Assembly: GCA_965206345.1 (NCBI GenBank)
Contig: OZ242211.1
Span: 2,382,419-2,446,418 of the forward strand
Direction: 5' to 3'
Source of the DNA: Arenicellales bacterium
Lineage (GTDB): Bacteria; Pseudomonadota; Gammaproteobacteria; Arenicellales; JAJDZL01
Length of the DNA stretch: 64,000 bases
Below, piece after piece: positions 1-64,000 of the stretch. Position numbers and translations under genes: made by a program. The notes under the pieces were generated by a model, which saw only the letters and a program-made list of their open reading frames with translations, made no database searches and was not told the DNA's origin. Position 1 is the first letter of the stretch, and each line of letters begins with the position of its first letter.

Positions 1-138
1 GCGAATTTCATTGAGAACACCGGGCATGCCAGTGCGACTGAAATCGAATCACTGATTGCTTACATAAAGGAACGTGTCCATGAGGTGCACGGTATTCAAC
101 TTGAACTTGAAGTCAGAATTATTGGAAAAGGAGCATAG
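1..138 (+). CDS. murB: UDP-N-acetylenolpyruvoylglucosamine reductase, C-terminal part (truncated by window edge)
   Basis: Frame 1 reads ANFIENTGHASATEIESLIAYIKERVHEVHGIQLELEVRIIGKGA*, matching the MurB C-terminal pattern (ANF..N.G.A...I..L...V....GI.LE.EV.IIG). It lies directly before ftsQ. Confidence 0.85.
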   Translation, partial: ANFIENTGHASATEIESLIAYIKERVHEVHGIQLELEVRIIGKGA

Positions 139-140
139 CT

Positions 141-1013
141 ATGAACTCTGTGTACAGTCCCTATAGACATTCCAGACTCGAAAGAAGGTCGATTCGAAAC
201 CCCAACTCAGTGGCATCACCAAAATTCAGCCGCAAGGGCACTTATCTGTTTGCCACCGTGTTGAGCGTAACTATGGTCTTTGCGTTCTGTGTTGATTTTG
301 TTTTACAGGGGCAGCGTTTTCCAACGAAGTATATCGATGTTGTTGGAGACCACGCTAAATCGACAACCGATCAGATTGTTAAAGCGGTTGCAGAGGTTTC
401 CACCGGAAACATCCTGCTCGTCGATATTGCGAAAGCGGCAGAAGCGGCACAGTCCTTTTCCTGGGTGGAAAACGCCACTATACGTCGCAAGTGGCCGGAC
501 ACTCTGGAAGTCCAGATCAACACCCGCAAGGTTCAGGCGCGCTGGGGAAATGATGAATATCTTGATCAGTTCGGTACCCCGTTCACGATGCCAATCGAAG
601 TCAGTCAGAAGTTGCCCATGCTAAGTGGCCCCAGAAGTGCTGCGCCGGAAATTCTGGAAGCGTACGACAGTTGGAAAGAACCTGCCAGAAAAGTCGGGCT
701 TGAAATCAAGTCGGTCAAACTGTCCGGTCGAGGCAGTTGGGAGGTAGTTGTCAGTCCGCTTGGCAGTACCGGCACTCTTGAACAAATCGCCAGCGAGCCA
801 GAACCAATCAGGGTAATCATGGGAAGCACCGAAGTCAAGGACAGATCAAAACGTTTTCTCAAGTTGTACGCTGACATTTTTCGACCGGTATCTGAAATGG
901 TCGGAACCGTTGACTTACGCTATCGGGACGGAGTGTCAGTTACATGGAAGGGAACACCCCCGAAATTTCATGGAACTCAGACAATTTTAAATACTGAAAA
1001 CATTAAATCATGA
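141..1013 (+). CDS. ftsQ: Cell division protein FtsQ/DivIB
   Basis: Single N-terminal TM segment, POTRA motif (WVENATIRRKWPDTLEVQI) and C-terminal VDLRYRDGVSV. It precedes ftsA. Confidence 0.9.
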   Translation: MNSVYSPYRHSRLERRSIRNPNSVASPKFSRKGTYLFATVLSVTMVFAFCVDFVLQGQRFPTKYIDVVGDHAKSTTDQIVKAVAEVSTGNILLVDIAKAAEAAQSFSWVENATIRRKWPDTLEVQINTRKVQARWGNDEYLDQFGTPFTMPIEVSQKLPMLSGPRSAAPEILEAYDSWKEPARKVGLEIKSVKLSGRGSWEVVVSPLGSTGTLEQIASEPEPIRVIMGSTEVKDRSKRFLKLYADIFRPVSEMVGTVDLRYRDGVSVTWKGTPPKFHGTQTILNTENIKS

Positions 1014-2296
1014 GAGCAAATAGACAAAGCATTGAAGACCGTACTATTGTAGGTCTCGACATCGGAACTGCAACGGTAACCTTCGTTGTCTGCGCGCAGA
1101 ATGACGAAGGTATTGAAGTCATCGGTATTGGCGACAGCCCAACGGAAGGAATGCAGCGAGGCATGGTGTCCAACATTGAAGCGTTGGTTGAATCTATTGA
1201 GAGAGCGAAGGCGAAGGCATCGAGCATGTGTATGCGCGAAATTGACAGGGTGATAGTCGGTGTGACAGGTTCTCACATTCGGGGAACTAACTCAACCGGA
1301 GTTGTCGCAATTCGGGGCAATGAAGTAACAATCGATGATATTGATCGGGTTACGGAAGCCGCGCAAGCGGTGCCTATCTCAAGCGGCGAAAAACTGCTCC
1401 ACATCCTGTCGCAGCAGTACATCGTTGATGGTCAGACAGGCATCCGGCACCCACTTGGAATGTGTGGCGTCCGACTTGAAGCCAAAGTTCATGTAGTCAC
1501 TGGAAGTGTGAGTTCCATCGAAAACCTATTTAAGTGTGTTCGATCGTGCAACCTTCAGGTGAACAATGTCATCATTAATCATATTGCTTCTGGTCAGGCA
1601 GTACTGTCTGAGGACGAAAAGGCACTCGGGGTTGCTTTGCTGGACATTGGCCACGGTACAACAGACTTTGCCGTCTATAGCGAAGGGTCGATTGTCCACT
1701 CCGCAACCTTTACGACTGCGGGATCAATGATTACGCAGGACATCGCGGTCCATTTGCACACCTCGCAACAGGAAGCTAATCGCATCAAGCAAACCTACGG
1801 TGGTGCATATTCGAGCTCGGTTGACTATAGCGAGTCATTTGAATTGACGATTATCGGCGAACACCGCGCAAGGAAAGCAAGCCGTAAATACCTTGCCGAG
1901 GTAATTGAAGCACGATTGACTGAAATATTTCGTTTGGTGAAAGAAGAACTGAAACAGTCTGGAAAAATTGATCTGATTCGTTCGGGACTGGTACTGACTG
2001 GTGGCAGTTCAAAGCTTATTGACATTGAAAAACTGGCCACTACGATTTTGGGAATTCCAGTAAGGCTGGGTACGACAAACTACACAGGAGAGATGTGTGA
2101 ATTGGTCGGTGACCCCTCGTTTGCGACTGGATTGGGCCTATGTGAGTATGGCTCCTTGATTCAGGAGATGGAAACTGACCTGATTGGCCAAAAAAATATC
2201 AGAAGTCTGCCTGGAAACACAGCAAGCAGGGTGACCAGTTTTATACGCAAGCTGTTCATGCGAGAGGACCATGACCTGTTGCAGCCACATACATAA
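1010..2296 (+). CDS. ftsA: Cell division protein FtsA
   Basis: VGLDIGT, LLDIGHGTT and GLVLTGGSS actin-fold motifs; located between ftsQ and ftsZ. Confidence 0.95.
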   Translation: MRANRQSIEDRTIVGLDIGTATVTFVVCAQNDEGIEVIGIGDSPTEGMQRGMVSNIEALVESIERAKAKASSMCMREIDRVIVGVTGSHIRGTNSTGVVAIRGNEVTIDDIDRVTEAAQAVPISSGEKLLHILSQQYIVDGQTGIRHPLGMCGVRLEAKVHVVTGSVSSIENLFKCVRSCNLQVNNVIINHIASGQAVLSEDEKALGVALLDIGHGTTDFAVYSEGSIVHSATFTTAGSMITQDIAVHLHTSQQEANRIKQTYGGAYSSSVDYSESFELTIIGEHRARKASRKYLAEVIEARLTEIFRLVKEELKQSGKIDLIRSGLVLTGGSSKLIDIEKLATTILGIPVRLGTTNYTGEMCELVGDPSFATGLGLCEYGSLIQEMETDLIGQKNIRSLPGNTASRVTSFIRKLFMREDHDLLQPHT

Positions 2297-2399
2297 CCGA
2301 TTTACAAGTAGCTGTATGAGAGTTTAACGGAGTCGAAAGTGTGTGGTTAGTGAAACGACAAGTTAATGAACAAGGTTTCTAAAAGAGGAGATATTAACA

Positions 2400-3641
2400 A
2401 TGGAATTTACAAAAAAGAGATTTGTACTGCAAACGCAAAAAGAGTTTCATCATGATGCCAGGATCAAGGTTGTCGGAATCGGTGGCGGTGGCAGTAATGC
2501 TGTCGATTACATGATTCCGGAACTGATTGAAGATGTTGAGTGTTATGTTGCAAACACTGATGCTCAGGCATTGGCGAAGTCGAATACCGCCAATAAGCTG
2601 CAGTTTGGCACCAGCACAACCAGGGGACGCGGTGCAGGATTTAATCCGCAACGAGGCCGCGAGGCGGCAATAGAAGATTGTCAAAATTTTATTGACTTTA
2701 TTGGTGAAGCCGAAATGGTGTTCATCACCGCAGGTTTGGGCGGTGGTACCGGTACCGGTGCTGCACCGGTCTTTGCTCGGGCAATTAAAGAGCATAACCC
2801 AGAGATACTCGTCGTTGCAGTAGTAACGATCCCATTTTCTTTCGAAGGTGCGCGTCGCATGGAGTATGCTCAAGCTGGTGCGAGCGAATTGAAAGATTCA
2901 GTTGATTCAATCATTACCATTGCCAATGACAGAATACTGTTGGGCGACATTCCTTTGTCTGATGCTTACGGATCTGCGAACAATGTACTGTTGAACGCAG
3001 TACGGGGCATATCAGATTTAATTGTTCGTACTGGGTTTATCAATGTTGACTTCGCGGACGTGAAAACCATCATGTCAGAAGAGGGTATGGCGATGATGGC
3101 GCATGGCAGTGCCACCGGTGAAGACCGCGCACGAAAAGTGGCGCAGAGCGTTTTAAGCCACCCGTTGCTGGAAGGTATCGAACTGTCTAATGCGAAGGGA
3201 CTTTTAGTCAACGTGACTGCGAGTTCGAAAATTTCGGCTAATGAGTACAAGCAAATCGGAGAAATGATTCAGAACGCTGCATCAAATGCCGAGTCCATTG
3301 TTTCAGGTTTGGTCTTTGATGATGAAGTTGGTGACGAAATTCGAGTTACGGTCGTAGCCAGCGGGCTGACGCTGCCCGAAGATGGAAGTCTTGGTGCAGT
3401 GGAGAGTTCAGCGCAGAATGAAGAATTATCGATGGAAGAGATGCGTGATGAGTTCGACTACTTTGACATGGAAAGTGAAAGTGAAGTAGCTGAAGAGGAA
3501 GTTGTGACGAGTCCGTTTATTGACGAAACTGAAGATGATCAGGAAGAAAATATCCTGGAGATGAGCCACGTGCCAAGCATTTTGAAAAATCGTGGAAATT
3601 TAAGACCCGAAAAGCAATTGAACGGATCGGCAGAAATTTAA
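2400..3641 (+). CDS. ftsZ: Cell division GTPase FtsZ
   Basis: IKVVGIGGGGSNAV, GLGGGTGTG tubulin signature and INVDFADV T7 loop. Confidence 0.97.
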   Translation: MEFTKKRFVLQTQKEFHHDARIKVVGIGGGGSNAVDYMIPELIEDVECYVANTDAQALAKSNTANKLQFGTSTTRGRGAGFNPQRGREAAIEDCQNFIDFIGEAEMVFITAGLGGGTGTGAAPVFARAIKEHNPEILVVAVVTIPFSFEGARRMEYAQAGASELKDSVDSIITIANDRILLGDIPLSDAYGSANNVLLNAVRGISDLIVRTGFINVDFADVKTIMSEEGMAMMAHGSATGEDRARKVAQSVLSHPLLEGIELSNAKGLLVNVTASSKISANEYKQIGEMIQNAASNAESIVSGLVFDDEVGDEIRVTVVASGLTLPEDGSLGAVESSAQNEELSMEEMRDEFDYFDMESESEVAEEEVVTSPFIDETEDDQEENILEMSHVPSILKNRGNLRPEKQLNGSAEI

Positions 3642-3668
3642 CAGAAGTTGACATTCAGTCCGGATAGA

Positions 3669-3719
3669 ATTCTGTACAAATCGCTCAAGTTGGAATTTCC
3701 TGAGCGATTTGTACAGAAT
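3669..3719. other. Perfect 19-bp inverted repeat (stem-loop) between ftsZ and lpxC
   Basis: attctgtacaaatcgctca (3669-3687), a 13-nt loop, then tgagcgatttgtacagaat (3701-3719). No U-tract follows. Confidence 0.7.
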
Positions 3720-3984
3720 CAATGAGCGGTTTGCCATGACTGGCGTTTGTTTTGTCGATACAATATAGTAATATCAGTTACTTATGGATGGATGAGAATC
3801 GCCAGGATTTGAAAATATTGAACTCGATACAGTATGTCACGTATTTCTGTGATTTACGATGACCGTACTGCGGTCGGTTGCCGAAAAATGAAACGAACCG
3901 CAAAATTGTAAAAGAAAATTCTAAAATGCAACAGTATTTGTATACAATATATCTCCGTGTAGGAACATATCTGGTAGATAGAGT

Positions 3985-4899
3985 ATGATCAGACAGAGAA
4001 CCTTAAAAAATGAAATAACAGGGGCAGGTGTCGGACTTCATAAGGGCGTGAAGATTCAGATGAAACTGAAACCTGCACCCGTTAATACAGGAATCGTATT
4101 TAGGAGAACTGATCTCAATCCACTAGTAGAGATTCCAGCGTGTGTTGAAAATGTCTCCTGTACCCGATTGTCTACCACGATTGGCATCAATGGTGCCGAG
4201 GTTTCTACAGTTGAACATTTAATGTCAGCGTTTGCTGGTTTGGGCGTCGACAATGCTTATGTTGATGTGACAGCGGGCGAGGTTCCGATTATGGACGGCA
4301 GTTCGCATCCTTTCGTGTTTCTGATGGAAGCCGGTGGCTTGGAACTGCAATCCGCCCCCAAGAAGTTCATTCGTATCAAGAAAGCCGTGACCGTTCAGGA
4401 AGGCGATATGTGGGCAAAATTTGAACCCTACCACGGGTTTAAAATTTCTTTCGCCATTGACTTTGATCATCCTGTGATCAAAAACTCCAATCAGAGAGTC
4501 GAGGTTGATTTTGCGACTGCATCCTACAAAAACTATATTTCTCGAGCCCGAACGTTTGGATTTGTGTCGGAGCTAGAGAATTTACACTCAAAGGGTTTGG
4601 CCCGAGGCGCAAGCATCAGAAATGCGGTTGTAATGAATGACTACCATGTGATGAATGAGGATCAGTTGCGCTACGAAGATGAGTGCGCCCGTCACAAAGT
4701 GCTTGACGCAATTGGAGATATTTATCTTTTAGGGCATCCATTGATTGGTTCCTTTTCTGCTCACAAGTCAGGTCACTATCTGAACAATCAATTGTTGGTC
4801 GCCCTGAAGCAGGACGAAACTGCTTGGGAACTGATTGATTACGAACGATACGAAGACATGCCGTCATCAATTCTTCGGCTGGACCCGGCGATCGCCTAA
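3985..4899 (+). CDS. lpxC: UDP-3-O-acyl-N-acetylglucosamine deacetylase
   Basis: MIRQRTLK start, TVEHLMSA and HKVLDAIGD zinc motifs, ISRARTFGF. Confidence 0.97.
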
Positions 4900-4925
4900 A
4901 GTCAGAACAATTTCAACTAAACAAT

Positions 4926-4954
4926 AAAAACCGCTTCTTTGAAGCGGTTTTTTT
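4926..4954 (+). terminator. Intrinsic terminator after lpxC (potentially bidirectional)
   Basis: aaaaaccgcttc-ttt-gaagcggttttttt: a stem flanked by A and T tracts. Confidence 0.85.
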
Positions 4955-5080
4955 GTGTTACGGTGCTTGCATTATTGCATCACGGAAAGTTTTAGGAGAA
5001 TCGTGTTGCATTGCCCATGGCAATTGAAGTAAAAATGCTATATTCATAGTAATCTAATCCGTCTAGACTAGGAATTTGAT

Positions 5081-5920
5081 ATGAGTACAGAAGAAAATAA
5101 CACATCAACACCGGAAAAATCACGTAAGCGTGTCAAAAAATCAGTTTATGAAAGCGAACTGTTTCGAATGCAGTTGGAACTCGTTAAGATGCAGGAATGG
5201 GTGAAAGAGAATGGTCTGAAAGTCGTAGCCATTTTTGAAGGCCGCGATGCTGCCGGAAAGGGTGGAGTAATTAAGCGAATAACTCAGCATCTAAGTCCCA
5301 GAATTTGTCGAGTCGCGGCACTACCCGCACCAACAGAGCGCGAGAAGACACAATGGTACTTCCAACGGTATTGCGCCAATCTCCCCGCTGCAGGTGAAAT
5401 CGTTCTGTTTGATCGAAGCTGGTACAACCGGGCTGGCGTTGAGCGAGTCATGGGCTTTTGTACGGATGAGGAATATCGTGAGTTCATGCGAAGCTGTCCA
5501 GAATTCGAACGGATGCTTGTCAGGTCTGGGATAAAACTGATTAAGTATTGGTTCTCGGTTTCCGACGATGAGCAGGAAAAGCGATTTCAGAGTCGACTGC
5601 TTGAACCACATAAGCGATGGAAACTATCACCGATGGATCTGGAATCGCGAACTCGCTGGCTGGAATATTCGAAAGCGAAAGATCAAATGTTCGCACACAC
5701 CGATATCAAACAAGCTCCTTGGTATGTTGTTAATGCAGATGATAAACGACACGCGAGACTCAATTGTATTCGTCATTTTCTGACCATGGTTCCGTATGAA
5801 GATCTGACTCCAGAACCGATCAGTTTGCCTGAACGGGTGGAAGGTTTAGGTTATGTTCGACCGCCAATGTCTGATCAAACCTTCGTTCCCGAATTCTACC
5901 CCAGTAATGATGACTCTTAG
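5081..5920 (+). CDS. ppk2: Polyphosphate kinase 2 (single-domain, class I-like)
   Basis: FEGRDAAGKGG Walker A, FDRSWYNRAG Walker B and KRWKLSPMD lid motif. Confidence 0.93.
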   Translation: MSTEENNTSTPEKSRKRVKKSVYESELFRMQLELVKMQEWVKENGLKVVAIFEGRDAAGKGGVIKRITQHLSPRICRVAALPAPTEREKTQWYFQRYCANLPAAGEIVLFDRSWYNRAGVERVMGFCTDEEYREFMRSCPEFERMLVRSGIKLIKYWFSVSDDEQEKRFQSRLLEPHKRWKLSPMDLESRTRWLEYSKAKDQMFAHTDIKQAPWYVVNADDKRHARLNCIRHFLTMVPYEDLTPEPISLPERVEGLGYVRPPMSDQTFVPEFYPSNDDS

Positions 5921-6438
5921 ATGACCTCATCGGGCACCTAAAACAAATGATGGATTTTTGAAAATTACGCGCTGATGGGGTTAGGCCTATGACTTTGCAG
6001 GCCGCTGCCTGATCAGCGTTCACACTGGAGCTGAATTGCGAACGTGTAATTTGCCATCAATATTCACGAGATTCGATTGTCGCTGATTTGCGAGTCAGCG
6101 CAAACAATTCCTGTTGAATTGTTGTCTACCCATCCCGCCATCCGTCGGCTTTTTATCCGAGTGCGAAGCGTAAAAACAGCCTGAATGGAGAATTCGAAAA
6201 TCTTTAAATAACGCTTGGTTCGAGGTAACTTTCAGTGAAGGACTGGAGCGAGTTTCAAACAACGTAACTCGCGCATTTAAGTTTGTGTAGCAAACCTGAC
6301 TATACGACCTTTCCACTCTTAAAGAGCACTACGCTTCTCCAAACAGCATGAACTTTATTCCCTTGCATGTTCAAGTTATTTTGATCCTGCAAAGCAATAT
6401 CGGAATATTGAATTTTTGTGAATTTAACAACTCAGATG

Positions 6439-6458
6439 TTGACAATTTTTGTACAAAA
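6439..6458 (+). promoter_or_regulatory. Possible -35 box (TTGACA) with adjacent 12-bp palindromic operator TTTTGTACAAAA
   Basis: TTGACA at 6439-6444 and the palindrome at 6447-6458, about 100 bp upstream of the MmgE/PrpD gene. No clear -10 box at canonical spacing. Confidence 0.3.
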
Positions 6459-6555
6459 TTTGAACATTATTTTTGGCGGCAATAGTCAAAAGACATTTGT
6501 TCAATTGTTTTGCTCCCTTAGCCTTTGACTAGTTCCTAATTTAGGTTTCTATGCA

Positions 6556-7869
6556 GTGACATTGCGATTCGCTGAATTTTCGGTCTCAGCACAATTGACG
6601 CCTAAAATGGTTGATGCTGCAAGATGGGCAATCGTCGACGGTTTCGCCGTAATCCTGGCAGGAGCCAACAGTGAAGTCGCTGTGAGAGTTGCTGACGGGT
6701 TTGTTGTCGATGGCCAAGGCGTAGTTCCCGTTTACGGTTCCAGTCAACAAACCTCACCAGGCCAGGCAGCATTGATAAATGCTGTTGCCGGGCATGCCTA
6801 TGACTTGGATGACTGGGAAGCTGCGGCCAATACTCATCCGACCGTCGTTCTGCTACCTGCACTGCTGGCGGTGTCATACAACAAGCCGGTATCCGGACAG
6901 CAATTGCTGATTGCATACGCGGTCGGTTTTGAGTTAATCGCTCGCCTGGGTGAGGCCGTAACTTTGGATCACTACAACCGGGGATTTCATTCCACCGCAA
7001 CCATTGGATCAATTGGCAGCGCAGCTGCAGTGGCAAAACTGCTTGATCTTGACGTACGGACTACCGCTAACGCGTTGTCCATCGCAGCTACTCAGGCATC
7101 GGGTTTTACCTTGCAATTTGGTACCAATGTAAAGCCATTGCAGGCAGGATTTGCTGCGAGAAACGGTGTCGAAGCAGCCTTGCTTGCCAAAGCGGGTATC
7201 ACTGCAAATACTGACATCATTGAAAATGAACGGGGTTTCGCTGGTCTTTTCGCTATTGCTGGACAGCCCATGACAAAACTGGGTGATCCGTGGGCTTTAG
7301 TTGAGCATGGAATTGCGCTGAAACCCTGGCCAACCTGTTCCTATGCACACCGACTGATGACGGCTGCAATCGAACTAAGACCCAAGGTTATTGATCGCCT
7401 TCACAGCATTGTTTCAATTGAAGCAACATTACCCGATTTACATAGACGCATTCTTCCATTTGACCGACCGACGAAAACTGAAGAAGCGCTGTTCTCAGTA
7501 CCAGCATGTATCACCAAAATTTTGTCGGACGGTGATTTGAATCTGGAGGATCTAGCTGCCAAATTTTGGGAAAGACCACTGGTTCAAGAACTGATTCAGT
7601 TGGTAAATATCAATACGGAGCCTGCAAAAAATACAAATTTAAATTTAGACCCTGATCAACCTGACCGATTGCGGATAGTTATGGAACAGGAGGTAATTGA
7701 AACAACTTGCTCTTTTCCGCTAGGTGCCCCATCAAACCCGATCAGCAAAGCTCAATTTGCGAAAAAGTTCATAGATTGCTCCGGTCTGACTAGGACCGAA
7801 TTGGATCGATTTCTGGAGTGGCCTACCTGTGACAACGTTAATGAGCTGTTCACTACCGATGTAATCTAG
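6556..7869 (+). CDS. MmgE/PrpD family protein (2-methylcitrate dehydratase fold, substrate unknown)
   Basis: GTG start; AALINAVAGHAYDLDD, HPT, GFHST and KPWPTCSYAH motifs typical of the family. Confidence 0.85.
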   Translation: MTLRFAEFSVSAQLTPKMVDAARWAIVDGFAVILAGANSEVAVRVADGFVVDGQGVVPVYGSSQQTSPGQAALINAVAGHAYDLDDWEAAANTHPTVVLLPALLAVSYNKPVSGQQLLIAYAVGFELIARLGEAVTLDHYNRGFHSTATIGSIGSAAAVAKLLDLDVRTTANALSIAATQASGFTLQFGTNVKPLQAGFAARNGVEAALLAKAGITANTDIIENERGFAGLFAIAGQPMTKLGDPWALVEHGIALKPWPTCSYAHRLMTAAIELRPKVIDRLHSIVSIEATLPDLHRRILPFDRPTKTEEALFSVPACITKILSDGDLNLEDLAAKFWERPLVQELIQLVNINTEPAKNTNLNLDPDQPDRLRIVMEQEVIETTCSFPLGAPSNPISKAQFAKKFIDCSGLTRTELDRFLEWPTCDNVNELFTTDVI

Positions 7870-7938
7870 AGTTGCAGATACCGATTGGCAGGTTAAATTG
7901 CCAATATGCTCAATTGTACTGGCCTGCTAATGCCCCCA

Positions 7939-8403
7939 TCACTTCTTCTCCGCACTAATTCGGCTCAAGCGCAGAAAGGTTTCTTTGGTTTCGGGGTTGG
8001 AAGAATTCTTTGCAATTTCAACAAAGACTTGACTTAGCCTTGCAGGTAGCAATTGTGCTTGAGGTTCTTCCGTATCGACTTTAGTCTTGCGCGGTGTATT
8101 TCGTTTACCTTCAACAGCAACTCGTATCACTATCTCTTCAAGGTCTTCGAAACCCCACTGATTCATCTGAGAAAGTATGGTTGATTGACTATTGAAGAGT
8201 TCGTATGCCCAGGTTGAAGAATTGACGGTTACAGCTAGTGAGTTCCCCTCAATCTGCAACTTGGTGGTGTTGTCAGCGATGTTTTGCCCGGCTGCTTTTT
8301 TCCAATGACGAAAAATTGTGGTCTCAGTAAATGATTCCGGTGCGCTTGGCAACTCAACTTTGGTGAGGAAGTCAGACAGTTTTGAGTAGTTGGAATCTGA
8401 CAT
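7939..8403 (-). CDS. dciA: DciA/DUF721 replicative helicase loader
   Basis: W...AG..IA..T.....GNSLAVTVNSSTWAYEL pattern; divergent from secA at the usual syntenic position. Confidence 0.75.
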   Translation of the reverse strand: MSDSNYSKLSDFLTKVELPSAPESFTETTIFRHWKKAAGQNIADNTTKLQIEGNSLAVTVNSSTWAYELFNSQSTILSQMNQWGFEDLEEIVIRVAVEGKRNTPRKTKVDTEEPQAQLLPARLSQVFVEIAKNSSNPETKETFLRLSRISAEKK

Positions 8404-8705
8404 GGAAGTTAACTTCGATAGGGTTTGCCGGAATCAAAAAAACGGGTCAACATTCAATAAAATATTAGTCTGCACAAGTTGTTTATCCGTAACTAGTCCC
8501 TATTTTATGTTGTACCGGGACTGTCTGAAATGCTGTATAGGATCCGGCAACCGACTGCACCTAAACAAGTTTAAAGTACTGCTTTTGCTTGTTGAGTCAA
8601 CCACAAGATAAAAATCAATCAATTTTTCTGCTAACCGATGTTGTTCTGTTCACCGGCCATCGACTGTAACATTAGCCATTCCATCGCTACAACTCCTGAA
8701 TTTTT

Positions 8706-11414
8706 ATGATAGCTAAAACCCTGTCCAAAGTTTTTGGCAGCCGTAATGAGAGGTTGATCAAGGGAATGTCCAAGACGGTTGGTATCATCAACGGTCTTGA
8801 ACCTCAGATGCAGGCATTATCCGATGCTGAACTGGCAGCCAAGACATCTGAACTTAAAAATAAGTTTGCCGACGGCGTTACGGTTGAGGAACTCTTGACA
8901 GAGGCGTTTGCGGTAGTTAGAGAGGCGTCATGTCGAACCCTTAAACTGCGCCACTTTGACGTACAGTTGATCGGTGGAATGGTGTTACATGAAGGCAAAA
9001 TTGCAGAGATGCGTACAGGTGAAGGTAAGACGCTGGTTGCAACCTTGCCGGTTTATCTCAATGCAATCGCCGGTCACTCGGTTCACATCGTTACGGTGAA
9101 CGATTATTTGGCACGCCGAGATGCTGCATGGATGGGAGAGATTTACGACTTTCTCGGCATTTCAGTAGGCGTGGTTGTTCCAGACATGAGCCATGTCGAC
9201 AAACAGGCAGCCTATGCATGTGACGTAGTCTATGGCACGAATAATGAATTTGGGTTTGATTATTTGCGTGACAACATGGCATTTGTTGCTGCGAATCGGG
9301 TTCAGGGAAAACTGACATACGCCATCGTCGACGAAGTTGACTCGATTTTGATCGATGAAGCCAGAACGCCGTTGATCATTTCAGGGGCTGCAGAAGACAG
9401 CACCGCGCTTTATGCGCAGATGAACAGGGTTGTTCCAAATCTTAAGCGGCAGGAAGAAGAGGACGGTCCGGGCGACTACAGCGTCGATGAAAAAACCCGG
9501 CAGGTATATCTGACTGATAAAGGGCACGATAACGCAGAAAAGTATCTGTCGGAAGCAGGTTTGTTGCCAGAAGGAACCGGACTTTACGATTTTTCCAATG
9601 TTGGACTGGTTCATCACCTGACCGCAGCGCTGCGTGCGAATAACCTGTTCACACGCGATGTGGATTACATTGTGCATGAAGGTCAGATAGTTATTGTTGA
9701 TGAATTTACCGGACGTATGCAGCCCGGACGACGCTGGTCTGACGGATTGCATCAAGCGGTTGAAGCAAAGGAAGGGGTGCGAGTACAACGAGAGAATCAG
9801 ACGCTGGCATCGATTACCTTTCAGAACTATTTCAGACTGTATGACCGCCTTGCAGGTATGACGGGTACAGCGGATACCGAAGCGGAAGAATTTCAACAAA
9901 TCTACGGGTTGGAAGTGGTTGTAATACCAACGCACATGGCAATGGTTCGTGAAGATCACGCGGATCTGGTGTATCGCTCCGCGAGCGAAAAGTTCAAGGC
10001 GATCGTCGAAGAAATTTCCGAACGGCGTGACAATAATCAGCCCATCCTGGTCGGCACAGCATCAATTGACACCTCAGAGTATCTTGCTGGACTGTTAAAG
10101 CGGCAAAAAATTCCCCATGAAGTCTTAAATGCCAAGCAGCACGAGCGGGAAGCTAACATCATTGCTCATGCTGGACGTCCAGGTTCTGTAACAATCGCTA
10201 CTAATATGGCGGGGCGTGGCACCGATATCGTGTTGGGTGGCAATCTGGAAATGGAACTGCGCGATGCCGGTGAAAATGCTGGTGCCTCCCGGATAGATGC
10301 AATCCAGTCGGACTGGCAAAAGCGACACGATATGGTTGTCGACGCAGGTGGTCTGCACGTGTTAAGTACCGAAAGGAATGAATCAAGACGTGTGGACAAT
10401 CAGTTAAGAGGCCGTTCAGGTCGGCAAGGTGACCCGGGATCGAGTCGATTCTACCTGTCATTGGAAGACAACTTGTTGAGAATCTTTGCCTCCGACAAGA
10501 TGTCCGGCTTGATGGAAAAGTTTGGACTCGAAGATGGCGAAGCGATTGAACACAACTGGGTTACGAAGGCCATCGAAAACGCGCAGAAAAAGGTTGAAGG
10601 GCGCAACTTTGATATTCGTAAGCAGTTGCTGGAGTTCGATGATGTGGCGAACGAACAGCGAAAGGTTGTTTATGAACAGCGCAATTTCCTGATGGAAAGT
10701 GCGGACGTTACCGACGCAATTGAAGAGATGCGGGCTTTGTATGTTGAGAGCGTCGTTAATTCCTGTCTTTCACCGGACAATAATGACGAGATGTGGGATC
10801 TTGATCTATTGACCAAGGAAATCGAGCAATCATTCAACTCGAGACTACCTGTTGCTGAATGGCTCGAAGCTGAACCGGATTTAAGTCAGGAAAGTTTGGT
10901 GGCAAGAGTGGACGAAGCACTGGCTGAACATTATGTTGCACGAACAGATATCGAACAGGAAGCGGAACTTCGAACCATCGAGAAAGCTCTGATGCTGATG
11001 GTTTTGGACAACTCTTGGAAGGAACACCTTGCGAATATGGATTTTCTCCGTCAAGGGATACATCTTCGCGGCTATGCGCAGAAAAATCCCAAGCAGGAAT
11101 ACAAACGCGAAGCTTTTGAAATGTTCAGCACCATGATGCAGAACGTTGCACACGAAGTCATCAGATTGCTGTTTCGACTTGAAATCAAACCGAGTGAAGA
11201 CGTTGAGCGAATCACACAACGCGAGTCTCAGACCACACAGAAACTGCAATATTTACACTCCCAGTCAGAGTCAGCGTTAGACGGCGGAGCGGTTCCAAAT
11301 CGACAGCCAGAAGTTACCACATTCGTCCGGGAAGAGCGGAAAATTGGACGAAATGAACCCTGTCCCTGCGGTTCAGGAAAGAAATACAAACGATGTTGCG
11401 GAAAGGCTGCCTGA
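8706..11414 (+). CDS. secA: Preprotein translocase ATPase SecA
   Basis: MRTGEGKT, IVDEVDSILIDEARTPLIISG and C-terminal CPCGSGKKYKRCCG zinc finger. Confidence 0.99.
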   Translation: MIAKTLSKVFGSRNERLIKGMSKTVGIINGLEPQMQALSDAELAAKTSELKNKFADGVTVEELLTEAFAVVREASCRTLKLRHFDVQLIGGMVLHEGKIAEMRTGEGKTLVATLPVYLNAIAGHSVHIVTVNDYLARRDAAWMGEIYDFLGISVGVVVPDMSHVDKQAAYACDVVYGTNNEFGFDYLRDNMAFVAANRVQGKLTYAIVDEVDSILIDEARTPLIISGAAEDSTALYAQMNRVVPNLKRQEEEDGPGDYSVDEKTRQVYLTDKGHDNAEKYLSEAGLLPEGTGLYDFSNVGLVHHLTAALRANNLFTRDVDYIVHEGQIVIVDEFTGRMQPGRRWSDGLHQAVEAKEGVRVQRENQTLASITFQNYFRLYDRLAGMTGTADTEAEEFQQIYGLEVVVIPTHMAMVREDHADLVYRSASEKFKAIVEEISERRDNNQPILVGTASIDTSEYLAGLLKRQKIPHEVLNAKQHEREANIIAHAGRPGSVTIATNMAGRGTDIVLGGNLEMELRDAGENAGASRIDAIQSDWQKRHDMVVDAGGLHVLSTERNESRRVDNQLRGRSGRQGDPGSSRFYLSLEDNLLRIFASDKMSGLMEKFGLEDGEAIEHNWVTKAIENAQKKVEGRNFDIRKQLLEFDDVANEQRKVVYEQRNFLMESADVTDAIEEMRALYVESVVNSCLSPDNNDEMWDLDLLTKEIEQSFNSRLPVAEWLEAEPDLSQESLVARVDEALAEHYVARTDIEQEAELRTIEKALMLMVLDNSWKEHLANMDFLRQGIHLRGYAQKNPKQEYKREAFEMFSTMMQNVAHEVIRLLFRLEIKPSEDVERITQRESQTTQKLQYLHSQSESALDGGAVPNRQPEVTTFVREERKIGRNEPCPCGSGKKYKRCCGKAA

Positions 11415-11417
11415 ATT

Positions 11418-12665
11418 ATGGCAGTTAATCTGACTTCACCGTCTTCAATTCGGCCAGTGCAAGGCATCAGGATAGGCGCTGTGGATGCTGGAATCCGAAA
11501 GTCATCAGGCGAAGACTTGGTTGTCTTCGCAGTACCGGAGACAGCGACTATTGCAGGTGTATTTACTCAAAACAAGGCCCGAGCGGCACCGGTTGAAGTC
11601 GCGATTAATCACCTCAAATCCGCAGGAGCGCGACATTCCGGTGTGAATCGTGCTCTCGTAATCAATAGCGGCAACGCGAATGCAGGACTAGGCGCCCAAG
11701 GAATAGAAGACTGTTTGGCAATCTGCGACATGGTGGCTGCTGAATTGAATATTACCCAAAATGCTGTTCTTCCTTTTTCGACCGGTGTTATTGGAGAGCG
11801 TCTGCCACTTGAGAAGTTTTCCACCCACCTAAGTGAATGTATTGCCACACTCTGCCAAGACAATTGGGTGGCAGCATCCCGAGGCATTTTGACGACGGAT
11901 ACTGTTCCGAAGGCGGCGTCGAGAACAATTGAACTGAGTGGTGGAGAACGTGTTGTGATTTCTGGAATTGCAAAAGGGTCAGGGATGATTGAGCCAAACA
12001 TGGCAACCATGCTAGCGTTTCTCGCCACCGACGCTAAGGTTGATTCCGCTTATCTGCAGACTGTTCTTGAGAGTGCGGTTGATGAAAGCTTCAATTGCAT
12101 TACAGTTGATAGCGATACTTCCACCAATGATGCGTGTATGCTTATAGCTACTGCCGAATCTGGAATTGAAATCAGTGAACACTCTGACTCACGAGTGAAG
12201 GAACTGTTTAATAGTTCAGTACGCGAGGTCGCAACACAGCTTGCCCAAGCTATCGTCAGAGACGGTGAAGGTGCGTCCAAATTCATAACGATTCGCGTTA
12301 CTGGGGGCATATCCCAAACAGACTGTAGAGCGGTTGCTAAAACTGTGGCTAATTCACCTCTGGTTAAAACTGCGCTGCACGCTTCAGACCCCAATTGGGG
12401 ACGAATCTACGCAGCCATCGGGCGTGCTCCGGTTGAAAATTTGCACTTGGACCGTGTCAACATCAATATCAACGATGTCGTAGTGATGTCAGAGGGTAAG
12501 TTGAACCCTGATTATCGGGAAGCGGAGGCGGCCGCAGCAATGAAAGACGCAGAAATTTCCATCGGAATTGATCTTGGAATTGGCCAGTCAGAAGAGTCGG
12601 CTACCGTCTGGACGACTGATTTCAGTTACGAATACATTCGCATCAATGCCGAATATAGAACCTGA
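11418..12665 (+). CDS. argJ: Bifunctional glutamate N-acetyltransferase / amino-acid acetyltransferase
   Basis: NSGNANA, KGSGMIEPNMATML (autoprocessing Thr), DTSTND and DPNWGR motifs. Confidence 0.96.
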   Translation: MAVNLTSPSSIRPVQGIRIGAVDAGIRKSSGEDLVVFAVPETATIAGVFTQNKARAAPVEVAINHLKSAGARHSGVNRALVINSGNANAGLGAQGIEDCLAICDMVAAELNITQNAVLPFSTGVIGERLPLEKFSTHLSECIATLCQDNWVAASRGILTTDTVPKAASRTIELSGGERVVISGIAKGSGMIEPNMATMLAFLATDAKVDSAYLQTVLESAVDESFNCITVDSDTSTNDACMLIATAESGIEISEHSDSRVKELFNSSVREVATQLAQAIVRDGEGASKFITIRVTGGISQTDCRAVAKTVANSPLVKTALHASDPNWGRIYAAIGRAPVENLHLDRVNININDVVVMSEGKLNPDYREAEAAAAMKDAEISIGIDLGIGQSEESATVWTTDFSYEYIRINAEYRT

Positions 12666-13083
12666 TAGAATCCGCGTTGCAGTTGGTCTGGTACTTGATT
12701 CTCAGCGCCGCGTACTCATTGGTTGCCGTACCGTACCAGATCAGTATTTTGGGAAGTGGGAATTCCCAGGTGGGAAGATTCAAAATGGTGAATCGGTATC
12801 GGATGCCTTGAAACGAGAGCTCGATGAAGAGATTGGAATTTCGGTAATTTCCTCTACGCACTTTGACAGTTTTAACTATGATTATCCCGACCGAAAAGTG
12901 AGGCTTAATTTCCGGCTGGTAGAACGCTATTCTGGAGAACCAAATAGTCTTGAGCAGCAGGACTTACGCTGGGTTGAAATCAACGACTTGGGCAGGTTTG
13001 ACATGCTTGCACCAAACACTAGAATCATTGAACAATTGAAGATATTAAACAGGCAGGCTGCGGATGGCGAAATCTCCATTTAA
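12646..13083 (+). CDS. mutT: 8-oxo-dGTP diphosphatase (NUDIX hydrolase)
   Basis: WEFPGGKIQNGESVSDALKRELDEEIG NUDIX box. The ATG at 12646 is in frame with the listed ORF; secA-argJ-mutT synteny. Confidence 0.85.
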   Translation: MPNIEPDRIRVAVGLVLDSQRRVLIGCRTVPDQYFGKWEFPGGKIQNGESVSDALKRELDEEIGISVISSTHFDSFNYDYPDRKVRLNFRLVERYSGEPNSLEQQDLRWVEINDLGRFDMLAPNTRIIEQLKILNRQAADGEISI

Positions 13084-14335
13084 ACGTTATTCCGGTTTCT
13101 CCCTGTTTCGAAATGCGCTGTCGAACCATCGCAAATGGCCGCGGGCCTGGCGCGACCCGGAACCTAAAAATTCTTACGATGTCATCATTATCGGTGCCGG
13201 TGGTCACGGTTTAGCAACTGCCTACTACCTGGCCAAACTGCATGGTGTCAAGAATATAGCGGTTTTGGAAAAGGGCTGGTTAGGCGGCGGCAACACCGGA
13301 CGCAATACCACGATAGTACGGTCCAATTACATTTTGGATGGTAACGCCAATTTTTACGAGCATTCACTCAAGCTGTGGGAAGGGCTATCGAAGGACCTGA
13401 ACTACAACGTCATGTTCAGCCAGCGTGGTGTGTTGAATCTGGCACATAGTGATTCTGAAATGGAATCTTTTGCGATACGCGGAAATGCAATGCGGCTAAA
13501 TGGAATCGATGCCGAACTGTTGTTGCCTGATCAGATACGACAGATGGTGCCGCACCTTGATTGTTCTCAAACAACTCGTTATCCAATATTTGGCGGGCTG
13601 TTGCAGGAACGGGGAGGTACTGCAAGACACGATGCAGTTGCCTGGGGGTATGCCCGAGGTGCTGATGCACTCGGAGTCGATATTATTCAAAACTGTGAAG
13701 TCTCCGCTATACGCGTTAAGAATAACCGTGTGATTGGTGTTGACACAAACCGAGGGTCGATTGATGCTCCAAAGGTGGGCTTGGCAGTAGCCGGAAATTC
13801 GAGTCGACTGGCCGCTATGGCAGGACTTAAACTGCCAATCGAATCTCACGTGCTGCAGGCAATGGTGACTGAACCACTCAAGCCAATTATTCACACAGTG
13901 GTGACATCTGGTGCCTCGCATGTTTATGTCAACCAGACCGACAAGGGTGAGGTGCTGTTTGGCGGTGACCTCGACCTTTACAATTCATACGCCCAACGCG
14001 GCAATCTGCCAAGAATCGAGTATGTTGTACAGTCGGTTCTGACTCTTTTTCCCTGTTTGCGGCGCGTGCGTCTCATGCGTACCTGGGGTGGTGTTATGGA
14101 CATGTCAATGGACGGAAGCCCGATCATTGGTAAGTTGCCGATTGATGGGATGTACCTTAACGGTGGCTGGTGTTATGGCGGCTTTAAAGCCACCCCCGGG
14201 TCTGGATGGTGCTTTGCCCATACGATTGCGAATGATGAACCCCATGAACTGAACGTAGCACTTAGCCTTGAAAGATTTGAGACTGGTGCGCTGTTGGATG
14301 AAAAGGGCAGTGGAGCATTCGCTTTTTCCCACTGA
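13064..14335 (+). CDS. soxB: Heterotetrameric sarcosine oxidase family, beta subunit
   Basis: IIGAGGHG, GGGNTGRNTTIVRSNY, ARHDAVAWGY and WCYGGFKATP motifs. Confidence 0.93.
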   Translation: MAKSPFKRYSGFSLFRNALSNHRKWPRAWRDPEPKNSYDVIIIGAGGHGLATAYYLAKLHGVKNIAVLEKGWLGGGNTGRNTTIVRSNYILDGNANFYEHSLKLWEGLSKDLNYNVMFSQRGVLNLAHSDSEMESFAIRGNAMRLNGIDAELLLPDQIRQMVPHLDCSQTTRYPIFGGLLQERGGTARHDAVAWGYARGADALGVDIIQNCEVSAIRVKNNRVIGVDTNRGSIDAPKVGLAVAGNSSRLAAMAGLKLPIESHVLQAMVTEPLKPIIHTVVTSGASHVYVNQTDKGEVLFGGDLDLYNSYAQRGNLPRIEYVVQSVLTLFPCLRRVRLMRTWGGVMDMSMDGSPIIGKLPIDGMYLNGGWCYGGFKATPGSGWCFAHTIANDEPHELNVALSLERFETGALLDEKGSGAFAFSH

Positions 14336-14367
14336 CTCTATAGACAGAATACAAGAACGGCTCACGT

Positions 14368-14625
14368 ATGCTATTAATTCCATGTCCCTGGTGTGGTAAA
14401 CGGGCTCAAACCGAGTTCACTTACCGCGGTGATGCGACCATTGAGCGACCTGACCTGGCAGACAGCGATACTCAATGGTATGACTACGTCTACACCCGGG
14501 ACAATCCCCGTGGTGAGCACACCGAGTGGTGGCACCATACCGGCGGCTGTCGAAAATGGTTCAAAGTGCGTCGTAATACTTGGACTCATGAAGTAATATC
14601 AAGCGAACCCCCGGTTCGAGACTAA
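14368..14625 (+). CDS. soxD: Sarcosine oxidase family, delta subunit
   Basis: CPWCG ... HTGGCRKW zinc ligands and RDNPRG. Confidence 0.92.
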   Translation: MLLIPCPWCGKRAQTEFTYRGDATIERPDLADSDTQWYDYVYTRDNPRGEHTEWWHHTGGCRKWFKVRRNTWTHEVISSEPPVRD

Positions 14626-14649
14626 CGCGAACAGGAACTGACAAGACAA

Positions 14650-17637
14650 ATGGGTGCTTTTAGAAATTCCTCCGGCGGTACATTGGATCGAACTCAACGG
14701 ATTCGGTTCCGGTTTGACGGTAAGCAATACTCTGGATTTCAAGGCGATACACTCGCCTCAGCACTGTTGGCAAATGGTGTGCGAGTGGTGGGACGAAGTT
14801 TCAAGTATCACAGGCCCCGCGGCGTATTCGGAATGGGTGTTGAAGAGCCCAGCGCAATGGTGCGTTTACGTACTGGAGCAAGGGCAGAACCTAATGTCCG
14901 AGTAACCGAAGTTGAACTTTTCGATGGCCTGGTAGCGCATTCCCAGCATTGCTGGCCTTCCGTAAACTTTGATCTTGGCGCCATCGCCAATGTCATGTCA
15001 CCCTTGTTGCCGGCTGGGTTCTACTACAAGACCTTTATGTGGCCAGCGACTAAGTGGATGTTTTACGAACACTTTATTCGCAAGGCAGCGGGGTTCGGCA
15101 GGTCAGCGACTGAACCTGACCCGGACAACTATTCAAGGTCTTATGAGTTTTGTGATGTTCTGATTGTCGGTGCCGGACCTGCCGGATTGTCTGCCGCACT
15201 GTCGGCGGCCTCTAGTGGTGCCAAAGCAATGCTGGTTGACGAAACGCCGGATGGCGGTGGCAGGCTCAGATTCGATGACGAAGTGATTAATGACGAGCCT
15301 GCGGACAAGTGGTTGAATGAGACACTGCGTGAGCTGTCGAAATTGCCGAATTTTGAATTTCGCTTTCGAACAACTGCTTTCGGCTACTATGATCAGAACA
15401 TGGTCGCTGCTCTGGAACGGGTTTCAGACCACTTGTCAGAACCGGAACCAGGACAGGTCCGTCAGCGCCTTCTACAAATTCGAGCGAAGCAGGTGGTTCT
15501 CGCCAGCGGCGCAATCGAACGTTCGATTCCTTTTGGATATAACGATAAGCCAGGTGTCATGCTGGCATCGGCAGTACGAGGTTATGCACAGAAGTATGCC
15601 GTGGCTTGTGGTAGGCGAGCTGTAGTGTTTACCAACAATGACAGTGCCTATGCGACAGTCGCTGCACTTCACTCGGTCGGTGCTAAAGTTACCGCAGTGG
15701 TTGACTCTCGTACACAGTCTCCTGGCAATCGAGCACTTGAACAACTTGGTGATACAAAGTTGATTCAGGGCTCAGTTGTGATGAAGACCAAAGGTCTGCG
15801 CTCGGTTCAGGCGGTCGAAATCGGACAGATAACCAGTGAAGGTGAATCACCAAAGAAATCGCACGTGATTCGATGTGATTTGGTGTGTGTATCTGGTGGC
15901 TGGACACCGACGGTACATTTATTTTCACATGCCCAGGGAAAACTAAAATTCGACGATTCCATCGGTGCCTTCGTTCCGGGAGCTGACCTTCCGGCTTTGC
16001 ATATCGCTGGCAGTGCAAACGGCGAGTTTTCACTGGCAGCATGTCTTCGGCAGGGTAGTGATGCGGGAATTGAAAGTGCGAAACAGGCGGGATATGAAAT
16101 TACCGCATCAGTCTCAATTCCGACCTCACCGGAGGAGTCCATAGGCGACTTGGAACCGTTATGGGGCGTACCTCGAACGGGGAGTACAGTCAAGCGATTT
16201 GTCGACATTCAAAATGACGTCACAATTGATGACATTGAACTTGCGCACACGGAGGGTTTTGTTTCAGTTGAACATCTCAAGCGATATACCACGCTTGGCA
16301 TGGGTACTGATCAGGGTCGAACCAGCAATATCAATGGATTGGCCAACCTAGCCCGGCTGCGAGAAGCAGAAGTTCCCGAAGTTGGACACACGACATTCCG
16401 TCCGCCATATACACCTGTATCGCTGGGTGCGCTTGCTGGAATTGACTTTGGCGAACATTTAAGCCCAGTACGACGCACACCACTCCACCAATGGCATGAA
16501 CGTAATCATGCTCACCTGCAAAATTCCGGGGTATGGAAACGTCCTGCTTACTATCCTCGAACAGGTGAAAGCGTACAGGACGCCATCTTGCGAGAAACCA
16601 AACACGTAAGGGAAAAAGTCGGGATTACAGATGTTTCTTCTTTGGGAAAAATCGATGTTCAGGGACGTGATGCGGCTGAATTTTTGGAGCGAATATATAT
16701 CAATCGATGGAAATCTCTGCAGATTGGCCGCTGTCGGTATGGACTGATGCTGCGAGAAGACGGGTTTGTATTTGATGATGGGACTTCGACCCGCCTGTCG
16801 GAAAATGAATTTTACATGACCACCACAACTGCGAATGCCGGACCGGTTCTGGAGCACATGGAAATTTATGCACAAACTGTGTGGCCGGATTTACATGTTC
16901 ATCTTACCTCGATTTCTGACCAGTGGGCTGGAATGGCACTCGCCGGTCCATTCAGTCGAAATGTTCTAAGCTCTTTGATTGGTGAGCAGGCGGCTAGTAA
17001 TGAGAACCTGCCATACATGGGCGTCATCAAAGCACGAATTGCCGATGTGCTGGTTTTGGTTTTTCGTGTGAGCTTTTCTGGTGAACTCGGGTACGAAATT
17101 CACATGCCTTCCAGGCAGGCCGAACTGATTTGGGAGACGATTCTGGCCGCCGGACAGGAATGGGAGATTGCTCCCTATGGTTTGGAAGCAATGACCATTC
17201 TTCGAATTGAAAAAGGGCATGTTGTTGCTGCAGAACTTGATGGTCGCACAACAGCAGCCGACTTGGGGTTTGGGCGAATGATGAAACCTGATGGCGACTA
17301 TGTTGGCAAACGGCTGGCTGAACGAGGTGCTTTGACAGCTAATGGACGAAAGCAGTTGGTAGGCATCAAGTCCATTGATAGCAGTCCAATTCCGCGTGGT
17401 GCCCAGATCATCGCTGAACCCAGCGGCGGAAAGTCAACGCAGACTTTTGGACAGGTCACTTCTGCGTGTTTCAGCCCGCACCTTAACCGGGAAATTGGTC
17501 TCGCACTTATTAAGGATGCGCGTCTGATTTACGGGAAAACAATGTACGCTGCTTCACCCTTGACCGGACGGGAAGTACCGGTTGAAGTTGTTCATCATAT
17601 CTTTATTGATCCCGAAGGTGAACGAGTCCGTGGCTAA
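14650..17637 (+). CDS. soxA: Sarcosine oxidase family, alpha subunit
   Basis: GRSFKYHRPRG, GFYYKTFMWP, HLKRYTTLGMGTDQG and a C-terminal GcvT-like folate-binding domain. Confidence 0.94.
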   Translation: MGAFRNSSGGTLDRTQRIRFRFDGKQYSGFQGDTLASALLANGVRVVGRSFKYHRPRGVFGMGVEEPSAMVRLRTGARAEPNVRVTEVELFDGLVAHSQHCWPSVNFDLGAIANVMSPLLPAGFYYKTFMWPATKWMFYEHFIRKAAGFGRSATEPDPDNYSRSYEFCDVLIVGAGPAGLSAALSAASSGAKAMLVDETPDGGGRLRFDDEVINDEPADKWLNETLRELSKLPNFEFRFRTTAFGYYDQNMVAALERVSDHLSEPEPGQVRQRLLQIRAKQVVLASGAIERSIPFGYNDKPGVMLASAVRGYAQKYAVACGRRAVVFTNNDSAYATVAALHSVGAKVTAVVDSRTQSPGNRALEQLGDTKLIQGSVVMKTKGLRSVQAVEIGQITSEGESPKKSHVIRCDLVCVSGGWTPTVHLFSHAQGKLKFDDSIGAFVPGADLPALHIAGSANGEFSLAACLRQGSDAGIESAKQAGYEITASVSIPTSPEESIGDLEPLWGVPRTGSTVKRFVDIQNDVTIDDIELAHTEGFVSVEHLKRYTTLGMGTDQGRTSNINGLANLARLREAEVPEVGHTTFRPPYTPVSLGALAGIDFGEHLSPVRRTPLHQWHERNHAHLQNSGVWKRPAYYPRTGESVQDAILRETKHVREKVGITDVSSLGKIDVQGRDAAEFLERIYINRWKSLQIGRCRYGLMLREDGFVFDDGTSTRLSENEFYMTTTTANAGPVLEHMEIYAQTVWPDLHVHLTSISDQWAGMALAGPFSRNVLSSLIGEQAASNENLPYMGVIKARIADVLVLVFRVSFSGELGYEIHMPSRQAELIWETILAAGQEWEIAPYGLEAMTILRIEKGHVVAAELDGRTTAADLGFGRMMKPDGDYVGKRLAERGALTANGRKQLVGIKSIDSSPIPRGAQIIAEPSGGKSTQTFGQVTSACFSPHLNREIGLALIKDARLIYGKTMYAASPLTGREVPVEVVHHIFIDPEGERVRG

Positions 17638-18151
17638 TCGAAAGTCAATTCCAAGTGTCCTTGTACTTGAGATTGAATTCAGTCTGTTGTATCAGGTGCA
17701 TGGGCTGACAACTGAAAGTTGTGGTAATCGGCTGAACGAATTTGGAGTTCTTTTATTGCCGGCTTATGGAAGGTCTGTAGCAGGTGATGATTTCGAAATA
17801 CTAAGCAATGGCCCCGGAATGTGGATGGTTCAGTCGCGAAAAAGGGATAGCGAAATGACATTGGTGCGCTTGCGAGAATTGCTGGCTGACACAGACGCAA
17901 GTGTTACGGATCTGTCGTCTGCAAGATTGACTGTTCAAGTGTCAGGTGTTTCAAGTCGGACGTTTCTAAAGAAAGGTTGTCCAGCTGACATCGACTCGCT
18001 GGTATCGGGTGACGTAATTTCGAGCGTTATCGGTCATTTAGGTGCAACCATTCATTGCATGGGCGACGATTTTATTGTCTATGTATTGCAGAGTTTTGGG
18101 ACCGATTTCTGGGAATGGTGTCGTCTGAGCGCAATGGAATTCAACATGTGA
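17630..18151 (+). CDS. soxG: Sarcosine oxidase family, gamma subunit
   Basis: GTG start overlapping the soxA stop; GPGMWMV, TDLSSARL and KGCPADI motifs. Confidence 0.8.
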   Translation: MANRKSIPSVLVLEIEFSLLYQVHGLTTESCGNRLNEFGVLLLPAYGRSVAGDDFEILSNGPGMWMVQSRKRDSEMTLVRLRELLADTDASVTDLSSARLTVQVSGVSSRTFLKKGCPADIDSLVSGDVISSVIGHLGATIHCMGDDFIVYVLQSFGTDFWEWCRLSAMEFNM

Positions 18152-18412
18152 GCAAAGCTCGCCTCAGCACACTGGTTTACATTGGGTTTTCGAAATCTGT
18201 TGACTTGCCAAGGCCAATGCCGCATTCAATGCTCTAAGAGAGGGAGAATTCCTCTTTCTGAAAAATTCTGACAATTACTTCCCGTTCAGTTCGTAGTTCA
18301 CCCCTCGCTAAAAGCTCTCTTGATAGGTGTTACTGCCCCTACTACACCGGACGGAATGTTGTGCAGTTTCAATCCTTGCCAGTGAACCTGATTACAGACA
18401 TTGAATATTGAA

Positions 18413-19282
18413 TTAGCAAATCGCGTGACAGAGTCGAAAAGTCGGTGTGAGTCTTTGCGAAGCCGGCATCTTTGAGAAGTATTGCAGGTTGATTGTGTCC
18501 GTATCTGGAATATCGGTACTGCTATACCCGCAGTCAAGTGCTAAGTCAGATAATTCATCGGGGGAAAAGTGTGTGAGAAACGGTTCACCTCGTCTCGCAA
18601 CGAATTTCGTCAACTTGTGATAAGCCACAGTCCACTCGTTGGGCACTAAATGGGGCGATATTCGAAAATCGAAGAAAATTGCTGAGCCTTCTATCGAGTT
18701 ATCGGCAACGCTCTGCAAAGTCTGCACAATGGTTTCGCGAGGGAGGTAGTAAGTTACTCCAAACCAGGAGAAGGCAGTTTGCTTTGTGGCATCAAAGCCA
18801 TTCTCTTTTAGGGCTGTAAATAGAGGCACTTCATTTAAGTCTGAGTCGATGTAACGTACATTTTTCGGTATCGGGATACCATGTTCTGCCATCCTTCTAA
18901 ATTTTTCGTTTTGAGTTCCTGGTTGATCGAGTTCAAACACAGTTATTCGATCTTGCAGATCTGTTCTTCGCATCGCAAAAGAATCGTAACCTGCACCGAT
19001 GATCACATACTGTTCCACTCCTTGTTCGATCATTGAATCAACGATGTCTTCACAATAGCGTGCTCGGGTAGCAACCCAGGGTGCTAGGGGGAGAATATCC
19101 TTGAGCATAACATTGATCACGAACCAGCTCAAAAACTTAGAACCTAAAATTCTCCTCCAACCGCTTCCGCATAATTGAATTGCGAATGGGTCCACGAATA
19201 TGGGCGGATCATAAGTCTTCAAATGGCGAGCCCGTGTTGCAGCAACGATATCTGCTGTTTTACTAGGTTTTGACGCGTCCAT
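18413..19282 (-). CDS. Class I SAM-dependent methyltransferase (LCM/TIGR00027-like)
   Basis: TADIVAATRA, FVDPFA, QYVIIGAGYDSFA and VFELDQP motifs. Confidence 0.85.
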   Translation of the reverse strand: MDASKPSKTADIVAATRARHLKTYDPPIFVDPFAIQLCGSGWRRILGSKFLSWFVINVMLKDILPLAPWVATRARYCEDIVDSMIEQGVEQYVIIGAGYDSFAMRRTDLQDRITVFELDQPGTQNEKFRRMAEHGIPIPKNVRYIDSDLNEVPLFTALKENGFDATKQTAFSWFGVTYYLPRETIVQTLQSVADNSIEGSAIFFDFRISPHLVPNEWTVAYHKLTKFVARRGEPFLTHFSPDELSDLALDCGYSSTDIPDTDTINLQYFSKMPASQRLTPTFRLCHAIC

Positions 19283-19981
19283 GTCTATTCACCTTGAATC
19301 GTAATAATTTGTTTTGCCGCGGTAGGGGAACCTGGCAGTTGTTTCCTACGCTATGAATTTTATTTCAAAAGGCTCTGGTATGGGGCAACCGAACTGTTTC
19401 ATACAACTAAGGCCTTAGGACTCATTGTCGAATAAATTTGATCGTTGGCGCACAACATTGTTAATGCAGACGCGAATATTGTTCTCTGGACGACCGCGAC
19501 CGACCGCATCTCCAAGCGCCCGCGATGCCCATGCCATTCAATTCGATATCGCATCTGAAGCGCACATCAAGGCGGTGAGAAAAATTCGGTGAATACCTCT
19601 ATACAATTAAGTTTATTGGTATTTGTAAGGTTGACACGAATCTTCAGTTTGGGTACTCCAAAAAACGAATAGCAAGCAAACTCAGTCAGCTTACGGGCGA
19701 TTGAACCGCTCGTTCAGTCAAAATCACACGCTCAGTTTGAATCGTCCGTTTGAGGATACTGTTTCAGTACATTGCGTTATCCGGAAAACATTAAAATCTG
19801 CACCAAGTTAGTTTTCTCAGTTGAATTTTTGGATGAAGTATTCAATTGTCATTTGTAAAATTGACTCAGAAAAAATATTCCCAAACATTCAAAAGTAGTG
19901 ATTTTGTCGAGGTAATTCATTGAATGTGATGCAAGAAAAATGGATTTTTTGCTTTGCGTCTGTTGGAAAGGAATGTGAGTT

Positions 19982-20971
19982 ATGGCAAGGCTGAAGAATG
20001 ACTGGTATCTTTGCACAATAGACAAAGATACCTTGAGGGCGATTTCAAAACGATCTGACAAGCCAGCATTGATCTGGTTCGGTAGTTATTTTCTGCTTTT
20101 GGCTCTTGCTGGAATACTTGTCGCTTTGACTTGGGGAACTTGGTGGTTAATTGCTCCACTGCTGATATACAGCGCACTTTGGGGGTGTGCTGCGTCTGGC
20201 GTCCACGAAACCTGCCACAAAACTCCATTTCGTACAGTTTGGCTGAACGAAATTGTGCTTTGGACATTCGGGTGGATGGCGCAAATGGAACCTATTGCGG
20301 TAAGGTGGGGGCATTTGGGACACCATAGTTTTACTCATTTCGATGAAGGTGATACAGAGTTGTCAGAGCCTAATCCGGTGACCTGGAAGGTGTTCTTCAA
20401 GATAGGCTCTGGATTAGGCGGCACATTTTTTTATTGGAAAGCTTTAATTGCACAGGCATTTGGACACATCACAAGTGAAATGCTCGATGTCATCCCGCCA
20501 AAGAAAGTGAATTTTGCAATTAGAAATGCTCGAATTATGGTTGGTGTTTATGCATTGTTCGCCCTTTGGGCTTTGATTGCCCAGTCTTGGCTGCCCGTAT
20601 TGTTAACGTTTGCACCTCGAATACTTGGAGGTCCTGTTACGGGCCTGCTTCATCTGACTCAGCATACCTGCCTGCAAATGAACGTTCGCGATCATCGACT
20701 GTCAACGCGAAGTTTTGTAGCAAGCCCATTAACTCGGTATTTCTATTTCAACATGAACTATCACGTCGAACATCATATGTTTCCGATGGTACCTTTTTAC
20801 AATTTGCCAAAATTGCATGCTGCGATTACGGATCAGTTGCCAGAGCCATGTGATGGCCTTTTTGGGGTCTTTAGTGAAATCGCTGCCGGGATCAACAGAC
20901 AACGAAAGGACCCCAGTTACTTTGTTCGGAAAGTGTTACCGGAACATTCAAACGCAGCAATTGTTCCGTAA
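19982..20971 (+). CDS. Fatty-acid-desaturase-fold membrane di-iron enzyme (MocD-like hydroxylase)
   Basis: Three His boxes (HETCH, HLGHH, HVEHH), hydrophobic segments and the MNYHVEHHMFPMVPFYNLPKLH motif. Confidence 0.85.
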   Translation: MARLKNDWYLCTIDKDTLRAISKRSDKPALIWFGSYFLLLALAGILVALTWGTWWLIAPLLIYSALWGCAASGVHETCHKTPFRTVWLNEIVLWTFGWMAQMEPIAVRWGHLGHHSFTHFDEGDTELSEPNPVTWKVFFKIGSGLGGTFFYWKALIAQAFGHITSEMLDVIPPKKVNFAIRNARIMVGVYALFALWALIAQSWLPVLLTFAPRILGGPVTGLLHLTQHTCLQMNVRDHRLSTRSFVASPLTRYFYFNMNYHVEHHMFPMVPFYNLPKLHAAITDQLPEPCDGLFGVFSEIAAGINRQRKDPSYFVRKVLPEHSNAAIVP

Positions 20972-20973
20972 AC

Positions 20974-21798
20974 ATGAAAAAAATTTATACCTTTGGTCGA
21001 AGGCCTGCTAAAAGAAACTATACAGTTTTTGACCTGCAATCGTTAAAGGGAACAGGCAAACGTCTAACGATGTGTAATCCGGCAAATGCAATCGAGATTC
21101 GCGCTTGTGTAGACGCAGGCATCGACACATTGACCGTTTGGGACGATCAGGTTGAGTCTGCCCGCGAAATTGCACCCCATCATTTTATGGGTACCGCGAT
21201 GAACTGGGGGCAATTCGCCACTGCCGACGATATATTGCGACATGCAGTCGAGTGCATGGAGCGTGGTGCAGACATGTACTTCACTAATCGCAGTTTCGAA
21301 ATTGTAGAAATGCTTTCTAAGGAGAGTATTCCAGTGCAGGCTCACATGGGCCTAGTGCCATCTTTGAGTACCTGGTGTGGTGGCTTGCGCGCGTTTGGTC
21401 GTACTGCGGATGAAGTGATGAAAATTTACCAGACATTCAAACGCTATGAAAACTCTGGATGCTTTGCAGTAGAGATTGAATGCGTTGCTGAAAGAGCGCT
21501 ACAGCTTTTGAATTCGAAAACTTCAATCGTAACGTTCTCGCTTGGTAGCGGCAAGGCTGGAGACGTAATTTTTCTGTTTATGTCTGATATTTGTGGGGAA
21601 GAGCCAAATCCGCCCAAGCATTCTCACGCATTTCGGAATCTGCAGCCCTTGCACGAACAGTTGTACAACGAAAGGGTTGCCGCCCTAAAGGAATTTCATT
21701 CCGAAGTTTCTGCACTAAAGTTTCCATATGAGGAGCAGAGCATTCCCATGTACCCGGGAGAAGAAGAGAAACTTCTCGAAATACTTGACAGTGTCTAA
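20974..21798 (+). CDS. Divergent ketopantoate-hydroxymethyltransferase-like (PanB fold) protein
   Basis: IPVQAHMGLVP, GGLRAFGRT, AVEIECV and SLGSG match the PanB C-terminal half. The N-terminal TAYD and VGDS motifs are replaced (TVWDD). Confidence 0.75.
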   Translation: MKKIYTFGRRPAKRNYTVFDLQSLKGTGKRLTMCNPANAIEIRACVDAGIDTLTVWDDQVESAREIAPHHFMGTAMNWGQFATADDILRHAVECMERGADMYFTNRSFEIVEMLSKESIPVQAHMGLVPSLSTWCGGLRAFGRTADEVMKIYQTFKRYENSGCFAVEIECVAERALQLLNSKTSIVTFSLGSGKAGDVIFLFMSDICGEEPNPPKHSHAFRNLQPLHEQLYNERVAALKEFHSEVSALKFPYEEQSIPMYPGEEEKLLEILDSV

Positions 21799-22178
21799 GC
21801 TACCAGTACTGTGGGTGAAATTCAATTTACTGAATTGTCCCGACTACTCGCAGGACAACCTTAGAAATCAGTGATCGATTTTCAGTCGGAATCTGACAGT
21901 CATTGACAACATTCAAACCTAAACTCTTTACGTCAAACTCAGGTTAACGTAGTCAACACGACGAGTTGAAAACTAATTGGAGTTTGTGGAATTGGATTCA
22001 GCCAAGAACGATTCGTGCGACGCAGCTGCGATCTGTGAAACCACATAGCATCAAACATGCGTTTCAACAAAATTGGAAGAATGCCGGAATAAAAGTAGAA
22101 CTTGATCGCTACAATATCATTCCCTTTTTACTGGCGGTCAAAGAATCGACACCGTGCACAGGTTGAAGTATAGGAAAA

Positions 22179-23222
22179 ATGTTCAAAGTCAAACTGGAAG
22201 AGCGACAGGGTACGCAGGAAATTCTTGTATCCAAAGGGGAGCGGCTTCTATATTGTGGATTGCGCAATGGATTCAATTTGGCACATGACTGTGCGAGTGG
22301 AGTTTGCGGTACCTGTAAAGCGGTTTTGATTTCTGGTGAGGTTTCGTCCTTGTGGTCGGAGGCTCCCGGCAACAAAATTGTCAGAGAAGAACGCAACGAG
22401 TTTCTAATGTGTCAGGCAGTTGCTAAGACCGACGTACATATTAAAGTTCGCCCAGCAGTGCCGTCGCCGGCCCCCAAACCTCAGCCAGGGACCCTAAAGG
22501 GGGTGATCAAGAACCACCGAAGCCTGAATCTGAATGTAGCGGTGTTTGAATACCACTTGTCGCAGCCAGTTCAGTTTCTGGCGGGACAGTTTGCTACAGT
22601 GCAACTGGAGGGAATTCCTGGCTACCGCGCCTATTCAATGACAAATTATTCCGCTGAACCGACTCAGTCTCTTCATTTTGTCGTGAAACATATTCCTGGA
22701 GGAAAGTTGACCGATTGGCTTTTTCAACAGAATCGAGATGGTCATGAATTGATGGGTTTCGGACCAGTTGGGCGGGCAGTTTTCGCTCCGGAAAGTGACG
22801 GTGACTTCATCGTTCTGGCAGGTGGGTCTGGCATTGCTGGAATTATGTCAATTCTCCAGCATGCTTCAGATTGCGGTCACTTCGAAAAGTACCGAGGAGA
22901 TGTCGTATTTGGTCTCAATGGACCGCAGGATGTCTTTTTTTTAGATGAACTCAATTCGCTCGCTGGCAGATACAAAAATCTAAGGGTCATCGTCGCACTG
23001 GTTGAGCCAGATAGAAGTGGTTCTTTAACGAGTGATTATCTCAATTTGGAGTTTTCTGAAGGATATCTGAGCAATGTAGCAAATGAAGTTCTGGGAGATT
23101 TATCCGAGATTACAGTGGCGTTTGTCGCCGGTCCGCCACTCGCTGTTGAAACTTCCCAGAAAATGTTGGTAATGGAACGGAAGGTTTCTGCAAGAAAAAT
23201 GAGGTTTGACCGTTTCGGCTGA
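22179..23222 (+). CDS. 2Fe-2S ferredoxin / FAD / NAD(P)H reductase (monooxygenase reductase type)
   Basis: CASGVCGTC...C cluster, RAYS flavin motif, AGGSGIA NAD motif, VAGPP and terminal FDRFG. Confidence 0.88.
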   Translation: MFKVKLEERQGTQEILVSKGERLLYCGLRNGFNLAHDCASGVCGTCKAVLISGEVSSLWSEAPGNKIVREERNEFLMCQAVAKTDVHIKVRPAVPSPAPKPQPGTLKGVIKNHRSLNLNVAVFEYHLSQPVQFLAGQFATVQLEGIPGYRAYSMTNYSAEPTQSLHFVVKHIPGGKLTDWLFQQNRDGHELMGFGPVGRAVFAPESDGDFIVLAGGSGIAGIMSILQHASDCGHFEKYRGDVVFGLNGPQDVFFLDELNSLAGRYKNLRVIVALVEPDRSGSLTSDYLNLEFSEGYLSNVANEVLGDLSEITVAFVAGPPLAVETSQKMLVMERKVSARKMRFDRFG

Positions 23223-23235
23223 GCACCGGGTTTCT

Positions 23236-23988
23236 TCACGCTAGTTTATCGGTTAGAGTTGGCTGATCCTGACTTTCCAACACCTTGGCAGACTTAGCAA
23301 TTGTCAGTGCATCTTCTGCCAGCAGATCTAAATGTTTTTCCATGCTGAGCTCGGCAATTTCGGGTGTATGGTCTTCAATGGCTTCCAATATCGCTTGATG
23401 TTCCTCATTCGATTCTTCTATTCGATGTGGTCGAAAAGTAACCAGTCGTCGATAAGGTGAAAGACGCTTGTCAATTGAAGCTATCTGTTCAATCAAGGCT
23501 GAGTTCTTTGCTGCAATAAAGATCTGCTCGTGAAAAACCTGATTGGCAGAGTAGTAAATCAAGGGATTAAGGGTTTTTGCTGCCTCAATACACTTTTCGT
23601 GTGCCATTCGAATGAGTGCCAGATCTTCAACTGTTGCTCGAATTGCTGCTTTTTTGGCTGCAAATGATTCTAGTGTCGCAACCAGTTCAAACATTTCCAT
23701 AATTTCGTCAAGCGAGGGTTTGACGACAAAAACACCAGCATTTCGACGCTTCACTACCAGTCGAGCGGCACTCAAGCCTTCAAAAGCTTCACGAATGGGC
23801 GTTCGAGACACTCCGTAGCGCTTAGCCAGGCGGTTCTCATCCAAATGTTCACCAGGACTGAATTCTCCGCGAATAATCGCTGTCTCGATTTCCTGCTGAA
23901 TCAGCTTTGAAGTGGCCAACTGTGCGGATACGCTGGATTTTTTGAGCGTAGGATTTTCCATGGTTGTCGAAGTATCTGTCATTCGCAT
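23236..23988 (-). CDS. GntR (FCD) family transcriptional regulator
   Basis: LAKRYGVSRTPIREA wHTH; NQVFHEQI and EEHQAILEAI in the FCD domain. Confidence 0.92.
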   Translation of the reverse strand: MRMTDTSTTMENPTLKKSSVSAQLATSKLIQQEIETAIIRGEFSPGEHLDENRLAKRYGVSRTPIREAFEGLSAARLVVKRRNAGVFVVKPSLDEIMEMFELVATLESFAAKKAAIRATVEDLALIRMAHEKCIEAAKTLNPLIYYSANQVFHEQIFIAAKNSALIEQIASIDKRLSPYRRLVTFRPHRIEESNEEHQAILEAIEDHTPEIAELSMEKHLDLLAEDALTIAKSAKVLESQDQPTLTDKLA

Positions 23989-24044
23989 TAAATTTTAGTA
24001 TATGTAAAATTATGCAACCGCTAAATGACAGTCCTGCATAGTGC

Positions 24045-24389
24045 GGAACACCTCAGTCAGGTGTCCAGGAGTCAATATCGAAGGTAGATCTGGACCTAGT
24101 TGTTGATACAATTGCCTGGTTATTGAATCTCTTTTCGAGTCTCGATGACGTTCAGTCGCGGTACTCAAGGGTACGTTATTAAGCAGTTGCTTCTGATCAG
24201 CGGTTACTTTTGGGACCATTGGAGTTTGACGGATTGTTTATCGCCGCTGACGATGCCGGAACGGGATTTTTTCGAGCGCCGGATGTTGGTTAACTGCTAA
24301 GTGACATGGTTTCAGATTCTGAACCCTTCTTGCGCCACGATCTATACGAACCATACCGGTTTGTAAACCAGCCACGTCCAGAACAGTGA
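24045..24389 (+). pseudogene. Decayed C-terminal fragment of a DAO-family FAD-dependent oxidoreductase
   Basis: One frame with two internal stops reads ...VRY*AVASDQRLLLGPLEFDGLFIAADDAGTGFFRAPDVG*LLSDMV...LYEPYRF. This matches the DAO C-terminal pattern (TPD..P.LG....GL..A....G.GF..AP.VG..L...........P.RF). Confidence 0.6.
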
Positions 24390-24621
24390 TCACCAATTAC
24401 ATCGACGGCAGCGCATATGAGGTGAATGAGGATGCCATCCTCGGTCACGTGTTGCACGAAGTTAAATCTGCAAAATTTGCAGGCAATTAGTACTGGACTC
24501 GACTTGTAATGGAACGCTTTCAAGGACGAATTGGTGGTGTTGCTGTATCAAGATTGCCAGCGAACCAATTTGGCTTGGACCCAAGAATATTCGATTTCAA
24601 TCAGCCGCAATTACCACTTCG

Positions 24622-24739
24622 ACCTGTATCGATAAATGTTGTACACGATACCTTTGCACGAAAGAGCGTGTAGATGATCGCCATGTTTGAAATTTTGTCG
24701 ATGAAGTGTCAAAATTTACCGTTTGGTAAATCTGCTCCC
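24622..24739 (+). repeat. Diverged direct-repeat copy of 36999-37117
   Basis: Manual alignment gave 89/119 identical positions with one gap. Confidence 0.7.
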
Positions 24740-24758
24740 ACTCTTACTTTAGGTCAAT

Positions 24759-24988
24759 TGAATTTGTTACCTGGCCAGTTTCTCAGAAATTGAATCGGGT
24801 GCTGTTGAATCTGAATATTCAACTTCCTGATAAGAGTTTTGACGATACGGTTGAAGCATTGGAGTCGCTCGAAGTTGGCCTTCCACCGAGACCCATAGAA
24901 GGAGCACACGGAGCTTTGGCTGAAATTTCCAGAGAGTTTCCACTTGCTATAGTTTCGGATACCATCAATGCCTCCGGAACGGGTCTTC
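24759..24988 (+). pseudogene. 230-bp internal duplicate of the HAD hydrolase gene (copy of 37481-37710), with no start and no C-terminus
   Basis: Manual alignment gave 221/230 identical positions with no gaps; 8 amino-acid changes relative to the intact gene. Confidence 0.92.
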
Positions 24989-25044
24989 TTCACCGCAATT
25001 TATCTGATGAGTGTCTACACTAGTAGCACTTGGCGGGACTAAAG

Positions 25045-25926
25045 TTACTCACCTGCTGATTCAGGATTTTCGGTTTCAGACAGCGCTTTTTGAAATCTTG
25101 CATCCCGGTAGTATCCCAATGCAATGATCAGTGACTGGGCAAGAACTATAGGTCCAGATAAAGGACGAAATCGATGTACGTTCGCATCACGAACAATAAA
25201 ACAAAGACTCGAATTTCGAGCAAGAGGACTAGTCATTAAATCAGTAATTGCGAGCACAGGAACGTTGCGGATGTATGCGTCGGAGACTGCGTCGACAACA
25301 GGTTGTGCATATTCAGCAAAACTAACGGCGATTAACAGGTCTTGCGAGTTCAAAGTTGCAACCTGTTGATTGAGCATACCACCAACAGAATCTAGCAAGT
25401 GACAACGGTACTCAAGTCTAGCTAGTCCATAAGCAAGATATGCCGCGATCGGAAATGCGCGTCGTTGCCCAATGACATAAATTTCGTCTGTACCGTCCAT
25501 CATACGAATCGCTTCCTGCAACTTGTCTCCATCAATATCATCTTTCAAGTGCTGCAGTGCCAGTATTGATGCATCAGCGAATTCATTAAGGATAGCAGCC
25601 GGGTCAGTCTCAGCTATTTCTTCCATTTTCTGGTGGTGATCGTAAATCTGATCACGAAACGTGGGAACTCCTTCAATTAAACGCAATCGAAAGACGCGTT
25701 GCATTTCGGAGAATCCTGAATATCCAAAGACCTTAGCCAGCCGAATCAACGTGGATGGCTGCACACCTATTTGTTGCGCTATTTCAGCGACAGTATGCAA
25801 CGCAAAGCGATTTGGATCTTCAAGGGAGTATTGCGCAACTTTCTTTAAATGCGGGCTTAATTCCTCAAACTGGTGTTGAATAAGCTCACGCAATCGATCG
25901 AAGTCTAGAGGCGCTGCATTGTCCAT
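25045..25926 (-). CDS. MurR/RpiR family transcriptional regulator (HTH + SIS)
   Basis: GVQPSTLIRLAKVFGYSGFSEMQ HTH and IYVIGQRRAF / IAVSFAEY SIS motifs; divergent from the catabolic operon. Confidence 0.92.
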   Translation of the reverse strand: MDNAAPLDFDRLRELIQHQFEELSPHLKKVAQYSLEDPNRFALHTVAEIAQQIGVQPSTLIRLAKVFGYSGFSEMQRVFRLRLIEGVPTFRDQIYDHHQKMEEIAETDPAAILNEFADASILALQHLKDDIDGDKLQEAIRMMDGTDEIYVIGQRRAFPIAAYLAYGLARLEYRCHLLDSVGGMLNQQVATLNSQDLLIAVSFAEYAQPVVDAVSDAYIRNVPVLAITDLMTSPLARNSSLCFIVRDANVHRFRPLSGPIVLAQSLIIALGYYRDARFQKALSETENPESAGE

Positions 25927-26368
25927 TACAAGGTGCTCATTTTCATTCCATCTGGCTCAGGTTCTGTTCCCACCATTGCCCTGACCAGAGAAGACTTCGA
26001 GATAAATCGAATCAAAAAGTAGTTTGTCAGAAATCGAAATAGCTTCTTAATGTTGGCTCAACTGAACCCCAATCGCTATCAATTCCCATTGATCACTGAC
26101 GCTTTCAAATTGTTAATTGTAGTGCATGTGAAATGGGTTCATTTTCCACAATTTTGCGTTGTCAACTTTTGAAAATTCAATGCTCACAACACTAAGAAAA
26201 TTATCGACACGACACGCCAACGATTCACCAAAGTTTTATTCAGATGCCTCGCAATTTGAACTCAATGCAGATAATTTGATAAAAAAGAATAAATATTCTA
26301 ATATTATGTATAAAATAAATATTCATTTAATTACATCTAAAATAAACAATAATTCTATTAGATAGGGA

Positions 26369-27292
26369 GTGCAGATGACAGCAGTTGGTCTTGCCGGTAT
26401 GGGGCTGATGGGCAGTGGAATAGCAAAGAATATTCTTGCTGGTGGTTATTCATTATTCGTCGTTGGCCACAAAAGAAGGTCTTGTATAGACGATTTGGTT
26501 CAGCGCGGGGCGAAAGAGTTTCAAACTTATCGTGAACTAGCGGAACACAGTAACTTGATCATTCTTTGCGTTACTGGAAGTCCTGAGGTTGAAAGCATTC
26601 TTTATTCAAAGGATGGGCTATTGGAAGGGATTCACAAAGACAAGATTGTTATTGACTGCTCAACGAGCGAACCTAGTTCAAGTGAACGAATCGCGATTTC
26701 GCTGAAAAAATTGGGGGCATCGTTAGTCGATGCTCCTCTCGCGCGCACTCCGGACGATGCACAAGCAGGTCGTCTTAACACTATGGTTGGTGCATCAAAA
26801 GATGATTTTCAGCGCGTTGAACCCGTACTGCAACAATTTTGCGAAAACATTTTCCATATGGGACCGGTAGGTTCAGGCCACAAGACCAAACTAATCTACA
26901 ACTTCATTACCATGGGTTATGCGGCAATTATTTCCGAGGCCTTTTGCGCTTGCGCTGCTACTGGAGTTGATTTGAAGAAATTTTCTGATGTGGTAGCTTC
27001 AGGTGGAGCTAACAGCGGAATATTTCAGTTGATCGCACCGAAAGCAATTGAATCGGGAGATTGTTCCGGACTTAATTTTAGTATGGCCAACGCGGCCAAA
27101 GACCTTCGCTATTACAACCGTATGATGGATACCATTCCTCTTTCAGGTAATTTGGGAAGATTAGTGCATCATGCACTCATTCAAGGTCTTAACCTCGGTT
27201 ACGCTGATGGATTGGTTGGAGATTTGCTGCACGTGCAAGAAAAGCTCAACGGAGTGCAAATCTTGAATCAAAAACCCGAAAACAACGCTTGA
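26369..27292 (+). CDS. NAD(P)-dependent beta-hydroxyacid dehydrogenase (HIBADH/GarR family)
   Basis: GTG start; GMGLMGSGIA Rossmann motif, IDCSTS, VDAPLA and GHKTKLIYN catalytic Lys. Confidence 0.88.
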   Translation: MQMTAVGLAGMGLMGSGIAKNILAGGYSLFVVGHKRRSCIDDLVQRGAKEFQTYRELAEHSNLIILCVTGSPEVESILYSKDGLLEGIHKDKIVIDCSTSEPSSSERIAISLKKLGASLVDAPLARTPDDAQAGRLNTMVGASKDDFQRVEPVLQQFCENIFHMGPVGSGHKTKLIYNFITMGYAAIISEAFCACAATGVDLKKFSDVVASGGANSGIFQLIAPKAIESGDCSGLNFSMANAAKDLRYYNRMMDTIPLSGNLGRLVHHALIQGLNLGYADGLVGDLLHVQEKLNGVQILNQKPENNA

Positions 27293-27364
27293 TCTATAGC
27301 AGCCCTTTCTAGTCTTATTGGACAATTTTTTAGAGCACAACCCAACACTAAAAGGAGAAATTCA

Positions 27365-28684
27365 ATGGTTACTAAATCTGGTAAATCCAACTCAGCTGTA
27401 AATTCGAAACGACGAACTTTATTGAAAGGAGTGGGGGTGGTATCCGCAGGCATTGCGTCCGGATTTATGGGCCCTTGGGCCTATAACCGAGTTTACGCCG
27501 CCGCTTCGGATAAACCAATTCTGATCGGTTTGACTTCTGATGCTTCCGGTCAGTACGCTAACTCCGGTGCGTCAGACCGTCGGGGTATGATGATGGCAAT
27601 AGCCGAATTCAATGCAAAAGGCGGCGTTCTTGGGAGGCGCGTTGAAACCATACATATCGATACAGAAACCACTCCAGCAACTGGCAGCCGCGTGGCTGAA
27701 CGGCTTATCACACGCCATGAATGTGCGTTTTTGATTGGTGCAGTCAGCTCAGGTGTTGCTAATGCAATTTCGCAAGTTGCACAGAAATATGGGACTGTGT
27801 ATCTCAATACCAATTCAAGCTCGCCAACAGAATCTGGCAAGAACTGTCATCGAGTAAAGTTTGTGTGGGACGGCAATGGCACCAACTTCGCTCAAGCCGC
27901 AGTCAAGAATGCGATTGATGCTTATGGCACGAAATGGTTGTTGATGACCAACGATTATGTCTGGGGTCACAACACATCTGCTGCAACCCGCAGCTTAGTG
28001 GAGAAATTTGGAGGAGAAATTTTAGACGAGATTCTCGTACCGCAAGGAACTCGAGATTTTTCATCCATGTTACTCAAGGTGCAACAGGCTTCTCCGCAAG
28101 TTGTTGCCGCTGCAGTTGGTGGCGACGACCAAAAGGCAATGCGTCAGCAAGTCTCTCAATTGGGACTTGGACAAAACATGGCATGGATCAACAACCAGCA
28201 GGATTGGCCCGACGTTTACGGTTTGCCGCTGGAAAACCTGTTTGGTGTGTTCGGTACGACTTGGTACTGGAAATTGGACTTGCCGGGGGTTACAGAATTT
28301 GTAGAACGCTATCAGGCAATGTATCCGGACACTCGTATGCGCGTACCTGGAAACGTGTTCTATAACGGCTATATGGCCACTCGCGAGCTTCTTGGTGCGG
28401 TTGAACGGGCCGGTACTACCAACAACATAAAGGTCATCACGGAACTGGAAAACCTTAAAGTGTCCGCCGAAGACAGAATGCAGCATCATGACGCGTATAT
28501 GAATCCCAACACTCATCAGATGCAACAGACTATCTATTTGGCCACAGCCAACCAAGGTGCTCAAGATTCAGACGATATGTTTTCTGTTCTCAGCCAGTCA
28601 AGTCCCGAAGACATTAGAGATAGTGGAGCGGACATGGAATGTAGCTTGGAATCTCTTGCAGACACGCCTACCTACGAAATGTAG
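27365..28684 (+). CDS. Liv-type (PBP1) ABC substrate-binding protein with Tat signal
   Basis: KRRTLLK twin-arginine motif; EFNAKGGVLGRRVE, GAVSSGVA and NDYVWG motifs. Confidence 0.88.
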   Translation: MVTKSGKSNSAVNSKRRTLLKGVGVVSAGIASGFMGPWAYNRVYAAASDKPILIGLTSDASGQYANSGASDRRGMMMAIAEFNAKGGVLGRRVETIHIDTETTPATGSRVAERLITRHECAFLIGAVSSGVANAISQVAQKYGTVYLNTNSSSPTESGKNCHRVKFVWDGNGTNFAQAAVKNAIDAYGTKWLLMTNDYVWGHNTSAATRSLVEKFGGEILDEILVPQGTRDFSSMLLKVQQASPQVVAAAVGGDDQKAMRQQVSQLGLGQNMAWINNQQDWPDVYGLPLENLFGVFGTTWYWKLDLPGVTEFVERYQAMYPDTRMRVPGNVFYNGYMATRELLGAVERAGTTNNIKVITELENLKVSAEDRMQHHDAYMNPNTHQMQQTIYLATANQGAQDSDDMFSVLSQSSPEDIRDSGADMECSLESLADTPTYEM

Positions 28685-28707
28685 TCTCATCAAATCAGTC
28701 AATCAGT

Positions 28708-28738
28708 CTGCCGCTGCGTTTCTATAGCGTGGCGGCAG
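28708..28738 (+). other. Stem-loop after the binding-protein gene (possible mRNA stabiliser)
   Basis: ctgccgc/gcggcag stem that extends with G-U pairs; located between the SBP and the first permease. Confidence 0.4.
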
Positions 28739-28776
28739 TAAAATTGTCCCGAGCATCGAAACATCTTGAGGTTCGT

Positions 28777-29703
28777 ATGACTGTTTCGCATATCTTTCCT
28801 CATCTTCTGAACGGATTGAGTCTCGGACTGCTTTTTGCCCTGATAGCACTGGGATTCATGCTGATAGTCGGGGTCATGGAACTGATTAATTTAGCGCATG
28901 GCTCATTGTTCGCTCTCGGTGCCTATTTTGCCCTGACTATCATTGATCCGAATTTTTTTTGGGTCACATCTGCTCAAGACGCCTACATCACATTGCCGTT
29001 AATCTATCGCTACGGATTGGCATTGATTCTAGCTCCCTTGTTAGTGGCGGTCGTTGGAATGGGGCTTGAGCTTTGCATGCGGAGAACCTACGGCAAAAAA
29101 GCGGAATACGGACTGCTCCTTACGTTCGGTGCCGCACTTGTCATCGAAGAGACGATTCGACTGACCTGGGGTCCCACCGAACGCTATTTTCAAATACCTG
29201 AATTCATGTCCGGTGCCATACTGTTCGCCGGTCTAATCTATTCAAAGTACAAACTGTATGCGGTGATTTTGTCGATCATCACCATTTTTCTGGTTTGGCT
29301 GTTCTTGGAAAAAACACCCTATGGGGCGATCATCAAAGCCGGTGCTCACGATAGTGAGATGGTTCGGGCGCTGGGAATAAATTTAACCAAGCTCCGATTG
29401 CTTGTGTTTGGCTTTGGAGCTGGATTAGCAGGGTTCGCCGGAATTGTACTGACTCCAATTTGGGGACTGCGACCACATGTTGGCATTGACGCGGTTATCC
29501 CGGCATTCCTAATTATTGTGATTGGCGGTATCGGCAGTTTTTGGGGTGCAGTGTTTGGAGGAATACTGGTGGGTCTTTCCGTTGGCATCACGGGAGCGTA
29601 TGCGTCGGATTGGTCCCTGCTCTCAATGTACTTGCTTTTGATTGCAGTAGTCACAGTTCGTACGAGAGGATTGCTCGGTAAGAAAAGCATACTGGAGAAC
29701 TGA
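28777..29703 (+). CDS. Liv-type ABC permease (LivH family)
   Basis: ATG at 28777 with GAGG RBS; LLNGLSLG, INLAHG and FLIIVIGGIGS. Confidence 0.9.
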   Translation: MTVSHIFPHLLNGLSLGLLFALIALGFMLIVGVMELINLAHGSLFALGAYFALTIIDPNFFWVTSAQDAYITLPLIYRYGLALILAPLLVAVVGMGLELCMRRTYGKKAEYGLLLTFGAALVIEETIRLTWGPTERYFQIPEFMSGAILFAGLIYSKYKLYAVILSIITIFLVWLFLEKTPYGAIIKAGAHDSEMVRALGINLTKLRLLVFGFGAGLAGFAGIVLTPIWGLRPHVGIDAVIPAFLIIVIGGIGSFWGAVFGGILVGLSVGITGAYASDWSLLSMYLLLIAVVTVRTRGLLGKKSILEN

Positions 29704-29706
29704 CGG

Positions 29707-30735
29707 ATGGCTGTGCGCAAAATTCTAGCGAATGACTGGTATACGAAAGAAATGTTACTGCTTTTCGTTATTCTGGTTACACTTCCGCTTTGGATTGAGC
29801 CAATTGGTTTGTACCGTTATCTGGGTGTCGAAATTGTCATTTGGATGATTTATGGACTCGGCTTCAACTTATTGCTTGGTTATTCGGGTTTGCCGAGTTT
29901 TGGGCATGGTGCGTTTTTCGGAACTGGTGCTTATGCCTTTGGGCTGTTTCAGCTGTGGTTTTTTGAAAGTTTGTGGTTGGCAATAATTTTCGCGATTTTC
30001 GCATCGCTTATCGCAGGTGCCATTGTTGCTTGCTTTGTTTCTCATCGCCGAGGAATATATTTTGCGTTAATGACGATCGCATTCGGTCAGATATTCTGGT
30101 TCATTGCCATAAAGTGGCATTCGGTTACTGGTGGTGAAGACGGATTGCTGAATATTCCACGTGCAGCAGCGGATTTCGGCATTTTTTCTTTTGACTTGAA
30201 CTCGAACACAGCGTTGTTCTATTTCGTATTTATTGTCTTTCTCTGCATCGTCTTGCTATTGTGGAGACTAGTCAATTCGAGATTTGGAAAAGTGTTGCAA
30301 GCCATTCGACAGAACGAAGAAAGGGCTCGCTTTATCGGATACAACGTTTGGTTGTTCAAATGGGTGGTGTTTTCGCTGTCCGCTTCGATTGCCGGTTTGG
30401 CTGGGGTCTTGTTTTCAATGGCACAGCAAGGCGCCTACCCTGACGTAATGGCGCTTCATGCTTCTGGCATTATTGTCATGATGACCTTGATTGGTGGTGG
30501 TTTTGTGAGTTTTTGGGGACCTGTGATCGGGGTAACAGTCTATTTTCTGGCACGCGACGTTCTTGGAATTATTACAGAAGCTTGGCTGCTATGGTTTGGG
30601 CTGATTTTTGTTCTTACAGTGCTCTTCAAGCCGGAAGGTATAGCCGGTGCTTGGCAGGAATGGCGTAAATCCAAAACTTTAACAATTTCGAAAAATAAAT
30701 CTCTACTGCAAATTCTATCAATGAGGAAAAGGTGA
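29707..30735 (+). CDS. Liv-type ABC permease (LivM family)
   Basis: GYSGLPSFGHG, GIYFALMTIAF, TGGEDG and AIRQNEERA. Confidence 0.9.
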   Translation: MAVRKILANDWYTKEMLLLFVILVTLPLWIEPIGLYRYLGVEIVIWMIYGLGFNLLLGYSGLPSFGHGAFFGTGAYAFGLFQLWFFESLWLAIIFAIFASLIAGAIVACFVSHRRGIYFALMTIAFGQIFWFIAIKWHSVTGGEDGLLNIPRAAADFGIFSFDLNSNTALFYFVFIVFLCIVLLLWRLVNSRFGKVLQAIRQNEERARFIGYNVWLFKWVVFSLSASIAGLAGVLFSMAQQGAYPDVMALHASGIIVMMTLIGGGFVSFWGPVIGVTVYFLARDVLGIITEAWLLWFGLIFVLTVLFKPEGIAGAWQEWRKSKTLTISKNKSLLQILSMRKR

Positions 30736-31484
30736 ACTTGGTGCCGTTGTTTAAAGCGAGCGACGTTCATAAACGATTCGGAGATCACGTAGTTCTTGAG
30801 AATATCAATCTCCAGTTTGAGCCTGACTGCCTGAGCGGCATCATGGGCCCGAATGGCGCCGGCAAAACAACTTGCTTCAATGTTCTGACTGGAAAATATA
30901 AGCCCGACCGGGGACGGATCGAATTTCAAGGAAAGGACATTACCGGAAATTCACCACACGAAATCGCACGCAAAGGAATCTCTCGATCATTTCAGACCAT
31001 GAATCTATTCAATGAATTTTCGGTATTGGAGAATATTTTGATTGCGTTGAAAGAAGTGCGAATACATGGATTTGATTTCATGCATCTGCTGGCACGGGAA
31101 AGTGAAGTCGCTGATAAAGCGGAGAAAATTCTCTCGCGGGTTGGATTGTCAGGAAAAGAAAACCATCGGACATCCGAATTGGCCTACGGTGACCGTCGCA
31201 GCTTGGAAATAGGCGTCGCTTTGGCTGCTGAACCAAGCTTGCTGTTTCTTGATGAACCTACTTCAGGCTTAGGCGCAAAGGCAACGGTTCGACTGCTTGA
31301 CCTCATGCATCGCCTGAAACAGAATTACACCATTGTTATGATTGAGCATGATATGAAATTTCTTTTCGAACTCGCTGATTCAATTTCGGTAATACATTGG
31401 GGTCAAGTCATTGCACATGGAACCCCTGACACACTTCGCGACAACAAATGGGTTAAGCAATCAATGCTTGGAGACGTGAAGTGA
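30732..31484 (+). CDS. Liv-type ABC ATPase (LivG family)
   Basis: GPNGAGKTT, LAYGDRR signature and LFLDEP. Confidence 0.9.
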   Translation: MNLVPLFKASDVHKRFGDHVVLENINLQFEPDCLSGIMGPNGAGKTTCFNVLTGKYKPDRGRIEFQGKDITGNSPHEIARKGISRSFQTMNLFNEFSVLENILIALKEVRIHGFDFMHLLARESEVADKAEKILSRVGLSGKENHRTSELAYGDRRSLEIGVALAAEPSLLFLDEPTSGLGAKATVRLLDLMHRLKQNYTIVMIEHDMKFLFELADSISVIHWGQVIAHGTPDTLRDNKWVKQSMLGDVK

Positions 31485-32173
31485 TCCTCGAGATTGAAAA
31501 AATTGATACGTTCTATGGCGAGACTCAAGTGTTGTTTGATGTCTCAATGAATGTGGCAGAGGGTGAAGTTGTTGCCTTGCTGGGTCAAAACGGGTCAGGC
31601 AGAACCACTTTGGTACGCTCAATTTTGGGATTGACGCCGCCTCGAACAGGAAAAATCAAATTCGACGGAATCGACATTACTGCCAAATTGATTCATGAAA
31701 TTGCGCGAATGGGAATCGGCTGGGTACCAGATGACCGCCGAATATTTCCAACATTGACGGTGGCTCGCAACTTGTCTATTGCGCGCAAATCAACCAAGTT
31801 TCGATCGTGGACTCATAGCGAAATTTTTGAAATCTTTTCTGCCCTTGAGTATTTGATGGAACGAGAATGCGAAAACCTGTCCGGTGGCGAAATGCAAATG
31901 GTTGCCATTAGTCGAGCGTTGCTCGGTTCGCCTGGATTGGTATTGTTTGACGAGCCGACTCAAGGACTAGCTCCCAAAATTGTCCAGGATGTAATGATGG
32001 TAATTTCTCGCCTTAGAGAAGTCGGTATTTCAGCGTTGATTGTGGAGCAGAACACATCGACAGCACTTGAGGTCTGCGATCGCGGCTATCTACTGAACCG
32101 AGGCAAAATCGTACATCAAGCCTCGGCCTCGGATTTGCTGAGGGACGAGCAAATGTACGCTGACTTATGGTGA
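31481..32173 (+). CDS. Liv-type ABC ATPase (LivF family)
   Basis: GQNGSGRTT, LSGGEMQ, LFDEP and IVEQN. Confidence 0.9.
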   Translation: MILEIEKIDTFYGETQVLFDVSMNVAEGEVVALLGQNGSGRTTLVRSILGLTPPRTGKIKFDGIDITAKLIHEIARMGIGWVPDDRRIFPTLTVARNLSIARKSTKFRSWTHSEIFEIFSALEYLMERECENLSGGEMQMVAISRALLGSPGLVLFDEPTQGLAPKIVQDVMMVISRLREVGISALIVEQNTSTALEVCDRGYLLNRGKIVHQASASDLLRDEQMYADLW

Positions 32174-32818
32174 ATGGACTTCATGACAGAGACAATACTG
32201 GAAGTTCGTAATATTGTGAAGCTCTATCGTCGGGGACTGCTCAACCGAAAGGAGACGTTCCGACTCGAAGCCAACTTCACAATTCCCGAATCAACGGTCA
32301 TTGGTGTAATGGGCCCGAATGGATCTGGAAAAACCACGATTTTTGAATTAATTACCGGTCAGAATCAACCGAGTTCAGGTTCGGTGTTGATATTGGGCAA
32401 GAACATTCATAACGTGAAATACTCGGAGCGGTATCGACTCGCAATGCATTATCACCAATCATACCAGGTACGAAGGTTTCGCAGAACCAAGCCTTCATTT
32501 CTGCTATCGCCTGTTTCACGCAAAGACCCAATAATTCATTTGTTTGATGAGCCGCAATTCAATATTCAAGATGGCTATATTGGGTTCATGCTCGATTTTT
32601 TCCGTAAGTTGAGAACACAAGGTAAGTTAATATTCGTTTGCCTACACCCAAACGAGCCCTATCACATTGAATTGATGCGAGAAATTTGTGAACAATTCCT
32701 GTTTGTTTTGAACGGCAATGTATATCAATTCCCGAGTTTCGACTCAATGCTTCGAATGCATGAATTTAAAGCGTATCTTGGAAAATTGGCTCCAAATAAC
32801 AGCAGAGAAAATGATTAG
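32174..32818 (+). CDS. Atypical short ABC-ATPase-like protein lacking the helical subdomain and signature motif
   Basis: Walker A GPNGSGKTT, Q-loop, Walker B IHLFDEP and H-switch VCLH are present; no LSGGQ. An alternative start is at 32183. Confidence 0.7.
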   Translation: MDFMTETILEVRNIVKLYRRGLLNRKETFRLEANFTIPESTVIGVMGPNGSGKTTIFELITGQNQPSSGSVLILGKNIHNVKYSERYRLAMHYHQSYQVRRFRRTKPSFLLSPVSRKDPIIHLFDEPQFNIQDGYIGFMLDFFRKLRTQGKLIFVCLHPNEPYHIELMREICEQFLFVLNGNVYQFPSFDSMLRMHEFKAYLGKLAPNNSREND

Positions 32819-33551
32819 CACAAAGCGGCTTTCAGTTTTAACCGGTGCTGCGGGCGTGATCGGGTTTGCAGTAGCGCGTAGATTCGTTGCTGACGGCTAT
32901 CGCGTAATCATGATCGACATCAGTCGCGGTCAATTGAGGAGAAATGCATCAGCAATAGGTGAGTGTGCGGTTCCGCTTGTACTCGATATAAGTGATATTG
33001 CAGCTGTTGAGCGCGCATGCAAGCAAATCACTGAACAATACGGAGAAACCGACACGCTGGTAAACAATGCTGGAATTTTATCCAACGCGAAGAGCGATAG
33101 CATCTTACTAGATGACTGGAAGCAAATCATGGCAGTCAATCTGGACGGTGCCTTTTTTCTAACACGTTTTTTGCTTCCTGCAATGCGAAAGCGCGGATGG
33201 GGAAGAATCGTTAATGTTTGCTCGCTCGCGATGAAGACCGGCGGACTGACAGCGGGGACAGCATACTCAACTTCCAAAGGTGCTTTGGGGGCATTGACAT
33301 TTTCTCTCGCGCGCGAGTTGGCGCCTGAAGGTATTACAGTCAATGCTGTGGCTCCTGCCTATGTTCGAACTCCAATGGTCACCGAACAGCTTACTGAAGT
33401 GCAACGTCAAAGCATCGTTGATCAAATCCCTGTCGGTCGGTTCTGCGAGCCTGAGGAAGTTGCTCATCTAATAGCGTTCTTGGCTTCACCACGAGCAGGA
33501 TTTATCACTGGAGAGATCGTCGACATCAACGGTGGTCTGCACATGGACTGA
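32811..33551 (+). CDS. Short-chain dehydrogenase/reductase (FabG-like)
   Basis: ATG at 32811; TGAAGVIG, VNNAG and YSTSK motifs. Confidence 0.9.
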   Translation: MISTKRLSVLTGAAGVIGFAVARRFVADGYRVIMIDISRGQLRRNASAIGECAVPLVLDISDIAAVERACKQITEQYGETDTLVNNAGILSNAKSDSILLDDWKQIMAVNLDGAFFLTRFLLPAMRKRGWGRIVNVCSLAMKTGGLTAGTAYSTSKGALGALTFSLARELAPEGITVNAVAPAYVRTPMVTEQLTEVQRQSIVDQIPVGRFCEPEEVAHLIAFLASPRAGFITGEIVDINGGLHMD

Positions 33552-33565
33552 TACTAGCGAAAAAA

Positions 33566-34372
33566 ATGAATCCACAAAATTCAGAGCATTTTTCCGGGGT
33601 TTCTGAAATCTTTGGTTTAGACGGCAAAATTGCGCTCGTACCGGGAGGATACGGTGGTCTTGGAAGTGCCATCGCATCAGCAGTTGCAGCGGCTGGAGGG
33701 ACTGTAGTCATTGCCGGACGTCAGAAGAAAAAAGCTGAAATTCTTGCGGCGGGTTTAGTCAACAGGAAGTGGAAGGCCGACTGTGTTGTGATGGACGCGA
33801 ACAGCGTAGAATCAATTAATTGTGCTGTTGATGAGGTTGCTGGACGATTTGGAAGAATCGACATTCTGATCAACTGCATTGGAATTCACAAGGAGCAAAC
33901 TCTGCTAGAAGTGACCGAGGATGTATATGACGAAGTCTACCGGACTAACCTGAAAGCGGCAATGTTTTTGGCTCAGGCAACGGCACGTCACCAAGTCGCC
34001 GCTGGTGGAGGAGGACGGCAAATTCATTTGGCTTCTGTTCGTGCGCAACTTGGGATACGGAACCGTGGATATTCTGCGTATTGCAGCAGTAAAGGAGGGT
34101 TGATGATGCTGATCAAGCAACACTCGCTGGAACTAGCATCAGAACAAATCACTGTGAATGGAGTGGCACCTACATTTGTTTACACCGCTATGATAAGAAA
34201 GGTGATGGACAATCCCGAAATCCATGACGAACTGGTCGCAAGAATTCCGCTGGGGAGAATCGCCTCTCCCAGCGATGTGATTGGTCCAGTTCTGTTCTTT
34301 TGTTCGGATGCCTCAGGATTTGTAACCGGTCAAATTTTGTACGTTGATGGAGGAATCACCGCAAGTCAATGA
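33566..34372 (+). CDS. Short-chain dehydrogenase/reductase (gluconate-5-dehydrogenase/KduD-like)
   Basis: PGGYGGLG, YCSSK and GQILYVDGG motifs. Confidence 0.85.
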   Translation: MNPQNSEHFSGVSEIFGLDGKIALVPGGYGGLGSAIASAVAAAGGTVVIAGRQKKKAEILAAGLVNRKWKADCVVMDANSVESINCAVDEVAGRFGRIDILINCIGIHKEQTLLEVTEDVYDEVYRTNLKAAMFLAQATARHQVAAGGGGRQIHLASVRAQLGIRNRGYSAYCSSKGGLMMLIKQHSLELASEQITVNGVAPTFVYTAMIRKVMDNPEIHDELVARIPLGRIASPSDVIGPVLFFCSDASGFVTGQILYVDGGITASQ

Positions 34373-36399
34373 ATAAGACTTTCAATGTCGAAGAAATAGC
34401 GCGTCTTGAACGTGCCAATTCAATACGAGCACTAGCCATGGACGCGGTTCAACTGGCAAACTCTGGCCATCCTGGTATGCCCATGGGAATGGCGGACATT
34501 GCAGAAATATTGTGGCGAGAATTTTTAAAACACGACCCAAAAGATCCAAGCTGGCCAGACCGGGATCGATTTGTACTGTCGAACGGACATGGGTCCATGT
34601 TGATCTATGCATTGTTGCATCTAACCGGTTACGATCTGCCGCTGGATGAAATCAAATCTTTCAGACGACTCGGATCCAAAACCCCCGGGCATCCGGAATT
34701 TGGAATCACGCCAGGTGTAGAGGTCACCACAGGTCCGCTCGCACAAGGCTTTTCCAGCGCTGTGGGAATGGCGCTGGCAGAAAAAACACTTGCAACACAC
34801 TTCAACCGCAATGATTGCACTATTGTGGATCATCATACATACGTGTTTCTTGGCGATGGATGCTTAATGGAAGGACTCTCGCATGAAGCAGCGTCTTTTG
34901 CAGCTTACCATCGACTCGGTAAACTAATCGTAATCTACGATGCAAACAAGATTTCACTTGATGGTGACATAAGCGGATGGTTCTTGGATGACACTCCCGC
35001 TCGATTTCGCGCCTACGGCTGGCATGTGGTAGAAAATGTTGATGGACATGACCCTGAACAGATTAGGTCGGCAATTCGAACCGCGAAATCGCAGGACATA
35101 CGACCTTCTCTAATTTGTTGTAAGACGATTATTGGCTTTGGATCTCCAAACAAACAGGGTACCTCAGGAGTACATGGAGCCCCGCTTGGGGAAGCTGAAG
35201 TTTCTTCTGTTCGAGAATTTCTTAACTGGAACCATCCTCCATTTTTCATCCCCCAGTCGGTCTACGATTCATTCAGCTGTGTATCTAAAGGCGCCGCGGC
35301 ACATGAAAAATGGAACAGGAAGTTTGATTTTTATCGTCAGAGATATCCAGAACTTGCTAGCGAATTCAAACGTCGCATTGAAGGAAATCTACCAGACCAT
35401 TGGCAAACAACTACGGATGAATTCATCCGATCAATTAGTCGTAGCAATATTATTGCAGCAACCAGAGAATCGTCACAGACGGTGCTCGAAGTCTATGGGC
35501 CAAGACTTCCCGAGTTGATCGGTGGGTCAGCTGACCTGACAAACTCAAATTTGGTGTTTTGGGGTGAATCAAAACCACTAACCCGTGAAAATCCTGATGG
35601 AAACTATATTTATTTTGGGGTTCGAGAATTTGGAATGACTAGCATAGTTAATGGTTTGTCATTGCACGGCGGGTTTATTCCTTACGGAGCTACTTTTTTG
35701 GTATTTTCTGAGTACGCACGCAATGCAGTTCGCATGGCAGCAATAATGGGGATACGTTCAATTTTTGTATACACCCATGATTCAATTGGCTTGGGTGAGG
35801 ATGGTCCTACACATCAAGCTATAGAACAAGCAGCGACATTGCGATTGATTCCAAATATGTCGGTTTGGCGTCCATGCGATGCGACTGAGACAGCTGTTGC
35901 GTGGAAAGCAGCGATTGAGCGTAAAACTGGGCCAACATGTTTGTTGCTAACACGTCAAACTGTGCCTGCGAAAGAAATAGAACTTGACTGTCTACCATTG
36001 ATTGAAAAAGGGGGGTACGTAGTTACGGACAGCGATGAAAGCGTGGACGCAATTATCATCGCGACCGGGTCTGAAGTTCAACTGGCAATCAATGCGATGA
36101 AGTCGCTTGCGAAAAAGAAAATTCATTGTCGAGTCGTCTCTTTGCCTTCAGTGGATGTGTTTGAATCCCAAAGCCAAGAGTATCAGAATTCGGTGATTCC
36201 CCCTCATATGAATCGTCGAGTTGTAGTTGAAGCAGGGGTTTCTGCGTTGTGGCATAAGTTTGCAGGTCCGTCAGGAATAACGCTCGGTGTAGACAGATTT
36301 GGTGAATCAGCACCGCCAGAAGACGTTTTCAGGCACTTCAATTTAACCGTAGAAGCTGTCGAAAAGGCTGTAATGGATGTGTGTACTGGTAGTGAGTAA
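34369..36399 (+). CDS. tkt: Transketolase (single-chain)
   Basis: SGHPGMPMG, SNGHGSM, GDGCLMEG TPP motif, YFGVREF and HDSIGLGEDGPTHQ. Confidence 0.96.
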   Translation: MNKTFNVEEIARLERANSIRALAMDAVQLANSGHPGMPMGMADIAEILWREFLKHDPKDPSWPDRDRFVLSNGHGSMLIYALLHLTGYDLPLDEIKSFRRLGSKTPGHPEFGITPGVEVTTGPLAQGFSSAVGMALAEKTLATHFNRNDCTIVDHHTYVFLGDGCLMEGLSHEAASFAAYHRLGKLIVIYDANKISLDGDISGWFLDDTPARFRAYGWHVVENVDGHDPEQIRSAIRTAKSQDIRPSLICCKTIIGFGSPNKQGTSGVHGAPLGEAEVSSVREFLNWNHPPFFIPQSVYDSFSCVSKGAAAHEKWNRKFDFYRQRYPELASEFKRRIEGNLPDHWQTTTDEFIRSISRSNIIAATRESSQTVLEVYGPRLPELIGGSADLTNSNLVFWGESKPLTRENPDGNYIYFGVREFGMTSIVNGLSLHGGFIPYGATFLVFSEYARNAVRMAAIMGIRSIFVYTHDSIGLGEDGPTHQAIEQAATLRLIPNMSVWRPCDATETAVAWKAAIERKTGPTCLLLTRQTVPAKEIELDCLPLIEKGGYVVTDSDESVDAIIIATGSEVQLAINAMKSLAKKKIHCRVVSLPSVDVFESQSQEYQNSVIPPHMNRRVVVEAGVSALWHKFAGPSGITLGVDRFGESAPPEDVFRHFNLTVEAVEKAVMDVCTGSE

Positions 36400-36506
36400 C
36401 GTTTTAGAATGATTGAAATGAAATTCGGGAATTGCAAGGTTTGAATGGCACATCATGTGTTAGTCTAAAGCAAAAAATTTGGCACAGACTCGATTCGTAA
36501 AGGCGA

Positions 36507-36810
36507 TTATGTGTGTGTGAAGACCTCCCAAACAGTAATTGCAGCAAGACCGATTCCGTCTCGAGCAAATTCGTCAAGACAACTGGAAACGCGAGCTTCG
36601 AGGTTCAGGTGCATCATTTCGGAGAGAATATTTGTGTCCAAAAACCAGAACGTAGTTGTTGACATGTTCCTCCTTTGTCGTAATGCGCAACTGGCTTGTG
36701 CCATAGCGTCCAGAATGCCACGATTCAACCCCGTGTTCCGGCCCGAATTATCGTTGAAAGGCTTCTGACGGTTTTGTACGTCGCTCCGAACATTTACGCG
36801 TTTCGTGATC
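36507..36810 (-). pseudogene. Truncated VapC/FitB PIN toxin with an upstream FitA-like antitoxin remnant
   Basis: AGGAGG-ATG at 36665 gives MSTTTFWFLDTNILSEMM...IGLAAITVWEVFTHT* (52 aa, PIN N-terminus only). Upstream, NVRSDV...GRNT...RGILDA resembles a ribbon-helix-helix antitoxin. Confidence 0.7.
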
Positions 36811-36889
36811 TAACGGCGAAAATTTCTTCCATTTAAAGGCTTTGATGCGCTGATAGTTCTCTCGATAATGAAACTTGTGTAGTACCATT

Positions 36890-37130
36890 TGATTCGGTAT
36901 AGAACTGAATTGGGACATGGTCTATGGCCGCTTGAATCAGTTTCATTAGTCACTGACCTTCCCAATTTCGGCGATTGAAACGGAACACGAATTCATCTAC
37001 CTGTACCGGAAAATATCGTACATGATGCCTTTGCGCGAAAACGCGTGTAGACTCTCGTTATTCTTGAAAAATGGCCGAAGAAAATGTCAAAAATTACCGA
37101 TACGTGAACCTGCTCCCGCCATTTCTTCAG
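36890..37130 (-). mobile_element. IS1595-family transposase C-terminal remnant
   Basis: VDEFVFRFNRRNWEGQ*LMKLIQAAIDHVP matches the IS1595 YLDEF.FRFNRR motif; FKNLKKW lies upstream. Internal stop and frameshifts. Confidence 0.65.
36999..37117 (+). repeat. Diverged direct-repeat copy of 24622-24739
   Basis: Manual alignment gave 89/119 identical positions. Confidence 0.7.
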
Positions 37131-37262
37131 GTTCTTGAATTCGAAATTTTGAATTTTCTCTAAAAAAATACAGTTTAATTTCACGTTTACTTAACCGCGA
37201 AACCTTAGGGTTAGCAGCTCGGACAGGGAGGTCTGAGAATTCAAAAGGATGAGGAATTTACA

Positions 37263-38015
37263 TTGAAATCAATTACAGCGATTACTTTTGATTTGTGGGA
37301 CACCGTAATCAACGATGATTCCGATGAACCCATTCGTAAGGAAATGGGGCTTCGAACCAAACGGGAAGAGCGGCATTTTCTGGTTTGGCAGGCGGTAAAC
37401 GAAGTTTCACCTTTGTCGTTGGAAAAGGTGAAATTCGCTTACGAAGACATAAATGCCGAATTCAATCAGGTTTGGCACGATGAATTTGTTACCTGGACAG
37501 TTTCTCAGAGATTGAATCGGGTGCTGTTGAATCTGAATATTCAACTTCCTGATAAGAGTTTTGACGATACGGTTGAAGCATTGGAGTCGCTCGAAGTTGA
37601 CCTTCCACCGAGACCCATAGAAGGAGCACACGAAGCTTTGGCTGAAATTTCCAAAGAGTTTCCACTTGCTGTAGTTTCGGATACCATCAATACCCCTGGA
37701 ACGGGTCTTCGGGCATGGCTTGAAAAACACGACCTTAAGCGGTTTTTTAGAGTTTTTGCCTTTTCAGACGAAGTTGGACGGTCAAAACCACACCGTGACA
37801 TATTTGCCTGCGCACTCGATGGCCTGGGTGCACGTTTTGAAGATGCAGTGCACATTGGAGATCGCGAACACAACGATATTCGAGGCGCGCATGCATTAGG
37901 AATGCGAGCAATACTGTTCACTGCAACGCGTGATGCGGATGCTGAAAATACGACCGCTGACGCAGTTTGCAAGAGTTACGCCGAACTACCGGCCATACTA
38001 AATCAGTTGAACTAA
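37263..38015 (+). CDS. HAD-superfamily hydrolase
   Basis: TTG start with GAGG RBS; FDLWDT motif I, VVSDT motif II, SKPH and HIGDREHND motif IV. Confidence 0.9.
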   Translation: MKSITAITFDLWDTVINDDSDEPIRKEMGLRTKREERHFLVWQAVNEVSPLSLEKVKFAYEDINAEFNQVWHDEFVTWTVSQRLNRVLLNLNIQLPDKSFDDTVEALESLEVDLPPRPIEGAHEALAEISKEFPLAVVSDTINTPGTGLRAWLEKHDLKRFFRVFAFSDEVGRSKPHRDIFACALDGLGARFEDAVHIGDREHNDIRGAHALGMRAILFTATRDADAENTTADAVCKSYAELPAILNQLN

Positions 38016-38080
38016 TTGATTCAATTGACAATACACTCCATCTCAATCATTCAACCGGATTTATTGAATTTCCACAAAAG

Positions 38081-38944
38081 ATGATTAATGAATCAATCAA
38101 ACTACTCATTGTAGAGGGATACGCCCGTGAGTCTCGAGATACGCTTGCCGAGAGTGGCATGGCTTTGGCAAGTGATCTCTATAAATCGATGTTGCTGTCG
38201 ATTGCACCGAACGCCATCGTTGATATTGTGACACCTGCCGATGTTGACACTTCGTTGCCGGAGGGCGTTGCACTCAACTCCTATGATGGTGTTGCAATAA
38301 CCGGTTCCAATTTGTCCGTCCTTGACGACTCTAACCCCAGTGTTAGAAGACAGGTTGATTTTCAGAAAGAAATATTCGAACAGGGGGTGCCAAGCTTTGG
38401 CAGTTGCTGGGCATTGCAGGTTGGTACGGTTGCATCGGGTGGTGAGGTGCGAATTAATCCAAAAGGCAGGGAGATGGGGTTTGCCAGAAAAATTAAGTTG
38501 ACTGAAAGTGGATTGAATCATCCGTTGTACAAAGGCAAACCACTTGTTTTTGACGGTTTTGCCAGCCATGAAGATGAAGTCATCAGTACACCACCAAACT
38601 CCAAAATTTTGTCGGGCAATCATGTCTCAAGGGTACAGGCCATGGAGATTAGTTGTGGCAAGGGGAAAATGTGGGCTCTTCAGTATCATCCGGAATATGA
38701 CACTGGAGAGTTGGCATCGCTGATTCGATGTCGCGAAGAAAGACTGATTCGAATGGGATTTTTTGGTGATTCAGAGAGTCTGCACGAGTACACCAAAAAA
38801 CTCGATATCCTGCGGGATGATCCTCAACGCAAAGATACGGCGTGGGAACTAGGAATTGATACAGATATTCTTGACAAGAACGTACGTCAGTTGGAAGTCA
38901 AAAACTGGATTGAGGGTTTGGTACTTCCAAACGTAATCCACTAA
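38081..38944 (+). CDS. Class I glutamine amidotransferase-domain protein
   Basis: ATG at 38081; YDGVAITGS, GSCWALQ nucleophile and QYHPEY. Confidence 0.85.
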   Translation: MINESIKLLIVEGYARESRDTLAESGMALASDLYKSMLLSIAPNAIVDIVTPADVDTSLPEGVALNSYDGVAITGSNLSVLDDSNPSVRRQVDFQKEIFEQGVPSFGSCWALQVGTVASGGEVRINPKGREMGFARKIKLTESGLNHPLYKGKPLVFDGFASHEDEVISTPPNSKILSGNHVSRVQAMEISCGKGKMWALQYHPEYDTGELASLIRCREERLIRMGFFGDSESLHEYTKKLDILRDDPQRKDTAWELGIDTDILDKNVRQLEVKNWIEGLVLPNVIH

Positions 38945-39088
38945 GGCGGAATAGTCTAACCATTCCTCTGAATAAATTCCACCCAATTGTTCTGACAAGG
39001 ATTATTGCATTCGCCATGTAGTGCTCCCAATGACAAATTGGGTTGCATAAAACAATGAATTACGAACGAAAAATACGAAGATGTACTT

Positions 39089-40459
39089 TTATGATGGCAA
39101 CTCGCGTAAGGTGTCATCCAGAGCATCGGCAGCAATTTCAATCAAGTCATCAATCTGAGACCTGGAAATAATCAACGGCGGTGAGAGAACCATCGAATCC
39201 TCAACCGCTCGCATAATCAGGCCTCGATTTGCTGCATGATCCCGACAGCGGATTCCGACTTTTAAATCCGATTGAAAACGCTGGTGTGTTGCTTTGTCTT
39301 CAACCAGTTCAATTCCAGCAATCAGTCCGACGCCTCGTACTTCTCCGACAAGAGGATGGTGGTTAAGTTCCGCCAGTCGACTCTGAAAATAGGGGCCTAT
39401 ATCAGCCCCGACTTTATCCACTATCCCTTCTTCAGATAAGAGGCGAATATTCTCAGAAGCCACCGCACAAGAAACCGGGTGTCCGGAATAGGTGAACCCG
39501 TGTGCGAATTCCCCACCGTCTTCGATCATAACTGACGCTACATCGTCCGACACCATAACACCCGCAATGGGCAGATAACCCGAAGACAGACCTTTAGCCA
39601 ATACCATCAGATCCGGCTTAAGACTGAAATAGTCTGTTGCAAACCACTTACCGGTTCGACCGAAACCGCAGATTACTTCATCAGCAACAAACAGAATCTC
39701 GTAAGCTTGACAAATTCTGGAAACTTCATTCCAGTATGTCTGTGTGGGTACGATAACGCCTCCTGCTCCCTGAATCGGTTCTGCGATGAAAGCAGCAACG
39801 TTCTCAATGCCCAGCTCAAGGATTTTCTCCTCAAGACTCTGAGCCGTTTTTTTACCGAACTCGTCGGGATCAAGATCACCGCCTTCCTGATACCAGTAAG
39901 GTTGCTGAATATGCTCGATGTTGGGAATCGGGATGCCTGATTCGTGCATGGCGGACATGCCACCCAGACTTGCCGCTCCGAAAGTACTGCCGTGATATGC
40001 ATTGGTACGACTGATAACGACAGTCTTCGATTCCTGGCCTTGAAGGGTCCAATAGCGACGAACCATTCGAATCACAGTGTCATTTGCTTCCGGTCCAGAA
40101 TTGGTGAGGAAAACGTGATTGAATTGGGACGGTGTAATATGCGCCAGACGTTGTGACAACTCGATCACCGGTGGATGAGATGTCATGAAAAAAGTGTTGT
40201 AGTAGGGTAATTTTCGAAGTTGACCAGTTGCAGCTTCAATAAGCTCTTCACGTCCATACCCAATATTGACGCACCAAAGACCAGCCATTCCATCGATGAT
40301 CTTGTTGCCATCTGAGTCCCAAACATAAACACCTTCAGCATCCGTAATGATTCTGCTGCCAACTTTGTGAAGATGATTGGTATCTGTAAATGGGTGAAGA
40401 TGAAACTCGTTGTCGATTTTCTGAAGTTCTCTGGTGTTGAGTAGTTGGAGATCGTTCAT
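39089..40459 (-). CDS. Class III omega-aminotransferase (SpuC / putrescine-pyruvate type)
   Basis: HLHPFTD, DGMAGLWCVNIGYG, FIAEPIQGAGG, DEVICGFGRTG and AKGLSSGYLP. Confidence 0.88.
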   Translation of the reverse strand: MNDLQLLNTRELQKIDNEFHLHPFTDTNHLHKVGSRIITDAEGVYVWDSDGNKIIDGMAGLWCVNIGYGREELIEAATGQLRKLPYYNTFFMTSHPPVIELSQRLAHITPSQFNHVFLTNSGPEANDTVIRMVRRYWTLQGQESKTVVISRTNAYHGSTFGAASLGGMSAMHESGIPIPNIEHIQQPYWYQEGGDLDPDEFGKKTAQSLEEKILELGIENVAAFIAEPIQGAGGVIVPTQTYWNEVSRICQAYEILFVADEVICGFGRTGKWFATDYFSLKPDLMVLAKGLSSGYLPIAGVMVSDDVASVMIEDGGEFAHGFTYSGHPVSCAVASENIRLLSEEGIVDKVGADIGPYFQSRLAELNHHPLVGEVRGVGLIAGIELVEDKATHQRFQSDLKVGIRCRDHAANRGLIMRAVEDSMVLSPPLIISRSQIDDLIEIAADALDDTLRELPS

Positions 40460-40582
40460 TTTTTTCTGGTGGTTAACGCTGTTGATAACGGGCAGAAGCC
40501 AGCGACTCTGTCAAGCCGATTAATCTACTTCGAGACGTGGTTGAAAAATGTTAATAAATCAGCGTGGTCTGAAAAGAGAATT

Positions 40583-41218
40583 TCAGTGAAGACGCGGATC
40601 GTCGATTAGTATTGCTTCTCGCTTGTATGGAGTGAAGCCGGCCTTTTGATAAATCGCTATGGCGTGTGGAGAGTCAAAGTTACAGCTATGCACCCATAAA
40701 CGTTTGGGCTCTTCCACCCAAGCTTTTTCGATAGTCCATTGAAGAAAGTACGATCCTAGTCCACGACCGATAAATTCCGGCATCAAACCGTAATAGGCCA
40801 GTTCAATTTCATCTTTCTGACGACTGTCTAGTTCACTAAATCCAGCAGGGGTGCCATTGACATACAGGACAAAAACTTGAACCTTTTTGTGCTGAATGAT
40901 TGATTCGAGCTGCGCATCAGCCATTTGATTTCTTTCGTACCACAGCCATTCCTCTCCCACGCTTTGATACAAAAAGCGATAAAACCTAACGGTCGGTTTT
41001 TGGCTTCGAATTATGGAAATGTTTTCGGCTCGCTTTGACTGATGAGGAAATTTTGGCAACTTAAACATTTCCAGATAGGTGATGACCATTCGTAGCTGAC
41101 CCGGCGGAATTTCTTCGTGTTCAGCCCGCTCAATATTCTGTTTACCGCGCAGCAGCGTTACAGGATTGGATGATGAGTCGGAGTCGCTTGGCATGGTAAG
41201 CTTAAGGTGGTGCTTCAA
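40583..41218 (-). CDS. GNAT family acetyltransferase
   Basis: GFSELD, ELAYYGLMPEFIGRGLG and HAIAIYQKAGF. The start may lie downstream of the one listed. Confidence 0.85.
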   Translation of the reverse strand: MKHHLKLTMPSDSDSSSNPVTLLRGKQNIERAEHEEIPPGQLRMVITYLEMFKLPKFPHQSKRAENISIIRSQKPTVRFYRFLYQSVGEEWLWYERNQMADAQLESIIQHKKVQVFVLYVNGTPAGFSELDSRQKDEIELAYYGLMPEFIGRGLGSYFLQWTIEKAWVEEPKRLWVHSCNFDSPHAIAIYQKAGFTPYKREAILIDDPRLH

Positions 41219-41344
41219 TCTTTTTATTTTACATGCCTTTGCAGATGATTAAGTAATGTAGTACAAATATTTCATCTATCTTATTGAATTTTTGGAGGAA
41301 ACCTGTCAATCAATAAACAACCCACGTGTTTCCTAGAATAGTGC

Positions 41345-41648
41345 ACAAAACACGCCACTGAGAAGGCTTGCAAGGAAACTTTGGTTCGTCAGCACTGGCG
41401 CAACGGATTCCTGTTCGAAGTACGATTAAGAACGTGCCTACCATCTGAATGACCGACATTTACGATAGTGAGCCAATTGACAGCAATAGGTGTCGCCAAC
41501 TGTCAGGACCAAATTCGAGTACAGCCAAGTTCCGCTGACCAAATGGTTCGCAGCGATTGATTTGATCAGTGCCGACAAATACGGCATTTCAGCACCGAGA
41601 CTATCGAAGATGATCGGGGTGCTTATAAACCGCGCAGCAGTGAACTGA
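41345..41648 (+). mobile_element. IS1595-family transposase N-terminal remnant (zinc-ribbon region), frameshifted
   Basis: TEKACKETLVRQHWRNGF, then PLTKWFAAIDLISADKYGISAPRLSKMIGV, match the IS1595 consensus. The DDE domain is absent. Confidence 0.8.
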
Positions 41649-41665
41649 TCAAAGAACTGACGAAA

Positions 41666-43210
41666 TTACTTGCGTGCACCCTGAACAAGACGATCAAGAA
41701 TCATGGCACAGAACAGGATGGAAAACCCTGCTAGAATTCCCTGCCCTACATTGGCGTATTGCAGTGCTTCCAAAACATCTTCACCTAAGCCCTTGGCACC
41801 GATCAATGACGCGACGACTACCATGGCCAGAGACAACATAATCGTTTGGTTGATTCCAGCTCGAATTGACGGGGCAGCCAACGGAAGGTCGACTCGCGTA
41901 AATAGGTAAAATTTACTAGCACCGAACGATATTGCTGCTTCGCGGACGCTCTCAGGAACTCCGCGCAATCCCAACACCGTAAGACGCACCACAGGGGTAC
42001 CACCAAAGATCATTGTAGTGACTACGGCGGCTGGTTTACCGGTCCCGAAGAAGGCAATCACCGGAATCATGAAAACGAATGCAGGCATGGTTTGCATGAA
42101 GTCCATGATCGGTTGAATAAAGGCGTAAAAACGAGGCCTACGTGCGCTGAACATTCCTAAAGGAATACCAATTACGATGGAAAGACATGCAGCGGTTCCG
42201 AGGAGTGCCAGAGTAGTCATGGCCTTATCCCAAAAGCCCAACAGTCCCATGTAGGTCAAGAACGCACCGGAATAAATTGCGGTACGAATGCCAGCCGTAA
42301 GCCATGTCAATAAGACAATAAAACTAAAGATTACGATCCATGGAGTACTGACGAAGACAAGCTCCAGAGCGTCGAGGATCAGGCGAATACCGTACGTGAT
42401 AAAATCGAACAACGCCTCACCTTGAGTTACACAGAAGGTAAAGAATGCCTCCACCCATACGATACCGGTAAGACGAATATCGGGATCAGTGGGAAATTCA
42501 GCTAAGGTATCCAGCTGTCCAGGGAAGCTGTAGTGGTACATGGCTGTGCCAACAATCACAGCCATAAAAAGTGTACTCAATATTACTTGCCGGAGGGACA
42601 CGCCAGACCGGATACTTCTGTCGGATAACCATTCCGAAAACCTCGCTTCTAGTGCTGAATTAGCGATTACAGATTGTGCGAATTTAACAGCGATTAAAAT
42701 GATCAAGCCGGTTAACGCAATCCAAATTCCCTGATCCGCAATTTCCTGTGCCTCCAATCTAATTCCTTCAATCGAATCTTCTAAAGATTTAACTGTACGT
42801 TTGTAGACATCGACCTTGTCGGACTGGGACTCAATTGCTGAAGCCAACTGCTGACGACGCAATTCCAGGGTACCTTCAATCGACTCGATCCGGGCCCGCG
42901 CATCAGCCGCCAAGTCACCAATCAGTCCACGTGCAATCTGCACATAACCCAGTGTTTCGATAATTAAAAAAGGCAAAGCCCACATCCACAGCCCGCGAGC
43001 ACCAAACCAGATAGGTCCAAGCATTCCGGCAGACGCGTTAATTGTTGGTGTAAAGCGAGAACTACCACCGATCTTGTCAAATTGTTTGATGTAGTAGTCT
43101 GGTTTGGTTTGCACGAAGGTACGAATGTTGTCCAGACGTTCCTCAGCAAATTTTTCTGCAACTTTGAAATCGATAGCATCATCAAGTTGGGTTTGTATTG
43201 ATTCTGTCAT
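41666..43210 (-). CDS. ProW-family ABC permease with long N-terminal extension
   Basis: C-terminal half has DFMQTMPAFVF, ESVREAA and RAGINQTIMLSLAMVV. About 230 extra N-terminal residues include a coiled-coil-like segment. Confidence 0.88.
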   Translation of the reverse strand: MTESIQTQLDDAIDFKVAEKFAEERLDNIRTFVQTKPDYYIKQFDKIGGSSRFTPTINASAGMLGPIWFGARGLWMWALPFLIIETLGYVQIARGLIGDLAADARARIESIEGTLELRRQQLASAIESQSDKVDVYKRTVKSLEDSIEGIRLEAQEIADQGIWIALTGLIILIAVKFAQSVIANSALEARFSEWLSDRSIRSGVSLRQVILSTLFMAVIVGTAMYHYSFPGQLDTLAEFPTDPDIRLTGIVWVEAFFTFCVTQGEALFDFITYGIRLILDALELVFVSTPWIVIFSFIVLLTWLTAGIRTAIYSGAFLTYMGLLGFWDKAMTTLALLGTAACLSIVIGIPLGMFSARRPRFYAFIQPIMDFMQTMPAFVFMIPVIAFFGTGKPAAVVTTMIFGGTPVVRLTVLGLRGVPESVREAAISFGASKFYLFTRVDLPLAAPSIRAGINQTIMLSLAMVVVASLIGAKGLGEDVLEALQYANVGQGILAGFSILFCAMILDRLVQGARK

Positions 43211-44283
43211 GACACATCGGCTCCTTCTATCACGGTACGTAAAATGTCTTTCCTGGTGATGACACCGACATCGGTATTCCCACTCTGCACCAGGATTGCT
43301 GAATCGCTGTCGATTGCCATTTCAATGAGTTTACTAAGCATCTCGTCTTCACTGACTCGTTGCGTATCGGCGGGCAGGGGGGCGTTGTTGGCTAGATATT
43401 CGTCCAGCGGTTGCATGACGACGTGCGCACGTACAATCTTTAGTCGGGAAATACCTGCCACAAAATCGGCCACATAGTCGTCAGCCGGGTTCATCACAAT
43501 ATCTTCGGCTGTACCGATCTGAACCACTCTTCCGTCATGCATAATCGCTATGCGGTTCCCGATTCGCACAGCTTCGTCCAGATCATGAGTGATGAACACA
43601 GTTGTCTTTTTCATTATTTTTGACAGTCTGAGAAATTCATCCTGCAACTGTCGTCGGATCAGGGGATCAAGTGCGCTGAATGGTTCGTCCATCAATAGAA
43701 CATCGGGATTGGCAGCCAATGCTCGTGCAAGGCCGACACGTTGCTGCATCCCTCCAGACAACTCATGGGCAAACTTACTGCCCCATGCCCCCAGTTCGAC
43801 AATATCGAGGATCGCCGCCGCATGACGCATCCGATCATTCTTGCTCATCTGCCGAATTTCCAAAGGCATCGCCACATTGTCGAGAACCGATCTGTGTGGC
43901 AATAGTGCAAAATTCTGGAATACCATCCCGATTCTGCGATTTCGAAATTGTTGCAACTCCGCGGGTTTCAGAGCCATCACATCGGTCCCTTCGATCTCGA
44001 TCTTCCCTGCACTAGGTTCCAGCAAGCGATTGAAGTGGCGCACAAGGGTTGACTTACCGCTGCCTGACAGCCCCATAACACAAAAAATCTCACCCCGATT
44101 GACGCTGAGGCTGACATCGGCGACGCCAACCACCGCATTGTATTGTGCAAGCGTTTCCGCTTTCGTCAGCCCTTCCTCCTGAACAGCCCGCATAGCTTCA
44201 ACAGCTTTCGTTCCAAAGACTTTCCAGACATTCGAAATCTTAATGACAATGTCTTCTATCGTATCTGGCGAATCGACTGACAC
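43207..44283 (-). CDS. ProV-family ABC ATPase (quaternary amine/osmolyte uptake)
   Basis: VMGLSGSGKST, LSGGMQQR and LLMDEPFSALDP, plus a C-terminal CBS-like region. Confidence 0.92.
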   Translation of the reverse strand: MSVDSPDTIEDIVIKISNVWKVFGTKAVEAMRAVQEEGLTKAETLAQYNAVVGVADVSLSVNRGEIFCVMGLSGSGKSTLVRHFNRLLEPSAGKIEIEGTDVMALKPAELQQFRNRRIGMVFQNFALLPHRSVLDNVAMPLEIRQMSKNDRMRHAAAILDIVELGAWGSKFAHELSGGMQQRVGLARALAANPDVLLMDEPFSALDPLIRRQLQDEFLRLSKIMKKTTVFITHDLDEAVRIGNRIAIMHDGRVVQIGTAEDIVMNPADDYVADFVAGISRLKIVRAHVVMQPLDEYLANNAPLPADTQRVSEDEMLSKLIEMAIDSDSAILVQSGNTDVGVITRKDILRTVIEGADVS

Positions 44284-44323
44284 TAGGCTAGGTCCACTTC
44301 AATGAGATGAATTTATTGTTGAA

Positions 44324-44357
44324 ATAACACCTGGAGCACTCATGCTCCAGGTGTTAT
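44324..44357. terminator. 15-bp perfect stem-loop between the proX-like and proV-like genes
   Basis: ataacacctggagca-ctca-tgctccaggtgttat. Confidence 0.65.
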
Positions 44358-44384
44358 CAATTGCTTATTTCTAGCTGTTGCGAA

Positions 44385-45350
44385 TTAAAGCCCAAGCCAG
44401 GCGTCTACGCGATCAGGATTGTTGTTAACCCATTCTACCGCGACATCTCTCGCATCGCGGCCTTTCCCTGAGACTTCAAAGGCAAAGCCACTGACATCAT
44501 CCGCGGTGAGTGCGAATCGCTCGAAAAACTCGACAATTGCAGGTGATCGATCCGCCAGGGAGTTGGACCAGGCAATTTGAACGTTTTTCAGTGCATCTTT
44601 GCTGGCAACCATCGATTGTTCATACCAATCAGGGGAGTCAGATGGTTGCAACATGATGTATTTTTCTGGATCGTAAGCTGGTTCACTCAGCATTTTCACA
44701 TCAAACATGAACCAGATCGCATGTGGTTTGTAGCAGTAGAAAGCATATCCCTCGCCCTTGGCGATCGAGTCCTTGACGCGTGCAGTTTTTACACTTTCCT
44801 CGGCTCGAATTGGCTCGATGAAGTCCAATAAACCATAGTCGCGCACCTTGACTTCATTTACATTGGCTGAGGCCCAACCTGGGGCACCGATCCACATCTC
44901 TCCTCGCCCGTTGCCGTCACTGTCCATTAGTGCTGCAACTTCGGGACGTCCCAGATCGGCAATGTCTGTAATGGAGTTTGCTTCTCCGAAATTCTTGGAA
45001 ACGCAAAAACCTTGGTTTCCTTCATAGGGATTGCTTGACAAAGTAACCGTGCCCGCACCATCCACGTATTTCTTGGTAAAACTCTCTTGGTTTGGAAGCC
45101 AAACGTCTGGGTGCACGTCAATATCGCCTTTACCCTGGTCCATTGCCTGGAAGATCGTCGCATTGTTACCAGGTACGAGTTCGGCCTTTCCGCCAATACG
45201 CATTTCGACGACAGTTGCCAGCAAATTGGCAATTGCTTGGGCACCAGTCCATGACGGTACGCCAATTTTTACTTCCTCAGCTGCAAATGCTGGGGCGGTA
45301 CAGATGGTGACCGCTACAGCCAATACCATTGCTTTAAATTTTGATTTCAT
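44385..45350 (-). CDS. ProX/OpuAC-family substrate-binding protein
   Basis: ATG at 45350 with GGAG RBS; Sec signal; DVHPDVWLPN, WIGAPGW and FYCYKPH. Confidence 0.88.
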   Translation of the reverse strand: MKSKFKAMVLAVAVTICTAPAFAAEEVKIGVPSWTGAQAIANLLATVVEMRIGGKAELVPGNNATIFQAMDQGKGDIDVHPDVWLPNQESFTKKYVDGAGTVTLSSNPYEGNQGFCVSKNFGEANSITDIADLGRPEVAALMDSDGNGRGEMWIGAPGWASANVNEVKVRDYGLLDFIEPIRAEESVKTARVKDSIAKGEGYAFYCYKPHAIWFMFDVKMLSEPAYDPEKYIMLQPSDSPDWYEQSMVASKDALKNVQIAWSNSLADRSPAIVEFFERFALTADDVSGFAFEVSGKGRDARDVAVEWVNNNPDRVDAWLGL

Positions 45351-45849
45351 AGTTTTCTCCGAATTGAAGTCAATACCGGTTTTTTCCGGCGTTTGGTGAT
45401 TTCGGGACAAGTCTTTGTCCGAGCGAAAAGGTAACTATATATTACGAGTATACAGAGTTGCTAAAATTCAGCACTGTTGTAGATCCATGAGCCTAGTAAA
45501 GTCGTAGTATGGAAGCGTGTTGCCACTCGAATACTGCGCACATCTGTACGTACGCGATAGTGAAGGGTATCCTATCTTAATTGACTGACGGCAATCCCGC
45601 AAATACCTGCTGTATCTGCAAAAGAGTCAACACCGAGAAGAATTTGAATGCTGGGGCTCTTACCTTCGAATCCGAGACTTTCTAACTTGCGAGAAATTTT
45701 AAGTGATCAGAAAAATTTGAATGATTTTAGAACACCAAACAGCAAAGTCTTGAAATTGATCAACCTTTCTGAACAATCAAAATTGCATTGTTGAACTTAG
45801 ATTTCAATTTGCAAGGATAGGATAGAAGAGATTACCGAACCGCAGAACT

Positions 45850-46524
45850 TCACTTTGATGTTTCAGCAATCTCCGTTTCAGATTTAACTGCCTGTTTGAT
45901 TGGCGGCGGCTCTTTGTGTACAGCATGGGGTGGCCATAGATCACCAAGATTGAAGCTGATCGCCTCAAATGGCAGCAGCGAAACTGGAGCGTCATCGAAT
46001 AACTTGTCCATCAATACCCACTCAGTGTCGCGCAACTCATATGCTTCCAACGAATGGGCATCCGGATCCACCAACCAAAGATAGGCAACACCTTCACGGG
46101 CATAGCCCGCTTTTTTACCACCGAGGTCAAGCGCGCGAGTTGAAGGTGAAAGCACCTCGCACACCCAGTCCGGAGCCAACGTAAGGTAGGCGGTGGTTGG
46201 TAACTCAAGCATTCGCCCACGCCGCCATCCTGCGATATTGGGCACCAGAATATCCTCTCCCAGATGTAATTCAGGCTCAATGAGAATCCACCAGCCATCA
46301 GGTCCACCGCGACCTTTGTGATAAGGTGAACCAATGCAAATTCGAAGCTCCGAAATAGCGAAGGAGTGTCGAGGGGCCGGTCTTGGCTGGGTGTAGAGCG
46401 TACCGTCGACAATTTCTGCAACCATATGCGGCGGGGCATCCAGCACGTCCTGATAGGTCGCCCGAGTTGATGTTGGCTTGGAATTGACTGTCTGCGATTT
46501 AGTCATTGTGTCTTGAAAATTCAA
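45850..46524 (-). CDS. Uma2-family (PD-(D/E)XK fold) putative endonuclease
   Basis: AEIVDG, WILIEPELHL, VPNIAGW, APDWVCEVLSPST and YLWLVDP. The usual PD Asp appears as PN. Confidence 0.88.
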   Translation of the reverse strand: MNFQDTMTKSQTVNSKPTSTRATYQDVLDAPPHMVAEIVDGTLYTQPRPAPRHSFAISELRICIGSPYHKGRGGPDGWWILIEPELHLGEDILVPNIAGWRRGRMLELPTTAYLTLAPDWVCEVLSPSTRALDLGGKKAGYAREGVAYLWLVDPDAHSLEAYELRDTEWVLMDKLFDDAPVSLLPFEAISFNLGDLWPPHAVHKEPPPIKQAVKSETEIAETSK

Positions 46525-46817
46525 AGATGTTGCAGTTCCATTTTATTCGAAGTGTGTGGCAGTCAATTATCCCTCTAATATCCGATTGATTGCACTCAAT
46601 TGTCCAAGTGGCTAGTGTAGCTAATGAACACAGAAAAATCTCCAACTTCAAAAATTGGAACTCACACAATAAATTTTCGTCTAGGCTTGCTGGACGATGC
46701 TGAAATGACTTTTTTGCCAGGTGAGTGATAGCAAGTGTGCGAACGCTCTGGTAATCCCTTAAAATTTCATTTGATCAGTTTGCTGATTTAAATCGTAATA
46801 TGCCTAGGGAAGTTTAA

Positions 46818-47297
46818 ATGGAATTATCTGGAAGCACGATTGTGCCATATCCACGGGATGTCGTTTGGCAATCGCTCTATGATGCGGAAACCATGCGGCG
46901 CTCAATTTCCGGTTGTATAGAGTTGGAGTGGATATCAGAAAACGAACTTCAGGGAAAAATCAAGAAAAAATTTGGTCCCGTAAAAGCTACATTTCCGCTT
47001 AATTTATCGGTCAGCGATGTGGTGCAATTCGAAAGTTACACCATGCAAGGTTCGTCAAAAGGTGGTTCGTTTGGCTATGTTAACGGTGAAGCGAAATTTA
47101 AACTGGTCGATGCAGACGAAGGCTGTGAATTCTTCTATGAGGCTGAAGTCAAAATGGGTGGTAAATTGGCTCAGATCGGTTCGCGGTTGATGAGCAGCGC
47201 AGCAAAAAAAATCGTTGGAGATTTTTTCGAGGCTCTTTTAGCAGAAATTGAGTCCCAGAATTCTCCCGAAACTGATCGGGAGAAAGAATCGGATTGA
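46818..47297 (+). CDS. coxG: CoxG family (SRPBCC) protein
   Basis: ISGC, GPVKATF and VKMGGKLAQIGSRLM; directly before coxS. Confidence 0.85.
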   Translation: MELSGSTIVPYPRDVVWQSLYDAETMRRSISGCIELEWISENELQGKIKKKFGPVKATFPLNLSVSDVVQFESYTMQGSSKGGSFGYVNGEAKFKLVDADEGCEFFYEAEVKMGGKLAQIGSRLMSSAAKKIVGDFFEALLAEIESQNSPETDREKESD

Positions 47298-47473
47298 AAT
47301 CGGTGAGATCAAGCACAAGCTAAGATATCGCTAAGTTGCCCCAATCACCGAATAATTCATTAAAATTGCTTGAAGAAATTCATTTGAAACAAGTACTCGA
47401 TTCGTTGCTAAATAGTTCGAGAATGGACGGTTTGAGCTAGAAATCTAGGAAATTTACAAGAGGAGGGCAGTTT

Positions 47474-47947
47474 ATGACTGTATCAATTTCAATGACGATT
47501 AACGGACGCAGTGTGTCAGCCGATGTTGATTCACGGACTCTGTTGGTCGATTTTTTGCGGGTAAACCAGCGATTGACAGGCACGCATGTCGGATGTGACA
47601 CTAGTCAGTGTGGCGCATGTGTCATTCATGTGAATGGGAAGTCCGTCAAGAGTTGTACGATGCTCGCGGCTCAAGCAAACGGTGCGGATGTCACGACCAT
47701 TGAAGGCGTTGCCAATGGCAGTGAATTACATCCGATGCAGGAGGCGTTTCGCGAAAATCATGGTTTGCAGTGTGGATTCTGTACACCTGGCATGATCATG
47801 AGCGCATTGGATCTAGTCAACGTAAATGCTGACCCTTCCGAGCAGGAAGTTCGGGAGTGGCTGGAAGGTAACTTGTGTCGATGCACGGGTTATCACAATA
47901 TTGTTAAATCGATACAGGCTGGCGCTAAAGCCATGCGGGAGGCATAA
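47474..47947 (+). CDS. coxS: Molybdenum hydroxylase small (2Fe-2S) subunit, form II cox
   Basis: [18 protein letters not shown] and CRCTGY. Confidence 0.92.
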
Positions 47948-47949
47948 GA

Positions 47950-50313
47950 ATGAGTGGTACCGGAATTGGCGCCTCCGTGCGTCGAAAAGAAGACCTGAGA
48001 TTTGTCCGTGGTGCAGGTAAATACACTGACGATATGAATTTACCGGGTCAGGCTTATGCGTACATTCTGCGCTCCCCCCATGCTCACGCTACCATCAAAT
48101 CGATTGACACATCGGCAGCTGCAAGCAGTGATGGAGTTGTCGCTTTGTATACGTCCGAAGATATGGCTGCGGTTGGTGGCATTCCTTGCGGCTGGCAAGT
48201 GCACGGTAAAGATGGCAGCCCGATGCATGAACCGAAGCATCCGGCTCTGGCTGAAGGCAAAGTGAGGCATGTGGGAGATCCCGTAGCAGCCGTTATCGCT
48301 GAGTCGCGTGACCAGGCTCGAGATGCGGCGGAAATGATCGATGTTGACTACGATGTGCTGGAAGCCGTCTTGGATATGAATCAGGCCATTACAGATGATT
48401 CACCCAATGTTCATGATGATGCAGGCACTAATGTTTGCTATGACTGGGCCTTGGGAGACCCGGATGTAGTCAACGAAGCTTTCTCCGACGCTGCACATGT
48501 TGCAAAACTGGACCTCATCAATAATCGCCTGATTCCGAATGCAATGGAACCGCGTTGCGCCATTGGTGATTTTGACCAAGCCTCCGGGCAATACACGCTG
48601 CACACCACCAGCCAGAATCCTCACGTCATTCGACTGCTGATGGGTGCTTTCGTTCTGGGAATTCCAGAGCACAAGCTGCGCGTTAATGCTCCGGATGTTG
48701 GTGGTGGATTTGGCTCGAAAATTTATCACTATGCGGAAGAAGCGATCGTAACCTGGTCGGCTGCTCAACTCAACAGACCGGTCAAGTGGACTGCAGATCG
48801 AAGTGAGTCCTTTATTTCGGATGCTCATGGGCGAGATCACGTAACTTCGGTCGAACTGGCACTCGATGAAAACGGAAAATTTCTCGCACTTCGCGCGTCG
48901 ACCCTTGCCAATATGGGTGCATATTTGTCAACTTTCGCACCGTGTGTTCCAACCTACCTGCATGCTACATTGCTGGCGGGACAATATTCGACTCCATTGG
49001 TCTATTGTGAAATAAAGGCGGTGTTTACCAATACTGTTCCGGTTGATGCTTATCGTGGCGCAGGACGGCCTGAAGCAACTTATTTGCTTGAGCGAATCGT
49101 TCAGGTTGCTGCCGATCAACTGGGATTGGATCCAATGGAAATACGACGACGCAACTTCATTCAGCCCGACCAGTTTCCATATCAGACACCTGTCGCACTG
49201 GTGTACGATACTGGCGACTATGAGTCGAGTCTGAACAAAGCACTTGAGTCCTCGGATTACGCTAGTTTTGCAGCCCGAAAAGAAGCTTCAAAAGCAGCGG
49301 GTAAGTTGCGGGGAATTGGAGTTTCCTCCTATATCGAAGCCTGCGGAATTGCACCGTCCAATGTTGTTGGTTCACTTGGTGCAAGAGCTGGACTTTATGA
49401 AGCAGCAACGATTCGAGTCAATCCAACTGGATCGATTAGTGTGCTGACAGGTTCGCACTCGCACGGTCAGGGTCATGAAACAACATTTGCACAAGTGGTT
49501 TCTGAAAAGCTGGGAGTTGATATTGACAGCGTCGAAATCGTTCACGGTGACACCGACAAAATTCCATTTGGAATGGGTACTTACGGTTCACGTTCAATCG
49601 CAGTGGGCGGCACGGCAATTGTGAATGCGCTTGACAAAATTATTGCCAAGGGCAAAAAGATTGCTGCACACCTGCTTGAAGCGTCTGAATCGGATATCGA
49701 GTTTGAAAACGGAAGTTTTGTGGTGCCGGGAACCGACAAAGCAAAGGCTTTTGGTGAAATTGCCCTCACTGCTTACGTTCCTCATCAATATCCATTAGAG
49801 GATTTGGAACCCGGGCTCGAAGAAACCGCATTTTACGATCCGAAAAATTTCACATTTCCGGCCGGAACTTATATCTGCGAGGTTGAAGTCGACCCGGAAA
49901 CTGGTGTTGTGGATATCGCAAGCTTTCACGCAACAGACGATTTTGGAACGGTAATTAATCCGATGATTGTGGAAGGTCAAGTACATGGTGGACTCGTTCA
50001 GGGTATTGGACAGGCTTTGCTGGAATCAGCTGCCTATGATGAAAATGGGCAGTTGCTATCCGGTTCGTATATGGACTACACCATGCCGCGAGCCTCTGAT
50101 GTGCCTTCATTCTCAGTAGACACGACTGTTACGGTATGTGGGCATAATCCGCTAGGCGTGAAGGGCTGTGGTGAAGCCGGTGCAATCGGATCGCCGCCAG
50201 CGGTAATTAATGCAATTTTGAATGCGCTAGCTGAAGTTGGCGTCACCAATATCGACATGCCTGCGACACCGCATCGGGTCTGGCAGGCCATTCGAAATGC
50301 TCAGGCTTCCTGA
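47950..50313 (+). CDS. coxL: Molybdenum hydroxylase large subunit, form II CoxL
   Basis: GGGFGSK, AYRGAGR active-site motif (form II rather than form I AYxCSFR), QGHETT and KGCGEAG. Confidence 0.92.
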
Positions 50314-50327
50314 AAGGAGGAGTAATC

Positions 50328-51131
50328 ATGTATTCATTTGACTACAAATATCCATCAAGTCTGAGCGAAGCAGTTAGAATGCTGCAAAGCTTGGATGACG
50401 GATTGTTGCTCGCTGGGGGACACACGTTGCTGCCGACTATGAAACAGCGACTTGCCTCGGCGAGTGATTTGATCGATCTCGGTGGGGTCAGCGAACTTAA
50501 AGGTATCTCAGTGTCTGAAGACACTGTAACGGTTGGAGCTATGACCACGCATGCAGAAGTTGCTGCGTCATCTGATGTCAGAGGTGCCATACCGGCGCTG
50601 GCAGATCTTGCAGGTGGCATTGGTGACCCGCAGGTTCGAAATGCCGGGACCATTGGTGGTTCTATTGCCAACAGTGACCCGTCAGCCGATTACCCGGCTG
50701 CATTAGTGGGTTTGTGTGCGACAGTAAACACGAACTCGAGATCCATTTCTGCTGAAGATTTTTTCACCGGGATGTTTGAAACCGCACTGGAAGAGAATGA
50801 AATCATCACTTCGGTATCGTTTCATATCCCGAAGTGTGCTGCATATTGCAAGTTTCCAAATCCAGCGTCTCGGTATGCGATTGTCGGAGTCATGTTTGCC
50901 GATTGCAAACATGGACTGCGGGTTGCGGTAACCGGAGCCGGGCCGAGTGTTTTCCGGGTCAGTGAGATGGAATCCGCATTGGCGCAATCGTGTACTGCTT
51001 CTAGCATTGCGGGCATCAGCATCTCAGCCGATGATCTCAACAGTGATATTCATGCGAGCGCGGAGTATCGGGCGCACCTGGTGACTGTCATGGCGAAACG
51101 AGCCGTTGAAAAGGCCTGCGCTTCCTGCTAA
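50328..51131 (+). CDS. coxM: Molybdenum hydroxylase medium (FAD) subunit
   Basis: AGGHTLLPTMKQRL, RNAGTIGGS and ASRYAIVG. Confidence 0.92.
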   Translation: MYSFDYKYPSSLSEAVRMLQSLDDGLLLAGGHTLLPTMKQRLASASDLIDLGGVSELKGISVSEDTVTVGAMTTHAEVAASSDVRGAIPALADLAGGIGDPQVRNAGTIGGSIANSDPSADYPAALVGLCATVNTNSRSISAEDFFTGMFETALEENEIITSVSFHIPKCAAYCKFPNPASRYAIVGVMFADCKHGLRVAVTGAGPSVFRVSEMESALAQSCTASSIAGISISADDLNSDIHASAEYRAHLVTVMAKRAVEKACASC

Positions 51132-51157
51132 TTAGCCTCGGAAATTACAAACCGTTT

Positions 51158-51190
51158 GGGCGCTTGAAACTATTGTGGTTTCAAGCGCCC
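51158..51190. terminator. 13-bp perfect stem-loop between coxM and coxD
   Basis: gggcgcttgaaac-tattgtg-gtttcaagcgccc. Confidence 0.6.
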
Positions 51191-51245
51191 CAGAGCCCTT
51201 CAAATCTGTGATTGTGAGTCATCACTTTCAATCGAATTTTCTTCA

Positions 51246-52160
51246 ATGAACTTTCCTTCCGACATTACCACAACTGAATCGTTACTGGCATCTGGCAACT
51301 ACATTGCAGACAGAAGTCTGGCGACTGCTGTTTACCTGTCTTTGTCACTCGGCAGGCCTCTGTTGTTGGAAGGTGAGGCCGGTGTCGGTAAGACCGAAGT
51401 CGCTAAAGTTCTGTCAGCGACTCTGAACTGTGAGTTTATCCGCCTTCAGTGTTATGAGGGACTTGATGTAGCCTCTGCAGTCTACGAGTGGGACTATTCC
51501 AGGCAGATGATCGAAATTCGTTTGGCGGAAGCAGTGGGCGTGCATGATCGTGCGGCCATTGCCAAAGATATTTACTCTGAAAAATTTTTAATCGCGCGAC
51601 CCTTGTTAAAGGCGTTAAGAGTAGGTATGGGTGGAGCACCACCGGTTCTGCTCATTGATGAAATTGACCGGACAGATGAGCCCTTTGAGGCTTATCTACT
51701 GGAACTGCTTTCCGAGTATCAGATTTCGATTCCTGAAATAGGCACAGTCAAGGCAACACACCCACCCGTAGTCATCATCACGTCGAATCGGACGCGGGAA
51801 ATACATGATGCACTGAAACGACGGTGTTTCTATCACTGGGTGGATTACCCGGATGCCGATCGAGAACTTGAGATTTTGCGGGTGAAAGCACCAGATACCA
51901 GACTTCAGCTTGCCAGACAAATTGTTGGCTTTGTGCAGAAGTTGCGCGACGAAGATCTCTATAAAGCTCCCGGGGTCGCTGAGACGATCGATTGGGCACA
52001 TGCGCTGGTACAAATTGATGCGATTGAATTGAAACCTGCAGTGGTTGACAGCACTCTTGGTGTGCTATTGAAATATCAGGATGATCTCGAAAAAATTCGC
52101 GGTTCTGAAGCAGCTCGTCTGCTGGAAGCCATACCCGTCGCCGCTGGCATCAACGCGTAA
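51246..52160 (+). CDS. coxD: MoxR-family AAA+ ATPase (CoxD-like)
   Basis: LEGEAGVGKT, LQCYEGLD, LLIDEIDR and ALKRRC. Confidence 0.88.
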   Translation: MNFPSDITTTESLLASGNYIADRSLATAVYLSLSLGRPLLLEGEAGVGKTEVAKVLSATLNCEFIRLQCYEGLDVASAVYEWDYSRQMIEIRLAEAVGVHDRAAIAKDIYSEKFLIARPLLKALRVGMGGAPPVLLIDEIDRTDEPFEAYLLELLSEYQISIPEIGTVKATHPPVVIITSNRTREIHDALKRRCFYHWVDYPDADRELEILRVKAPDTRLQLARQIVGFVQKLRDEDLYKAPGVAETIDWAHALVQIDAIELKPAVVDSTLGVLLKYQDDLEKIRGSEAARLLEAIPVAAGINA

Positions 52161-52180
52161 ACCGTGAGGGGTGTCGACCA

Positions 52181-53449
52181 GTGGATTCTGCAAACCATGG
52201 TACGTTCGTCAATAACATCGTCTATTTTGGTCGGATTCTAAGAGCTGCGGGTTTGCCGGTAGGAACCGGTAGAATTCTGGATGCGGTTCGCGCGGTTGAA
52301 CTCGTTGGCGTTGCTGACAAGGACGACTTTTATTGGACGTTGCACTCGGTTTTCGTAAGCCATCCGCGACATCGATATCTATTCGAGCAGGCATTTCAGG
52401 TATTCTGGCGGAATCCGAGAATTCTCGAACGTTCAATTTCAGCACTGTTGCCTGAAATACGAGTACCTGAATCTGAAAAATCCACCAAGGAGATAGCTCG
52501 TCGCTTGGCCGAATCAATTTATCCACAACAAGTTTCTGATGATTTATTTGAAGAATTGGAACCTGAGTTTGAGTTTCGGGCGTCAATGACATATAGCGAC
52601 CGGGAACGACTGCAGAGTGTTGACTTTGATACCATGTCGACTGCCGAGATGCAGCAGGCCATACAGGCGATTGCCAATCTCGGAGTGGCGTTTCGTGAAA
52701 TTCCTACCCGCCGGTTCCGTGTGACTGAACTTGGAAAGAAACTTGATATGAGAAATACACTCAGATCAAGTCTGAAAGGACCGGCAGACTTGATCACGCT
52801 GATTAGGAAGAAGCGTCGAATGGAACCGCCGCCGGTAGTGCTGATTTGTGACATTTCAGGTTCGATGAGTGAATATTCGCGGATGATTCTGCATTTTGCA
52901 CATACCCTAATGTTTAACCGAAAACAGGTTTTCTGTTTTGTATTTGGAACGCGGCTGACCAATGTTACCCGGCAGTTGAGAGTTCGCGATGTAGACTGTG
53001 CGTTGGCGGATGTTTCTGAAGCGGTTGAGGACTGGTATGGCGGTACTCGTATCGGAGAGTGCCTGAAGAATTTTAATCAAACCTGGGTGCGTCGATTGCC
53101 ATTGCACAAGGCAACGATACTGCTCGTTACAGACGGGTTAGATCGTTCAGAGTCTGTTGCTCTCACGCCGCAGATTCAAATGCTACATCGTTCTTGCAAA
53201 GAATTAATTTGGCTGAACCCATTGCTTCGCTATACTGAATTTGAGCCAAGAGTAAGTGGTATTCGGGCAATGCTTCCGTATGTTGATGCCTTCCTGCCCG
53301 TGCATAATTTAAACAGTTTGCAGTCTCTAGCTGAAATGTTAAGCCGAAGGTTTAGCGCGCACAATTTGGAACTCAATAAACAAAGGTTGTTTTGGCGACG
53401 GAAATTGCACGATTCGACACCATTTGTTCCTCAGACTTCAGTGAGTTGA
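52181..53449 (+). CDS. coxE: VWA-domain protein (CoxE-like)
   Basis: CDISGSM MIDAS motif, FGTRLT, GGTRIG, VTDGL and WLNPLL. Confidence 0.88.
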   Translation: MDSANHGTFVNNIVYFGRILRAAGLPVGTGRILDAVRAVELVGVADKDDFYWTLHSVFVSHPRHRYLFEQAFQVFWRNPRILERSISALLPEIRVPESEKSTKEIARRLAESIYPQQVSDDLFEELEPEFEFRASMTYSDRERLQSVDFDTMSTAEMQQAIQAIANLGVAFREIPTRRFRVTELGKKLDMRNTLRSSLKGPADLITLIRKKRRMEPPPVVLICDISGSMSEYSRMILHFAHTLMFNRKQVFCFVFGTRLTNVTRQLRVRDVDCALADVSEAVEDWYGGTRIGECLKNFNQTWVRRLPLHKATILLVTDGLDRSESVALTPQIQMLHRSCKELIWLNPLLRYTEFEPRVSGIRAMLPYVDAFLPVHNLNSLQSLAEMLSRRFSAHNLELNKQRLFWRRKLHDSTPFVPQTSVS

Positions 53450-53450
53450 C

Positions 53451-53807
53451 ATGTTGAATAAGGACGAAAAACACTCGACACTGGAAACCGCACTGGTTTG
53501 GTATGAACAGGGGCTAAACGTCGCGATAGCAACGGTTATCTCAACGTGGGGTTCGTCACCACGACCGACTGGCAGTCAGTTAGTAGTCAATGAAGAGCGA
53601 CAGTTTGAAGGTTCGGTATCCGGAGGCTGCGTTGAAACTGCTGTGATTGAAGAGGCAATGGATGTGATGCACACAGGCTTACCACGACTTTTGTCCTATG
53701 GCGTGAGTAATGAACAAGCCTGGGAAGTGGGCTTGGCATGCGGCGGTCAGATTGAAGTTTATGTTGAGCCTTTGTGGGACGATAAATCGGACACCGCGCA
53801 GTTGTGA
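53451..53807 (+). CDS. XdhC/CoxI N-terminal-domain protein
   Basis: TWGSSPRP, GSVSGGCVE and GLACGG. Confidence 0.88.
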   Translation: MLNKDEKHSTLETALVWYEQGLNVAIATVISTWGSSPRPTGSQLVVNEERQFEGSVSGGCVETAVIEEAMDVMHTGLPRLLSYGVSNEQAWEVGLACGGQIEVYVEPLWDDKSDTAQL

Positions 53808-54493
53808 AGGCATCAACACTCAAGACGCTGGTTCAGGCAGAGGAGCAGGGACAGGCGGTTGTGCTTGCAACCTCGCTTGATAATCACACCCAACTGCTAT
53901 TCTTCCCGGAGGCTGCAGAAACGGATGGGCCATTGGGAGTCGCAGTTCGAGATGGGTTTCGAACGGACCGCAGCCGAGTGGTTGAATTTGAAGGAAAGCG
54001 ACATTTTATTCAGGTCATCAATCAGCCCTTAAAGTTGTTAGTTGTAGGTGCAGTTCACATTGCACAGGCACTGATTCCAATGGCTCAGTCCTGTGGATAC
54101 GCGGTGACCTTGATCGATCCAAGAAAGGCGTTTGCGTCCAATAATCGGTTTCCTGGAGTAGCTGTCAGAAACGAGTGGCCAGACAAGGCTTTGAACGCTC
54201 TTGGATTGAATTCAAGAACAGCAGTGGTAACCTTGACGCACGATCCCAAACTTGATGAACCGGCGTTGATCAAGGCACTGAATTCCGATGTATTTTACAT
54301 CGGTGCTTTAGGCAGTCGCAGAACCCACAATGCGCGCTGCGAACGTTTAAGCGAAGCTGGTGTTTCTAAGGAAAAACTTGAACGGATTCACGCGCCGATT
54401 GGCTTGGATATCGGCGCAAATTCACCCGCTGAGATCGCAGTCTCCATAATGGGTGAGATTACATCAGCGCTTAGAGTGAGAGTGAATCAATGA
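53804..54493 (+). CDS. XdhC/CoxF C-terminal (Rossmann) domain protein
   Basis: VGAVHIAQAL, THDPKLD, YIGALGS and PIGLDIGA; GTGA overlap with the upstream ORF. Confidence 0.88.
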   Translation: MKASTLKTLVQAEEQGQAVVLATSLDNHTQLLFFPEAAETDGPLGVAVRDGFRTDRSRVVEFEGKRHFIQVINQPLKLLVVGAVHIAQALIPMAQSCGYAVTLIDPRKAFASNNRFPGVAVRNEWPDKALNALGLNSRTAVVTLTHDPKLDEPALIKALNSDVFYIGALGSRRTHNARCERLSEAGVSKEKLERIHAPIGLDIGANSPAEIAVSIMGEITSALRVRVNQ

Positions 54494-56151
54494 AGTTCGG
54501 GAGAATTCCGACTACTGAAGGAGTGGGCGCCATTCTTGGAGCTCCACTTTCGGTTCTGGGCAAGAAATGGAAAAAAGGTCGAGAACTCACTCGTTACGAT
54601 ATCGAAGTGCTACTGAGCCAGAATTTTGACAGCATAGTTGTTGCACGAATGGAAGACAGTGATGTCAGTGAAGATGCTGCTGCAGAGGCTATCGCACGGG
54701 TGATTTGTGGCGATGGACTTGAAGTTCGGTCAGCTGCCACCGGACGTTGTAATCTCTACGCAAAACATCGTGGTCTGCTGCAACTGCGTTCTGACCGCAT
54801 ACATGCAATCAATTCAGTTGATGAGGCGTTCACAATTGCAACTCTTCCAAATTACAGCACCGTTTATGCTGGCAGGTTGGTCGTTTCTGTCAAAATCATT
54901 CCGTATGCTGTTGACCGCGCACTGTTAAATGAATGCGTCACTGAGGCAAGCTTTGGAGTGCCTCCGATCAATGTATTCAAGTTTCAATCACTGTCGATCG
55001 GTTTAATTCAGACACAGACTGACTGGTTTGCACAGAAGTTGCTGGATAAGGGTAAATCAATGCTTGAGAGCAGGGCGGAACTTGTTGGATCTGAGATCAC
55101 GGAGTACGAAGTTTGTGAACATCATGAAGATGCGATTTCTAAACTAATTGTAGAGTACGGTAAGAAAAATTTGGATCTCATACTTCTGCTTGGCGCGTCG
55201 GCAATTCAGGATCGGGAAGATGTCATTCCCAAAGCCATTGTTAATGCGGGTGGTCGAATTGAACATCTAGGGATGCCAGTCGATCCCGGAAACCTGCTGC
55301 TGACGGCGAAGTACAGAAAAATCGATGTTTTGGGACTGCCTGGATGCGTACGGTCACCGAAACGGAATGGGTTCGATTTCGTGTTTGAACGACTGACAGC
55401 CGGGCTTGAAGTGTTGCCGGAAGATATCATGTTTATGGGTATTGGTGGGATAATTCCTGAACCACCCAAACGTCCGGCACGACGTACAGTTGTTGATTCT
55501 TCTGAGTTGTCAGGCGAAATGAATGTCGCTGCTATCGTATTGGCAGCCGGTCAGTCAACACGTATGGGAGAGCAGAACAAACTGTTTCTCAAAGTGGGAG
55601 AGCGCAGCATGATTCAGCAGGTGGTAGCCAACCTGACTGATTCAGCAGTAGACAGAGTATTTGTAGTGACTGGCCATGATAGAGATCGAGTGCGAGAAGA
55701 ATTGCAGGGTGCATCGGTTACGTTCATACACAACAGCGAATATGCAAAAGGCCTTAGCACTTCGCTTCGGACAGCTTTGGCGCAACTACCAAAGAAGATT
55801 ACTGCAGCGTTGATTTGTTTGGGAGACATGCCGTTTGTTGGAAGTGCTAATGTCAATGCACTGATTTCTGCATTTGATCCGGCCAATCAGCAAACAATAT
55901 GTGTGCCAACTTTTCGGGGCAAGCGTGGCAATCCGGTGTTATGGGGAAGAAATTATTTTCAGCAGATAATGGAAATTCAGGGGGATGTTGGTGCCAAGCA
56001 CATCATTGGTGAGTACGAGAATTGTGTAGTCGAAGTTGAAATGCGTGATATTGGCGTGCTAACTGATTTTGATACACCGGAAGCATATGCCAAGTTTGGT
56101 GTCAATCAGGAAAAGGAAGAATCAAGTGTCGCGGTAGAGGAGCCCTCCTAA
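54490..56151 (+). CDS. Molybdopterin-binding domain fused to MocA-like molybdenum cofactor cytidylyltransferase
   Basis: N-terminal MoeA-like region (GMPVDPGNLL, GLPGCVRSP) and a C-terminal NTP-transferase (LAAGQSTRMG..NKL, LGDMP, GNPV). Confidence 0.82.
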   Translation: MKFGRIPTTEGVGAILGAPLSVLGKKWKKGRELTRYDIEVLLSQNFDSIVVARMEDSDVSEDAAAEAIARVICGDGLEVRSAATGRCNLYAKHRGLLQLRSDRIHAINSVDEAFTIATLPNYSTVYAGRLVVSVKIIPYAVDRALLNECVTEASFGVPPINVFKFQSLSIGLIQTQTDWFAQKLLDKGKSMLESRAELVGSEITEYEVCEHHEDAISKLIVEYGKKNLDLILLLGASAIQDREDVIPKAIVNAGGRIEHLGMPVDPGNLLLTAKYRKIDVLGLPGCVRSPKRNGFDFVFERLTAGLEVLPEDIMFMGIGGIIPEPPKRPARRTVVDSSELSGEMNVAAIVLAAGQSTRMGEQNKLFLKVGERSMIQQVVANLTDSAVDRVFVVTGHDRDRVREELQGASVTFIHNSEYAKGLSTSLRTALAQLPKKITAALICLGDMPFVGSANVNALISAFDPANQQTICVPTFRGKRGNPVLWGRNYFQQIMEIQGDVGAKHIIGEYENCVVEVEMRDIGVLTDFDTPEAYAKFGVNQEKEESSVAVEEPS

Positions 56152-56165
56152 CGGGAAATTCAGCG

Positions 56166-56960
56166 ATGGAAAACGAGATTTATTGGCGATTGGGTATGTT
56201 TTTTGGATTGCTTTTGACAATGGCACTTTGGGAAACGATCAGTCCGCGGCGACAGTGGCAGCTGTCAAGAGGTGCGAGATGGCTTAATCATTTGACGCTT
56301 TCCGTAGTCAATACGCTTGTCGTTCGAATTCTGATTCCAACGACTGTCGCAGCATTTGCGCTCATTCTCGAAGGCCGAGGAATTGGACTGCTGAATTGGC
56401 TGAATCTTCCAGTTTGGCTTTCGGTTCTGGCTGGAGTTTTACTGTTGGATCTTGCCATCTATGCTCAGCACTACTGGTTCCACAAAATTGATTTCTTCTG
56501 GCGATTTCACAGGATGCATCATACTGATTTAGATTGTGATGTCACCACAGGTGTGCGGTTTCATCCAGTAGAGATTGTTATCTCTATGATCATTAAATTT
56601 GCTGTGGTCGCGGTCATCGGTGCGCCAGCACTCGCCGTTGTCTTGTTTGAAATTTTGCTGAATGCCACTTCCATGTTCAATCATAGCAACGTCAAGATGG
56701 CACATGTTTTGGATCGAGGGCTAAGATCTGTAATTGTGACCCCCGACATGCACCGGGTACATCATTCAATTATTCGAAACGAGACTGACAGTAACTTTGG
56801 ATTTAATCTGTCGGTCTGGGACCGAATCTTCGGAACTTATCGAGCCCAGCCGGAAGAGGGACATCTGGGCATGACGATTGGCTTGCCGATTTATCGCGAT
56901 GAAATTGAAAATCGACTGGATCGGTTAATCACCCAGCCGTTCAGAAAAATCGAAACTTAA
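56166..56960 (+). CDS. Sterol desaturase / fatty acid hydroxylase family protein
   Basis: HYWFH, HRMHH and HRVHH His boxes plus NFGFNLSVWDRIFGTY. Confidence 0.88.
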   Translation: MENEIYWRLGMFFGLLLTMALWETISPRRQWQLSRGARWLNHLTLSVVNTLVVRILIPTTVAAFALILEGRGIGLLNWLNLPVWLSVLAGVLLLDLAIYAQHYWFHKIDFFWRFHRMHHTDLDCDVTTGVRFHPVEIVISMIIKFAVVAVIGAPALAVVLFEILLNATSMFNHSNVKMAHVLDRGLRSVIVTPDMHRVHHSIIRNETDSNFGFNLSVWDRIFGTYRAQPEEGHLGMTIGLPIYRDEIENRLDRLITQPFRKIET

Positions 56961-58303
56961 GCTGCAGCAGCAGTGATTTCGGCCATGCTGTCATCAATTG
57001 ACTGGCTCATTTTTTCGACGATTTCATCAACGATGGCTTCATTGATGATGAAGGCCGGTGCCAACATGACGTGATTACCGCGTATGCCATCTATGCTTCC
57101 TCCTCCCGTATAGCACATGAGTCCGTTGCGTTCTGCGTTCCGTTTCAGCACGGAGTGGAAGAGAAGGTTTGGATCGAGTGGCTCTTTGCTTGTCTTATCT
57201 GCGACAAATTCTATTCCGATAAAGAGTCCTCGTCCTCTAATGTCACCGACGTTTGAATGGGAACCAAGTTCTGATCTCAGTTTTGCAATCAGGTTCTCGC
57301 CTTGGATTCGGACGTTTTCCAATAGATTTTCTGACTCAATTGTGTTCACTACAGCTAGTGATGCAGCACAGGCGATGGCGTGTCCCATGTATGTGTGACT
57401 TTGCATCAATGCACCACTGCCGCCATGAACCGCTTGGTAGATTGACTGAGAGACGATCGTAGCGGCAATTGGCTGGTAACCTGCTCCCAGTCCTTTGGCC
57501 AGTATTACCATATCGGGCACGATTGCGTCTTGCGTGAAGCTGAAAAACGTACCGGTCCGTCCCGAACCGCACATGACTTCATCAAGAATTAACAAAATGC
57601 CATACTGATCACAAATATCCCGGATACGCTTCAGGTACCCCGGTACTGGTGGAAGCACGCCAGCGGTAGCGCCACCCACTGTTTCGGCGACGAATCCAAT
57701 GACTCTGTCAGCCCCGAGTTCAAGAATTTTCTCTTCCAGTTCATTTGCAATCCGAATCCCATACTCATGCGTGGACTCATTCTCCCGCTGTTCCCGGTAG
57801 GGAAAGCATGGAGCGATTGTGTGATGATCGGAGTGGAGCATAGGCAGATACGGTCTGCGACGCGCTACGTGGCTGCCGACAGATAGTGCGCCAAGTGTGT
57901 TACCGTGAAAACTCTGGCGACGAGAAATCAAGAATTTTCTGCTGGTTTCTCCCGTCTCAACAAAATACTGTCGAGCGAGTTTGAATGCTGTCTCCATTGC
58001 TTCAGAACCGCCGGATAGAAATACAACATGATCCAGTGGTGTCGGTGCCAGATCAGCCAGCTTCTCAGCCAGTGATTCAGCGGTAAACGAAGTGAAGAAT
58101 TCCGAATGAATATAAGCAAGTTCAGCAGCCTGTTTTCGAATGGCCTCTATAGGGGCGGGATGGTTATAACCAAGACAGGATACGGCTGCACCACCGCAGG
58201 CATCTAGATATTGGCGATTATTCTCATCGTAAACGTAAACGCCTTCACCTCGGATGGCTGTTGGCGGAGTGTGGATCGGATGGCGGTGGATGATCTTTGT
58301 CAT
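56957..58303 (-). CDS. Class III PLP aminotransferase (DACGGAAVSCLG subgroup)
   Basis: SGGSEA, SFHGNTLG, DEVMCGSGRTG and AKGLGAGYQP. Confidence 0.88.
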   Translation of the reverse strand: MTKIIHRHPIHTPPTAIRGEGVYVYDENNRQYLDACGGAAVSCLGYNHPAPIEAIRKQAAELAYIHSEFFTSFTAESLAEKLADLAPTPLDHVVFLSGGSEAMETAFKLARQYFVETGETSRKFLISRRQSFHGNTLGALSVGSHVARRRPYLPMLHSDHHTIAPCFPYREQRENESTHEYGIRIANELEEKILELGADRVIGFVAETVGGATAGVLPPVPGYLKRIRDICDQYGILLILDEVMCGSGRTGTFFSFTQDAIVPDMVILAKGLGAGYQPIAATIVSQSIYQAVHGGSGALMQSHTYMGHAIACAASLAVVNTIESENLLENVRIQGENLIAKLRSELGSHSNVGDIRGRGLFIGIEFVADKTSKEPLDPNLLFHSVLKRNAERNGLMCYTGGGSIDGIRGNHVMLAPAFIINEAIVDEIVEKMSQSIDDSMAEITAAAA

Positions 58304-58670
58304 GATGGTAATTTCTGAAATGAATTGATGATTGGCAGAATGGTTTCTTTGCTTGCAAATTTGTCGAACAAATCAAGGTATTAATTGGCTGAAATTATAT
58401 TGAACAGTATGGCTTGCGAATTGATCGTAAATTCAATTTCAGCTTTCAAGATTCACTTTGAGATCATTTGACTTGAATCCAGCTGAGCAATATTACCGGT
58501 ACAGTCAACTTTATGTTTTTTACCTCGTCAGCCAATCCCTAATCAACTTAACTTCACGCGCCTGACACGACTTGAAACTCCTTTAGAGTGTTGCTCAATA
58601 ACACATAATGTGCGGGAGTTTTAGCCAGTTAAAACTGTACGAATAATCTTAAACCAAAGTATAGAGACTC

Positions 58671-59687
58671 ATGAGTGACATCAAAATATTATTTCTGTCG
58701 AAAGACGACATCGACACCTTGAATATCGGTATTGACGATGCGTTGGATGCGATTGAGAATGGATTGATTGCACATGGCCAACAAAAGGTCATCATGCCTT
58801 CTAAGAGCCATCTTGTGCTGGACTTTCCCAATAAACTGTTCAACATTCTCAAAGGATATGTTGAGCCGGTCAATGCCGCAGGGGTCAAAATCATTGGTGA
58901 CTTTCACGATAACTATCAGCATAATTTACCGTCTGAATTGGCATTGGTTACACTCTATGACCCGAAGACTGGGGTGCCAATGGCAATCGTCGATGGCACC
59001 GTCAACACTTGGATGAGGACAGGGGCAGTCACAGCTCTGGGTGCCAAATATCTGGCGAGCAGGGACTCTAAGGTGTTGGGGCATATCGGTGCACGCGGAA
59101 CTTCGTGGTACAACGTTCGGATGCTGGACAAGTTCTTTGATTTTGAGGAAATTCGTGTTACCAGTCGACGTCCAGAATCTAGAGAAAGGTTTGCCGAAAC
59201 ACTTTCAGCGGAATTGAACAAAGAAATCAAAGTAATGGACAACTGTAAAGACACAGTGAAGGATGCTGACATCATCATTGACGCATCTCGATTGCTTGAA
59301 CACCAAGTGTTAGTTGCCGACTCCGATGTTAAGCCTGGAGCGCATCTGCAAGCCTATGGAGCGGTGCTCTCAGTTGCGCCGACGCTTCCATTCACTGTCG
59401 ACAAGTTCGTTGTTGATGACTGGAATCAGTGCAAAATTTCTCCTTATGGACAATTTGCGGACCTCTGCCAGAGAGGCGAATTGAGAGACGAACACGTATA
59501 CTGCAATATCGGAGAAATTGCCGCTGGCCTTAAGCTCGGTAGGGAATCTGAAACTGAAAGAAGTCTTTTTTGGCATAAAGGTTTCGCAATCAGTGACATT
59601 ATGCTGGGTATGCTGGCAGTCGAAAAAGCGCTCGAACGCGGGATTGGCACCGAATTGGTGTACTACAAAGCACCGCGCGACATGTAA
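58671..59687 (+). CDS. Ornithine cyclodeaminase / mu-crystallin family protein
   Basis: TWMRTGAVTALGAKYLA, GHIGARG NAD motif and HKGFAISD. Confidence 0.85.
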   Translation: MSDIKILFLSKDDIDTLNIGIDDALDAIENGLIAHGQQKVIMPSKSHLVLDFPNKLFNILKGYVEPVNAAGVKIIGDFHDNYQHNLPSELALVTLYDPKTGVPMAIVDGTVNTWMRTGAVTALGAKYLASRDSKVLGHIGARGTSWYNVRMLDKFFDFEEIRVTSRRPESRERFAETLSAELNKEIKVMDNCKDTVKDADIIIDASRLLEHQVLVADSDVKPGAHLQAYGAVLSVAPTLPFTVDKFVVDDWNQCKISPYGQFADLCQRGELRDEHVYCNIGEIAAGLKLGRESETERSLFWHKGFAISDIMLGMLAVEKALERGIGTELVYYKAPRDM

Positions 59688-59711
59688 TCGGAAATGAACT
59701 AGGAAGATTTT

Positions 59712-60290
59712 GTGACCAAAGATCACTTAGTCAGGAAAAAATCCAATTTGGTTTGGATTGACCTCGAAATGACTGGACTGTCACCGCAAAATGATCGAAT
59801 TATTGAAATTGCGACAATTGTTACCAACATTCACCTGGAGATAGTCGCAGAAGGACCAGAGATCGTCATTCATCAAAGCGATGAGAGACTCGCAGCGATG
59901 GATGACTGGAACCAGACGACACATCGTGAGAGTGGATTAATCAAACTCGTCAGAGAGTCGACGATTGATGAAAAGGAAGCGGAACGGAAAACGCTCGCAT
60001 TCTTAAAACGCCATGCGACAAAGCAGCGATCTCCGCTATGTGGTAATGCGATCTGTCAGGACCGGCGGTTTCTGGATCGATATATGCCTGAACTTTCTGG
60101 TTATCTACACTATCGACATCTTGATGTAAGTACGATTAAGGAATTGGCTAAACGCTGGCGTCCAGACCTTGCAGACATGCACATTAAGAGAAGTGCACAT
60201 CGGGCTAAAGATGACATACTGGAGTCAATTGAAGAACTTCGTCGCTATCGAGACAATTTTTTCTTGACCAATCCAGTCGAATTCGAGTGA
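59712..60290 (+). CDS. orn: Oligoribonuclease
   Basis: LVWIDLEMTGL, IIEIAT, YRHLDVSTIKEL and HRAKDDILESIEEL. Confidence 0.97.
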   Translation: MTKDHLVRKKSNLVWIDLEMTGLSPQNDRIIEIATIVTNIHLEIVAEGPEIVIHQSDERLAAMDDWNQTTHRESGLIKLVRESTIDEKEAERKTLAFLKRHATKQRSPLCGNAICQDRRFLDRYMPELSGYLHYRHLDVSTIKELAKRWRPDLADMHIKRSAHRAKDDILESIEELRRYRDNFFLTNPVEFE

Positions 60291-60448
60291 GAAGAAAGCA
60301 AATGTACTGTAAGTGGTCGTTTGCAGATTGTCATTCATTTGAAGATTTTGAGAACACCCGTCACAGAGCTTACGGGCTGGAATAAGTCATCTCCCTGGTA
60401 TTCATCCGTAATCCAACAGATTCGGAAAGTTTCCCTCACGCCGTCCTG

Positions 60449-61690
60449 ATGAAAATTAGAAGAATCGAAAAAGAAATGCTCGAGGGAAAACACGGATATC
60501 CTCGGCAATGGGCCATGCAGCAGCAAATGCAAGTTGGTCAATTTTTCTCAGCTGATTGCTTCGTTGAGGTTACACTGGCACACATTATGTGTGACACCGA
60601 ATCATTGGGTTTGGCTGGAATTGAGCATCTGGAACGCTTGGCAAGTTTCAGTGAGGAGGAGCGGTCAGTTGCCATACCCACCATCACTGATCCTCGAGGT
60701 ATGGACCTCATGAATTACCGTCGGCTCAAACAGTCGGAAGACTTTGCAGAGCGCGAACGTCGCGCAACGACAGCACTGGAAGCGATGGGAATTATGATGA
60801 CCGATACATGCATCAATTACCAGACCATTTCACCTCCGGTTCTCGGGGAACATGTCGCGTTTGGTGATACAGGTGCTGTCATTTATACAAACAGTGTATT
60901 TGGTGCGCGAAGCAATTTTGAAGGTGGACCGGCAGCTTTAGCTGCGGCATTGACTGGCCGCGTACCGTCTTATGGCTATCACATCGATTCCAATCGTCAG
61001 GCAACTCAGAGATTTACATTGAGTTTTGATCCGAAAACATTGACCGACTGGGGTGCATTCGGGGCGATTGTAGGGGAATTTACCGGTGATTATTGGGAAG
61101 TGCCAATCATTGAGGGACTTGTTGACAGTCCGACTTCAGACCAGCTTAAGCACTTTGGTGCAGCACTCGCCAGCCATGGTTCCGTTGCACTTTTCCACCT
61201 TGACGATGTTACACCGGAAGCACTCGACTTTATGGCGGTTGCAGCGGACCTCGACGGACAAGAACCAATTTCAATCACCCGAGATCACATTAGAGCAATG
61301 TATGCAAAGGCAGACGGTTCCATTGAAGTAGATGTAGTCGTCTTTGCTGCACCTCAGTTATCGCTGTTTGAAATACAGGAAATAGCCAGACAATTAGACG
61401 GAAAACAAATCAACAAGAGAACAGATTTGTTGATTGCAACTTCACCTGAAATCAAGTCTGCCTGCGATAGATTTGGAATAACTGATCGAATTGAGAACAG
61501 TGGTGCAATTCTGCTGAGTGGCGTATGTTTTTATCAAATGTATGCCAGAGAGTTGAGTGAGGCGAACGGCTGGAAGACACTTGTATCCAACTCAGCCAAA
61601 TTGGTGAACATTATTTCTGGTTACGGATACGAACCCAAGTTTGCGACAACTGAACAATGTGTCGAGGCAGCGATTACAGGTAGACTATGA
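60449..61690 (+). CDS. Aconitase X catalytic (DUF521) subunit
   Basis: EKEMLEG.HG start, CINY, NSVFGARSNFEGG, ALTGRVP, LKHFGAALAS and NSAK. Confidence 0.85.
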   Translation: MKIRRIEKEMLEGKHGYPRQWAMQQQMQVGQFFSADCFVEVTLAHIMCDTESLGLAGIEHLERLASFSEEERSVAIPTITDPRGMDLMNYRRLKQSEDFAERERRATTALEAMGIMMTDTCINYQTISPPVLGEHVAFGDTGAVIYTNSVFGARSNFEGGPAALAAALTGRVPSYGYHIDSNRQATQRFTLSFDPKTLTDWGAFGAIVGEFTGDYWEVPIIEGLVDSPTSDQLKHFGAALASHGSVALFHLDDVTPEALDFMAVAADLDGQEPISITRDHIRAMYAKADGSIEVDVVVFAAPQLSLFEIQEIARQLDGKQINKRTDLLIATSPEIKSACDRFGITDRIENSGAILLSGVCFYQMYARELSEANGWKTLVSNSAKLVNIISGYGYEPKFATTEQCVEAAITGRL

Positions 61691-62112
61691 GCAATAAGCG
61701 AACGTATAGTTTCGAAGCGGGGATTGGAGCGTCCGTTACGGGTGAAGCGCTGGTAGCCAGTGATAACTTCAGTGCCCGTTATGACCTTGACCGACTCCGA
61801 GGAATATTTTCTAGACGTTCGCACCAACTCTACGGTCAGAGTTATGTTGGTAAGATACTGGTGCTGAACACCGCCAAGGGTGGGGTGGCAACTGCTTGGA
61901 TGCTCTTAGATATGGTTGAGCGAGGAATGGCACCTGCCGCGTTGGTATTGAATTTAACTAATCCTATTTTGGCTCAAGGAGCAGCGTTTGCGGCGCTTCC
62001 ACTTGTTCATGATTTTGCCGTTGACATCACTTTGTGTATTGAAACGGGTGATCAACTCTCGATCTTTCCAGAAGAAGGGCTTTTGATTCAAGAAACCACT
62101 GCAGGTACCTAG
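61687..62112 (+). CDS. Aconitase X swivel (DUF126) subunit
   Basis: ATGA overlap with the large subunit; G.S..GKILV...KG pattern. Confidence 0.82.
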   Translation: MSNKRTYSFEAGIGASVTGEALVASDNFSARYDLDRLRGIFSRRSHQLYGQSYVGKILVLNTAKGGVATAWMLLDMVERGMAPAALVLNLTNPILAQGAAFAALPLVHDFAVDITLCIETGDQLSIFPEEGLLIQETTAGT

Positions 62113-62618
62113 TGGGTGTCAGTACTGTCTAGATTTGTTTGGGTGGAATTCTCAAAAAACAGATTCGTCAAGTGCTGGTTTCAGTAAATTTGGGATTAAA
62201 TCATCTTTGAATTTATCCAAGTTGATTTGAATCAGAACTAACCCCATTTGTTTCAGTGGTGGATGATGTCAGCACTGACTAGTATGATCAATATCTGACG
62301 CTTTCCCTACTAGTCCAAAAACCGCAAATTTTGTCATCAGAATCTCGTATACGATTTGAATGAGTCTGGCTATTTCAATCATTCGTAGACAAAGCCCCCA
62401 CAGTCTAGGCAACAGTTTCCTATCTGAAAAAACAAAACGAACACATCAAATTGCTAGATTACGCATTGGTTATAATTCTCGTGCCTCGCTACCAAACAAT
62501 CGATAAGAAGCAAACATGGGTAAAGAGTTTGCTTCTCCAATCTCGGTTTGCAGACTCTTGTTGAATGAAATCAATTGACGGGTTGATATTGATTCATCTA
62601 AGCAATTGTGCGGATATA

Positions 62619-62694
62619 GGGCCGTTAGCTCAGTCGGTAGAGCATCTGACTTTTAATCAGGGTGTCGCAGGTTCGATTCCTGCACGGCCCACCA
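62619..62694 (+). tRNA. tRNA-Lys(UUU)
   Basis: GGGCCGT acceptor stem, TAGCTCAGTCGGTAGAGC D-arm, CTTTTAA anticodon loop, GGTTCGATTCC T-arm and encoded CCA; 76 nt. Confidence 0.97.
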
Positions 62695-62714
62695 ATCCAC
62701 TCTCATGGGTGGAT
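62695..62714 (+). terminator. Small hairpin directly after the tRNA
   Basis: atccac-tctcatgg-gtggat. Confidence 0.4.
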
Positions 62715-62827
62715 TCGAGCTCTACTGACTAGAAATCTGAGCTCTACCTACTAAGCTCCGGCCTCGATGCCGACGGCAATCGGCATTGAGGGCGTTAGCT
62801 TGCCTGGCGGAACAAACAGGTCCAGAG

Positions 62828-63637
62828 ATGAAAATAACTGTTTGCGCCACCAAGGGCGGCGTGGGCAAAACGACCCTCGCAGCTAACTTGGGTGGCATTA
62901 TAGCAGGGCGGGGTAAACGGGTGCTGCTCATAGATGCTGACCCGCAGCCATCGCTCACGAGCTACTACAGGCTCGCAGCTGGCGATCACGACAGTGGTCT
63001 GACAAATCTCCTGGCTGGAGAGCTGTCTCCAGCACCCCGCAGAACCAGCGTCGAGAACCTCGACATCATCGTGTCGGACGACCCGAGCGGTTCGCTCGAA
63101 GCACGCCTGCTGCACGCTCCGGACGGCAGATTCCGGATGCTGAATCGACTGCAGTTGATTCAGGGTTACGACATCACAATCATCGATACTCGAGGGTCTA
63201 CTGGCACGCTGGTCGAATCAGCGGTACTCGCTGCAGACATCTGCCTGTCGCCGCTGCCTCCGGAAATTCTGTCCGCCCAGGAATTCCTGCGCGGCACAGC
63301 CGACCTGGTGAAAAACCTGAGCTCGCTCAGCATGCTTGGTGTGTCGCCAGGCCGACTGGTCGCACTCTTCTATCGCTGCGATCGTACCAACGACAGCAAG
63401 GCGGTCATGCAATCGATCGCACAATCTCTGAAACATACCGACATCACGCTCCTCAACTCGGCGATTCCAAGTCGAGTGGTCTACCGAGCGGCGGCAAGCC
63501 ATCAGTTGCCGGTACACGTACACGAATCAAAACGCTGGTCAGGCCCCAGTGCCAAAGATGATATGGAGGCACTGTTGGAAGAGCTGCAACTAACTACACT
63601 TCAAAAACCAGCATTAGAAAATATTTCTAAAATTTAG
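62828..63637 (+). CDS. parA: ParA/Soj family ATPase
   Basis: ATG at 62828; TKGGVGKTT deviant Walker A, LLIDADPQ and IIDTRG. Confidence 0.92.
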   Translation: MKITVCATKGGVGKTTLAANLGGIIAGRGKRVLLIDADPQPSLTSYYRLAAGDHDSGLTNLLAGELSPAPRRTSVENLDIIVSDDPSGSLEARLLHAPDGRFRMLNRLQLIQGYDITIIDTRGSTGTLVESAVLAADICLSPLPPEILSAQEFLRGTADLVKNLSSLSMLGVSPGRLVALFYRCDRTNDSKAVMQSIAQSLKHTDITLLNSAIPSRVVYRAAASHQLPVHVHESKRWSGPSAKDDMEALLEELQLTTLQKPALENISKI

Positions 63638-63671
63638 CGGATATGAGAAACAAAATCGACTAACACAATAG

Positions 63672-63691
63672 GTGGAAACCGCGGTTTCCAC
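63672..63691. promoter_or_regulatory. Perfect 20-bp palindrome, candidate parS/operator
   Basis: GTGGAAACCGCGGTTTCCAC is its own reverse complement and lies between parA and parB. Confidence 0.5.
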
Positions 63692-63716
63692 TGAAATAAT
63701 CAATGATTTACAGGAT

Positions 63717-63812
63717 ATGGAAAAACACCCCACGCAAAATTATCGCGAGTGCAATTTTTCACCATTGGCTATTTTGAAGACCAATAGCATCACAGTTTGG
63801 AGGTTCGAATGA
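63717..63812 (+). CDS. Possible 31-aa small ORF coupled to parB
   Basis: AGGA RBS; MEKHPTQNYRECNFSPLAILKTNSITVWRFE*. Its stop overlaps the parB ATG (ATGA). Confidence 0.25.
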   Translation: MEKHPTQNYRECNFSPLAILKTNSITVWRFE

Positions 63813-64000
63813 AAAAACAAACACAGCCACTAGACCTGAATGCCCGCCTAGCTGGTACTCACACACCGCCCGCTGCGTTTGATTCCCCTAGCGCAGCCGA
63901 ATCTTCAATCGTACCGATCGACATCAGTCTGATCGAGCCGTATCAACATAACCCGCGACTCTACGTCAATCCTAAATTCGACACAATCAAGGAATCGATT
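63809..64000 (+). CDS. ICE-type ParB-family protein, N-terminal part (truncated by window edge)
   Basis: GGAGG RBS; ...IDISLIEPYQHNPRLYVNPKFDTIKESI matches the PY..NPR...NP.Y..IK.SI pattern of PFGI-1-class ICE ParB proteins. Not in the supplied ORF track. Confidence 0.78.
   Translation, partial: MKKQTQPLDLNARLAGTHTPPAAFDSPSAAESSIVPIDISLIEPYQHNPRLYVNPKFDTIKESI

What the first reader, a model, noticed from the sequence alone, without database searches (positions are those of the whole stretch)
19982..23988. Candidate new demethylation/C1-capture module: di-iron desaturase-fold enzyme + PanB-like protein + dedicated 2Fe-2S/FAD reductase + GntR
Seen: a His-box membrane enzyme is followed 2 bp later by a PanB-fold gene. 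On the same strand follows a monooxygenase-type reductase, then a convergent GntR regulator. Known: desaturase-fold enzymes with their own reductase act as methyl hydroxylases (XylM/XylA of xylene monooxygenase; MocD proposed for rhizopine demethylation), and PanB transfers hydroxymethyl groups via methylene-THF. Inference: the oxygenase hydroxylates a methyl group and the PanB-like protein removes or channels the hydroxymethyl unit, possibly onto THF, instead of releasing free formaldehyde. No panC or panD is nearby, so pantothenate synthesis is unlikely. The nearby THF-linked sarcosine oxidase fits a C1-oriented metabolism.
Basis: partly seen in the sequence, partly recalled or inferred. Interest (0 to 1): 0.75.

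Follow-up and report, generated by a model that had tools for sequence, protein, structure and literature searches.

The report
Oxygenase paired with PanB-like C1 enzyme
A membrane iron oxygenase, its reductase and a remodelled copy of the vitamin-B5 enzyme PanB form a gene module that recurs in many bacteria; it probably removes methyl groups and passes the carbon to folate, but no one has tested this.

Summary
The window holds a His-box FA_desaturase-family gene (19982-20971), then a PanB-fold gene 2 bp later (20974-21798). A Fer2-FAD-NAD reductase (22179-23222) and a convergent GntR/FCD regulator (23236-23988) follow.

The PanB-like protein is not PanB. It lacks the Asp84, Lys112 and Glu114 equivalents and a 21-residue segment. 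The genome has two full-length panB-type genes elsewhere. A 34%-identical R. etli homologue failed to complement a panB mutant in published work.

The pairing is not chance. This PanB-like family sits next to membrane di-iron oxygenases of two different Pfam families in Arenicellales, Rhodobacteraceae and Oceanospirillaceae. In rhizobial plasmids it is the fourth gene of mocDEF-like operons. Paired members occur in every major branch of its tree.

The module is loose, though. One sister genome deleted the PanB-like gene cleanly. The reductase is unlinked in most relatives. The GntR gene is conserved in only three genomes.

Best reading (about 0.45): the oxygenase hydroxylates a methyl group and the PanB-like enzyme moves the hydroxymethyl or formaldehyde unit onto tetrahydrofolate. 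The substrate is unknown and folate use is untested. I found no paper addressing what the PanB-like partner does.

The parts
19283..19981 (+). 699-bp non-coding region upstream of DES; presumed promoter/operator region
   Evidence: No ORF was assigned here. Promoter-like matches are no more frequent than in shuffled sequence. Only weak palindromes were found. Its function is inferred.
19982..20971 (+). DES: membrane di-iron oxygenase of the FA_desaturase family (MocD/XylM-like), the presumed methyl hydroxylase
   Evidence: PF00487, 117 bits. Three His boxes and hydrophobic segments. Relatives at 35-40% identity sit next to MocE-type Rieske ferredoxins and FAD reductases. Orthologues occur in 11 same-genus genomes.
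20974..21798 (+). PANBL: PanB-fold TIM-barrel protein with a rebuilt first half of the active site; the presumed hydroxymethyl/formaldehyde-to-folate transferase
   Evidence: Pfam matches the C-terminal two-thirds only. The AlphaFold model has pLDDT 87.6 and its top fold match is PanB 1m3u, TM 0.64. Asp84 becomes Ala75, Lys112 becomes Phe103 and Glu114 becomes Asn105, while His136 (His124) and Glu181 (Glu169) are kept. A 21-residue segment is missing. The family forms its own clade.
21088..22087 (+). 1000-bp segment (most of PANBL plus 289 bp downstream) that is cleanly deleted in sister genome G088
   Evidence: blastn against L068. The junction alignment shows PANBL codons 1 to about 38 kept, then joined to window position 22088.
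21799..22178 (+). 380-bp spacer between PANBL and RED; no convincing ORF and no terminator-like hairpin
22179..23222 (+). RED: NAD(P)H-dependent reductase with an N-terminal plant-type [2Fe-2S] domain and an FNR-like FAD/NAD module (XylA/BenC/MmoC type)
   Evidence: Pfam and NCBIfam domain hits. Motifs. Orthologues occur in 10 of 11 DES-carrying same-genus genomes and in 0 of 4 without DES.
23236..23988 (-). GntR/FCD-family transcription regulator, convergent with RED
   Evidence: PF00392 + PF07729. It is conserved next to RED only in G088 (89%) and L026/G024 (90%).
13064..18151 (+). Context: soxBDAG heterotetrameric sarcosine oxidase; SoxA has a folate-binding GCV_T domain
   Evidence: It is syntenic in G088, G058 and G135.
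18413..19282 (-). Context: LCM/TIGR00027-family SAM-dependent methyltransferase, divergent from DES
   Evidence: It is conserved in G088 at 85% and occurs in the same hot spot in G033 and G147.

Best explanation
This is a two-step oxidative demethylation module. RED takes electrons from NAD(P)H through FAD and its [2Fe-2S] domain to the di-iron centre of the membrane oxygenase DES. DES hydroxylates a methyl group on a small soluble metabolite, most likely an N- or O-methyl group and possibly a C-methyl group. PANBL keeps the PanB fold and the PanB His/Glu pair but has lost PanB's Mg2+/2-oxo-acid site. It takes the resulting hydroxymethyl unit (or nascent formaldehyde) and transfers it to tetrahydrofolate as 5,10-methylene-THF. 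That would feed the cell's large folate-linked C1 metabolism instead of releasing free formaldehyde. GntR would switch the genes on when substrate is present.

Shown: gene content, domains, fold, residue changes, recurrent linkage, and that PANBL can be lost while DES and RED stay intact. Inferred: the substrate, the position hydroxylated, folate use, the reaction direction and the regulation.
For: 1. Architecture. DES has the 8-His motif. RED has the XylA/BenC-type layout.

2. DES relatives belong to the MocD class. They sit next to 'MocE family' Rieske ferredoxins, FAD reductases and sugar ABC transporters. Papers call that cluster mocDEF and link it to catabolism of an O-methylated inositol derivative.

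3. PANBL-family genes lie directly beside membrane di-iron oxygenases in many lineages:
- DES type 1 in 7 same-genus genomes.
- A 34-36%-identical DES type 2 in G114, G109 and G088.
- PF04116 FA_hydroxylase in Rhodobacteraceae, Oceanospirillaceae, Rhizobiaceae and Bradyrhizobium.
- The fourth gene of the FA-desaturase/MocE/reductase operon in R. etli, R. phaseoli and S. meliloti plasmids.

4. These oxygenases are the commonest upstream neighbours: 5 FA_desaturase and 5 FA_hydroxylase among 69 ORFs scanned, which were up to two upstream ORFs per locus. Paired members occur in every major branch of the PANBL tree, and FA_hydroxylase partners appear in at least 4 separate places. The oxygenase varies while PANBL stays constant. 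That points to a shared by-product, a C1 unit, rather than a shared carbon skeleton.

5. Other PANBL neighbours also resemble formaldehyde-releasing demethylase types: DgcA-like flavoproteins, a GbcA-like Rieske oxygenase, PhyH-family enzymes and MttB.

6. PANBL keeps the second half of the PanB barrel, including His136 and Glu181. It has replaced the Mg2+/oxo-acid half.

7. It is not PanB. Two full-length panB-type genes lie elsewhere in the genome. The R. etli homologue did not complement a panB mutant (34% identity).

8. The genome is built for folate-linked demethylation, with 24 GCV_T hits.

9. [quoted passage not shown]
Against: - No direct evidence exists for folate binding or for any activity. 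I know of no PanB-folate complex structure, so the pterin site could not be mapped.
- The residues invariant in the marine group (Thr104, Arg106, Cys207, Glu209) are not kept in the rhizobial group. The active site is therefore not uniform across the family.
- PANBL is dispensable. It was deleted in G088 while DES and RED stayed intact. DES occurs without PANBL in G093 and G098.
- About two-thirds of the PANBL loci sampled have no adjacent di-iron oxygenase.
- RED is unlinked in most relatives. In G147 it belongs to a Rieske oxygenase operon.
- Co-transcription of DES, PANBL and RED is unproven.
Confidence: 0.45

Rival explanations
1. PANBL is a folate-independent carbon-carbon lyase, aldolase or isomerase of the isocitrate-lyase/PEP-mutase superfamily. 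It would act on the carbon skeleton produced by the oxygenase, for example by retro-aldol cleavage of a newly made beta-hydroxy carbonyl compound, or by fixing formaldehyde onto an enolisable metabolite. Folate would play no part.
For: After PanB, the next-best fold matches are lyases and mutases of this superfamily: methylisocitrate lyase, dimethylmalate lyase and oxaloacetate decarboxylase. The general-base Glu is retained. Some loci carry sugar kinase, DeoC-like aldolase or sugar isomerase genes beside PANBL. A full-length PanB-type gene heads a Rieske oxygenase operon in G147. That hints at true oxo-acid aldol chemistry in related modules.
Against: The Mg2+ ligands and the Lys/Glu that hold the oxo-acid in PanB and its superfamily relatives are gone. 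The partner oxygenases are very diverse while PANBL stays conserved, at 63-82% identity across phyla. That fits a common small co-substrate better than many different skeletons. PANBL can be lost while DES and RED stay intact, as in G088. That is odd for an obligatory pathway step.
Confidence: 0.2
2. The module is biosynthetic and runs in the forward PanB direction. PANBL would add a hydroxymethyl group from methylene-THF to a precursor. The oxygenase and the neighbouring SAM methyltransferase would then tailor it into an osmolyte, lipid head group or natural product.
For: An LCM-family methyltransferase is the divergent neighbour and is conserved in G088. In the same genome a full-length panB-type gene sits in a TauD - FA_hydroxylase - PanB - GMC oxidoreductase row near methyltransferase and GNAT genes.
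Against: The regulators are of catabolic types: GntR/FCD here, and LacI or LysR elsewhere. Uptake ABC transporters flank the rhizobial versions. The window's module sits beside sarcosine oxidase in a genome rich in demethylases. No scaffold-building genes are present.
Confidence: 0.1
3. DES is an ordinary lipid desaturase or hydroxylase that modifies membrane acyl chains or hopanoid-like lipids. RED would be its electron donor, and PANBL would be unrelated to its chemistry.
For: The Pfam family is named for fatty acid desaturases. The protein is membrane-embedded. The weak NCBIfam hits include a Delta(10) desaturase.
Against: The genome has four other FA_desaturase-family genes, one scoring higher against the profile. 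The relatives of DES are the MocD-type enzymes found with soluble ferredoxins, sugar transporters and catabolic regulators. The other weak NCBIfam hit is GntB, a hydroxylase that acts on free arginine. The distribution is patchy and accessory, at 11 of about 23 genomes sampled in the genus.
Confidence: 0.08
4. There is no functional coupling. PANBL would be a decaying or moonlighting PanB paralogue that is merely carried next to oxygenase genes.
For: PANBL was deleted in G088. DES is decaying next to an intact PANBL in L003, L007 and L008. The neighbourhoods are otherwise variable. [quoted passage not shown]
Against: There are many intact full-length copies, at 63-82% identity across Gammaproteobacteria, Alphaproteobacteria and Actinomycetota. 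The family has 31 invariant residues. Adjacency to two unrelated oxygenase families recurs in every major branch of the tree.
Confidence: 0.07

Closest known systems
MocD/MocE/MocF of the rhizopine (3-O-methyl-scyllo-inosamine) catabolism genes, and the mocDEF-like operons on rhizobial plasmids
   Same: DES belongs to the same branch of the FA_desaturase family, at 35-39% identity to the plasmid copies. Those operons carry a PanB-like gene of the PANBL family as a fourth gene in R. etli, R. phaseoli and S. meliloti. Their proposed job is removal of a methyl group.
   Different: The window has no MocE-type Rieske ferredoxin or MocF-type reductase. It uses a fused Fer2-FNR reductase instead. The gene order is oxygenase, PanB-like, reductase. 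The regulator is GntR rather than LacI. The context is amine/sarcosine metabolism, not sugar or inositol. MocDEF activity itself rests on genetics and a model, as cited.
Xylene monooxygenase XylM/XylA and alkane hydroxylase AlkB (from general knowledge)
   Same: A membrane 8-His di-iron hydroxylase of methyl groups. XylA has the same layout as RED: a plant-type [2Fe-2S] domain followed by an FNR-like module.
   Different: Those systems act on hydrophobic hydrocarbons and have no PanB-like partner. No NCBIfam model for them matched DES. No solved structure matched DES by sequence.
PanB, ketopantoate hydroxymethyltransferase (EC 2.1.2.11)
   Same: The fold and the second half of the barrel, including His136 and Glu181. 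In the proposed mechanism it handles the same one-carbon carrier, methylene-THF.
   Different: PANBL lacks the Asp84, Lys112 and Glu114 equivalents and a 21-residue segment. It scores far below the curated cut-offs and lies on a long separate branch. A homologue does not replace PanB in vivo.
GcvT-type folate domains of SoxA, dimethylglycine dehydrogenase and related demethylases
   Same: The proposed job is the same: catch the C1 unit released by oxidative demethylation as methylene-THF. Such domains are abundant in this genome, and one lies next door in SoxA.
   Different: PANBL has an unrelated fold with no GCV_T domain. It is a separate polypeptide rather than a domain of the oxidising enzyme.
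RHE_PE00443 of Rhizobium etli CFN42 plasmid p42e
   Same: It is a member of the same PanB-like family, at 34% identity and E = 7e-49. It lies in an oxygenase/ferredoxin/reductase operon. The equation with the old locus tag rests on position and on it being the PanB-like gene of p42e.
   Different: It is the only member with any experiment, and that was a negative test for PanB function. It lacks the Thr104/Arg106/Cys207/Glu209 signature of the marine group.

Membership tests
PanB / ketopantoate hydroxymethyltransferase | PanB TIM-barrel fold, Pfam PF02548 | tested here: met
   PF02548 scores 94.7 bits against a cut-off of 28.7, on profile positions 74-258 only. Top Foldseek hits are PanB structures, TM about 0.64.
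PanB / ketopantoate hydroxymethyltransferase | Score above the curated equivalog cut-offs (TIGR00222, NF001452) | tested here: not met
   63.4 bits against 207.55, and 80.8 bits against 272.
PanB / ketopantoate hydroxymethyltransferase | Mg2+ ligands Asp45 and Asp84 (E. coli numbering) | tested here: not met
   Asp84 aligns with Ala75. Asp45 aligns with Asp57 in the window, but that position varies within the family.
PanB / ketopantoate hydroxymethyltransferase | Lys112 and Glu114, which hold the oxo-acid and metal water | tested here: not met
   They align with Phe103 and Asn105.
PanB / ketopantoate hydroxymethyltransferase | General base Glu181 and His136 | tested here: met
   Glu169 and His124 are invariant in 35 family members and in canonical PanB.
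PanB / ketopantoate hydroxymethyltransferase | Conserved segment after strand 2 (GDSLGMV...T..VT...M..H) | tested here: not met
   A 21-residue gap relative to both panB-type genes of the same genome.
PanB / ketopantoate hydroxymethyltransferase | Supplies ketopantoate in vivo (complements panB) | not testable with these tools
   A published test was negative for the 34%-identical R. etli homologue. The window protein itself is untested.
Membrane di-iron oxygenases of the FA_desaturase family (AlkB/XylM/MocD) | Three His boxes giving eight iron-binding histidines, plus membrane-spanning hydrophobic segments | tested here: met
   H75ETCH, H111LGHH and H261VEHH; hydrophobic stretches at 28-74 and 182-211. 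PF00487 scores 117 bits.
Membrane di-iron oxygenases of the FA_desaturase family (AlkB/XylM/MocD) | Dedicated electron-transfer partner encoded nearby | tested here: met
   RED lies 1.2 kb downstream on the same strand. It co-occurs with DES in 10 of 11 genomes and is absent from 4 of 4 genomes without DES.
MocDEF rhizopine-type system | MocE-type Rieske ferredoxin and MocF-type FAD reductase next to the oxygenase | tested here: not met
   None is present in the window. They are present beside DES relatives.
MocDEF rhizopine-type system | Demethylation of an O-methyl cyclitol | not testable with these tools
   No inositol or sugar genes flank the window module. The substrate is unknown.
Class IB oxygenase reductases (XylA/BenC/MmoC type) | N-terminal plant-type [2Fe-2S] domain, then FAD-binding and NAD-binding domains | tested here: met
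   Fer2, FAD_binding_6 and NAD_binding_1 domains. BenC scores 132 bits and MmoC 118 bits, both below the equivalog cut-offs.
GcvT-type folate-dependent C1-capture domains | GCV_T aminomethyltransferase fold | tested here: not met
   PANBL has no GCV_T match. The resemblance is in the proposed role only.
GntR family, FadR/FCD subfamily | N-terminal GntR winged helix and C-terminal FCD domain | tested here: met
   PF00392 scores 58 bits and PF07729 scores 91 bits.

The most novel reading that the evidence does not exclude
PANBL and its relatives are a previously unrecognised, PanB-fold, stand-alone enzyme that loads formaldehyde (or an enzyme-generated hydroxymethyl group) onto tetrahydrofolate. 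That would be a folate counterpart of the formaldehyde-activating enzyme of methylotrophs. Different kinds of oxygenase-type demethylases, in marine, sponge-associated and rhizosphere bacteria, would have recruited it again and again.
Probability: 0.3. Interest if true: 0.85.

Novelty: new variant of a known kind. Interest (0 to 1): 0.64.

Why it matters
Oxidative demethylation of methylated sugars, cyclitols and amines is a major route of carbon and nitrogen turnover in the sea and the rhizosphere, and it releases toxic formaldehyde. Some demethylases carry a built-in folate domain to catch the C1 unit. Membrane di-iron and Rieske demethylases do not.

A separate PanB-fold protein doing this job would explain a gene that is misannotated as panB in hundreds of genomes. 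It would also add a missing step to the mocDEF-type pathways.

It could supply an activity that synthetic-methylotrophy work lacks. Published work shows that the uncatalysed formaldehyde-THF condensation is too slow in vivo to support growth.

Even if the folate idea is wrong, the repeated pairing marks an uncharacterised enzyme family with a clear, testable partner.

Tried and rejected
- Pathway-hole argument. I asked whether DES-RED fills a missing betaine or dimethylglycine demethylase. It does not. The genome has about 16 DMGDH-like genes, 4 SoxA, 4 DgcA-like flavoproteins and 5 Rieske oxygenases.
- Phosphonate idea. The GntR gene's best NCBIfam hit is a phosphonate-associated regulator, well below its cut-off. 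Roseobacter operons carry PhnZ/TmpB-like HD and PhyH genes upstream of the FA_hydroxylase-PANBL pair. The window has no HD or PhyH gene, so this stays a lead for the Roseobacter variant only.
- Domain fusions as a clue. The longer hits in the 1.84-billion-protein library look like fragments or chimeras: a kinase, DUF7483, or DUF4349 joined to a partial PanB fold, plus one protein with two PanB-type stretches.
- Promoter, terminator and palindrome scans gave nothing above chance.
- Solved structures: none matched DES or the FA_hydroxylase partner by sequence.
- Literature: ten searches found no paper addressing what the PanB-like gene of mocDEF-like operons does. The only paper touching it is the R. 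etli panB study.
- One look-up (P0056) was not on record.
- The counts of PANBL-like and DES-like hits on Rhizobium and Sinorhizobium plasmids match closely: 142 against 147, and 87 against 85. I do not use this as a statistic. Adjacency was checked in only a few records, and true plasmid-borne panB genes may be among the hits.

Full report
**What is there**

The window carries, on the + strand, a 329-aa FA_desaturase-family protein (DES, 19982-20971) and a 274-aa PanB-fold protein (PANBL, 20974-21798) that starts 2 bp after the DES stop. After a 380-bp spacer comes a 347-aa reductase (RED, 22179-23222). A GntR/FCD regulator (23236-23988) converges on RED from the - strand.

- DES has the His boxes H75ETCH, H111LGHH and H261VEHH, and two long hydrophobic regions.
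- RED has a plant-type [2Fe-2S] motif (C38x4C43x2C46...C78), the RAYS FAD motif and a GGSGI NAD motif. Its best family matches are BenC and MmoC reductases, below their equivalog cut-offs.
- No terminator-like hairpin separates PANBL from RED, but the consensus scans were no better than shuffled sequence.
- Upstream lie ftsQAZ, lpxC, secA and argJ, then soxBDAG (13064-18151; SoxA has a GCV_T folate domain), then a divergent LCM-family methyltransferase.

**PANBL is not PanB**

- Pfam matches only profile positions 74-258, and the NCBIfam panB models score far below their cut-offs.
- Against E. coli PanB (1m3u), Asp84 aligns with Ala75, Lys112 with Phe103 and Glu114 with Asn105. His136 (His124) and Glu181 (Glu169) are kept.
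- A 35-member family alignment shows 31 invariant residues. They include Arg14, Glu41, Arg64, Asp100, Thr104, Arg106, His124, Glu167, Glu169, Asp205, Cys207, Glu209, His216 and Arg234. The Asp45 position is not conserved.
- Compared with the genome's two full-length panB-type genes, the family also lacks a 21-residue segment after strand 2.
- An AlphaFold model (pLDDT 87.6) is closest to PanB structures (TM about 0.64, about 22% identity). Lyases and mutases of the same superfamily come next.
- The genome has two full-length panB-type genes elsewhere (340 and 311 bits). Its only panC is 350 kb from the window.
- In R. etli CFN42, the PanB-like gene of plasmid p42e failed to complement a panB auxotroph even when expressed constitutively. 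The authors noted that 5 of 12 active-site residues were kept and that no metal site was detected. That gene is 34% identical to PANBL (E = 7e-49). It is the PanB-like gene annotated on p42e. I equate it with RHE_PE00443 on the basis of position.

**The pairing with membrane di-iron oxygenases is real and general**

Within the window's genus, PANBL orthologues (79-82% identity) lie next to DES orthologues (67-75%) in seven genomes, counting the window. Two further loci keep an intact PANBL beside DES remnants, and one DES copy is frameshifted.

- In three other Arenicellales genomes, a second DES type (34-36% identical to DES) lies directly upstream of more distant PANBL copies (43-58% identical to PANBL).
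- In Rhodobacteraceae, Oceanospirillaceae, a Rhizobiaceae MAG and another Arenicellales family, the upstream neighbour is instead a PF04116 FA_hydroxylase. This is a different His-box family. It usually comes with a divergent LysR gene, and sometimes PhyH and PhnZ/TmpB-like HD genes precede it.
- On a Leisingera plasmid the order is PANBL then sterol desaturase. On a Bradyrhizobium plasmid it is ribokinase, PANBL, sterol desaturase, Rieske ferredoxin, sugar isomerase, FAD reductase.
- On R. etli, R. phaseoli and S. meliloti plasmids, PANBL-family genes are the last gene of LacI-controlled operons made of an FA-desaturase, a MocE ferredoxin and an FAD reductase. The literature calls that cluster mocDEF. 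The mocDEF papers I checked do not mention the fourth gene.
- A Pfam tally of 69 ORFs, taken as up to two upstream of PANBL at each locus, puts FA_desaturase and FA_hydroxylase first with five each.
- In a maximum-likelihood tree, the PANBL family is separated from the PanB-type outgroup (the PanB2 lineage: this genome's copy and its G088 counterpart) by a very long branch. Oxygenase-paired members occur in every major subclade: MocD-type partners at the base, FA_hydroxylase partners in at least four places, DES type 2 in two places and DES type 1 in one clade.

**What DES is**

Its wider relatives (35-40% identity) sit beside Rieske 'MocE family' ferredoxins, FAD reductases and sugar-type ABC transporters. 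Some are fused to a Rieske domain. The weak NCBIfam hits include GntB, a membrane enzyme that hydroxylates free arginine. DES therefore belongs to the branch of the family that acts on soluble substrates, not on acyl lipids. This is an inference.

**How tight the four-gene unit is**

Not very.

- Genome G088 is syntenic: soxBDAG, LCM, DES (91%), RED (95%), GntR (89%). It lacks PANBL. A 1000-bp stretch (window 21088-22087) is missing there, and the first 38 or so PANBL codons remain. The ancestral order was therefore DES-PANBL-RED-GntR, and PANBL was deleted. G088 has a separate DES type 2-PANBL pair.
- G093 and G098 have DES without a PANBL orthologue.
- RED orthologues occur in 10 of 11 DES-carrying genomes of the genus and in none of four without DES. 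In most they lie elsewhere: directly after soxG in G058 and G135, or a few kb further on.
- In G147, RED closes an operon of a full-length PanB-type gene that keeps the Asp45, Asp84, Lys112 and Glu114 equivalents, a Rieske oxygenase alpha and beta subunit and a Rieske ferredoxin.
- The stretch between soxG and a HAD gene is a variable hot spot in this genus.
- GntR accompanies RED only in the window, G088 and G024/L026.

**Context of the organism**

The 3.2-Mb genome has 24 GCV_T-domain hits: about 16 dimethylglycine-dehydrogenase-like genes, four SoxA and GcvT. It also has four DgcA-like flavoproteins and five Rieske oxygenases. It is a specialist in stripping methyl groups and passing them to folate.

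**Mechanism proposed**

RED passes electrons from NAD(P)H through FAD and its [2Fe-2S] cluster to the di-iron site of DES. DES hydroxylates a methyl group. PANBL transfers the hydroxymethyl or formaldehyde unit to THF.

The main argument is that the oxygenase partner changes family and sequence while PANBL stays conserved. PANBL's job should therefore concern what all these reactions share, a C1 unit. This fits three further observations:

- PANBL keeps the PanB half-barrel with His/Glu and has lost the oxo-acid/Mg2+ half.
- Other PANBL neighbours resemble formaldehyde-releasing demethylase types: DgcA-like flavoproteins, a GbcA-like Rieske oxygenase, PhyH-family enzymes and MttB.
- PANBL can be lost while DES and RED stay intact.

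Published work shows that uncatalysed formaldehyde-THF condensation is too slow in vivo to support growth, so a catalyst would have value. From general knowledge, 2-aminoisobutyrate catabolism offers a precedent for the carbon-bound variant: a methyl group is hydroxylated and the hydroxymethyl group is then moved to THF.

I put this reading at about 0.45. Folate use, the substrate and the direction are all untested.

**Rivals**

- A folate-independent lyase or aldolase acting on the oxygenated skeleton (0.2).
- A biosynthetic module running in the forward direction (0.1).
- A lipid-modifying desaturase with an unrelated neighbour (0.08).
- No functional coupling (0.07).

**Novelty**

Each component family is known, and mocDEF-like operons are known. 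The recurrent PanB-fold partner is annotated everywhere as panB. Apart from one negative complementation test, I found no study of it in the library searched. The family is small: 197 clusters at E <= 1e-30 among 1.84 billion representatives. I class it as a new variant of a known kind of system, with moderate to high interest.

Noticed in passing
L092 8022-11107 (G000:C1, about 829-832 kb), outside the window: The genome's second full-length panB-type gene passes the NCBIfam panB cut-offs but has GCMPY in place of ADLPF. It sits in a same-strand row of TauD dioxygenase, FA_hydroxylase, PanB and GMC oxidoreductase, near methyltransferase and GNAT genes. This is another PanB-plus-di-iron-oxygenase pairing, in a different PanB lineage.
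   Followed up: partly
L087 4524-8714 (G147): This operon holds a full-length PanB-type gene that keeps all canonical active-site residues. A Rieske oxygenase alpha subunit, a beta subunit and a Rieske ferredoxin follow, then a 60%-identical orthologue of RED. LysR and LCM genes are divergent from it.
   Followed up: partly
L019 7242-10825; L023 8024-10822; L065 5340-7825; L016 9255-10723: Roseobacter-group operons place a PhyH-family 2OG oxygenase and/or a PhnZ/TmpB-like HD-domain protein ahead of the FA_hydroxylase-PANBL pair, under a divergent LysR gene. A link to oxidative phosphonate or quaternary-amine cleavage is possible but untested.
   Followed up: partly
L014, L015, L022, L010 (gammaproteobacterial MAGs): Here PANBL sits between a 688-701-aa OYE-FAD flavoprotein with DgcA-like architecture, an amidinotransferase/DDAH-like gene, a Rieske oxygenase and a second flavoprotein.
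   Followed up: no
L066 5443-8796: A non-pyrrolysine MttB-family methyltransferase gene lies directly upstream of PANBL, and a PhyH gene converges on it.
   Followed up: no
Whole genome G000: The 3.2-Mb genome has 24 GCV_T-domain hits, including about 16 DMGDH-like ORFs of 800-840 aa and four SoxA genes. That is an unusually large set of folate-linked demethylases.
   Followed up: no
window 18152-37262: The interval between soxG and the HAD gene at 37263 is a variable hot spot in this genus. It is empty in G046, holds only LCM in G033, and holds only RED in G058 and G135. In the window it holds LCM-DES-PANBL-RED-GntR plus the RpiR cassette.
   Followed up: partly
L003 8991-9955; L007 9414-9845; L008 9414-9797: The DES copies next to an intact PANBL are frameshifted or reduced to fragments of 127-143 aa.
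   Followed up: no
L077 (S. meliloti R14 pSymB) about 11960-14103: In this strain an IS256 transposase is annotated just downstream of the FA-desaturase/MocE/reductase genes. The PanB-like gene found there in other strains is not annotated, although tblastn still finds a 246-aa match.
   Followed up: no

Follow-up and report, generated by a model that had tools for sequence, protein, structure and literature searches.

The stretch of DNA analysed here, 64 kb from an Arenicellales bacterium (hereafter the window), contains at 25042-36508 (~11.5 kb) a horizontally acquired operon unit. Reading of the open reading frames, combined with Pfam/NCBIfam profile searches, placed an RpiR gene divergent from ten co-oriented, abutting genes, which encode a HIBADH-family dehydrogenase, an SBP, two permeases, two ABC ATPases, a 214-aa ATPase, two SDRs and a transketolase (tkt). 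An earlier note on this DNA had described the same gene set, orientation and divergence, all of which are confirmed, with a count of nine genes plus tkt. It was also right that no kinase, aldolase or dehydratase is present, since the profile search of the cassette genes gave no match to any of these families.

The regulator (25045..25926, minus strand) belongs to the RpiR/MurR family, with HTH_6 and SIS domains (PF01418, PF01380), and is 72-78% identical to the regulators of the type-A cassettes L114, L115, L117 and L015. A candidate operator, AATAAATATTCATT, lies at 26314..26327 and agrees at 13 of 14 bases with the palindrome AATGAATATTCATT, which is also found in front of the dehydrogenase gene in L098, L099, L100, L117 and L015; it is the sole match in the 64-kb window, against 0.07 expected. 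The divergent RpiR protein is the predicted repressor of the unit, and the description of the locus as a catabolic uptake and oxidation cassette under an RpiR regulator is supported.

The first gene of the operon encodes the HIBADH-family (beta-hydroxyacid) dehydrogenase (26375..27292, plus strand; NAD_binding_2 PF03446 and NAD_binding_11 PF14833). Its reading frame opens at a GTG at 26369, and the likely start is the ATG at 26375, preceded by the Shine-Dalgarno sequence AGGGAG. Motif comparison showed DAPLARTP where the canonical DAPVSGG is expected, and the protein falls under all NCBIfam equivalog cut-offs (GarR 151/397, YihU 137/348, LtnD 118/350 bits). The SBP that follows (27365..28684, plus strand; Peripla_BP_6, 243 bits) has the class B, urea/amide/Liv-like fold and is 61-88% identical across all cassette classes and distant taxa. 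Its Tat signal, which the earlier note had reported, is visible as SKRRTLLKGVG and is kept in almost all orthologues. The nearest folds to its AF2 model (pLDDT 82) are 3i09, the urea-binding 8tg1 and AmiC, at no more than 25% identity; the ligands of these proteins are urea, amides or aromatic acids and not sugar acids, and the SBP has no close relative that has been characterised. Profile searches assigned the next four genes, all on the plus strand, to permease 1 (28729..29703; BPD_transp_2, UrtB/LivH-like), permease 2 (29707..30735; BPD_transp_2, UrtC/LivM-like), ABC ATPase 1 (30732..31484; UrtD/LivG-like) and ABC ATPase 2 (31481..32173; UrtE/LivF-like). The folds and Pfam families of SBP, permeases and ATPases match the UrtABCDE (urea) and LivJHMGF (branched-chain amino acid) importers of the HAAT family. 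However, all of the components fall far short of the scores that the Urt and Liv equivalog models require, the context is a sugar-acid-type catabolism under RpiR, and the cassette adds a third ATPase that lacks the signature.

This short ATPase (32174..32818, plus strand), defined from its sequence, homologue set and AF2 model, is the hallmark gene of the cassette. It consists of an ABC nucleotide-binding core with Walker A, Walker B (LFDEP) and H-loop, without the LSGGQ signature and with a much reduced helical subdomain. Homologues of 204-220 aa number 5022, with a mean column identity of 69% in their alignment, and there are at least 567 metagenome matches. PDB profile matches span only residues ~1-90; the AF2 model (pLDDT 84) gives Foldseek TM values of 0.6-0.69 to ABC NBDs, and dN/dS is 0.09-0.14. 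Two SDRs on the plus strand, both classed by profile searches, follow: SDR1 (32811..33551) is FabG/acetoacetyl-CoA-reductase-like, with a true start at ~32811 that overlaps the stop of the short ATPase, and SDR2 (33566..34372) is gluconate-5-dehydrogenase/KduD-like, its nearest solved proteins being the gluconate 5-dehydrogenases 5u9p, 1vl8 and 6le3.

Comparison with sister genomes shows the unit to be inserted DNA. G441 and G013 (L197, L199) have the empty site, where a FAD oxidoreductase gene directly abuts a HAD gene, and in the window the unit is flanked by a duplicated target of ~720 bp. The left target copy, recognised by blastn/tblastn against the empty site, is degraded: 24387..24764 contains remnants of the FAD oxidoreductase gene (464 aa) and of the spacer downstream of it, followed at 24759..24988 (plus strand) by the left direct repeat, in which 230 nt of the HAD hydrolase gene are duplicated. 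This repeat is 96% identical to 37481-37710, encodes HAD residues ~74-149 and also adjoins RpiR in G015. The right copy (36996..37710, plus strand; 89% collinear with the L197 empty site, and marked by repeat D1) runs from the end of the oxidoreductase gene through the spacer into the 5' part of the HAD gene, which is intact at 37263-38015. Between tkt and this copy lies a non-coding tail of the inserted DNA (36400..36995), of which only the first ~110 bp are common to the G003 and G022 copies used for comparison; an ORF within it (36511-36768) matched no protein family, and Rfam gave no match. The 11.5-kb block, tkt included, is 85-86% identical to the copies in G003 and G022, where it stands in a different genomic context.

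The core of the cassette, RpiR through SDR2, is highly conserved, and the core operon is widespread and uncharacterised. The gene order is identical in L015-L018, L103, L114 and dozens of metagenome loci, and its recurrence in dozens of unrelated contigs means that the cassette is not a chance assembly. In L114, the closest relative outside the genus, the ten shared genes from RpiR to SDR2 are 72-87% identical to those of the window.

The last gene of the operon (34369..36399, plus strand) encodes a canonical transketolase, which scores 921 bits with TIGR00232 (cut-off 682). The start codon of this gene, an ATG, overlaps the stop of SDR2, to which it is translationally coupled. A search for a housekeeping counterpart, as the earlier note had proposed, found one elsewhere in the genome in a tkt-gap-pgk cluster, so that the cassette gene is an accessory second copy, 65% identical to the first. 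All catalytic and all four phosphate-binding residues are kept, and there is therefore no sequence sign of adaptation to a non-phosphorylated carboxylate donor. The gene is under purifying selection (dN/dS 0.09-0.12, with dS equal to that of the neighbouring genes). In the tree its clade is sister to P0133, a housekeeping tkt of a tkt-gap-pgk cluster, so that it was recruited from a housekeeping-type enzyme, and the stem branch following that recruitment is long (0.31). The earlier note had made its case depend on an extra tkt copy and on a conserved association with the cassette. The first stands; the second does not, as the cassette tkt is confined to one clade, namely 4 of the 31 genus genomes and close metagenomic copies (nine protein clusters at 87-100% identity).

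Elsewhere the same position is taken by other enzymes. In 17 loci a fused IolC-DUF2090 kinase/aldolase occurs either at this 3' end or next to RpiR; in L114, where it scores 724 bits with NF047869 (cut-off 600), it sits exactly at the place of tkt here. A divergent transaldolase (TAL_FSA) is found in three loci, after SDR2 in L157 and L167 and, differently, in L182 after an ALDH-like gene that succeeds the short ATPase; no kinase stands near it in any of the three. The module for C-C splitting is exchangeable and differs from lineage to lineage, being most often IolC-DUF2090, sometimes transaldolase and, in this clade alone, transketolase. Furthermore, tkt and IolC-DUF2090 are mutually exclusive across the six cassette-bearing genus genomes: the cassette tkt is found in G000, G003, G015 and G022, none of which has IolC-DUF2090 anywhere in its genome, and G023 and G024 each have only one tkt and one IolC-DUF2090, the latter located at the cassette. 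No IolD was found in the genus, so its IolC does not serve myo-inositol catabolism. Because the genomes of the tkt clade contain no pathway kinase/aldolase anywhere, a kinase-free exit, as the earlier note had put forward, is plausible there, and the transaldolase variant is a kinase-free case elsewhere; the term does not fit the family as a whole, whose usual partner is the IolC-DUF2090 kinase/aldolase.

These partners recall the lower myo-inositol pathway, in which IolC (5-dehydro-2-deoxygluconokinase) is fused to DUF2090, the proposed DKGP aldolase, and acts with IolA/MmsA (PMC9007349). In most lineages the cassette is physically linked to such a fusion, which scores above the cut-off of the NCBIfam model for IolC-DUF2090, and in split-type loci the short ATPase is followed by a CoA-acylating malonate/methylmalonate-semialdehyde dehydrogenase or a close homologue (TIGR01722, MmsA/IolA; 658 bits in L191, the copy scored). 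This linkage suggests a 2-deoxy-5-keto-gluconate-like intermediate that would yield DHAP and malonate semialdehyde. On the other hand, the clade of the window lacks IolC-DUF2090, the cassette has no IolG-, IolE- or IolB-type genes, and its entry is a Liv/Urt-type ABC system with three dehydrogenases rather than inositol ring cleavage.

On balance, we lean towards a horizontally acquired import and oxidation operon in which tkt most likely serves as the exit into the pentose-phosphate pathway, replacing the kinase/aldolase. It occupies the IolC-DUF2090 position and the modules are interchangeable, so tkt is most likely the pathway exit in this genome. The chemistry and substrate class of the route we infer as follows. 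The Tat-exported class-B SBP, the Urt/Liv-type ABC transporter and the accessory third ATPase would import a small compound with several hydroxyl groups, probably an acid of the aldonic or uronic type, which SDR2 and SDR1 would convert to an acid of the 2-ketose type bearing a HOCH2-CO-CHOH- head, presumably a 5-keto- or 2-deoxy-5-keto-aldonate. This intermediate would then be split, and the acid-aldehyde fragment may be handled by the HIBADH-family enzyme, although its placement at the last rather than the first step is a guess. The recurrent CoA-acylating semialdehyde dehydrogenase points towards a carboxylate, and this MmsA-type enzyme, the gluconate-5-dehydrogenase-like SDR2 and the lack of sulfonate genes make a carboxylate 5-keto(deoxy)aldonate a likelier intermediate than a sulfosugar or apiose.

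Two further observations concern the relatives. No exit gene was seen near the L015, L018 and L161 cassettes, and L115 and L118 carry an acetolactate-synthase-like TPP enzyme in place of the SDRs, a replacement that the simple model leaves unexplained.

A canonical tkt could simply raise pentose-phosphate capacity. It would then be an ordinary extra copy carried into the operon as a flux booster or passenger, with cleavage left to unlinked enzymes or the oxidation product excreted or otherwise used. We regard this as unlikely, though it deserves weight: the enzyme scores as canonical with its phosphate-binding site intact, its nearest relative is a housekeeping tkt of a tkt-gap-pgk cluster, an exit gene is missing beside several cassettes of other lineages, and tkt may be dispensable, since in G015 it is split and inactivated by an IS with a DDE transposase while the remaining cassette is intact. 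However, tkt sits at exactly the IolC-DUF2090 position of the closest relative, is translationally coupled to SDR2, is strictly exclusive with IolC-DUF2090 across the six cassette-bearing genus genomes and is under purifying selection after the long stem branch, and a transaldolase variant exists in parallel.

Assignment to a sulfonated sugar or C3-C6 sulfonate is improbable. On that reading, sulfofructose or an analogue would be processed through exits of the sulfo-EMP, sulfo-TAL and sulfo-TK kind, the step of the HIBADH enzyme would resemble that of sulfolactaldehyde reductase, and the SIS domain of RpiR would recognise the sulfonate because it mimics a phosphate. The logic is indeed shared, as sulfoglycolysis is defined by the same three exit chemistries and a HIBADH-family reductase (PMC12890257, PMC8006165): an anionic ketohexose is split by kinase plus aldolase (YihV/YihT, with YihU), by SF transaldolase or by a transketolase (SqwGH), and the acid-aldehyde is taken by a HIBADH-family reductase or an aldehyde dehydrogenase (PMC8006165, PMC12890257, PMC9594981). 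The cassette dehydrogenase also has the unusual xRT motif of YihU (DAPLARTP vs DVPVGRTS) rather than SGG. Yet its YihU score is below half the cut-off and YihU Asn174 and Ser178 are inconsistently kept. The cassette and its recurrent neighbours, over ~50 loci, contain no SQ or other isomerase, sulfoquinovosidase, mutarotase, sulfonate/sulfite exporter or desulfonating enzyme, and they offer no support for apiose or a sulfosugar as the substrate. The recurrent ALDH is of the CoA-acylating, decarboxylating MmsA/IolA type, suited to malonate semialdehyde and not to sulfolactaldehyde, the kinase/aldolase scores as IolC-IolJ type, the ketose apparently arises from two SDRs instead of an isomerase, and tkt is a single full-length enzyme, unlike the split SqwGH.

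Least probable of all is a pathway for a tetritol or tetrulose (erythritol, threitol, erythrulose) or another neutral polyol, with tkt or transaldolase assimilating erythrose-4-phosphate or using erythrulose as ketol donor: the type-A locus L104 has Dak2, a Dak1 gene cut off by the end of the locus and a D-erythrulose-4-phosphate-isomerase-like (DerI-like) gene adjoining the dehydrogenase, both SDRs match the GolD/DthD family below threshold and the SBP fold group binds small neutral ligands (urea, amides), but that context occurs in one locus only, rearranged by a group II intron, a search of the window's own genome with Dak2 and the DerI-like protein found no homologue of either, and tetritol catabolism involves neither IolC-DUF2090 nor MmsA, the dominant partners.

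The preferred route, with tkt as exit, has a further likeness in the dehydrogenase-to-kinase/aldolase logic of the E. coli ydj cluster. This cluster, studied by the Raushel laboratory, reportedly acts on keto-uronic acids with the YdjH PfkB kinase, YdjI aldolase, YdjG aldo-keto reductase and YdjJ/YdjL dehydrogenases; the dehydrogenases are reported to give a 2-keto sugar acid, whose phosphorylation at C1 precedes its cleavage into DHAP and an acid-aldehyde, with the reductase alongside. The AKR of class-3 cassettes has YdjG as its best match, whereas the aldolase and transporter families differ, and ydj is not known to have a transketolase or transaldolase variant. Accessory transketolases in specialised operons have precedents such as cbbT in Calvin-cycle operons and tktB. 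The cassette tkt is likewise a second canonical copy within a dedicated operon, but its partners have no link to CO2 fixation, and here it appears to replace a kinase/aldolase in a catabolic import operon.

The gene content that the earlier note had read from the sequence was confirmed by an ORF map and family scans. A 442-bp spacer separates the RpiR regulator (HTH_6 + SIS; 25045-25926, minus strand) from ten co-oriented genes, which begin with a HIBADH-family dehydrogenase and end with a transketolase. The N-terminal part of the regulator matches PF01418 (44.8 bits) and the C-terminal part PF01380 (58.4 bits), which is the domain composition of RpiR/MurR regulators; the protein scored below every equivalog cut-off tried. 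Type-A cassettes from distant hosts share a palindrome, AATGAATATTCATT, in the promoter region ahead of the dehydrogenase gene. The window version, AATAAATATTCATT (26314-26327), is near-perfect and is the sole match in the 64 kb, versus 0.07 expected, and the two sequences are candidate RpiR operators. A scan for promoters and terminators gave sites no more numerous than in shuffled sequence, and an Rfam search of the cassette found no element.

The dehydrogenase ORF runs from a GTG at 26369 to 27292, with a likely start at ATG 26375 and an AGGGAG Shine-Dalgarno sequence upstream. Both NAD_binding_2 and NAD_binding_11 are present, and the lysine of its KLIYN motif falls at the position of the catalytic Lys in GarR and YihU. 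Its scores are below the equivalog cut-offs for sulfolactaldehyde reductase (YihU, 137/348), tartronate-semialdehyde reductase (GarR, 151/397) and L-threonate dehydrogenase (LtnD, 118/350). The usual DAPVSGG of the family is replaced by DAPLA(R/L)TP, and KLxNQ/N by KLIYNF. None of the cassette genes matched a kinase, aldolase or dehydratase family.

The substrate-binding protein (SBP, Peripla_BP_6; 27365-28684) carries the twin-arginine signal SKRRTLLKGVG and is followed by two co-oriented BPD_transp_2 permeases and then two ABC ATPases, whose best models, UrtD/LivG and UrtE/LivF, both score far below cut-off. The transporter genes of the cassette are annotated as "branched-chain amino acid ABC transporter". 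A Liv importer was rejected, as its scores are below cut-off (LivJ 58/477, LivH 86/379, LivM 102/366, LivG 208/362, LivF 175/441) and the gene context is also against it. The same applies to the urea importer UrtABCDE (UrtA 106/493, UrtB 168/250, UrtC 145/296, UrtD 210/304, UrtE 210/286). The nearest folds to the SBP model (pLDDT 82) are class-B proteins of at most 25% identity, some uncharacterised and others that bind urea, amides or aromatic acids, and no ligand is indicated. An alignment of the SBP with 33 orthologues shows the twin-arginine signal in nearly all of them, with an invariant-like GPWxxNRVYA segment after it; in the mature protein (about residues 47-439) many Asn, Gln, His, Trp and Tyr positions are invariant, and there is a KNCHR motif. 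A metal or cofactor might be bound, to judge from these conserved His/Cys-rich patches and from the export of a Liv-type SBP by Tat.

The third ATPase (32174-32818) is an ABC-like protein of only 214 aa. It has the Walker A (GPNGSGKT) and Walker B (LFDEP) motifs and an H-loop (CLHP) but no LSGGQ signature motif, and so falls short of a full ABC nucleotide-binding domain (NBD). Sequence matches to Pfam and to solved NBDs in the PDB span only residues ~1-90, and the predicted model has the ABC nucleotide-binding core (pLDDT 84; TM 0.6-0.69 to many NBDs). Homologues of 204-220 aa number 5022, with at least 567 matches in metagenomes, and the protein is a good marker of the cassette. As all cassette classes have it, even the one that consists only of regulator and transporter, it is probably tied to transport and not to catabolism. 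Searches of the accessible literature found no description of the cassette, its ligand or its third ATPase.

A metagenome contig search with the short-ATPase alignment, trimmed of Walker A, returned 80 loci, and gene contexts were read in ~50 loci of at least 5 kb. Metagenomes from sea and soil, and Alpha-, Beta- and Gammaproteobacteria, contain the core cassette in abundance. An SBP search of 400 evenly sampled genomes of the phylum gave only 2 matches, so the cassette is patchy at the species level despite its abundance in metagenomes.

Five architectures were distinguished. In class 1, RpiR precedes HIBADH-SBP-P1-P2-A1-A2-sATP-SDR1-SDR2 (P, permease; A, ABC ATPase; sATP, short third ATPase; SDR, the two dehydrogenases of that name). 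Class 2 is split into SDR2-SDR1-P1-SBP-HIBADH-IolC-RpiR and P2-A1-A2-sATP, the latter often followed by an aldehyde dehydrogenase, while class 3 has an aldo-keto reductase and an XRE-cupin regulator in place of HIBADH and RpiR. Class 4 comprises RpiR and the transporter only, and its downstream genes are unrelated. In class 5 (loci L115 and L118, both type A), an acetolactate-synthase-like TPP enzyme stands in place of both SDRs; the L115 copy (10702-12396) scores 350 bits to PRK06112 and is neither IolD nor Xsc. Across the classes the SBP is the most conserved component (61-88% identity, 71% mean column identity), which argues for one ligand. Such unusual conservation suggests a single compound, common in the environment, that bacteria consume by a route not yet annotated as such.

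The exit or partner gene of the core differs between loci. A fusion of IolC and DUF2090 was found in 17 loci and passes NCBIfam NF047869 (724 bits versus 600); DUF2090 is the proposed 2-deoxy-5-keto-gluconate-6-P aldolase (PMC9007349). The closest relative outside the genus, locus L114, is 72-87% identical to the window in the ten shared genes from RpiR to SDR2, and there IolC-DUF2090 lies directly after SDR2, exactly where the window has its transketolase. In L157 and L167 the gene after SDR2 encodes a very divergent transaldolase (TAL_FSA; 103 bits, cut-off 367), which in L182 comes after an ALDH-like gene that follows the short ATPase; no kinase was seen near it in these three loci. At least eight class-2 loci have an MmsA/IolA-type dehydrogenase after the short ATPase; the L191 copy scores 658 bits on TIGR01722, and clustering or tblastn identified the rest. 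As a cassette partner, transketolase was seen only in the window's clade (the window, L098-L100 and L116). Such an exchange of kinase-aldolase, transaldolase and transketolase at a single operon position amounts to a natural experiment on the modularity of pathways.

The transketolase gene (34369-36399) begins with an ATG that overlaps the SDR2 stop. Its product scores 921 bits on TIGR00232 (cut-off 682), as expected of a bacterial transketolase, and retains the catalytic residues and the phosphate-binding site (H34, H74, H108, R366, S393, H469, D477, H481 and R528), the reference residues for phosphate binding being Arg358/Ser385/His461/Arg520 in E. coli numbering. At columns at least 93% conserved elsewhere, the cassette clade has nine substitutions of its own, for example a T to V three residues past the phosphate-binding Ser. 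Adaptive change at the active site was sought among them, and none of the nine lies in a known ligand residue.

A search for a second copy, which the earlier note had proposed, showed that the genome has two full transketolases. The other one (C1:1939962, 65% identical) belongs to a metallophosphoesterase-tkt-gap-pgk cluster and is therefore the housekeeping enzyme. Each of 24 other genomes of the genus has one housekeeping transketolase, 62-67% identical to that of the cassette; a second one is present only in the window's genome and in G003, G015 and G022, after SDR2 in all four. In a collection of 5.8 billion proteins the cassette transketolase forms a tight group of nine clusters (87-100% identity), followed by a single protein, P0133, at 71% and then by the mass of sequences at 67% or less. 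P0133 is the transketolase of a tkt-gap-pgk housekeeping cluster on a TARA contig. A tree of 117 sequences places the cassette clade, with its long stem of 0.31 changes per site, beside P0133 as sister and apart from the host's own transketolase. In comparisons with G003 and G022, dN/dS is 0.03-0.14 at dS of ~0.5-0.75 for every scorable cassette gene, the transketolase included, which shows that this gene is co-inherited with the cassette and under purifying selection. In the cassette of the closest relative (L098, G015:C2) a gene for a 496-aa DDE transposase (DDE_Tnp_1_4; 6179-7669) interrupts the transketolase gene at about codon 86, leaving pieces at 4388-6157 and 7888-8178, and the remaining cassette genes are intact.

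A whole-genome search with NF047869 found exactly one IolC-DUF2090 copy each in G023 and G024, both at the cassette, and none in the four genomes with a cassette transketolase; no remnant of the fusion was found in the window or its genome. G023 and G024 have a single transketolase each. Within the genus, therefore, the cassette comes with the kinase/aldolase or with the transketolase, never with both (six cassette-bearing genomes, four of the transketolase type and two of the IolC type). This mutual exclusivity is the strongest evidence that the transketolase is a functional replacement of the exit step and not a passenger. The earlier view of the cassette as a kinase-free transketolase route is supported in part: the transketolase is a dedicated second copy and a kinase-free exit is plausible in this clade, but in the widespread cassette this enzyme is a replacement specific to one lineage, the usual exit being kinase/aldolase. 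The six genomes constitute a ready comparative system.

IolC-type kinases, transaldolase and transketolase all require a HOCH2-CO-CHOH- head, and enzymes of the gluconate 5-dehydrogenase type make such a head on an aldonate. The nearest solved relatives of SDR2, which lies between SDR1 and the transketolase, are gluconate 5-dehydrogenases, and it has sub-threshold matches to the Ga5DH and KduD models. SDR1, whose real start at ~32811 overlaps the stop of the short third ATPase, resembles FabG and acetoacetyl-CoA reductases; a different carbinol may be its target, for instance for epimerisation. In all variants the enzyme of cleavage is accompanied by one that handles aldehydes (HIBADH, AKR or MmsA/ALDH), which fits a split to a triose, hexose or pentose phosphate and an acid-aldehyde. 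IolC-DUF2090 and MmsA are the canonical pair that converts 2-deoxy-5-keto-gluconate to DHAP and malonate semialdehyde, and the latter to acetyl-CoA. By our own stereochemical reasoning, 2-deoxy-5-keto-D-gluconate and 5-keto-D-gluconate would have the D-threo configuration required of transketolase and transaldolase donors. For these reasons, a carboxylate 5-keto(deoxy)aldonate is favoured as the pathway intermediate. Of the branched, sulfonated or acidic carbohydrate suggested earlier, the acidic option is thus the favoured one, and a sulfonated or branched sugar is disfavoured.

As a tentative proposal, the cassette transketolase would directly cleave an unphosphorylated 5-keto- (or 2-deoxy-5-keto-) aldonate, with glyceraldehyde-3-P as the acceptor of the C2 ketol and with xylulose-5-P and a C4 acid-aldehyde as products, and the widespread cassette would then be the carboxylate counterpart of sulfoglycolysis, with the exit solved in three interchangeable ways. 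If true, the exits are kinase + aldolase, transaldolase or transketolase, two of the three without ATP-dependent substrate phosphorylation. Action of the group-transfer variants on an unphosphorylated keto-acid would widen the known substrate range of canonical transketolase and provide an analogue of sulfoglycolysis that involves no sulfur. The TPP-enzyme cassettes L115 and L118 are left unexplained by a simple ketose-cleavage model.

The likeness to sulfoglycolysis also raises a sulfosugar as the substrate itself, which appears improbable. [quoted passage not shown] In addition, the cassette dehydrogenase has a YihU-like xRT motif (DAPLARTP versus DVPVGRTS) where GarR and others have SGG; among the solved relatives seen, YihU alone has this motif. 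A comparison with the sulfonate pocket of sulfolactaldehyde reductase (Asn174, Ser178, Arg123 backbone) gave a mixed picture: most cassette orthologues keep the Arg, Asn174 is Tyr in types A and B, and Ser178 is replaced by Thr in type A and elsewhere by Ala. However, MmsA is unfit for sulfolactaldehyde, and no SQ-SF isomerase, sulfoquinovosidase, sulfonate exporter or desulfonation gene was present in the window cassette or among the recurrent neighbours of the ~50 loci. A tetritol substrate rests on one rearranged type-A locus, L104, which carries Dak1/Dak2 and a D-erythrulose-4-P-isomerase (DerI)-like gene at the usual place of RpiR; against it, a search of the window's own genome for Dak2 and DerI-like homologues found none. 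In L104 a group II intron reverse transcriptase (RVT_1; 3962-5155) lies between the dehydrogenase gene and a shortened SBP gene. Myo-inositol catabolism was rejected, as IolD (TIGR04377) had no match above cut-off in 25 genomes of the genus, and the cassette-side IolC-DUF2090 of G023 and G024 is therefore not for inositol catabolism. Apiose found no support.

The cassette is an insertion. In the sister genomes G441 and G013, which lack it, a gene for a 464-aa FAD oxidoreductase directly adjoins a HAD hydrolase gene, and in the window and G015 ~12 kb (24989-36995) is inserted between the two. A target stretch of ~720 bp, from the end of the oxidoreductase gene through the spacer into the 5' part of the HAD gene, is duplicated and lies on both sides of the insertion. 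The right copy (36996-37710) is intact, and the left one is degraded: 24470-24764 is 73-78% identical, an internal 343 bp is gone, and a 230-nt block (24759-24988) is 96% identical. Integration, through a single crossover, of donor DNA that also carried the target would account for the duplication. The oxidoreductase gene is intact in G015, G441 and G013 and mostly lost in the window genome, by a deletion after the cassette insertion; 24387-24764 is its pseudogene remnant (Pyr_redox_2, SO_alpha_A3, BFD-like 2Fe-2S).

G003 and G022 hold the same block (window 25042-36508) at 85-86% nucleotide identity in an unrelated context, with sharp ends at the RpiR stop and ~110 bp beyond the transketolase stop. 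Inside the insertion, ~600 bp of non-coding DNA past the transketolase gene (36400-36995) gave no family or Rfam match, and only its first ~110 bp is common to the G003 and G022 copies. The HAD, amidotransferase and aminotransferase genes downstream are conserved backbone and lie outside the cassette. Immediately to the left of the insertion (19982-23988) are a desaturase-fold oxygenase, a PanB-like protein, a BenC-type reductase and a GntR module; in another genome, G444, the BenC-type reductase gene directly adjoins HAD, and the entire neighbourhood therefore varies within the genus.
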